From NCBI GenBank assembly GCA_002269645.1, contig NIVC01003453.1:1-64000 (forward strand): a stretch of DNA of 64,000 nt, written 5' to 3'. Shown here piece after piece: positions 1 to 64,000 of the stretch; the first letter of the stretch is position 1; each line of letters begins with the position of its first letter. The DNA is from Macrostomum lignano. Its lineage: Eukaryota. The position numbers were made by a program, and so were the translations under genes. The notes under the pieces are model-generated. The model made no database searches. It was not told the DNA's origin and was given only the letters and a program-made list of their open reading frames with translations.

Positions 1-1371
1 TGCCTTCTGCAACAACCAAAATCCGAACTCGCTAGCTCAAGCGGCAGCGTCTACAATGCTGTTGTACGCGTTACAAGACTTCTTTCAATTCGGTGGGTTC
101 AGCAATCTGGAGATGGGATGCGACTCAGGAAGCACCGACTGTCTATCCAATTCAAAGTCCGTCAGCAGATTGCACTGGGAGCCGATCTTGAACAGCGCTA
201 CTATAACTGGTCATGTTGGCCAGACTGACTGCTTCCAGGACGGTGCCTGCATCGGAACCATCCTGCTGGACAAGGATCTGCTCACTCCACAGGCCAAAGT
301 GCTTCTCCAACGATTTCCACGCGACGCCAGTCCTTTGGCCTACGTAGGAATTTTTCACCCGAGCGACGGCGCGAACCAGAATGTTTCACGCCTCAGCAAT
401 GGTGTGGCTATCACCACCAACATCAGTGGCTCTGTGAATCTCAGTAGCATCAGCCTCATATGCCGCAGCTGGAGCGGAGCCGACTGGACCCCGGATAAAC
501 TGCACGACTCGCGCGCCATTCCAGACCGACGATGGCATCTGGCCACGTAACGTGTGTGTGCATGACATATCCTCATTCATTGGCGTCTTTGAGGGACCAC
601 CAGGCTTCCAACCGAGACAACTATCGCTCCGTCTACCACCAAAAGTGAGACTAGCCGACACTCGACACTGCAGTCGACACTCTCAGAGACGCAAACTTTC
701 AGCTGCAACGTTTGGAACAGCATCACGACGACTACATTACTCCTGTAACGGCTCCGACACTCTCAAAGACGGACACTGTAGCTGTGACACTCCAAATCAG
801 GGTTACAGAGTCATTCTCAGCGTCGTTACAACGAAAGCAGCCTTCGAAGCCACCTGACGGGTCAGCTTGCGCGTCAGCTAAGGCTCGTCGAGTCGCAACT
901 AACTGACATGGAGTTTAAAAATGGTAGCGCTTCTTATCAGTTTTACGTCAACAGTCAGTCTGGTGCCAACACTAGTGCTTCTTTCGCTGTGTATCTACTG
1001 GTGCAGCTCATGAACAACCGCCAGCTCGTGTTACTTAGCCTGAGCAACAGCAGCCTAACTGTGTCCTGGGAGTACCTGCGGCTTCTTGATGTGAAATCAG
1101 CTTTGCAGCCTACTATAAAGAATGGGCAGCGACAACACTAGCATCGCTGTTGGTGCTTCAGTTGGTGCCTTTTTGCCTAGTTGTGACTTTTATAGTAGTC
1201 ATTCTGCTTATGCAAAGGAACAAGCGAAACTCTAAAGTCCCAGAAAAACATGAGAGCAGCTTCAGAAATGATTGGAGTACCGGCCGTGGCTCGAGAGCGA
1301 TGGAGACAAGTTGGCCAGTGGTGTCATTCCAGTAAAGTTCGCGCCACCCCGTTGGAAAACGGTAAGACGCT
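1..1371 (+). pseudogene. Frameshifted fragment of a type I membrane glycoprotein gene (Cys-rich segment, SEA-like domain, TM helix); pseudogene or consensus-error-ridden copy; 5' end outside window
   Basis: Joining the adjacent plus-strand ORFs across about 5 single-base shifts gives one coherent protein: ...INCTTRAPFQTDDGIWPRNVC...HYSCNGSDTLKDGHCSCDTPNQGYRVILSV / RYNESSLRSHLTGQLARQLRLVESQLTDMEFKNGSASYQFYV (SEA-like F-x-x-GS motif) ... SDNTSIAVGASVGAF / CLVVTFIVVILLMQRNKR (TM plus basic stop-transfer; shift in T-run 1170-1174). Many N-x-S/T sites. Possible donor GTAAGA at 1372. Confidence 0.45.
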
Positions 1372-2599
1372 CTGAAACTTTCGTGGGATACATGCTTGCT
1401 TATTTGCATTTTCATTCTTTGCATCAACGCGCACCCGTGTCCTTCCAACACCAGGAAATGCTCAGTGAGGCGGGTCCATTGCAAATTCGAGAGTTGAGAG
1501 CTGAGCCAGTGAGGGAGCGGAGCAGCAACTTGAATTACTATTATCTTTAAGAAACTATTATTGAACAGACTATGAGTTTACTGCTAGTGTAGCCTTCCTT
1601 GTGTAGCTCGGGTGTTTTAACAAGAGCTGTAAGACGAAAATGTTCTGTTAGAGACTCTGACTACTTTTGCACGTAGAACTATCATTTTTGTTACTCTGTC
1701 AAATTTACATCTGAATCGTTATATGTACTCACGCACTAGATTTTAGTATTTGTCCCGCTGGGCCATTCAAAATTTCTCTGTATTCAGTCAAATTAAAAAA
1801 TATTGATATTAATGCTTTAAGTCGGTCCAGTGCAGCTGCATCACGGATTCAGTCACAAGGTGTGATCAAGTTCACCAGACTATTAATTCCATTTTTGATT
1901 ACCGGCGCCCGGCCCGGTGGATGCACTTGATAAAGCGCTCGAATCCTTCTTACCCTCACGCCCTGATAAGAGGGCATTGAGATCCAAGCCTTTTAGTCAG
2001 CCATATGCGGAGAATTTTTGGGATGGCTCGCAGTTTTTTTAGACCTAACGCTTTAAATGAAAGCAAAATTTACTAACAAATGCTTTCTATTTATTTAGTA
2101 GTCTAACTCTAACCCATGTTTTTTTTCCAAGTTCGTGTTGACGCCCCAAATCACAGAGTGATTTTAGACTAACCCTTTTTGTTTCAACTTTATATATTTG
2201 TGTTCAAAAAACTGGTTCCTTTCTTAAGAACACTTTTTCTTAGACATGAACTTCTCTGTTGACTATTACCTGTTGACTAATGGTAAATTCAACTCAATAA
2301 GAGAATTCAACTTTTGTACGCAAAATGGCTTGCCCGATATTCAAGATTCTAGTTTTATATATTCGCTGATCGCTTGCTTGCTTGTTATAGAGTCGTTGTG
2401 AGGCTGAAATTTACTCCAGGTGATTAAACGATTCTTCAGCTTCTAATATACAATTTTCTCTAATAATCAGTTCTGATTAGAATAAAATTTTTATGTTCGA
2501 GAATTTTAACAGATCTAAGAGGGCTTACCAATGCAAAATGCTACTTAGCCAGTAGTAACCAAGCCTCCTTGATAGCTGCACTCCATTAACGTTGTACGC

Positions 2600-3900
2600 T
2601 AATAGGCCTTGGTTGCGTCATGCACTCTTCACCAGCAGGTAGTCGTCAAGCAATACTTGGGCTTTTTTAGACTTGTATCGAACTCCAGCATGTCTTTGTA
2701 GCCAGCGGACTGTACATCGCCGCCTCCATGAACTGTCAGATAGTCGCTTTTAATAAGCAGACTCGAAACTATGACTAAGTGACCACTGTAACCCGATGGC
2801 ACTTCGCTTAGCAGGGATCTGAAGTGATTTTGACTGTCAGTCGATTATAATAGCTGTGAAAACAATGTTACTAATTGCTATTAGGGTTCCATGCAGCCTG
2901 ACGCACATTGTCCAGAATCAGCGCTGAGGCAATTCTGCCCATTCCACTGACTCCTGAGCACATACAGGCGCTCTGCACACCCTCACACAGGGTGTAAAGC
3001 AGCCCTGCATTTTGAGTCCCCAGGCATGTACCCAGGTTGGCCCTCATGGATATTGATCGGTGAAACTTTTGCGCTCAAGCCATAAATGACTGTCGCCACG
3101 CCACGCACTGGAATCGGAATAGAGGCGGCATCGCTGGAGACCACGGCTTGGCGCTGCTTCCTCCCTACTCAACCCATTTGCTCAACAATCATGCAACTCT
3201 GCTGTGCAGCTGGACCACCAGCTTGCTGCATATGCAATTCCGATGTCTCCCACCTTAGTCAATTACAACTGGACAGTGAACTGCAATAGAAATTGCAATA
3301 ATGCCAGCTGGACAAGCGACTTTGCAACGGACATGAATGGATTGCAACTCTGTCCATAGCACAACTGCTCAAATTTTAAAGCATATTTGTTGAAAACGCC
3401 TCAATAACTAGCATCGGCAATCCGATGGAGATGGTCGTGACCGCCAGCTGTCAGCCCGAGCACACAGTTCGTAGATAGGTGGTGGCGAACAAGACCGGAT
3501 TTCTGAGAATGCCACTGCAATCTGCGAGCCAGTCACATGCGACAATCTGCCTTACAATTTATTAGTTGCCGAGTTGATGAACCTGACTGTACATTTCCAA
3601 ACATCAGCCAAAATGGTGAAATATTGCCGGTGAATTAGAACGCCATCGACTTTTCACTCTACTCTAAGGTGTATTACCTATGTCAATATCAAGTCTAACA
3701 AGTGTAGTCGGTTCAGGAAACGCAACATTTAATTCGCCCATCACAAACACAGGCATTGTCGATTGCACGCGTGCAAGATTTCATTCCTGCACACTTATGC
3801 GTGCAGGATTGTAAGATAAGAACTGAGGACCAATGGATAAAGGAGACAGTATACTATCGTGGAATTTAATGAACTTCTTCAGGCCGTCTCGCTTACTGTA
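2600..3900 (-). mobile_element. Highly degraded non-LTR retrotransposon remnant (APE-to-RT linker region)
   Basis: Minus-strand translations show decayed LINE-like motifs in the expected order: MPVFVMGELNVAF (GDFN-like APE motif, 3721-3756), KPW (~3145) and KSPSIA*RLPAGE (KxPGxDGLPAE-like, ~2630-2670), with many stops and shifts. Confidence 0.4.
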
Positions 3901-5277
3901 CATTTCACAGCCATCAATTATCGATCGTTCCCTAGACCCACCTAGACCCACCTCCCCCAAGCCCTCGCTGCGTCTGCCATAAAATATTTTCTACCCTTAA
4001 GCCGCGCCTCTCTGTCTGACACCCCCTTCCGTGCACAGCCAGCCCTAAAAATTAAGTTATTTTGTCTACCTAGACCTTATCCGATCGAGATTCATACTAG
4101 AGAGAGAGGGGGCCCTCTTACATAGTCAATTATTTTGATAAGCGCAGCATTTTGATAAAACTTCTTAATGCTTCGCCCCCTTGACCCCTCTCTGTGCACT
4201 CACTCAAATTTATGATGCAACTTAATAGTCAATCGACAATGGGATTCATGAGTGTAGTGACTGACGCGAAACCGAGATAATTTGCTGAGTAAGACTTCGG
4301 CCCCGCCCCGACTTGGGCATTGGTTACGATATATATATATTTAAGAGCCAACCTAAGGGTTCGATACGAGAGAAATGTACGAGCTACATTCAATTACACG
4401 TACCCAACCTTGCACGTACATTAGCTCAATGTGCATTTGGAATAAAATAGCCCGCGCAGAGAATGAGGGTGGCCGTGTATAACAATGAGAAGTCGTACAA
4501 GTCAGTTGGAACTGTCAAGTGCAAAGAGGGCAGCTGGGACTTAGAATTACATTAGCTTACATTGATAAAAAATTAAGCAGTCACAGAGCATCATTACTTC
4601 TGGCTTCTTAACCTGCTCTTCCCTCCCTTCAGTGCAAACAGTTTCAGCAGTGACATAGTCAAGGGGTCGGCTGACCATTAAAGTAACAATGAGAGCCATT
4701 AAAAAGCCATCCATCCAGAAAGTGCAGTCTTGTCACCGAAACATTTTTATACTACCATAGACTACTTAGATCGAGTAGTATCGTACGAATATTGTACTGT
4801 ACATAGCACTTATTCCAGAAAATAAAAAGTTTAATTGCTAAGCAATCTTTAGACCGTTCCACTCCACAGATGGCATGGCTTGTCATGGGAATTGAACAGC
4901 GGGATCCCCTGTTTTGATCTTAAATCTCAACACGCGGCTTACGAGTTGAATCGAGAAAAAAAGCGCCAAAGAAATCGTGAGCTGGCACATTTTCAAGCTC
5001 ATTTTCTTCAATTGGATATCCAATTCTCTGGCTGAAACTGATATTTGAGATCTCGCGCTCATTTTAAAAGCGTCTTCATCTGCGCTGAAAATCGCACACA
5101 GCTTGCGCTGGGAAAGCAGACAACTGCCGCATTCCTTTATCTCGTGGGATTTTCTCTTCACTTCACTTTGATTTCTCACCCGACATCAAGGAAGGAGGCT
5201 GGGACTTCACGCGCAGAAGTTTTGCTTTGGCAACGAAATTGGGGAATGAGAACCGCTGGGAGGGGTGTGTCTGGCCA

Positions 5278-5284
5278 TATAAAG
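5278..5284 (+). promoter_or_regulatory. TATA box of the prepropeptide gene
   Basis: TATAAAG at 5278-5284, about 135 nt upstream of the split start codon AT|G (5416-5417) that is followed by a perfect GTAAGT donor. Confidence 0.55.
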
Positions 5285-5415
5285 ACTCTCACCCCGAGAG
5301 CGCAGCGAGATTCACGCTGAACTGCTAACGTAGACAGAAAACTGAACGACAAACTCCCGTCAAGTTTATAAGTCACTTTTGCGATAAACCTATTAAAATA
5401 ATCTGAAGAAGAACA

Positions 5416-6750
5416 ATGTAAGTGTCTTAGCGATAGCAACTTCAGTCACAGTAACATTTTAGTCACCGATCCAATTTACCTCAACAACTTTCAAGCAACC
5501 ACACCCAACTTCCCCCACTCTAAACTTCTCCACACCAGATTTACCACACCTGATTTACCACACCAGATTTACCACACCAGATTTACCACACCAGATTTAC
5601 CACACCAGATTTACCACACCAGATTTACCACACCAGATTTACCACACCAGATTTACCACACCAGATTTACCACACCAGATTTACCACACCAGATTTACCA
5701 CACCAGATTTACCACACCAGATTTACCACACCAGATTTACCACACCAGATTTACCACACCCAGTTCCCTACACGAAGTCTTCCCCACTCAATTCGGGATT
5801 TCCCGAACCCGCCGCAGGTCAGTCTCGCTTTTGCCGCTCTTCCTGACGGTCGCGGTGGTCGCCGCCTGCCTGACGACGCCGACGACCGCCGAGTCCGCCG
5901 CCGGCTGGCCGACCGCCGATTTTGTCGAGCGTCGCAACGACGACACGTCATCGCCGTCGTCCTCAGCGCCGTCTTCGTCCGAGGTCGACAACGCCGTCCG
6001 CGCTGAGGTCGCCTGGTGCCGGCGCCTGGTTGTCGCCGAGCGCGTCGGCGGTCTGAAGGCGGCGTGGGAACTCCTCACCGGGACTGGCGCCGTCTCTGGC
6101 CGGCCCTTGGCTAAACGGCGCGGAAAGTACATCTGGAGGTAAATCTGGTGTGGGTGTGGTAAATTGGGTGTGTTATCTTGGGTGTGGTACATCTGGTGTA
6201 GTTAATCTGTGTGGAAAATCTGGTGTGGTAAATCTGGTGTGGTAAATCTGGTGTGGTTAATCTTGTGTGGTAAATCTTGTGTGGTAAATCTGGTGTGGTA
6301 AATATGGTGTGGTAAATCTGGTGTGGTAAATCTGGTGTGGTAAATCTAGTGTGGTAAATCTAGTGTGGTAAATCTCGTGTGGTAAATTGGGTATGGTAAA
6401 TCTGGTGTGGTAAATCTGGTGTGGATAATCTGGAGTGGAAAATCTGGTGTGGAAAATCTGGTGTGGTAAATCTAGTGTGGTAAATTGGGTATGGTAAATC
6501 TGGTGTGGTAAATTTGGTTTTGCATACTGTTTTTGGTAAATTGGGTATGGTAAACATTTTATACTGTAAATTTTGCTATACTCGTAAGTATGGGGCAGAA
6601 ATCTGGTGTTTCGAATGAAGTGTGGTAATTGAAAAAAATGGTCTGGTACAAAATGACTGTTTAGTTTTGTTTGTGTTTATTGTCTGCACTAATTAAATAA
6701 TAATAAACTTATTGTACGACCGAATTTATTAAATAAATTTCAGGCTGTGA
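5416..6750 (+). CDS. Small secreted prepropeptide (neuropeptide-precursor-like), 108-109 aa, 2-3 coding exons
   Basis: Exon 1 ends with AT (5416-5417)|GTAAGT. Acceptor CCGCAG| lies at 5817 and exon 2 (5818-6138) starts with G, reconstituting ATG. Product: MSVSLLPLFLTVAVVAACLTTPTTA-ESAAGWPTADFVE-RR-NDD...AWC-RR-LVV...GRPLA-KRR-GKYIWR. It ends either at TAA 6140-6142, or via donor GT 6139 to acceptor TTTCAG| 6743, adding L and TGA (6748-6750). The exon is GC-rich like the other coding exons here. Confidence 0.7.
5531..5760 (+). repeat. 14-bp minisatellite (ACCACACCAGATTT)n
   Basis: About 16 near-perfect tandem copies in intron 1 of the prepropeptide gene. Confidence 0.95.
6139..6545 (-). repeat. 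14-bp minisatellite (AAATCTGGTGTGGT)n, inverted relative to 5531-5760
   Basis: Reverse complement of the upstream array, more degenerate. It starts exactly at the putative donor GT. Confidence 0.95.
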
Positions 6751-7021
6751 GGTGCAGCAGATTCAGTCTGGAGTGTGTCTCAGAATGCTGAGAGTTGAAT
6801 CTCAGCTGCAGTTACTTTTATTGTCATCTGATCCACTGCGACCCGACAAAACTTGCTGATTAAGTACATCGAACCTTCAACTGTCACTGCTTCAAGAGGC
6901 AGCAAAAGAGTTGCAAAAATACAAAGAGACAGGGGCAGCCACCGTCAGAGGAATTTTGCTTGCAATGCTCAGATCTTTGAGCTGGTATTTTCTGCTTCTT
7001 TCTTTGCCTGGCATTTCTTAA

Positions 7022-7490
7022 AAGAGATGAAGGGAGGGGATTGTGGCTGGTCGGGAGATAAAGGGAGAGGACTGTGGTAGGTTGTGAAATGAAGGGAGAG
7101 GAGTGTGGTAGGTTGTGAAATGAAGGGAGAGGAGTGTGGTAGGTCGAGAGATGAAGGGAGAGGATTGTGGTAGGTTGTGAAATCAAGGGAGAGGAGTGTG
7201 GTATGTCGGGAAATGAAGGGAGAAGGATTGTGGTAGGTCGGGAGATGAAGGGATAGGACTGCAATAGGTCGGGAGATGAAGGGAGAGGAGTGTGGTAGGT
7301 CGGGAGATGAAGGGAGAGGACTTTGGCTGGTCGGGAGATGAAGGGAGAGGACTTTGGTAGGTTGTGAAATGAAGGGAGAGGAGTGTGGTAGGTCGAGAGA
7401 TGAAGGGAGAGGACTGTGGTAGGTTGAGAGATGAAGCTGAGAGGACTGTGGTAGGTCGGGGGATGAAGGCAGAGGATTATGGTTAGTCGA
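7022..7490 (+). repeat. ~31-bp purine-rich minisatellite (GTGGTAGGTCGGGAGATGAAGGGAGAGGAGT-like)
   Basis: About 15 diverged tandem copies. Confidence 0.9.
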
Positions 7491-7776
7491 GAAGGAAGTC
7501 GCTTATCATATCCTATGCTTTTCAAACCATACAGAATAAATAATTAGATTACAGACCGTGAGGAAATCAAGTCAGACAAACCGACAACCCAAAGAATAAT
7601 GAGACATGAGCTTGGGGAGTCTTTGCTGCTGACATCAGAGCCTCTGCATGTGGCTGTCAGATGGATTTAGTTTTTTTCATTCAAAACTACCAGCTTTGAC
7701 TGTGGGCAGGGTTGATGCGCTTAGAAGTCTTGAATGTCACAGAACGAATCACACCGAGCAGCTTTAATCAAAGATA

Positions 7777-8742
<966 letters not shown>

Positions 8743-9057
8743 AGGTAGACGCTGACAAAAGGCAGAGAAAAAAGAAAAAGACACAAAAGACTTTCCTGAT
8801 TGCCAATTATTTCCACATAATTCTTCCATTGCTCTAATATTAATGAACCAATTATCCAATCCACGTTCAAGACCGTTGGCTGAAGCAATTTTTTACGCAA
8901 AAGTCAGAAAGTAGTCTTAACGCAGCTTGGAGTGAACAGCCAGCCTCAGTCCTCGTGTTCAATTATTGGCTGGCATGACCACTACGGACTGGAAGTTTGT
9001 CAGGCCAAGCTGCATCAAATAGGCTTCATCCGACATGAACAAAGTAGAGACAGCGTC

Positions 9058-9723
9058 ATGGCCAGCAACAGCAGCAGCGACACGGCCACGGCCGGTTGGA
9101 ATTTCTTCCTTGGCGACACCATCGTGATCCTGGTGGTGGGCCTGGCCGCGGCCATCCTGCTGGCCTACTGCCTGTTCCGCTGCTGCTTCCGCGACCATCC
9201 GTCCTGCCCGCCCAAGGACATCGAGCGCATGGTCGAGGAGGACGACGACTCCGACTCAGACGATTATGACGACTTGACTGACGATGACGGCAACAACGAA
9301 GGCGACTCTGGCGATGTTGCAAGCGACGAAGAAGAAGAAGGCGCTCAGGAACTCGAGTGTTGGCAGTATTTCGGCATGGCAACCGATGAAGAGTGGCACC
9401 AGGAGTTCGACAGCAGCGCTGGCAGCAGCGAAGCTGAGCAGCCCTGCTCCCACCAGCTGCACGAGGGCGGGGAAGCGTCGGTGGTCACGGCGGTGCACCA
9501 CCAGCACCCGTCTTGCAGTCGGCCGCTGCTGTTGCAGTCGCCGCAGGCCTCGCCATTGAGCTCCGCAGCGTCGGTGCTGGCCCAGCTGCAGCGGCAGCAC
9601 CGGTGGCGGCAGCTGAGGCGGCTTCAAATGATGGAGCAGCGGCAGCTGATGCCGGCTCAGACTCTGGTGCAGCTGCAGCCCGACAGCGAGGGAGGCACTG
9701 CGACCAGGGTTGAGTTGCTGTGA
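9058..9723 (+). CDS. Orphan single-pass (type III-like) membrane protein, 221 aa, acidic cytoplasmic region
   Basis: Intronless GC-rich ORF from ATG 9058: short N-terminus with N-S-S sequon, hydrophobic TIVILVVGLAAAILLAYCLF, juxtamembrane C-x-x-x-CC, D/E-rich stretch, Q/L-rich tail, TGA 9721-9723. No family recognised. Confidence 0.65.
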   Translation: MASNSSSDTATAGWNFFLGDTIVILVVGLAAAILLAYCLFRCCFRDHPSCPPKDIERMVEEDDDSDSDDYDDLTDDDGNNEGDSGDVASDEEEEGAQELECWQYFGMATDEEWHQEFDSSAGSSEAEQPCSHQLHEGGEASVVTAVHHQHPSCSRPLLLQSPQASPLSSAASVLAQLQRQHRWRQLRRLQMMEQRQLMPAQTLVQLQPDSEGGTATRVELL

Positions 9724-9895
9724 TGGATAGATAGATATGGGTATAGATATGGATATAGATATAGATATAGATATAGATATAGATATAAATAGTTATAGTT
9801 ATAGGTATAGACATGCATATGGGTATAGGTATAGATAATAGATATAGATGTTGGTACATGTATAGATATAGATATAGATATAGATATAGATACGG
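9724..9895 (+). repeat. (ATAGAT)n-like degenerate microsatellite
   Basis: Starts immediately after the stop codon of the 9058 ORF. Confidence 0.85.
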
Positions 9896-10311
9896 CATAG
9901 AGACAGTACAGTGAAGTCCAGTTTTGCAGCCGCCAGCCCATATCACGACAAGTCACACTACTGCGTCAGATATTGTCGGAGAAATATTGTTGTACTTTAA
10001 TGTATGAATTGGCATAATCTGACAAACAGTAATCTCCATATTAGTTGATAACAATGCATAACTCCTCAATAATCGCTAGACTAAATATTTTAAGCAAAGT
10101 GCATCTGATTGTGCCCTCCCTCTATGCAAACTTTTGCATTCCTCTAACTACGAGCGTAATTGTATTTGAAAGTTGCGACTTAAGTATGTCTTGCCAGCTT
10201 CACCAGAAACGTCATTGCCACTTCAGATTGTATATTAAATATGCACTTGCGTGGATAGCAATTATCAATTATTAGAGTCTTATAATGCTACTTCTGTTAT
10301 ATTTGATTTGG

Positions 10312-10940
10312 GGCGATGGGAGAGATAGGGAGAGATGGGGAGAGGAGACATGGGGAGAGATAGGGAGAGATGGGGAGAGAAATGAGGGGAGATGGAAAGA
10401 GATGGGGAGAGATGGGGAGAGCTGGGGAGAGATGGGGAGAGATGGGGAGAGGAGGGTAGAGATGGGGAGAGATAGGGAGAGATGGGGAGAGATGGGGAGA
10501 GAAATGAGGGGAGATGGAAAGAGATGGGGAGAGATGGGGAGAGCTGGGGAGAGATGGGGAGAGATGGGGAGAGGAGGGTAGAGATGGGGAGAGAGATGAG
10601 GGGAGATGGGGAGAGATGGGGAGAGAGATGAGGAGAGATGGGTAGAGAATAGGAGAGAGATGAGGGAGAGATGGGGAGAGAGATGAGGGGAGATGGGGAG
10701 AGATGGGGAGAGAGATGAGGGAGAGATGGGGACAGATGGGAGAGAGATGAGGGAGAGATGGGGACAGAGGGGGAGAGAGATGAGGGAGAGATGGGGAAAG
10801 AAAAGGGGAGAGAGAATGGGGGAAAGATGGGGAGAGATGGAGAGAGATGGGGAGAGATGGGAAGAGATGAGGAGAGATGGGAAGAGATGGGGAGAGAGAT
10901 GGGGAGAGAGATGGGGAGAGATGGAGAGAGATGGATGGAG
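10312..10940 (+). repeat. Degenerate (GAGATGGGGA)n purine-rich repeat
   Basis: About 10-bp units, almost exclusively G/A/T. Confidence 0.9.
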
Positions 10941-11469
10941 AGAGAACGTGAGGATAAAGAGAATGAGAGAGGCAGATGAGGAAGTAGAGAGGATAAATAT
11001 CTGTGAAAGCTAGGGTGCATGGCGCAAAGTGCACAGCATATTCCCCAGTCCAGTCAGTGTCACTCGTGTCAGTCCAGCGCACTGCACTGACTGGCAAGCA
11101 AGCGGGTAATTTCTGCCAAAGGATTTGTGAAACCCATTAATGTTTGGCTGCACAGCATTCAACAATGCATCAAAGCGAAGTCTTAACCGCTGCACCTCAG
11201 CTTCTGAAGCGCAGATTTTAGAGTTTGATCTTGCAAAGGTCCAATACTTGACAGCTGTATGGACCAATGCGGTAGTTGTGATTGACTAACTGACTGCCTA
11301 CTGCTCCTCTGGGGCTGCAAGTGCCGATTCTACCGTTAAACTTTTGCGTCTTGGCAGCAGTGCCTTTCTATATGCTGAAATATTGGACTGCTTTTACATG
11401 CCCCGGTTTTTAGTAACTTCGGTTTCGTTCATCTCTAACCCCACAAGTTTCACATTCTCTCAAACTCTC

Positions 11470-14170
11470 AAATCTATTCTCTATCATTGCCATCTCTATC
11501 ATTTCTATTCTCGTCTCTTTTCTCTATCATTGCTATCTATATCATCTCATCTCTCAACTCTATTCTCTATCATTGCCATCTATATCATCTCATCTCTCAA
11601 CTCTATTCTCTATCATTGCCATCTATATCATCTTATCTCTTAACTCTTTTCTGTATCATTTTTATCTATATCATCTCATCTCTCATCTCTATTCGCTATC
11701 ATATTGCCATCTATATCATCTCATCTCTCATCTCTATTCTCTATCATTGCCATCTATATCATCTTATCTCTTAACTCTTTTCTGTATCATTTTCATCTAT
11801 TTCATCTCATCTCTCATCTCTATTCGCTATCATATTGCCATCTATATCATCTCATCTCTCATCTCTATTCTATATCATTGAAATCTATATATCATCTCAT
11901 CTCTCATCTCTATTCTCTATCATTGACATCTATATCATCTCATCTCAACTCTTTTCTGTATCATTTCCATCTAATCATCTTATCTTTCATCTCTATTCTC
12001 TATCATTGACATCTATATCATCTCATCTCTCATCTGTATTCTCTATCATTGCCATCTATATCATCTCATCTCTCATCTCTATTCTCTATCATTGCCATCT
12101 ATATCATCTCATCTCTTAACTCTTTTCCGTATCATTTTCATCTATATCATCTCATCTCTCATCTCTATTCGCTATCATATTGCCATCTATATCATCTCAT
12201 CTCTCATCTCTATTCTCTATCATTGCCATCTATATCATCTTATCTCTTAACTCTTTTCTGTATCATTTTCATCTATTTCATCTTATCTCTCATCTCTATT
12301 CGCTATCATATTGCCATCTATATCATCTCATCTCCCATCTCTATTCTATATCATTGAAATCTATATATCATCTCATCTCTCATCTCTATTCTCTATCATT
12401 GACATCTATATCATCTTATCTCAACTCTTTTCTGTATCATTTCCATCTAATCATCTTATCTTTCATCTCTATTCTCTATCATTGACATCTATATCATCTC
12501 ATCTCTTAACTCTTTTCCGTATCATTTTCATCTATATCATCTCATCTCTCATCTCTATTCGCTATCATATTGCCATCTATATCATCTCATCTCTCATCTC
12601 TATTCTCTATCATTGCCATCTATATCATCTTATCTCTTAACTCTTTTCCGTATCATTTTCATCTATATCATCTCATCTCTCATCTCTATTCGCTATCATA
12701 TTGCCATCTATATCATCTCATCTCTCATCTCTATTCTCTATCATTGCCATCTATATCATCTTATCTCTTAACTCTTTTCTGTATCATTTTCATCTATTTC
12801 ATCTTATCTCTCATCTCTATTCGCTATCATATTGCCATCTATATCATCTCATCTCCCATCTCTATTCTATATCATTGAAATCTATATATCATCTCATCTC
12901 TCATCTCTATTCTCTATCATTGACATCTATATCATCTCATCTCAACTCTTTTCTGTATCATTTCCATCTAATCATCTTATCTTTCATCTCTATTCTCTAT
13001 CATTGACATCTATATCATCTCATCTCTCATCTGTATTCTCTATCATTGCCATCTATATCATCTCATCTCTCATCTCTATTCTCTATCATTGCCATCTATA
13101 TCATCTCATCTCTCATCTCTATTCTCTATCATTGCCATCTATATCATCTTATCTCTTAACTCTTTTCTGTATCATTTTCATCTATTTCATCTCATCTCTC
13201 ATCTCTATTCGCTATCATATTGCCATCTATATCATCTCATCTCTCATCTCTATTCTATATCATTGAAATCTATATATCATCTCATCTCTCATCTCTATTC
13301 TCTATCATTGACATCTATATCATCTCATCTCAACTCTTTTCTGTATCATTTCCATCTAATCATTTTATCTTTCATCTCTATTCTCTATCATTGACATCTA
13401 TATCATCTCATCTCTCATCTGTATTCTCTATCATTGCCATCTATATCATCTCATCTCTCATCTCTATTCTCTATCATTGCCATCTATATCATCTCATCTC
13501 TCATCTCTATTCTCTATCATTGCCATCTATATCATCTTATCTCTTAACTCTTTTCTGTATCATTTTCATCTATTTCATCTCATCTCTCATCTCTATTCGC
13601 TATCATATTGCCATCTATATCATCTCATCTCTCATCTCTATTCTATATCATTGAAATCTATATATCATCTCATCTCTCATCTCTATTCTCTATCATTGAC
13701 ATCTATATCATCTCATCTCAACTCTTTTCTGTATCATTTCCATCTAATCATTTTATCTTTCATCTCTATTCTCTATCATTGACATCTATATCATCTCATC
13801 TCTCATCTGTATTCTCTATCATTGCCATCTATATCATCTCATCTCTCATCTCTATTCTCTATCATTGCCATCTATATCATCTCATCTCTCATCTCTATTC
13901 TCTATCATTGCCATCTATATCATATCATCTCTCATATCTTTTCTCTATCATCATTCCTATCTATATCATCTAAACTCTCATCTCTATTCTCCATCATTCC
14001 CATCTATATCATCTCATCTCTCATCTCTTTTCTCTATCATCATTCCTATCTACATGTATATCATCTCAACTCTCATTTCTATTCTCTATCATTCCTTTCT
14101 ATATCATGTCATCTCTCATCTCTATTCTCTATCATTGCTTTCTATATCATCTCAACTCTCATCTCTGATC
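11470..14170 (+). repeat. ~43-bp pyrimidine-rich minisatellite with higher-order blocks
   Basis: Unit CTCTATCATTGCCATCTATATCATCTCATCTCTCATCTCTATT. Near-identical ORF translations recur at 11704/12180/12701/13089/13477 (spacings 476, 521, 388, 388). Confidence 0.95.
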
Positions 14171-14599
14171 TCTATTAACCAGTCACTGATGTCATCAGTT
14201 TATCATGTGTTGTGAGAACTCTTCAGCGTCCTCAATATTGTCAACGAGTTCATGCAAGCAAAAATTGATACGAGCATGCAGCCAAAAAGTTCGCTAAAAA
14301 GGTCTTGCTTGCTTTTTTAAAGCAGACTGAGAGAAGATGTTCGTATTTTTCTGTGTGAAAAAATTCATTTTTTGGCGTAGCCTGGCACCACAAGATGACT
14401 GACCATTGCTGAGGCCTCCCATCCAGTCTTTCGTGACCACTGATTAGCAACACGAAGTTGCGTGCAACAGCTTGGCAAATTCGATTCTAAGAAACTTGCT
14501 GTGAATTCAAGGACGTTTTCAAGGTGAATCTGGATTGGAAAACCCTTAAAAATTGGAATATTTTCTTTTAAATCCATTGAACTTTATAGTAACATGTTT

Positions 14600-15095
14600 A
14601 TCGATTGTTGATGTTGTTGTTGCTTTTGTTCTTGTCGTTTTCGTTGTTTTTGCTGTTTTTATTGTTGTTGTTGCTAATGGTGGCATGGTTATAGTTGCTG
14701 TCATTTTTGTTGTCACTGTTGTTACTGTTGTTGTTGTATTTGTTGTTTCTCTGTTGCTACTTTGTTGTTGTTGTTATTATTTTTGTTGCTTCTTTGTTGT
14801 TGTTGTTTTTGTTGTTGTTGCAGCTGTTTTTTTGTTACTTTAGTTGTGGCTTTTGTTGCTTCTGTTGTTTTTTGTTGTTGTTTTTGTTGTTGTTGTTGCT
14901 ATCGCTTTTGTTGTTTATTTGTTGTTGTTGTTGTTGTTTTTGTTGTTGCTTTTGCTGTTTCTGTTGTTGTTTTGGTTGTTTTTGTTGTTGTTGTTGTTTT
15001 TTGTTTTTAGATGATTCTTTCTTGTTGTTGCTGTTGTTTTTGCTTTTGTTGTTGTTTTGGTTGTTTTGGTTGCTGTTGCTATTTTGTTGTTGGTA
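14600..15095 (+). repeat. Degenerate (GTT)n / TG-rich low-complexity tract
   Basis: Imperfect trinucleotide repeat. Confidence 0.9.
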
Positions 15096-15502
15096 ATTTG
15101 ACGATGTTATAAAAGATATTACTAGTCTGATATAAGCTGATTCCAATTGGCAAGCAGCGGCACACTGTTAAGCTTTTTAGAACACCATGCCGATTGCAGC
15201 CAAGACTTGAAGACTCGAAGCTGAGGGGCAGGCAGGTTCCAAAGCCAACCCGTTTCCATCATATTTCGTTTGGCATAACTTGTTCAGGCATACAGAAAAA
15301 CAAGGCAATGTTGTGAACTGGCGGGAGAGCTTCAGAAATTCAGAGCTTCAAGCAGACGGCTGCCTGTCGGGTGCCCCTGTTTTACATGCGCCAAGTTTTT
15401 TAATTGGTTCGCTGTGTCTGCGCCCTCCGCTTCCGACAGACGTGGCCGAGGCTGTCTGCCGAAACCCGGAAAGACAAACTTGACCTGGTAAGACTAATTT
15501 GA

Positions 15503-17080
15503 AACCTGAATCTGAATCCAAATCTGAATCTGAATCCAAATGTTGAATCTGAATCTGAATCTGAACTTGAATCTGAACCTGAATCTGAATCTGAATCTGA
15601 ATCTGAATCTGAATCTGAATCTGAACCTGAATCTGAATCTGAACCTGAATCTGAATCTGAATCTGAACCTGAATCTGAATCTGAACCTGAATCTGAATCT
15701 GAATCTGAATCTGAACCTGAATCTGAATCTGAACCTGAATCTGAATCTGAATCTGAACCTGAATCTGAATCTGAACCTGAATCCGAATCTGAATCTGAAT
15801 CCAAATGTTGAATCTGAATCTGAATCTGAACTTGAATCTGAACCTGAATCTGAATCTGAATCTGAATCTGAATCTGAATCTGAACCTGAATCTGAATCTG
15901 AACCTGAATCTGAATCTGAATCTGAACCTGAATCTGAATCTGAACCTGAATCTGAATCTGAATCTGAATCTGAACCTGAATCTGAATCTGAACCTGAATC
16001 TGAATCTGAATCTGAATCTGAACTTGAATCTTAATCTGAACCTGAATCTGAATCTGAATCCGAATCTGAATCTGAATCCAAATGTTGAATCTGAATCTGA
16101 ATCCGAATCTGAATCTGAATCCAAATGTTGAATCTGAATCTGAATCGGAATCTGAATCTGAACCTGAATCTGAACCTGAATCTGAACCTGAATCTGAATC
16201 TGAATCTGAATCTGAATCTGAACCTGAATCTGAATCTGAACCTGAATCTGAATCTGAATCTGAACCTGAATCTGAATCTGAACCTGAATCTGAATCTGAA
16301 TCTGAATCTGAATCTGAATCTGAATCTGAACCTGAACCTGAACCTGAATCTGAATCTGAACCTGAATCTTAATCTGAACCTGAATCTGAATCTGAATCCG
16401 AATCTGAATCTGAATCCAAATGTTGAATCTGAATCTGAATCCGAATCTGAATCTGAATCCAAATGTTGAATCTGAATCTGAATCTGAATCTGAATCTGAA
16501 CCTGAATCTGAACCTGAATCTGAATCTGAATCTGAATCTGAATCTGAATCTGAACCTGAACCTGAATCTGAATCTGAATCTGAATCTGAATCTGAACCTG
16601 AACCTGAACCTGAATCTGAACCTGAACCTGAATCTGAATCTGAATCTGAATCTGAATCTGAACCTGAACCTGAATCTGAATCTGAATCTGAATCTGAACC
16701 TGAACCTGAACCTGAATCTGAACCTGAACCTGAATCTGAACCTGAACCTGAATCTGAACCTGAACCTGAATCTGAACCTGAACCTGAATCTGAACCTGAA
16801 TCTGAATCTGAATCTGAATCTGAATCTGAACCTGAATCTGAATCTGAATCTGAATCTGAATCTGAACCTGAACCTGAACCTGAACCTGAACCTGAACCTG
16901 AATCTGAACCTGAATCTGAATCTGAATCTGAATCTGAATCTGAACCTGAATCTGAACCTGAACCTGAATCTGAACCTGAACCTGAATCTGAACCTGAACC
17001 TGAACCTGAACCTGAACCTGAATCTGAACCGGAACCTGAATCTGAACCGGAACCTGAATCTGAATCTGAATCTTAATCTG
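15503..17080 (+). repeat. (TCTGAA)n hexamer array with CCTGAA variants
   Basis: About 1.6 kb, punctuated by TCCAAATGTTGAA landmarks. Confidence 0.97.
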
Positions 17081-17679
17081 ATTCCAAAATGGAAGACAAA
17101 GAAATGTTCCATAAGCTGGCCATTTAAAAGTTGCCTGTTCAGAGTCCAGTCTTTTTTCCTAATAGCATTTTACAACCGGGTCTGGACGCAAGTCCGCCGA
17201 CACAGGGACTAGACAGAATCTACTGACTACGACAAGAGGTATTTAATAATTAATGATCATACGTCAAATCAGATGGATAGCCATAAACCTAATAAGCCAC
17301 CATTGTGTTAACTGGGATTCCTTTGAATATTAAATCAGTGTGCTGCAGTGCATTCAGTGAGATTTCCTACCCGGAGATAAAAAAACCGCTCAGGCATGAA
17401 GACTCTGCTGGATTGTGGAATTTTAGTGCGTGAACTTTGCCTCTGTCATACCGCAGTTCAAAGTATTTTCATTTAACAAAGTTCAGTTTGTTTACGTTTG
17501 GTTCATCCTACCCTGGGGGATAAGTTTGTTTTATTTCTTTTTAAAGCATTTTCTATGAATTCATTAAAAATGGAAAATTTTGAATTTTCTTAATAAGTCA
17601 GTAGCATTAGGTTTGCGGATATATCTGATAATTTAGTGCCAATGTAACCAATAACATGGGCTCCGATAAAAGAGAGGGT

Positions 17680-18640
17680 AGACAGGGGGTAGAGAAGGTG
17701 AGGAGGTAGAGAGAAAGAGGAGAGGGTAGTGAGTGGAGGGGGAGAGGATAGAGAGGGTAGAGGGAGAGAGTAGAGAGGGTAGAGAGGGTAGAGAGGTAGA
17801 GAGTGTAGAGAGGGTAGAGAGTGTAGAGAGGGTAGAGAGGGTAGAGAGGGTAGAGAGGGTAGAGAGGGTAGAGAGGGTAGAGAGGGTAGAGAGGGTAGAG
17901 AGGGTAGAGAGGGTAGAGAGGGTAGAGAGGGTAGAGAGGGTAGAGAGGGTAGAGAGGGTAGAGAGGGTAGAGAGGGTAGAGAGGGTAGAGAGGGTAGAGA
18001 GGGTAGAGAGGGTAGAGAGGGTAGAGGGAGGGAGTAGAGAGGGTAGAGAGGGTAGAGAGGGTAGAGAGGGTAGAGAGGGTAGAGAGGGTAGAGGGAGGGA
18101 GTAGAGAGGGTAGAGAGGGTAGAGAGGGTAGAGAGGGTAGAGAGGGTAGAGAGGGTAGAGAGGGTAGAGAGGGTAGAGAGGGTAGAGAGGGTAGAGGGAG
18201 GGAGTAGAGAGGGTAGAGAGGGTAGAGAGTGTAGAGAGGGTAAAGAGGGTAGAGAGGGTAGAGAGGGTAGAGAGGGTAGGGAGGGTAGAGAGGGTAGAGA
18301 GGGTAGAGAGGGTAGAGAGGGTAGAGAGGGTAGAGAGGGTAGAGAGGGTAGAGAGTGTAGAGAGGGTAAAGAGGGTAGAGAGGGTAGAGAGGGTAGAGAG
18401 GGTAGAGGGAGGGAGTAGAGAGGGTAGAGAGGGTAGAGAGGTAGAGAGTGTAGAGAGGGTAGAGAGGGTAGAGAGGGTAGAGAGGGTAGAGAGGGTAGAG
18501 AGGGTAGAGAGGGTAGAGAGGGTAGAGGGAGGGAGTAGAGAGGGTAGAGAGGGTAGGGAGGGTAGAGAGGGTAGAGAGGGTAGAGAGGGTAGAGAGGGTA
18601 GAGAGGGTAGAGAGGGTAGAGAGGATAGAGGGAGAGGAAA
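17680..18640 (+). repeat. (GAGGGTAGAG)n decamer array
   Basis: About 95 copies with recurring variants. Confidence 0.95.
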
Positions 18641-19374
18641 TGGATAGCAGTAAGATTCAGACAGACAATGCATATCAGATGGTGAATCTCATACCAAAGA
18701 ATCTCCAAGAGAATCGCCTCTGTCAAAGCCTGGGTCAAAAAGTACGCAAAGAGTTTGTTTATCTTGCATATTTGAAACCTATTCATACACTAAGAACTGT
18801 ATCTACATGCCTAAGGTTATAGTAAATCATCTATCCATCGGTAAGATTATTTTCGAAAGCTTTCATTCACTTTCCATCATTTTAAGCCCTGTATTTTTTG
18901 CCCACGTTGACAAGAAAATCGCATATGCGGTCGCTGCGGTGGTACGAGGCCAAAAAACAGGCCACCACGCATGATTGATTTCCCGCGCCTTCCAACTGCT
19001 GAGTTTCTAGACTTGAACAAAACCGGCAAACCTTGAATAGAATAACACTGAAAATCAGAGCTTTGAGGCTATTTATTCGTCTTAAATATATTGATTAGAA
19101 GTTTTTAGAAAACAGAAGTTCAGCAACCGAGTATTGATAATACTAGTAGTACAATTTGAGTCTAAAAAATACTGAACACAGGAAAAATAACAATAGAGAA
19201 TTACTGGTATTCGTAGTATAACAAAATTAATTTTAATGACCAAATTTCTATTGAGATTTGCATGACTTTGAAGTAATAAATAGCTTATTCATTTCTTCTC
19301 ATTTCTCTGGCTCTCTCGTGATGGTATAAGAATTTAGATACTCGTAGATAAAAATAGGCTATAAAGATGGATGC

Positions 19375-19532
19375 CTCCAGTGTACATTACAGCCCCTCTA
19401 CCCTCCCAGTGTACATTCCAACTTGTCTATCCTCCCAGTGTACATTACAACCCCTCTACCCTCCTAGTGTACATTCCAACCCCTCTATCCTCCCAGTGTA
19501 CATTACAACTTCTCTATCCCCCGGTGTACATT
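19375..19532 (+). repeat. ~29-bp TGTACATT-core minisatellite downstream of AASS
   Basis: About 5 copies of CCCCTCTACCCTCCCAGTGTACATTACAA-like units. Confidence 0.85.
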
Positions 19533-19927
19533 CCTTTCCCGGCTAGCTAAAATTTTATCAAGAAAAATAGAGATATGAGAGGAAGAGAGACAAAAGTATG
19601 AATAATGTGGATCTATACCCCGGACGTACAAGTGAGAACGCACAAGTGCATATTAGCTTTAACGCGCACTAATTTTTGATAAAAATCAATACTGTGTTTA
19701 TAAAAAGAATACAACTTTGTATGACAGCTGAGCACAGAAGGGGAGCAGGTCTTACTGTGTAACGCTTTTATTAAATATAAAAAGACCTATTTTTTGTTCA
19801 ATTGAGATTTCGTTAAGCCAACCAATAATACATTGGATTGATAAAACATAAATCAAGATTCCTTCGACCAAAACTTAAAAGCAAAATAAATAGTTTTCTG
19901 TCCTCGTCTTCATCTCAAATCTCACTC

Positions 19928-32966
<13,039 letters not shown>

Positions 32967-34722
32967 AGCTAGTCTTGCTTTTCGATATGCGAAAGAACAA
33001 TAAACTGGAAATGACGCCTAAAGGTCAGTCGCGGATGGTATTCTTGTTTAGAATTATATTACAATATTCGGTATCTGGATTGAATGGATAGCAAAACTTT
33101 TTATAGCAATAATTTGAATATTAAAACAAAACCATGTAGCATAAATTTTGAAAATCAAAACTTTCAGAGTAAACTTAGTATAAATTTATGTTTTTATGAT
33201 GAACTTAACTCGAAAATGTTGTTTAAGAGAAGGAACGATCTTCTGTTATGATAAATTTAAACTTTAATTCCTTCTTCGTGGGTCATAACTGGTTTGGCAA
33301 AGCGTGAGGCGTTGACAATAATAAAAAACATCGAATAGAAAGGCGTATGGTCTTTGTGCGTTATAAATTAAAAGCAGAATAAACATTAGTCGGTTAATGT
33401 TTCTTCTATGCAGGGGAGCATAAATTTTATAATAGGTACTATTAATATTAGTTAGTAAATTGTTTGAAAGGGCTGTGTGGTATATTTGAAAATTGTATCA
33501 TAAAGACTTCAGTATTTAGAATTAATTTCTATATTTTACATTTTTACATTTTATTGATTCTTCTCTGTTTTTTGAAATGAACAATTTCTTAGTTGGAAAA
33601 TGGTTACTGATGTTCCATTCAACTAATAAGTTCAATTCCACAACCGTTTCATAAAAATTAAATGCTGAAAAACATACAATTTAAATTCTTTTTAAAAATT
33701 AAATAAGAATTAAAAGCACGAAAACTTAAAGCACTTTCTAATTTAAAATTCACATTCATTTTTGAAGTTCCCCTTTAACATATTAAATTATAGTTTAATA
33801 GATAGTTTAGTTCGGTCGATAAAATTTAATCCATATATTTTTGCTGATAGCTTCACTTTAGTTTTTAACAGTTGACCCAATAATTAAATTGCTTTTTATA
33901 TTTTGCTTTCCACAAAAACCTTTAATCTTATTACTCCGCGACCAATACATTTAAAAAGAGCTATTTAAACTGAACCCATTGCTTCAACTTCTAATAAAAA
34001 TTGTATTATGCAACAAAAATAAAATAGCTCGTGAAAATGACTCTTTCATATTACATTTACACTTACAAAAATTGCTTGCAAAATGCCTCGCTTGATTACT
34101 GATAGTAGAGCATGCAGAAAATGCTGCAAATGGGAAAGTTAAACTGCTTCTTTTTAAAAACCAGGTTAGCATTTGCCAAAACAACTGAATGCTTTTACCA
34201 AAGTTGATTTTCAGTCACAACAGGCTGCCAGACCAGCAGAAATTCATTTCGATACCAGCTTACAAAATAGTGTACGTAAAGTAACAAAAAAGTAAAAGAA
34301 TTGCCTGATTTTTACGGAATATTTCTTCAATAAAAACGCGATTTTTAAACCTTGTTTCTCGTATGTAAAAGTACAAACGCATCAACACGCGCCATTCGAT
34401 TGCTCAATAAACATAAAATACCGATTGCGGATACGTATTAATCCCTGCCAACGCTCTTCGGACTTCCATTAACACATTTTGGGCACCGGGGCAGGCACAT
34501 TGTCCGCCATTCAGCCGATGTGCACGATTTATTCCGCCACTGAGCGCCTCTATACCTAGGATCACTTCCGCCAGAGGAAATTAAAAAAAACACGATAAAG
34601 ATTCTGAGAATGAGGAGTCTAATGAGCATGAACTGCCTGTTGCCACCTTGTCATCACATTGGCTGCCTCGTGACAGCAGACTAGCAGCCCAGCTAGAAGA
34701 CAAAACAGTCATGCCTGTTCCA

Positions 34723-36046
<1,324 letters not shown>

Positions 36047-36919
36047 GATATAAACGGGATTATGTCCAATCTGAATAAAAAGACAACCTGAAGGCTTACA
36101 GGGTGCAAAGCCACCCTTAGCTTGACTTGGCAGCCAGACAGTCAGCCCAGACAGTTCGGTCTTCCCTCATTTCCAGCCGCTACCTCTCTCCTCCATCAGA
36201 CCCGCCAGCTTCCCCGTCCACCACTTTTTCTCCCTCCCTTTCGCTTCCTGTTAACCCGAAGCTGCGAGCCCCCCCCCCCGACCGGCCACCCGCCACCGCA
36301 TCCTCGGTCCTGCGTCCTCGGGGTTGGCCCGAACCCCCCTGCTGCCCGGGCGGGTGGGAAGAGTGGGAACCCGGGCGAGAGGGAAGAGACGTACGGACGG
36401 ACAGACAGACGGACACAGACAGAGCAAAAGTACATATCAAGCGCGCATGCTCCAGCGCGATGTCACTCTGTCCCTCAGGGCTGTGTTCCTCGAAGCTCTC
36501 GCTCGTTCCCAAACAGGCCCGCCCGCTAGCAGCAGAAGTGTGGGTAGTGCCAGTTCTCAAGTCTGGGGGCAGACAGAGACAGGGACCAAACGCACTCTCA
36601 CCCTGTGCCGCTCGCTTGGCTTCTCTGTACCCCCTTCTCCAGCTGAGTTCCTGCAGCTGCTCTCTTACCCCACTCCCCTCTCTCTACCCCCTCTCGCTGG
36701 GAGACTCTGCGAGACTGTGACTCTCTTTTTCAGGCCTTCCTCTCTTCCCTGCCAATATTGGCTCAGCCGATCTTCCCGCAGATCAAGCCAGCATCCTCCG
36801 GTGCCTCTTCCATTCCTAAGCCATATATACCCAAAAGAACGCGACTGAGAGCTGACAGTCAAATAGACTGCCGATTCTCTCTCTCTCTCTCTCTGAACAA
36901 AGACAGTTACTCTGGCAGC

Positions 36920-50074
<13,155 letters not shown>

Positions 50075-50329
50075 GACGGCAACAGACGTCCTGTCCGAGG
50101 AAAAAACTGGCACTCCACAATATCAAAACGTGAATGATCTGCAAGACCTATGCAGGTGTGATTTCTGCGCAACAACTGAGAACATTACAGCTTACATGTA
50201 CTGTCCTTGCTCCCTATACGTGACACATTCAAACATTATTCATTTGCGTCGCTTGTGAAGCTTAACAATATTGCTTATATGGGGGAATTCTGAGTCCCCT
50301 CTGAGAGCTTTGACGCCCACCTGGCAAGA

Positions 50330-50905
50330 ATAGCTATCAGACCCACCTGACAAGTATAACTAACTGTCAGACCCACCTGACAAGGATAACTAACTGTCAG
50401 ACCCACCTGACAAGAATAACTACTGTCAGACCCACCTGACAAGAATAACTACTGTCAGACCCACCTGATAAGAATAACTACTGTCAGACCCACCTGATAA
50501 GAATAACTACTGTCAGACCCACCTGACAAGAATAACTACTGTCAGACCCACCTGACAAGAATAACTACTGTCAGACCCACCTGACAAGAATAACTACTGT
50601 CAGACCCACCTGATAAGAATAACTACTGTCAGACCCACCTGACAAGAATAACTACTGTCAGACCCACCTGACAAGAATAACTACTGTCAGACCCACCTGA
50701 TAAGAATAACTACTGTCAGACCCACCTGACAAGAATAACTACTGTCAGACCCACCTGACAAGAATAACTACTGTCAGACTCACCTGACAAGAATAACTAC
50801 TGTCAGACCCACCTGATAAGAATAACTACTGTCAGACCCACCTGACAAGAATAACTACTGTCAGACCCACCTGACAAGAATAACTACTGTCAGACCCACC
50901 TGATA
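50330..50905 (+). repeat. 29-bp minisatellite downstream of the GPR158-like stop
   Basis: Unit GTCAGACCCACCTGACAAGAATAACTACT, about 19 copies; internal GTCAG/CTGAC inverted pair. Confidence 0.95.
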
Positions 50906-51494
50906 AAAAAACAGATTTTTTCTGAAAGCGTCACAATTTTACCCATACTGAGAAGTTTGGCTGGGCGGTCAGGATTGCGAACTTTGTAACATTTTCAACA
51001 CCAGACCTCTAATTCACCTTGTTTAGCCACATTCACATCAGATAAGCACAAGCCCAGTGTCAGTTATATTATTTCATCCAATTAAAATGAACAGACATTG
51101 TCAATTGCTACATTTTATGTTTTAAAATTATCTAAGCTGCCTCAGATTTATGAACTGTGTTTTTGACACCTGCTACGATAATATTTAATTAATTAATTAA
51201 TCGAATTTTATTGTTCTGCTATATATAGCATTTGTAAAACTTTTAATTCGATAAAGTGATAAAAAATTGAAACCCGTTAGTCATATCTTTCCCAATCAAT
51301 ACTATCAGTGTGTTATCGAATTGACGTTCGGAGATATAGATGCCATAAGTTCCAAATCTTACTTATTTTATTGTTAATGAATTCATCGATTAATTGAACC
51401 CAGATAAGGAATTAACAAAATCTAGCTGTCGAAACATTCAATGACGCAAAGGTTGAGAATCAGTTCAATGACTGCTAAAATCGTCGTCAGTTTG

Positions 51495-52178
51495 AGAGTC
51501 AGACAGTTGGAGAGTCAGAGAGTTGGAGAGTCAGACAGTTGGAGAGTCAGACAGTTGGAGAGTCAGACAGTTGGAGAGTCAGACAGTTGGAGAGTCAGAC
51601 AGTTGGAGAGTCAGACAGTTGGAGAGTCAGATAGTCGGTGAGTCAGAGAGTCAGACAGTTGGAGAGTCAGATAGTCGGTGAGTCAGAGAGTCAGACAGTT
51701 GGAGAGTCAGATAGTCGGTGAGTCAGAGAGTCAGACAGTTGGAGAGTCAGATAGAGAGTCAGACAGTCAGTGAGTCTGACAGTCAGTGAGTCAGACAGTC
51801 GGTGAGTCAGACAGTCGGAGAGTCAGACAGTTGGAGAGTCAGATAGAGAGTCAGACAGTCAGTGAGTCAGACAGTCGGAGAGTCAGACAGTTGGAGAGTC
51901 AGATAGAGAGTCAGACAGTCAGTGAGTCTGACAGTCAGTGAGTCAGACAGTCGGTGAGTCAGACAGTCGGAGAGTCAGACAGTTGGAGAGTCAGATGGAG
52001 AGTCAGACAGTCAGTGAGTCAGACAGTCGGAGAGTCAGACAGTTGGAGAGTCAGATAGAGAGTCAGACAGTCAGTGAGTCAGACAGTCGGTGAGTCAGAC
52101 AGTCGGTGAGTCAGACAGTCGGTGAGTCAGACAGTCGGAGAGTCAGACAGTCGGAGAGTCAGACAGTTGGAGAGTCGG
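51495..52178 (+). repeat. 16-bp minisatellite (GAGTCAGACAGTTGGA)n with variants, abutting and including the class A GPCR stop codon
   Basis: The minus-strand unit CTCTCCAACTGTCTGA equals the gene's final codons plus TGA. Confidence 0.93.
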
Positions 52179-55100
52179 CCTCGACCACCTCCGCCGCCGC
52201 CGCTGCCTCAACCGTCGCTCGACTGAACGGCATCGGCGATCGGTTCGTCGACGGCGGAGCCCCCGCCGCGGCGTCAGCAGGATGGCTGCCTCGGCATCGC
52301 CGCCGGCGCCTTCTGGCTCGCCGCGGATGCCGAGGGCTCGCCGGCAGCCAACTGGAGCCCCCAGGGTGCGCAGCAGCTCCCTGCGGAACCGGCAGCTGAA
52401 CAGGCAGTAGGGCACGATGTTGATGGCGGAGTTGGCCACCACTAGCAGGTTGGAGATCTCCTGGGAGAGGCGGTTGGCCCAAAGAGGAATCGGGTTTTGA
52501 CTGATGAAGATTGGGAAATTTTCCTTTAATGACTGAAGGTAATCTGCACAGCCAATATTAAACACGCTTCCCAATCCCATTCCAATCCCATCCCAACCCA
52601 TCCCATCCCATCCCATCCCATCCCAACCCATCCCATCCCATCCGATCCGATCCGATCCGATCCGATCCGATCCGATCCCATCTCCATCCCATCCCATCTC
52701 CATCCCATCCCATCCCATCCCATCCCATCCAATACCATCTCCATCCCATCCCATCCCATCCCATCCCATCCCATCCCATCTCCATCCCATCCCATCCCAT
52801 CCCATCTCCATCCCATCCCATCTCCATCCCATCCCATCTCCATCCCATCCCATCTCCATCCCATCCCATCCCATCCAATACCATCTCCATCCCATCCCAT
52901 CCCATCCAATACCATCTCCATCCCATCCCATCCCATCCCATCCCATCCCATCTCCATCCCATCCCATCCAATACCATCTCCATCCCATCCCATCCCATCC
53001 CATCCCATCCCATCCCATCTCCATCCCATCCCATCTCCATCCCATCCCATCTCCATCCCATCCCATCCCATCCCATCCAATACCATCTCCATCCCATCCC
53101 ATCTCCATCCCATCCCATCCCATCCCATCTCCATCCCATCCCATCTCCATCCCATCCCATCTCCATCCCATCCCATCTCCATCCCATCCCATCCCATCCC
53201 ATCCAATACCATCTCCATCCCATCCCATCCCATCCAATACCATCTCCATCCCATCCCATCCCATCCCATCCCATCCCATCTCCATCCCATCCCATCCAAT
53301 ACCATCTCCATCCCATCCCATCCCATCCCATCCCATCCCATCCCATCCCATCCCATCTCCATCCCATCCCATCCCATCCCATCCAATACCATCTCCATCC
53401 CTTCCCATCCCATATCATCCCATCCCATCTCATCAGATCCCATCCCATCCCATCCCATCCCATCCCAACCCATCCGATCACATCCAATACCATCTCATCC
53501 CCATCCAATCCCATCAGATCTCACCCCATCCCTTTTTATCCCATCCCATCTCATCAGATCCCATCCCATCCCATCCCATATCATCCCATCCCATCCCATC
53601 CCATCCGATCAGATCTCACCCATCCCTTTTCATCCCATCCCACCCCACCCCACACGGCATCCCACCTGGAACACATAGTTCGCCAGGTTGTCGTTCTCAT
53701 CGCCGCCCTGACCGCTGCCTGCAGCCGCGATGCCGCTGCCCAGCCTCCGGGTGCTCCAGATGAAGTGGGTGACGGCGGCTGGGATCTGGCAGATGAAGAA
53801 CAGCAGCACGACGCCAATCAGCATGACGGTGGTGTCGGTCCGGCAGCTGGCCGCAGTCGCCGAGTTGCCGTCGCCCAGCATCCTCTGCCGAGCCCGGCGT
53901 ACAGCTCTGATGAGGCCGGCATTCATGACCGCCAGGCTGGCGAACGGGGCCAGCACTACCAGCAGCAGCCAGGCAACCAGGTGATAGTAGATCCGAAAAC
54001 TCTCGGACTGTCCGAATGGCGAAGTGTGATACCAGAGCACGTCCGAGTTGCGGACTTGGAGGAACTGGTCGATGCGGGAGCGCCAGGAGGGCTCTCCGTA
54101 GCGCTGCTGGAACCGCAACTGCAGCTCGGCCAGGTCCGGATCGGTCAGGTTCCTCAGGTGAGCGGGCAGCTCTGGCCGCCACAGCGCCTGCTCGAATAGG
54201 CGAGGCAACGAATACAGAGTCGAGCCCAGGAACACCGAGGCGATGCAGCGGCCGGCGAGACGGCGACTGCAGAGGCGTTCGGCGAGGAACGGATGGCAGA
54301 TCATCAGGTAGCGGTCTGCGGTGAAGGCCACCGTCAGCCACACCGAGGCCACCTGAGGGGGTCAATGGATGCTGGTTGCAGATCTGATCTAATTTAATCT
54401 AATCTAATCTAATCTAATCTAATTCAATCTAATCTAATCTAATCTAATTCAATCTAATATAATCTACCGGCAATCTAATCTAATTTAATTTAATCTAATC
54501 GAATCGAATCTAATTCAATCTAAACTAATCTAATCCAATCTAATTTAATCTAATTCAATCTAATCTAATCTACCGGTAATGTAATGTAATCTAATCTAAT
54601 CTAATCTAATCCAATCTAATCTAATCTAATTTAAACTAATATAATTCAATCCAATCCAATCTAATCTAATTCCAATCGTATCTAATCTAATCTAATCTAA
54701 TCTAATCTAATCTAATCTAATCTAATCTAATGTATTCTAATCTCATGTAACCTAATCTAATCTAGTCTCATTCAATCTAATGGCTAGACTAGCATGGCTA
54801 GACTACCAATCCATTCTATGCCAATTATCCTAGGTGTTGCATAGATTAGCAATCCATTCTATGCCAATTATCCTAGATGTTGCATAGATTAGCAATCCAT
54901 TCTATGCTAATTATCCTAGATGTTGCATAGATTAGCAATCCATTCTATGCCAATTATCCTAGATGTTGCATAGATTAGCAATCCATTCTATGCCAATTAT
55001 CCTATATGTTGCATAGATTAGCAATCCATTCTATGCCAATTATCCTAGATGTTGCATAGATTAGCAATCCATTCTATGCCAATTATCCTAGATGTTGCAT

Positions 55101-58100
55101 AGATTAGCAATCCATTCTATGCCAATTATCCTAGATGTTGCATAGATTAGCAATCCATTCTATGCCAATTATCCTAGATGTTGCATAGATTAGCAATCCA
55201 TTCTATGCCAATTATCCTAGATGTTGCATAGATTAGCAATCCATTCTATGCCAATTATCCTAGATGTTGCATAGATTAGCAATCCATTCTATGCCAATTA
55301 TCCTAGATGTTGGCTAGATTAGCAATCCATTCTATGCCAATTATCCTAGATGTTGGCTAGATTAGCAATTCATTCTATGCCAATTATCCTAGATGTTGGC
55401 TAGATTAGCAATCCATTCTATGCCAATTATCCTATATGTTGGCTAGATTAGCAACCCATTCTATGTCAATTATCCTATATGTTGGCTAGATTAGCAACCC
55501 ATTCTATGCCAATTATCCTAGATGTTGGCTAGATTAGCAATCCATTCTATGCCAATTATCCTAGATGTAGGCTAGATTAGCAACCCATTCTATGCCAATT
55601 ATCCTAGATGTTGCATAGATTAGCAACCCATTCTATGTCAATTATCCTATATGTTGGCTAGATTAGCAACCCATTCTATGCCAATTATCCTAGATGTAGG
55701 CTAGATTAGCAACCCATTCTATGCCAATTATCCTATATGTTGGCTAGATTAGCAATCCATTCTATGCCAATTATCCTAGATGTTGACTAGATTAGCAATC
55801 CATTCTATGCCAATTATCCTAGATGTTGGCTAGATTAGCAATCCATTCTATGCCAATTATCCTAGATGTTGCATAGATTTGCAATCCATTCTATGCCAAT
55901 TATCCTAGATGTTGCATAGATTAGCAATCCATTCTATGTCAATTATCCTAGATGTTGCATAGATTAGCAATCCATTCTATGCCAATTATCCTAGATGTTG
56001 CATAGATTAGCAATCCATTCTATGCCAATTATCCTAGATGTAGGCTAGATTTGCAATCCATTCTATGTCAATTATCCTATATGTTGGCTAGATTAGCAAC
56101 CCATTCTATGCCAATTATCCTAGATGTAGGCTAGATTTGCAATCCATTCTATGTCAATTATCCTAGATGTTGGCTAGATTAGCAATCCATTCTATGTCAA
56201 TTATCCTATATGTTGGCTAGATTAGCAATCCATTCTATGCCAATTATCCTAGATGTTGGCTAGATTAGCAATCAATTCTATGCCAATTATCCTAGATGTA
56301 GGCTAGATTAGCAATCCATTCTATGCCAATTATCCTAGATGTTGCATAGATTAGCAATCCATTCTATGCCAATTATCCTAGATGTTGCATAGATTAGCAA
56401 TCCATTCTATGCCAATTATCCTAGATGTTGCATAGATTAGCAATCCATTCTATGCCAATTATCCTAGATGTTGCATAGATTAGCAATCCATTCTATGCCA
56501 ATTATCCTAGATGTTGCATAGATTAGCAATCCATTCTATGCCAATTATTCTAGATGTTGCATAGATTAGCAATCCATTCTATGCCGATTATCCTAGATGT
56601 TGCATAGATTAGCAATCCATTCTATGCCAATTATCCTAGATGTTGCATAGATTAGCAATCCATTCTATGCCAATTATCCTAGATGTTGCATAGATTAGCA
56701 ATCCATTCTATGCCAATTATCCTAGATGTTGCATAGATTAGCAATCCATTCTATGCCAATTATCCTAGATGTTGCATAGATTAGCAATCCATTCTATGCC
56801 AATTATCCTAGATGTTGGCTAGATTAGCAATCCATTCTATGCCAATTATCCTAGATGTAGGCTAGATTAGCAATCCATTCTATGCCAATTATCCTAGATG
56901 TTGCATAGATTAGCAATCCATTCTATGCCAATTATCCTAGATGTTGCATAGATTAGCAATCCATTCTATGCCAATTATCCTAGATGTTGCATAGATTAGC
57001 AATCCATTCTATGCCAATTATCCTAGATGTTGCATAGATTAGCAATCCATTCTATGCCAATTATCCTAGATGTAGGCTAGATTAGCAATCCATTCTATGC
57101 CAATTATCCTAGATGTTGGGTAGATTAGCAATGATTTGAGTCAGTTTGTCGCGGAATTAGGCATACATATCCTAACCCTAACCCTAAGCCTGAATAATGG
57201 TATAAATAGAAAGTCTTACAGATGCACGGCAGCTCGAGACAAAGTCTTGCAAAGACTGGCCCGCCTATTCACCCAGCTGCATCAAATTTCCCCTAGAAGA
57301 AGCAGACTGTTATAGCAGAGCCTGGCAAAGCCTCACTCGAGAGCAGCGGGGAATTACCAGTTCCCTGCTCAGATTATAACATATATAGACGCATAAGCTT
57401 GGGAAAATGATATTAATGAGCATTTTGGGACAATTAATTATCAGAGACACAGGATTTTTTCCCCGAAAAACAGGCAGAAGGCCGAGAGAGCGCCCCCCAG
57501 GGAAATGCAGACGGGCTGCTTGTGAGTCCCTTGATCGGGAAAATACAAAAACAAAATTATCAAAAATGTCTGTTTGTCATTTGACTTTCGATACGAATAC
57601 TGACGGCAAAAAACATACGTAATCTGCGCTGCATATTACTTGCACAAGTGTTTTGCCTGCATTTCACCGTAACATCTCATCCATCAGCTTCCAATCCCAT
57701 CCCATCTCACCCCACCCCATCCCATCTTATCCAATCCCATCCCATCCCATCTTATCCCATCCCAATCCATCCCATCTCATCCCATCCCATCCCATCTCAC
57801 CCCATCCCATCCCATCCCATCCCATCTCATCTTATCCCATCCCAATCCATCCCATCTCATCCCATCCCATCCCATCTCACCCCATCCCATCCCATCTTAT
57901 CCCATCCCAATCCATCTCATCCCATCCCATCCCATCCCATCTCACCCCATCCCATCCCATCTTATCCAATCCCATCCCATCCCATCTTATCCCATCCCAA
58001 TCCATCCCATTCCAATCCCATCCCAACCCATCCCATCCCATCCCATCCCATCCCATCCCATCCCATCCCATCCCATCCCATCCCACCTTCACCTGGAACA

Positions 58101-58431
58101 GCAGGTTGAGCGCATGAGAGTAGATGTATAGGTGCGGCATCCAGCGGGAGTCCCGCCACACCATGTACTCGGGCTGGTCGTGCTGCGCCCTGGTGTCCTT
58201 CAGATAGACGAGCAGCGACATGAGCAGCACGCAGGTGTCAGCGAAGGTCAGCGCAATCAGGTACAAATTAGTATTGCTAATCCGCATGCACCTCTTGCCG
58301 AGCACGCTCAGTGACAGGAGATTAGCGATGAGCCCGATGCAGCACAGGCTGGTCCCAGCGCAGCCGACCAGGTAGAAGGAGATGGTCCTGGCTCGAATCA
58401 CCGCTTCCTGAGACTCGCCAGCGCCTTCCAT
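52159..58431 (-). CDS. FMRFamide-receptor-like (peptide-receptor-type) class A GPCR, 3 exons
   Basis: Exons (minus): 58431-58093, 54352-53666 and 52460-52159 (52143 if read as given), all phase 0 with GT-AG introns. Motifs: TM1 GLIANLLSLSVL, TM2 YLIALTFAD, TM3 ASVWLTVAFTADRYLMICHPF, TM4 YSLPRLFE, TM6 VLLFFICQIPA, TM7 LVVANSAINIVPYCLFSCRFR. The tail probably needs +1 G in the run 52260-52264. Confidence 0.88.
52570..53655 (+). repeat. (ATCCC)n pentamer array in class A GPCR intron 2
   Basis: Pentamer with ATCTCC/AATACC variants. Confidence 0.96.
54385..54780 (+). repeat. Degenerate (AATCT)n pentamer array
   Basis: In intron 1 of the class A GPCR, next to the exon 2 acceptor region. Confidence 0.92.
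54800..57130 (+). repeat. 43-bp minisatellite in class A GPCR intron 1
   Basis: Unit GCAATCCATTCTATGCCAATTATCCTAGATGTTGCATAGATTA, about 54 copies. Confidence 0.97.
57680..58086 (+). repeat. (ATCCC)n pentamer array at the donor end of class A GPCR intron 1
   Basis: Starts about 7 nt from the donor. Confidence 0.95.
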
Positions 58432-58559
58432 TCAGACTCTTCAGCGATGGCCTGCAATGCTTGACGCCTTGGCGGCTTTTTATCATGGCGCAGGGACCAA
58501 TGGGAAGAGGATTAGCAGTATTGGCTGGTCATGAGAATAGCGTGCCGAATGCTGAGCTC

Positions 58560-59840
58560 ACCCCTAGCCTTCACTCTCACCCATACCCTTCACTCTCACC
58601 CATACACTTCACTCTCACCCATACACTTCACTCTCACCCCTACCCTTGACTCTCACCCATACACTTCACTCTCACCCCTACCCTTGACTCTCACCCATAC
58701 ACTTCACTCTCACCCCTACCCTTGACTCTCACCCATACCCTTCACTCTCACCCATACCCTTCACTCTCACCCATACACTTCAATCTCACCCATACACTTC
58801 ACTCTCACCCCTACCCTTGACTCTCACCCATACCCTTCACTCTCACCCATACACTTCACTCTCAACTCTACCCTTCACTCTCACCCCTACCCTTCACTCT
58901 CACCCATACACTTAACTCTCACCCATACACTTCACTATCACCCCTACCCTTCACTCTCACCTCTACACTTTACTCTCACCCCTACCCTTCACTCTCACCC
59001 CTACCCTTCACTCTCACCCCTACCCTTCACTCTCACCCCTACCCTTCACTCTCACCCCTACCCTTCACTCTCACCCCTACCCTTCACTCTCACCCCTACC
59101 CTTCACTCTCACCCCTACCCTTCACTCTCACCCCTACCCTTCACTCTCACCCATACCCTTCACTCTCACCCATACACTTCACTCTCACCCATACACTTCA
59201 CTCTCACCCCTACCCTTGACTCTCACCCATACACTTCACTCTCACCCCTACCCTTGACTCTCACCCATACACTTCACTCTCACCCCTACCCTTGACTCTC
59301 ACCCATACCCTTCACTCTCACCCATACCCTTCACTCTCACCCATACACTTCAATCTCACCCATACACTTCACTCTCACCCCTACCCTTGACTCTCACCCA
59401 TACACTTCACTCTCACCCCTACCCTTGACTCTCACCCATACCCTTCACTCTCACCCATACCCTTCACTCTCACCCATACACTTCAATCTCACCCATACAC
59501 TTCACTCTCACCCCTACCCTTGACTCTCACCCATACACTTCACTCTCACCCCTACCCTTCACTCTCACCCCTACCCTTCACTCTCACCCATACCCTTCAC
59601 TCTCAACTCTACGCTTCACTCTCACCCATACCCTTCACTCTCACCCATACCCTTCACTCTCAACTCTACCCTTCACTCTCACCTCTAGACTTTACTCTCA
59701 CCTCTACACTTTACTCTCACCCCTACCCTTTACTCTCACCTCCACACTTTACTCTTACACCTAACCTTCACTTTCACCTCTACCCTTCACTCTCACCCCT
59801 ACCCTACACTCTCATCCCTTCACTCTCACCCTTACCTTTC
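58560..59840 (+). repeat. 19-bp minisatellite (CACCCATACACTTCACTCT)n
   Basis: About 65 imperfect copies. Confidence 0.94.
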
Positions 59841-61290
59841 ACTCTCACCTCTCTCCCTTCAATCTCACCTCCTCTCCCTTCAATTTTCCCTTCTCTTCCT
59901 CCAATCTCACCTCCTCTCCCTTCAATCTCACTCTCTCCCTTCAATCTCCCCTCTCCCTTCAATCTTACCTCTCTCCCTCCAATCTCACCTTTGTCTCTTC
60001 AATCTCACCTCCTCTCCCTTTAATCTCACCTCTCCATTCAATATCCCCTCTCCCTTCAATCTCACCTCTCTCCATTGAGATTACCTCTCTCTTCAATCTC
60101 ACCTCCTCCCCCTTCAATCTCACCTCCTCTCCCTTCAATCTCACCTCCTCTCCCTTCAATCTCACCTCCTCTCCCTTCAATCTCACCTCCTCTCCCTTCA
60201 ATCTCACCTCCTCTCCCTTCAATTTTCCTTCTCTCCCTCCAATCTCACCTCCTCTCCCTTCAATCTCACTCTCTCCCTTCAATCTCACTCTCCCTTCAAT
60301 CTCACTCTCTCCCTTCAATCTCACCTCCTCTCCCTTCAATCTCACTCTCTCCCTTCAATCTCACTCTCTCCCTTCAATCTCACTCTCCCTTCAATCTCAC
60401 TCTCTCCCTTCAATCTCACCTCCTCTCCCTTCAATCTCACTCTCTCCCTTCAATTTCACTCTCTCCCTTCAATCTCACTCTCTCCCTTCAATCTCACCTC
60501 CTCTCCCTTCAATCTCACTCTCTCCCTTCAATCTCACCTCCTCCCCCTTCAATCTCTCCTCCTCTCCCTTCAATCTCACCTCCTCTCCCTTCAATTTTCC
60601 TTCTCTCCCTCCAATCTCACCTCCTTCCCTTCAATCTCACCTCCTCTCCCTTCAATCTCACTCTCTCCCTTCAATCTCACTCTCTCCCTTCAATCTCCCC
60701 TCTCCCTTCAATCTTACCTCTCTCCCTCCAATCTCACCTTTGTCTCTTCAATCTCACCTCCTCTCCCTTTAATCTCACCTCTCCATTCAATATCCCCTCT
60801 CCCTTTAATCTCACCTCTCTCCATTGAGATTACCTCTCTCTTTAATCTCACCTCCTCCCCCTTCAATCTCACCTCCTCTCCCTTCAATCTCACCTCCTCT
60901 CCCTTCAATCTCACTCTCTCCCTTCAATCTCACTCTCTCCCTTCAATCTCACCTCCTCCCCCTTCAATCTCTCCTCCTCTCCCTTCAATCTCACCTCCTC
61001 TCCCTTCAATTTTCCTTCTCTCCCTCCAATCTCACCTCCTCTCCCTTCAATCTCACTCTCTCCCTTCAATCTCACTCTCTCCCTTCAATCTCACTTCCTC
61101 TCCCTTCAATCTCACTCTCTCCCTTCAATCTCACTTCCTCTCCCTTCAATCTCACTTCCTCTCCCTTCAATCTCACTCTCTCCCTTCAATCTCACTTCCT
61201 CTCCCTTCAATCTCACTTCCTCTCCCTTCAATCTCACTTCCTCTCCCTTCAATCTCACTCTCTCCCTTCAATCTCACTCTCTCCCTTCAC
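59841..61290 (+). repeat. 21-bp minisatellite (CTCCCTTCAATCTCACCTCCT)n
   Basis: Grades out of the 19-bp array; contains an internal duplicated block (~59950-60100 vs ~60700-60850). Confidence 0.94.
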
Positions 61291-61699
61291 TCTCAAGGCT
61301 GGAAAATTAGGGGGGGGGTCAGGAGAAAAGTTGCTACACGCAAGAATTCACATGTTTTGGGCCAGTCCAAAGGAAGCTCTCCAAATTTTCCCAGGAAATG
61401 GGAGCAATTAACGTGAGAATAATGACCTTAGTTCGGAATCATAATCTGGAGCTCGCCTGAAATCCTGCAAGGCACGCAAGGCTAATTGAAAAAAATGGTT
61501 AGATTATTTAATCCAACTCTCACAGAGACAGAAAACTGAACTCTTTTTCTGTGCCTCCATTGTTTATCACCTCGTGCGGCTTCAGGGGGGCATTAAGGGT
61601 GCGTGCCCGCTGGAATGAAAAGGTAGAAATATGCTGCTTATGAAGTCAGAGGCCTGAAGTTAGAGAGTGGGGGAGAGTGGGGGAGAGTGGGGGAGAGGG

Positions 61700-63440
61700 A
61701 GTAAGAGACTGAAAGTAGATTGAAAAGAGACTGAAAGCAGATTGATAAGAGACTGAAAGCAGAGTGAAAAGAGACTGAAAGCAGAGTGAAAAGAGACTGA
61801 AAGCAGAGAGAAAAGAGACTGAAAGCAGATTGATAAGAGACTGAAAGCAGAGTGAAAAGAGACTGAAAGCAGAGGAAAAAGAGACTGGAAGCAGAGTGAA
61901 AAGAGACTAAAAGCAGAGGGAAAAGAGACTGAAAGCAGAGTGAAAAGATACTAAAAGCAGAGGAAAAAGAGACTGGAAGCAGAGTGAAAAGAGACTAAAA
62001 GCAGAGGGAAAAGAGACTGAAAGCAGAGTGAAAAGAGACTGGAAGCAGAGTGAAAAGAGACTAAAAGCAGAGGGAAAAGAGACTGGAAGCAGAGTGAAAA
62101 GAGACTAAAAGCAGAGTGAAAAGAGACTGAAAGCAGAGGAAAAAGAGACTGGAAGCAGAGTGAAAAGAGACTGGAAGCAGAGTGAAAAGAGACTAAAAGC
62201 AGAGGGAAAAGAGACTGGAAGCAGAGTGAAAAGAGACTAAAAGCAGAGTGAAAAGAGACTGAAAGCAGAGGAAAAAGAGACTGGAAGCAGAGTGAAAAGA
62301 GACTGAAAGCAGAGGAAAAAGAGACTGAAAGCAGATTGATAAGAGACTAAAAGCAGAGTGAAAAGAGACTGAAAGCAGAGGAAAAAGAGACTGGAAGCAG
62401 AGTGAAAAGAGACTAAAAGCAGAGGGAAAAGAGACTGAAAGCAGAGTGAAAAGAGACTGGAAGCAGAGTGAAAAGAGACTAAAAGCAGAGTGAAAAGAGA
62501 CTGGAAGCAGAGGGAAAAGAGACTGGAAGCAGAGTGAAAAGAGACTAAAAGCAGAGGGAAAAGAGACTGAAAGCAGAGGGAAAAGAGACTGGAAGCAGAG
62601 TGAAAAGAGACTAAAAGCAGAGTGAAAAGAGACTGGAAGCAGAGGGAAAAGAGACTGGAAGCAGAGTGAAAAGAGACTAAAAGCAGAGGGAAAAGAGACT
62701 GGAAGCAGAGTGAAAAGAGACTAAAAGCAGAGGGAAAAGAGACTGGAAGCAGAGTGAAAAGAGACTAAAAGCAGAGTGAAAAGAGACTGGAAGCAGAGTG
62801 AAAAGAGACTGGAAGCAGAGGGAAAAGAGAATGGAAGCAGAGTGAAAAGAGACTAAAAGCAGAGGAAAAAGAGACTGGAAGCAGGGGGAAAAGAGACTGG
62901 AAGCAGGGGGAAAAGAGACTGGAAGCAGGGGGAAAAGAGACTGGAAGCAGAGTGAAAAGAGACTAAAAGCAGAGGAAAAAGAGACTGGAAGCAGAGGGAA
63001 AAGAGACTGGAAGCAGAGTGAAAAGAGACTGGAAGCAGAGTGAAAAGAGACTGGAAGCAGAGTGAAAAGAGACTAAAAGCAGAGTGAAAAGAGACTGGAA
63101 GCAGAGTGAAAAGAGACTGGAAGCAGAGGGAAAAGAGACTAAAAGCAGAGTGAAAAGAGACTGGAAGCAGAGTGAAAAGAGACTGGAAGCAGAGGGAAAA
63201 GAGACTGGAAGCAGAGTGAAAAGAGACTAAAAGCAGAGGAAAAAGAGACTGGAAGCAGGGGGAAAAGAGACTGGAAGCAGGGGGAAAAGAGACTGGAAGC
63301 AGGGGGAAAAGAGACTGGAAGCAGAGTGAAAAGAGACTAAAAGCAGAGGGAAAAGAGACTGGAAGCAGAGTGAAAAGAGACTAAAAGCAGAGGAAAAAGA
63401 GACTGGAAGCAGAGGAAAAAGAGACTGGAAGCAGAGTGAA
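61700..63440 (+). repeat. 22-bp minisatellite (AAAAGAGACTGGAAGCAGAGTG)n
   Basis: About 78 copies. Confidence 0.96.
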
Positions 63441-64000
63441 GGGAGTTACAATGCGGTGGATCTACAGCAGCCAGTAAACGCAGAAGAAGCAACCAGGGGA
63501 GAATTTCCCTCTCGCAAGGGAGGAGCGCAAAGTCCGGCCTGCCCTGTGCCATTCCATCTCTGACCAACAGAGCAAGGATAACTGGAAGCACTTTCGGATC
63601 CAGCTGCCGTCGGCACACGGCTGTAGGATGCACGGGTTCGTTCTCTGTCAGGGAGAGGGGGGTTCAGGGCTGCACACAGAATGCCAGAACCAAGCGCAGC
63701 ACACATCAGCTGTAGTGTTCCAACACGACTGGCGTTCCGCGTTCCCCCAGCCTCTGCGTGGAGTTTATCGATTCGACGGGGCGAAAAGCGAAAGTTCCAT
63801 CTGTCCTTCGCCTGGCTTGCGGGACCAGGTGGGGTTCTGCTTTAGCCTTTAACCTCCCGTCTTTCCGGTGGGAGAAAGAGAGTGCTGAGCCCCAAGATCT
63901 GGGACGGAAGCAGCTTGGCAGTTCCTCGACTACCAGATTAAAATTTCCTGAAATTATTCACAGCTGCCAACGGAGCTGATCGGCTTAGCGATGAGGGCAG

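What the first reader, a model, noticed from the sequence alone, without database searches (positions are those of the whole stretch)
5278..6750. Hidden candidate neuropeptide/prohormone gene with an intron-split start codon
The ORF track misses this gene because its ATG is split: AT (5416-5417)|GTAAGT...CCGCAG|G (5818). Seen directly: a TATA box, A at -3, canonical splice sites, a 25-aa signal-peptide-like N-terminus (MSVSLLPLFLTVAVVAACLTTPTTA), two RR sites and a KRR site releasing a C-terminal GKYIWR or GKYIWRL. From established knowledge, a short precursor with signal peptide and dibasic convertase sites is the hallmark of metazoan neuropeptide genes. I do not recognise the peptide as any known family, so it may be new (inference).
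Basis: partly seen in the sequence, partly recalled or inferred. Interest (0 to 1): 0.8.

Follow-up and report, generated by a model that had tools for sequence, protein, structure and literature searches.

The report
Annotated flatworm orphan secreted-protein gene

Summary
The window is Macrostomum lignano contig NIVC01003453.1. That annotation was built from RNA-seq, so the split start codon and both introns have indirect transcript support.

The gene is under constraint. A diverged paralogous copy differs by 6-22% in introns and flanks but only 1.6% in exon 2, and all five differences are synonymous.

No homologue was found outside M. lignano in 5.8 billion or 1.84 billion proteins, and there is no Pfam hit.

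The neuropeptide reading is neither supported nor refuted:
- Three dibasic sites are what this composition gives by chance (P=0.17).
- There is no Gly for amidation.
- The whole protein is conserved, not just the tail.
- The Y-I-W codons of "GKYIWRL" are a degenerate unit of the adjoining 14-bp minisatellite.

In the pre-mRNA these would form a stem of roughly 230 bp.

Verdict: a real, already catalogued orphan secreted-protein gene; its function is untested.

The parts
5016..5309 (+). Conserved promoter-proximal block, including the TATA box (TATAAA 5278-5283)
   Evidence: 97-99% identical to the diverged paralogue L001, against 75% just inside intron 1 and no alignable homology upstream of about 4516. 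TATAAA read directly.
5310..5417 (+). Exon 1: 5'UTR (start site inferred about 30 nt after the TATA box) plus the first two bases (AT) of the start codon
   Evidence: No other ATG between the TATA box and 5416. 97% conserved in L001. The annotated gene range begins at 5416. The start site itself is inferred, not shown.
5418..5817 (+). Intron 1 (GTAAGT...CCGCAG), 400 nt
   Evidence: Read directly. Needed to obtain the annotated 109-aa product. Length varies between copies: 386, 400 and 861 nt.
5530..5760 (+). Minisatellite array A inside intron 1: CCACACCAGATTTA x16.5, 99% matches
   Evidence: TRF. 16 units within one mismatch. Present in all four gene copies.
5818..6138 (+). Exon 2 (321 nt, phase 2 to phase 2): the G of the ATG plus codons 2-107 and the first two bases of codon 108. 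GC 64/61/84% at codon positions 1/2/3
   Evidence: Five synonymous and no non-synonymous differences from L001. 1.6% divergence against 6-22% in introns and flanks.
5819..5890 (+). Codons 2-25, which with the split ATG encode the signal peptide MSVSLLPLFLTVAVVAACLTTPTTA. Predicted cleavage is after Ala25
   Evidence: Hydropathy and the -3/-1 rule. AF2 helix 6-28. UniProt name 'Secreted protein'. SignalP was not run.
6113..6121 (+). AAA CGG CGC = Lys-Arg-Arg, the only tribasic site and a possible convertase site
   Evidence: Read directly. Invariant in all four copies. Cleavage is not shown.
6127..6136 (+). GTACATCTGG, covering codons Y-I-W: a degenerate unit of the 14-mer minisatellite at the very end of exon 2
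   Evidence: 9/10 match to the unit. The same variant recurs inside the array at 6187. Shuffle P=0.007, and it is the best score of any 20-nt window in exon 2.
6139..6743 (+). Intron 2 (GTAAAT...TTTCAG), 605 nt. If it is retained, TAA at 6140-6142 ends the ORF one residue earlier (108 aa)
   Evidence: Length is 396-606 nt in the other copies. ATTAAA and AATAAA lie at 6692, 6702 and 6728 inside the intron.
6140..6518 (-). Minisatellite array B: the same 14-mer in reverse-complement orientation (about 26 units, 86% matches). Its first exact unit starts at 6140, so it supplies most of the donor (TAAAT of GTAAAT) and the TAA
   Evidence: TRF. Unit positions. Inverted arms of 258 nt, 88-95% complementary. 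RNA fold -594.5 kcal/mol, z=-33.
6744..6750 (+). Coding part of exon 3: G (completes Arg108), CTG (Leu109), TGA. The 3'UTR continues downstream; its end was not determined
   Evidence: The annotated gene range ends at 6750. Identical in all four copies.

Best explanation
This is a real, transcribed and already annotated gene found only in Macrostomum (BOX15_Mlig017164, four near-identical genomic copies). It encodes a 109-aa pre-protein destined for the secretory pathway.

Shown:
- The three-exon structure with an intron inside the start codon.
- Exact identity to the GenBank/UniProt protein.
- Purifying selection on the reading frame.
- A conserved promoter and 5'UTR with a TATA box.
- No detectable relatives or domains.

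Inferred:
- The N-terminal 25 residues act as a cleavable signal peptide, giving a mature product of about 84 aa.
- That product has an acidic Ser-rich disordered stretch (about residues 26-53), one helix of about 35 residues carrying the only mature Cys (54-88), and a disordered basic tail (93-109).
- The whole sequence is invariant between diverged paralogues, so I think the secreted polypeptide as a whole is the functional product. It may be trimmed at KRR. A lone C-terminal heptapeptide is the less likely product.
- The last codons, the stop and the splice donor of exon 2 come from the edge of a 14-bp minisatellite. A TAA-to-TAC change in one unit would have lengthened an older ...KRRGK* end by YIWR.

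The biological role (gland or epidermal secretion, reproductive protein or signalling peptide) is unknown.
For: Identity and annotation:
- 100% identity and coverage to PAA46996, PAA51361, PAA57674 and A0A267DCX9. The gene range is 5416-6750 in NIVC01003453.1.
- The Mlig_3_7 GenBank annotation comes only from RNA-seq and transcriptome assemblies (StringTie/TACO, TransDecoder) (PMC5730564).

Constraint:
- Paralogue L001 differs from the window by 9.6% in the upstream 1 kb, by 5.9-21.8% in the non-repeat parts of the introns and by 6.7% downstream, but by 1.6% in exon 2.
- All five exon 2 differences are third-position synonymous changes: P=0.0018 for 5/5, and Poisson P=4e-5 for so few changes.
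- L004 carries one A-to-T (Ala29Thr) replacement and one in-frame Ser insertion, both outside the predicted helix and the tail.
- The promoter and 5'UTR are 97-99% conserved.

Protein features:
- Signal-peptide features and the UniProt name.
- AF2 gives helices 6-28 and 54-88 (pLDDT about 78) and a tail below 50.

No relatives.

Repeat origin of the C-terminal codons.
Against: - I could not see the exon table or read alignments, so junction support is indirect. It rests on exact product identity and on the annotation method.
- The signal peptide was judged by rule of thumb and by UniProt's name, not by SignalP.
- The five silent differences are also silent in the antisense frame that shares third positions. 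Strand therefore rests on the splice sites, the TATA box and the annotation.
- No expression, localisation or proteomic evidence was found.
- The structure model is single-sequence and low confidence (mean pLDDT 60.6).
- With only six substitutions, 'whole protein constrained' against 'only the tail constrained' is separated at about the 5% level, no better.
Confidence: 0.75

Rival explanations
1. Neuropeptide or peptide-hormone precursor. After signal-peptide removal, a PC2-type convertase cuts at KRR, and perhaps at the RR sites. This releases GKYIWRL as a non-amidated bioactive peptide from neurons or endocrine cells.
For: - It meets the bioinformatic criteria used for planarian prohormones: a signal sequence, a basic site flanking a predicted peptide, under 200 aa, and no similarity to other annotated genes (Collins et al. 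2010, PMC2953531).
- The KRR and the tail are invariant in all four copies.
- The tail is predicted to be disordered, so it would be accessible.
- There is no domain or homologue pointing to another function.
Against: - Three dibasic runs in 84 residues with 13 K/R are expected by chance (P=0.17). A dibasic run 4-10 residues from the C-terminus arises in 13.5% of shuffles.
- There is no C-terminal Gly, so no amidation. The flatworm peptides quoted from that paper (YIRFG, AVRLMRLa, GLRLMRLa and similar) are marked as C-terminally amidated or end in the Gly donor.
- The peptide is single-copy.
- CRR is followed by Leu. By my recollection of insect precursor rules (not checked here), an aliphatic residue after the site disfavours cleavage.
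- The roughly 74-residue 'spacer' shows no replacement where about 9 would be expected if neutral. This is my estimate from the S/N site counts.
- The YIW codons are a minisatellite unit.
- No neuronal expression or peptidomic evidence was found.
Confidence: 0.2
2. Precursor of a cationic effector, such as a host-defence or gland-secretion peptide. An anionic Ser/Asp-rich pro-piece (residues 26-58) masks a cationic C-terminal part (residues 70-109, net about +6, rich in Trp, Arg and Lys) that is released after secretion.
For: - The layout is signal, then an acidic stretch, then a basic C-terminal part. The mature protein has a net charge of +3, with the acidic residues concentrated in its N-terminal half and the basic residues in its C-terminal third.
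- There is an RR site at residues 69-70, just before the cationic part.
- The gene is lineage-restricted and short, and it has a TATA-box promoter.
Against: - Helix amphipathicity (maximum muH 0.50) is no better than shuffled sequence (P=0.16).
- There is no similarity to any known antimicrobial or toxin family.
- The comparison with other anionic-propiece precursors is from memory, not a test.
- There are no expression data.
Confidence: 0.1
3. The ORF is incidental. The locus is mainly an RNA-level feature: a transcript whose exon 2 is looped out by the inverted minisatellites and yields a circular RNA, dsRNA or small RNAs. On this view the 109-aa ORF is a by-product of GC-rich sequence.
For: - Inverted arms of 258 nt are 88-95% complementary.
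- The predicted stem gives MFE -594.5 kcal/mol, z=-33.
- The arrangement is kept in all four copies, including the diverged one.
- Both strands are open in the register that shares third positions.
Against: - All five paralogue differences fall on third codon positions (P=0.0018). An RNA-only constraint does not predict that three-base periodicity.
- L004 has an in-frame 3-bp insertion.
- GC3 is 84% against 61-64% at positions 1 and 2.
- The first AUG of the inferred mRNA opens the ORF.
- There is no Rfam family in the window.
Confidence: 0.04

Closest known systems
Flatworm prohormone genes as defined for Schmidtea mediterranea (npp/spp/ppp genes; Collins et al. 2010, PMC2953531)
   Same: Signal sequence, a basic site in front of a short C-terminal peptide, a precursor under 200 aa, and no similarity to non-prohormone genes.
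   Different: No amidation Gly and no repeated or paired peptides. No orthologue in any species searched. The whole precursor is conserved between paralogues. There is no MS, pc2-dependence or neuronal expression evidence. Dibasic sites are at chance frequency.
Flatworm FMRFamide-like and myomodulin-like peptides ((G)YIRFamide, AVRLMRLamide, GLRLMRLamide)
   Same: Two or three residues look alike: Y-I in YIRF, and the -RL ending of the -MRLamide peptides listed.
   Different: Those peptides end in an amidated residue made from a following Gly. Here Leu109 is followed directly by the stop codon. There is no RF motif. The likeness is too short to count as homology.
Lineage-specific small secreted proteins of Macrostomum glands, e.g. 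candidate seminal-fluid proteins (Weber et al. 2018, PMC5977470)
   Same: A short, signal-peptide-bearing protein with no homologues outside the genus.
   Different: Neither the gene id nor its sequence occurs in that paper's held supplements or in the reproduction-gene tables of PMC7336406. No tissue assignment exists.
Exons flanked by reverse-complementary intronic repeats (such as Alu pairs), which promote back-splicing into circRNA. From established knowledge, not tested here
   Same: A single internal exon (321 nt) lies between long complementary sequences in the two flanking introns.
   Different: The complementary elements are minisatellite arrays, not dispersed SINEs. No back-splice junction evidence is available.
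Foldback-type elements (long inverted repeats built of short tandem sub-repeats around a unique loop)
   Same: Inverted arrays of a 14-bp sub-repeat enclose a unique segment of about 380 bp.
   Different: The four copies share their flanks, so they are paralogous duplicates, not transposed copies. No other copy of the 14-mer occurs in the window or in the roughly 21-kb loci around the three paralogues. An inversion with one breakpoint inside a single array explains the layout equally well.

Membership tests
Metazoan neuropeptide/prohormone precursors | N-terminal cleavable signal peptide | tested here: met
   Hydrophobic core L5-L19, c-region TTPTTA, T at -3 and A at -1. UniProt name 'Secreted protein'. 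This is a rule-of-thumb test; SignalP was not available.
Metazoan neuropeptide/prohormone precursors | Basic convertase sites that flank the bioactive peptide, more than composition alone would give | tested here: inconclusive
   KRR at residues 100-102 precedes GKYIWRL. However, three dibasic runs have shuffle P=0.17, and a near-C-terminal run has P=0.135.
Metazoan neuropeptide/prohormone precursors | Peptide block conserved across species while spacers drift | tested here: inconclusive
   No homologue outside M. lignano. Between paralogues the whole protein is conserved: 0 non-synonymous against 5 synonymous. The two changes in L004 lie in linkers.
Metazoan neuropeptide/prohormone precursors | Expression in neurons or endocrine cells and detection of the processed peptide | not testable with these tools
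   No hit for the gene id or peptide strings in full texts or held supplements. No RNA-derived contigs on record.
Flatworm FMRFamide-like / -RLamide peptides | C-terminal amidation signal (Gly followed by basic residues or the stop) after an RF or RL motif | tested here: not met
   The sequence ends ...TGG AGG CTG TGA = W-R-L-stop, with no Gly.
Any curated protein family (Pfam-A) or solved structure | Significant profile or sequence match | tested here: not met
   0 Pfam families at E<=1. The best PDB hit has E=0.12 over 27 residues.
circRNA-producing exon | Reverse-complementary sequences in both flanking introns | tested here: met
   258-nt arms, 88-95% complementary. Predicted stem with z=-33. 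Kept in all four copies.
circRNA-producing exon | Back-splice junction reads (6138 joined to 5818) | not testable with these tools
Foldback-type transposable element | Dispersed copies at non-homologous sites with target-site duplications | tested here: not met
   All four copies share homologous flanks. The 14-mer occurs nowhere else in the window or in the roughly 21-kb loci around the paralogues. The whole genome could not be searched.

The most novel reading that the evidence does not exclude
A Macrostomum-restricted signalling-peptide gene that was partly born from a repeat. On this reading, a stop-loss (TAA to TAC) in the first unit of a 14-bp minisatellite created the C-terminal peptide, the stop codon and the splice donor of its only large exon. 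The exon lies in the loop of a conserved intronic hairpin of about 230 bp, which controls its splicing or circularisation.
Probability: 0.1. Interest if true: 0.55.

Novelty: already known. Interest (0 to 1): 0.22.

Why it matters
As it stands, this matters little. The gene model and its 'secreted protein' label have been in GenBank and UniProt since the 2017 Mlig_3_7 annotation. The result mainly shows that reading raw sequence can recover a split-start-codon gene exactly.

If the prohormone idea were confirmed, it would add a genus-specific neuropeptide to a transgenic flatworm model.

Two further points are of modest evolutionary interest and easy to test with existing RNA-seq:
- The repeat-derived C-terminus would be a clean example of a coding sequence extended into a minisatellite.
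- The inverted minisatellites around exon 2 would be a natural test case for hairpin-driven exon looping outside vertebrates and insects.

Tried and rejected
- **Homologue searches.** A word-indexed search of 5.8 bn proteins and an exhaustive phmmer of 1.84 bn representatives returned only the protein itself. Pfam and PDB sequences gave nothing usable.
- **Expression and literature.** The gene id Mlig017164 and peptide strings were absent from full texts. They were also absent from the held supplements of six Macrostomum papers; two more papers had no held supplements. The single-nucleus atlas (PMC11398382) uses Mlig_4_5 ids that I could not map.
- **RNA-derived contigs.** Exact look-ups of the 109-aa, the 108-aa (intron 2 retained) and the 103-aa (unspliced ORF) products found only the four genome contigs.
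- **Structure.** The single-sequence AF2 model is too weak (pLDDT 60.6) for a fold search, so none was run.
- **Amphipathic-helix idea.** Not significant.
- **Antisense 134-aa ORF (5788-6192).** Rejected as the gene. It is open only because it shares third positions with a GC3-rich frame, it runs into both repeat arrays, and the splice sites, TATA box and annotation are all on the + strand.
- **Rfam.** No family in the window.
- **Link to the GPCR genes 34-52 kb downstream in the window.** Not pursued; co-location at that distance is not evidence.

Full report
**Source and identity**

The single hit was 100% identical over 100% of its length: 'hypothetical protein BOX15_Mlig017164g1 [Macrostomum lignano]'. 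The cluster look-up gives accessions PAA46996.1, PAA51361.1, PAA57674.1 and UniProt A0A267DCX9, which UniProt names 'Secreted protein'. It also gives a 110-aa variant, PAA50152.1.

The encoding contigs all belong to assembly GCA_002269645.1. One of them, NIVC01003453.1 positions 1-16750, is identical to window 1-16750, and its annotated gene range is 5416-6750. The window is therefore flatworm DNA, and the gene is already in the public annotation.

**The observation**

Read directly, the layout is:
- TATAAA at 5278-5283.
- No ATG between it and 5416.
- AT|GTAAGT at 5416-5423; unspliced, this reads ATG TAA.
- CCGCAG|G, so exon 2 starts at 5818. Exon 2 is 5818-6138 (321 nt).
- AG|GTAAAT at 6137-6144.
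- TTTCAG|G, so exon 3 starts at 6744. The sequence G CTG TGA ends at 6750.

The exon 2 frame stays open back through intron 1 but contains no Met. This is why a mechanical ORF list shows only a TTG-started 103-aa ORF.

The GenBank annotation of this assembly was derived solely from RNA-seq and a de novo transcriptome (StringTie/TACO, TBONE, TransDecoder) (PMC5730564). I could not inspect the exon table or the reads myself.

**Is it a constrained coding gene?**

There are four genomic copies: L001, L002, L003 (the window) and L004.
- L002 and L003 have identical exon 2 and near-identical flanks.
- L004 has one A-to-T (Ala29Thr) replacement and an in-frame Ser insertion.
- L001 is the diverged copy.

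| Region, L001 against the window | Mismatch |
|---|---|
| Upstream 1 kb | 9.6% |
| First 110 nt of intron 1 | 21.8% |
| 3' part of intron 1 | 6.9% |
| 3' part of intron 2 | 5.9% |
| Downstream | 6.7% |
| Exon 2 | 1.6% (5/321) |

All five exon differences are at third codon positions and are synonymous. With 90 synonymous and 228 non-synonymous sites, the chance of 5/5 being silent is 0.0018. Five or fewer changes at the intron rate has Poisson P of about 4e-5.

GC is 64, 61 and 84% at codon positions 1, 2 and 3. The same five changes are also silent in the antisense frame that shares third positions. The substitution pattern therefore fixes the register but not the strand. The strand follows from the GT-AG sites, the TATA box and the annotation.

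The 400 bp before the ATG (5016-5415) are 97-99% identical between L001 and the window. Identity drops to 75% immediately after the exon 1 donor, and homology is lost upstream of about 4516. This fits a functional promoter and 5'UTR.

M. lignano carries three paralogous subgenomes, with about 2.2% SNP divergence genome-wide and 1.1% in coding sequence (PMC10733133). That explains the multiple copies.

**The protein**

- Residues 1-25 have a 15-residue hydrophobic core, a polar TTPTTA stretch, and T at -3 and A at -1 before Glu26.
- The 84-aa mature part has 13 K/R, 10 D/E and a single Cys.
- A single-sequence AlphaFold model is weak overall (pLDDT 60.6). It gives helices at 6-28 and 54-88 (pLDDT about 78) and a disordered tail at 93-109.
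- The amphipathicity of the helix is not above shuffled controls (P=0.16).
- There is no Pfam family at E<=1 and no meaningful PDB sequence match.
- An exhaustive phmmer scan of 1.84 billion representatives found no other protein.

It is an orphan gene as far as these databases can see. The genomes of other Macrostomum species could not be searched.

**The neuropeptide interpretation**

The protein does meet the permissive bioinformatic criteria used for planarian prohormones: a signal sequence, a basic site flanking a predicted peptide, and fewer than 200 aa (PMC2953531). Several points weigh against it:
1. Three dibasic runs are what this composition gives by chance (P=0.17). A dibasic run 4-10 residues from the C-terminus appears in 13.5% of shuffles.
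2. Leu109 is followed directly by the stop codon, so the peptide cannot be amidated. The flatworm peptides quoted from that paper are marked as amidated or end in the Gly donor.
3. The roughly 74-residue 'spacer' has no replacement between L001 and the window. By my estimate from the site counts, about nine would be expected under neutrality and three to five under the relaxed constraint usual for spacers.
4. The last ten coding bases before the final Arg, GTACATCTGG (6127-6136, covering Y-I-W), match the neighbouring minisatellite unit GTAAATCTGG at 9/10. The same variant recurs inside the array at 6187. Shuffle P is 0.007, and this is the best score of any window in exon 2.

On point 4, the first exact unit of the array starts at 6140. 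The array therefore provides most of the donor (TAAAT of GTAAAT) and the in-frame TAA. The simplest history is that an older ORF ended ...KRRGK-TAA, and a TAA-to-TAC change let it run one unit further. This is an inference.

None of this excludes processing at KRR. It does remove most of what made the KRR-GKYIWRL arrangement look designed. I could find no expression or peptidomic data for the gene. I put the prohormone reading at about 0.2.

Intron 1 holds 16.5 near-perfect copies of CCACACCAGATTTA (5530-5760). Intron 2 holds about 26 copies of its reverse complement (6140-6518). The 14-mer occurs nowhere else in the 64-kb window, where 0.01 matches are expected by chance.

The arms are up to 258 nt long and 88-95% complementary. 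Folded as RNA, 5525-6520 forms one long stem that loops out exon 2 (MFE -594.5 kcal/mol; shuffles average -337; z=-33). All four copies keep this layout, including the diverged L001, but with different unit numbers.

From established knowledge, complementary sequences in flanking introns favour back-splicing or exon skipping. Here skipping would leave only M-L-stop. A circular exon 2 would contain no AUG in the coding frame, and my reading finds none in any frame. Whether either happens needs read-level data.

The copies share their flanks, so this is not a dispersed foldback transposon. An inversion with one breakpoint inside a single array would produce the same picture.

**Verdict**

- The gene is real, constrained, and very probably encodes a small secreted protein.
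- It is already annotated, so it is not a discovery.
- The neuropeptide function is an untested minority possibility whose main argument is weakened by the shuffle test, the missing amidation signal, whole-length conservation and the repeat origin of the tail.
- The minisatellite hairpin and the repeat-derived C-terminus are the only unusual points, and public RNA-seq would settle them quickly.

Noticed in passing
window 5530-5760 and 6140-6518: Exon 2 lies between inverted arrays of the same 14-bp minisatellite. In the pre-mRNA they would pair over roughly 230 bp (z=-33) and loop out the exon. The layout is kept in all four paralogous copies. It is a candidate for circRNA formation, exon skipping or dsRNA.
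   Followed up: partly
window 34723-36046 and 38802-39595: A second inverted pair of arrays, (CTAT)n and (ATAG)n, flanks a GC-rich unique segment (about 36.05-38.8 kb). That segment contains a 339-aa ORF (36758-37777) with no Pfam match. The layout is the same as around exon 2, so it may be a recurrent pattern in this genome, for example from inversions that break inside arrays.
   Followed up: no
window 1-64000: 46% of the window (29.5 kb in 37 merged arrays) is tandem repeat. The genome paper reports 15% for simple and tandem repeats genome-wide. Many long 'ORFs' in the mechanical list are just translated repeats.
   Followed up: partly
window 22632-27371 (+), flanked by 28-mer arrays at 21650-22079 and 27464-27773: A non-LTR retrotransposon: an ORF1-like 307-aa ORF, then endonuclease (23905-25032) and RT/RNase H (24930-27371) in two overlapping frames, so ORF2 is frameshifted. 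It sits between two same-orientation halves of one 28-bp minisatellite, which suggests it inserted into the array. It lies inside an intron of the saccharopine-dehydrogenase gene.
   Followed up: partly
window about 19875-28656 (- strand), possibly further to about 30571: Exons of a saccharopine dehydrogenase (AASS-like) gene; ORFs at 19875-20396, 20891-21304 and 27655-28656 give Pfam Sacchrp_dh_NADP and Sacchrp_dh_C hits. Beside paralogue L001, a 937-aa product with the same domains is annotated, so the neighbourhood is syntenic.
   Followed up: partly
window 53630-54352 and 57877-58431 (- strand); 40501-40965 (+): Two exons of a rhodopsin-family GPCR with Srw-like similarity (7tm_1 E=5e-18), separated by an intron full of (TCCCA)n and 43-mer arrays. 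There is also a weak class-C 7tm_3-like segment (E=3e-4). No link to the finding was established.
   Followed up: no
window 8932-9723 (+): A 263-aa ORF with an internal Met followed by one predicted transmembrane stretch (VILVVGLAAAILLAYCLF) and a long acidic tail. The only Pfam hit is a sub-threshold DUF2457 match. It is not in the GenBank gene list returned for this contig segment.
   Followed up: no
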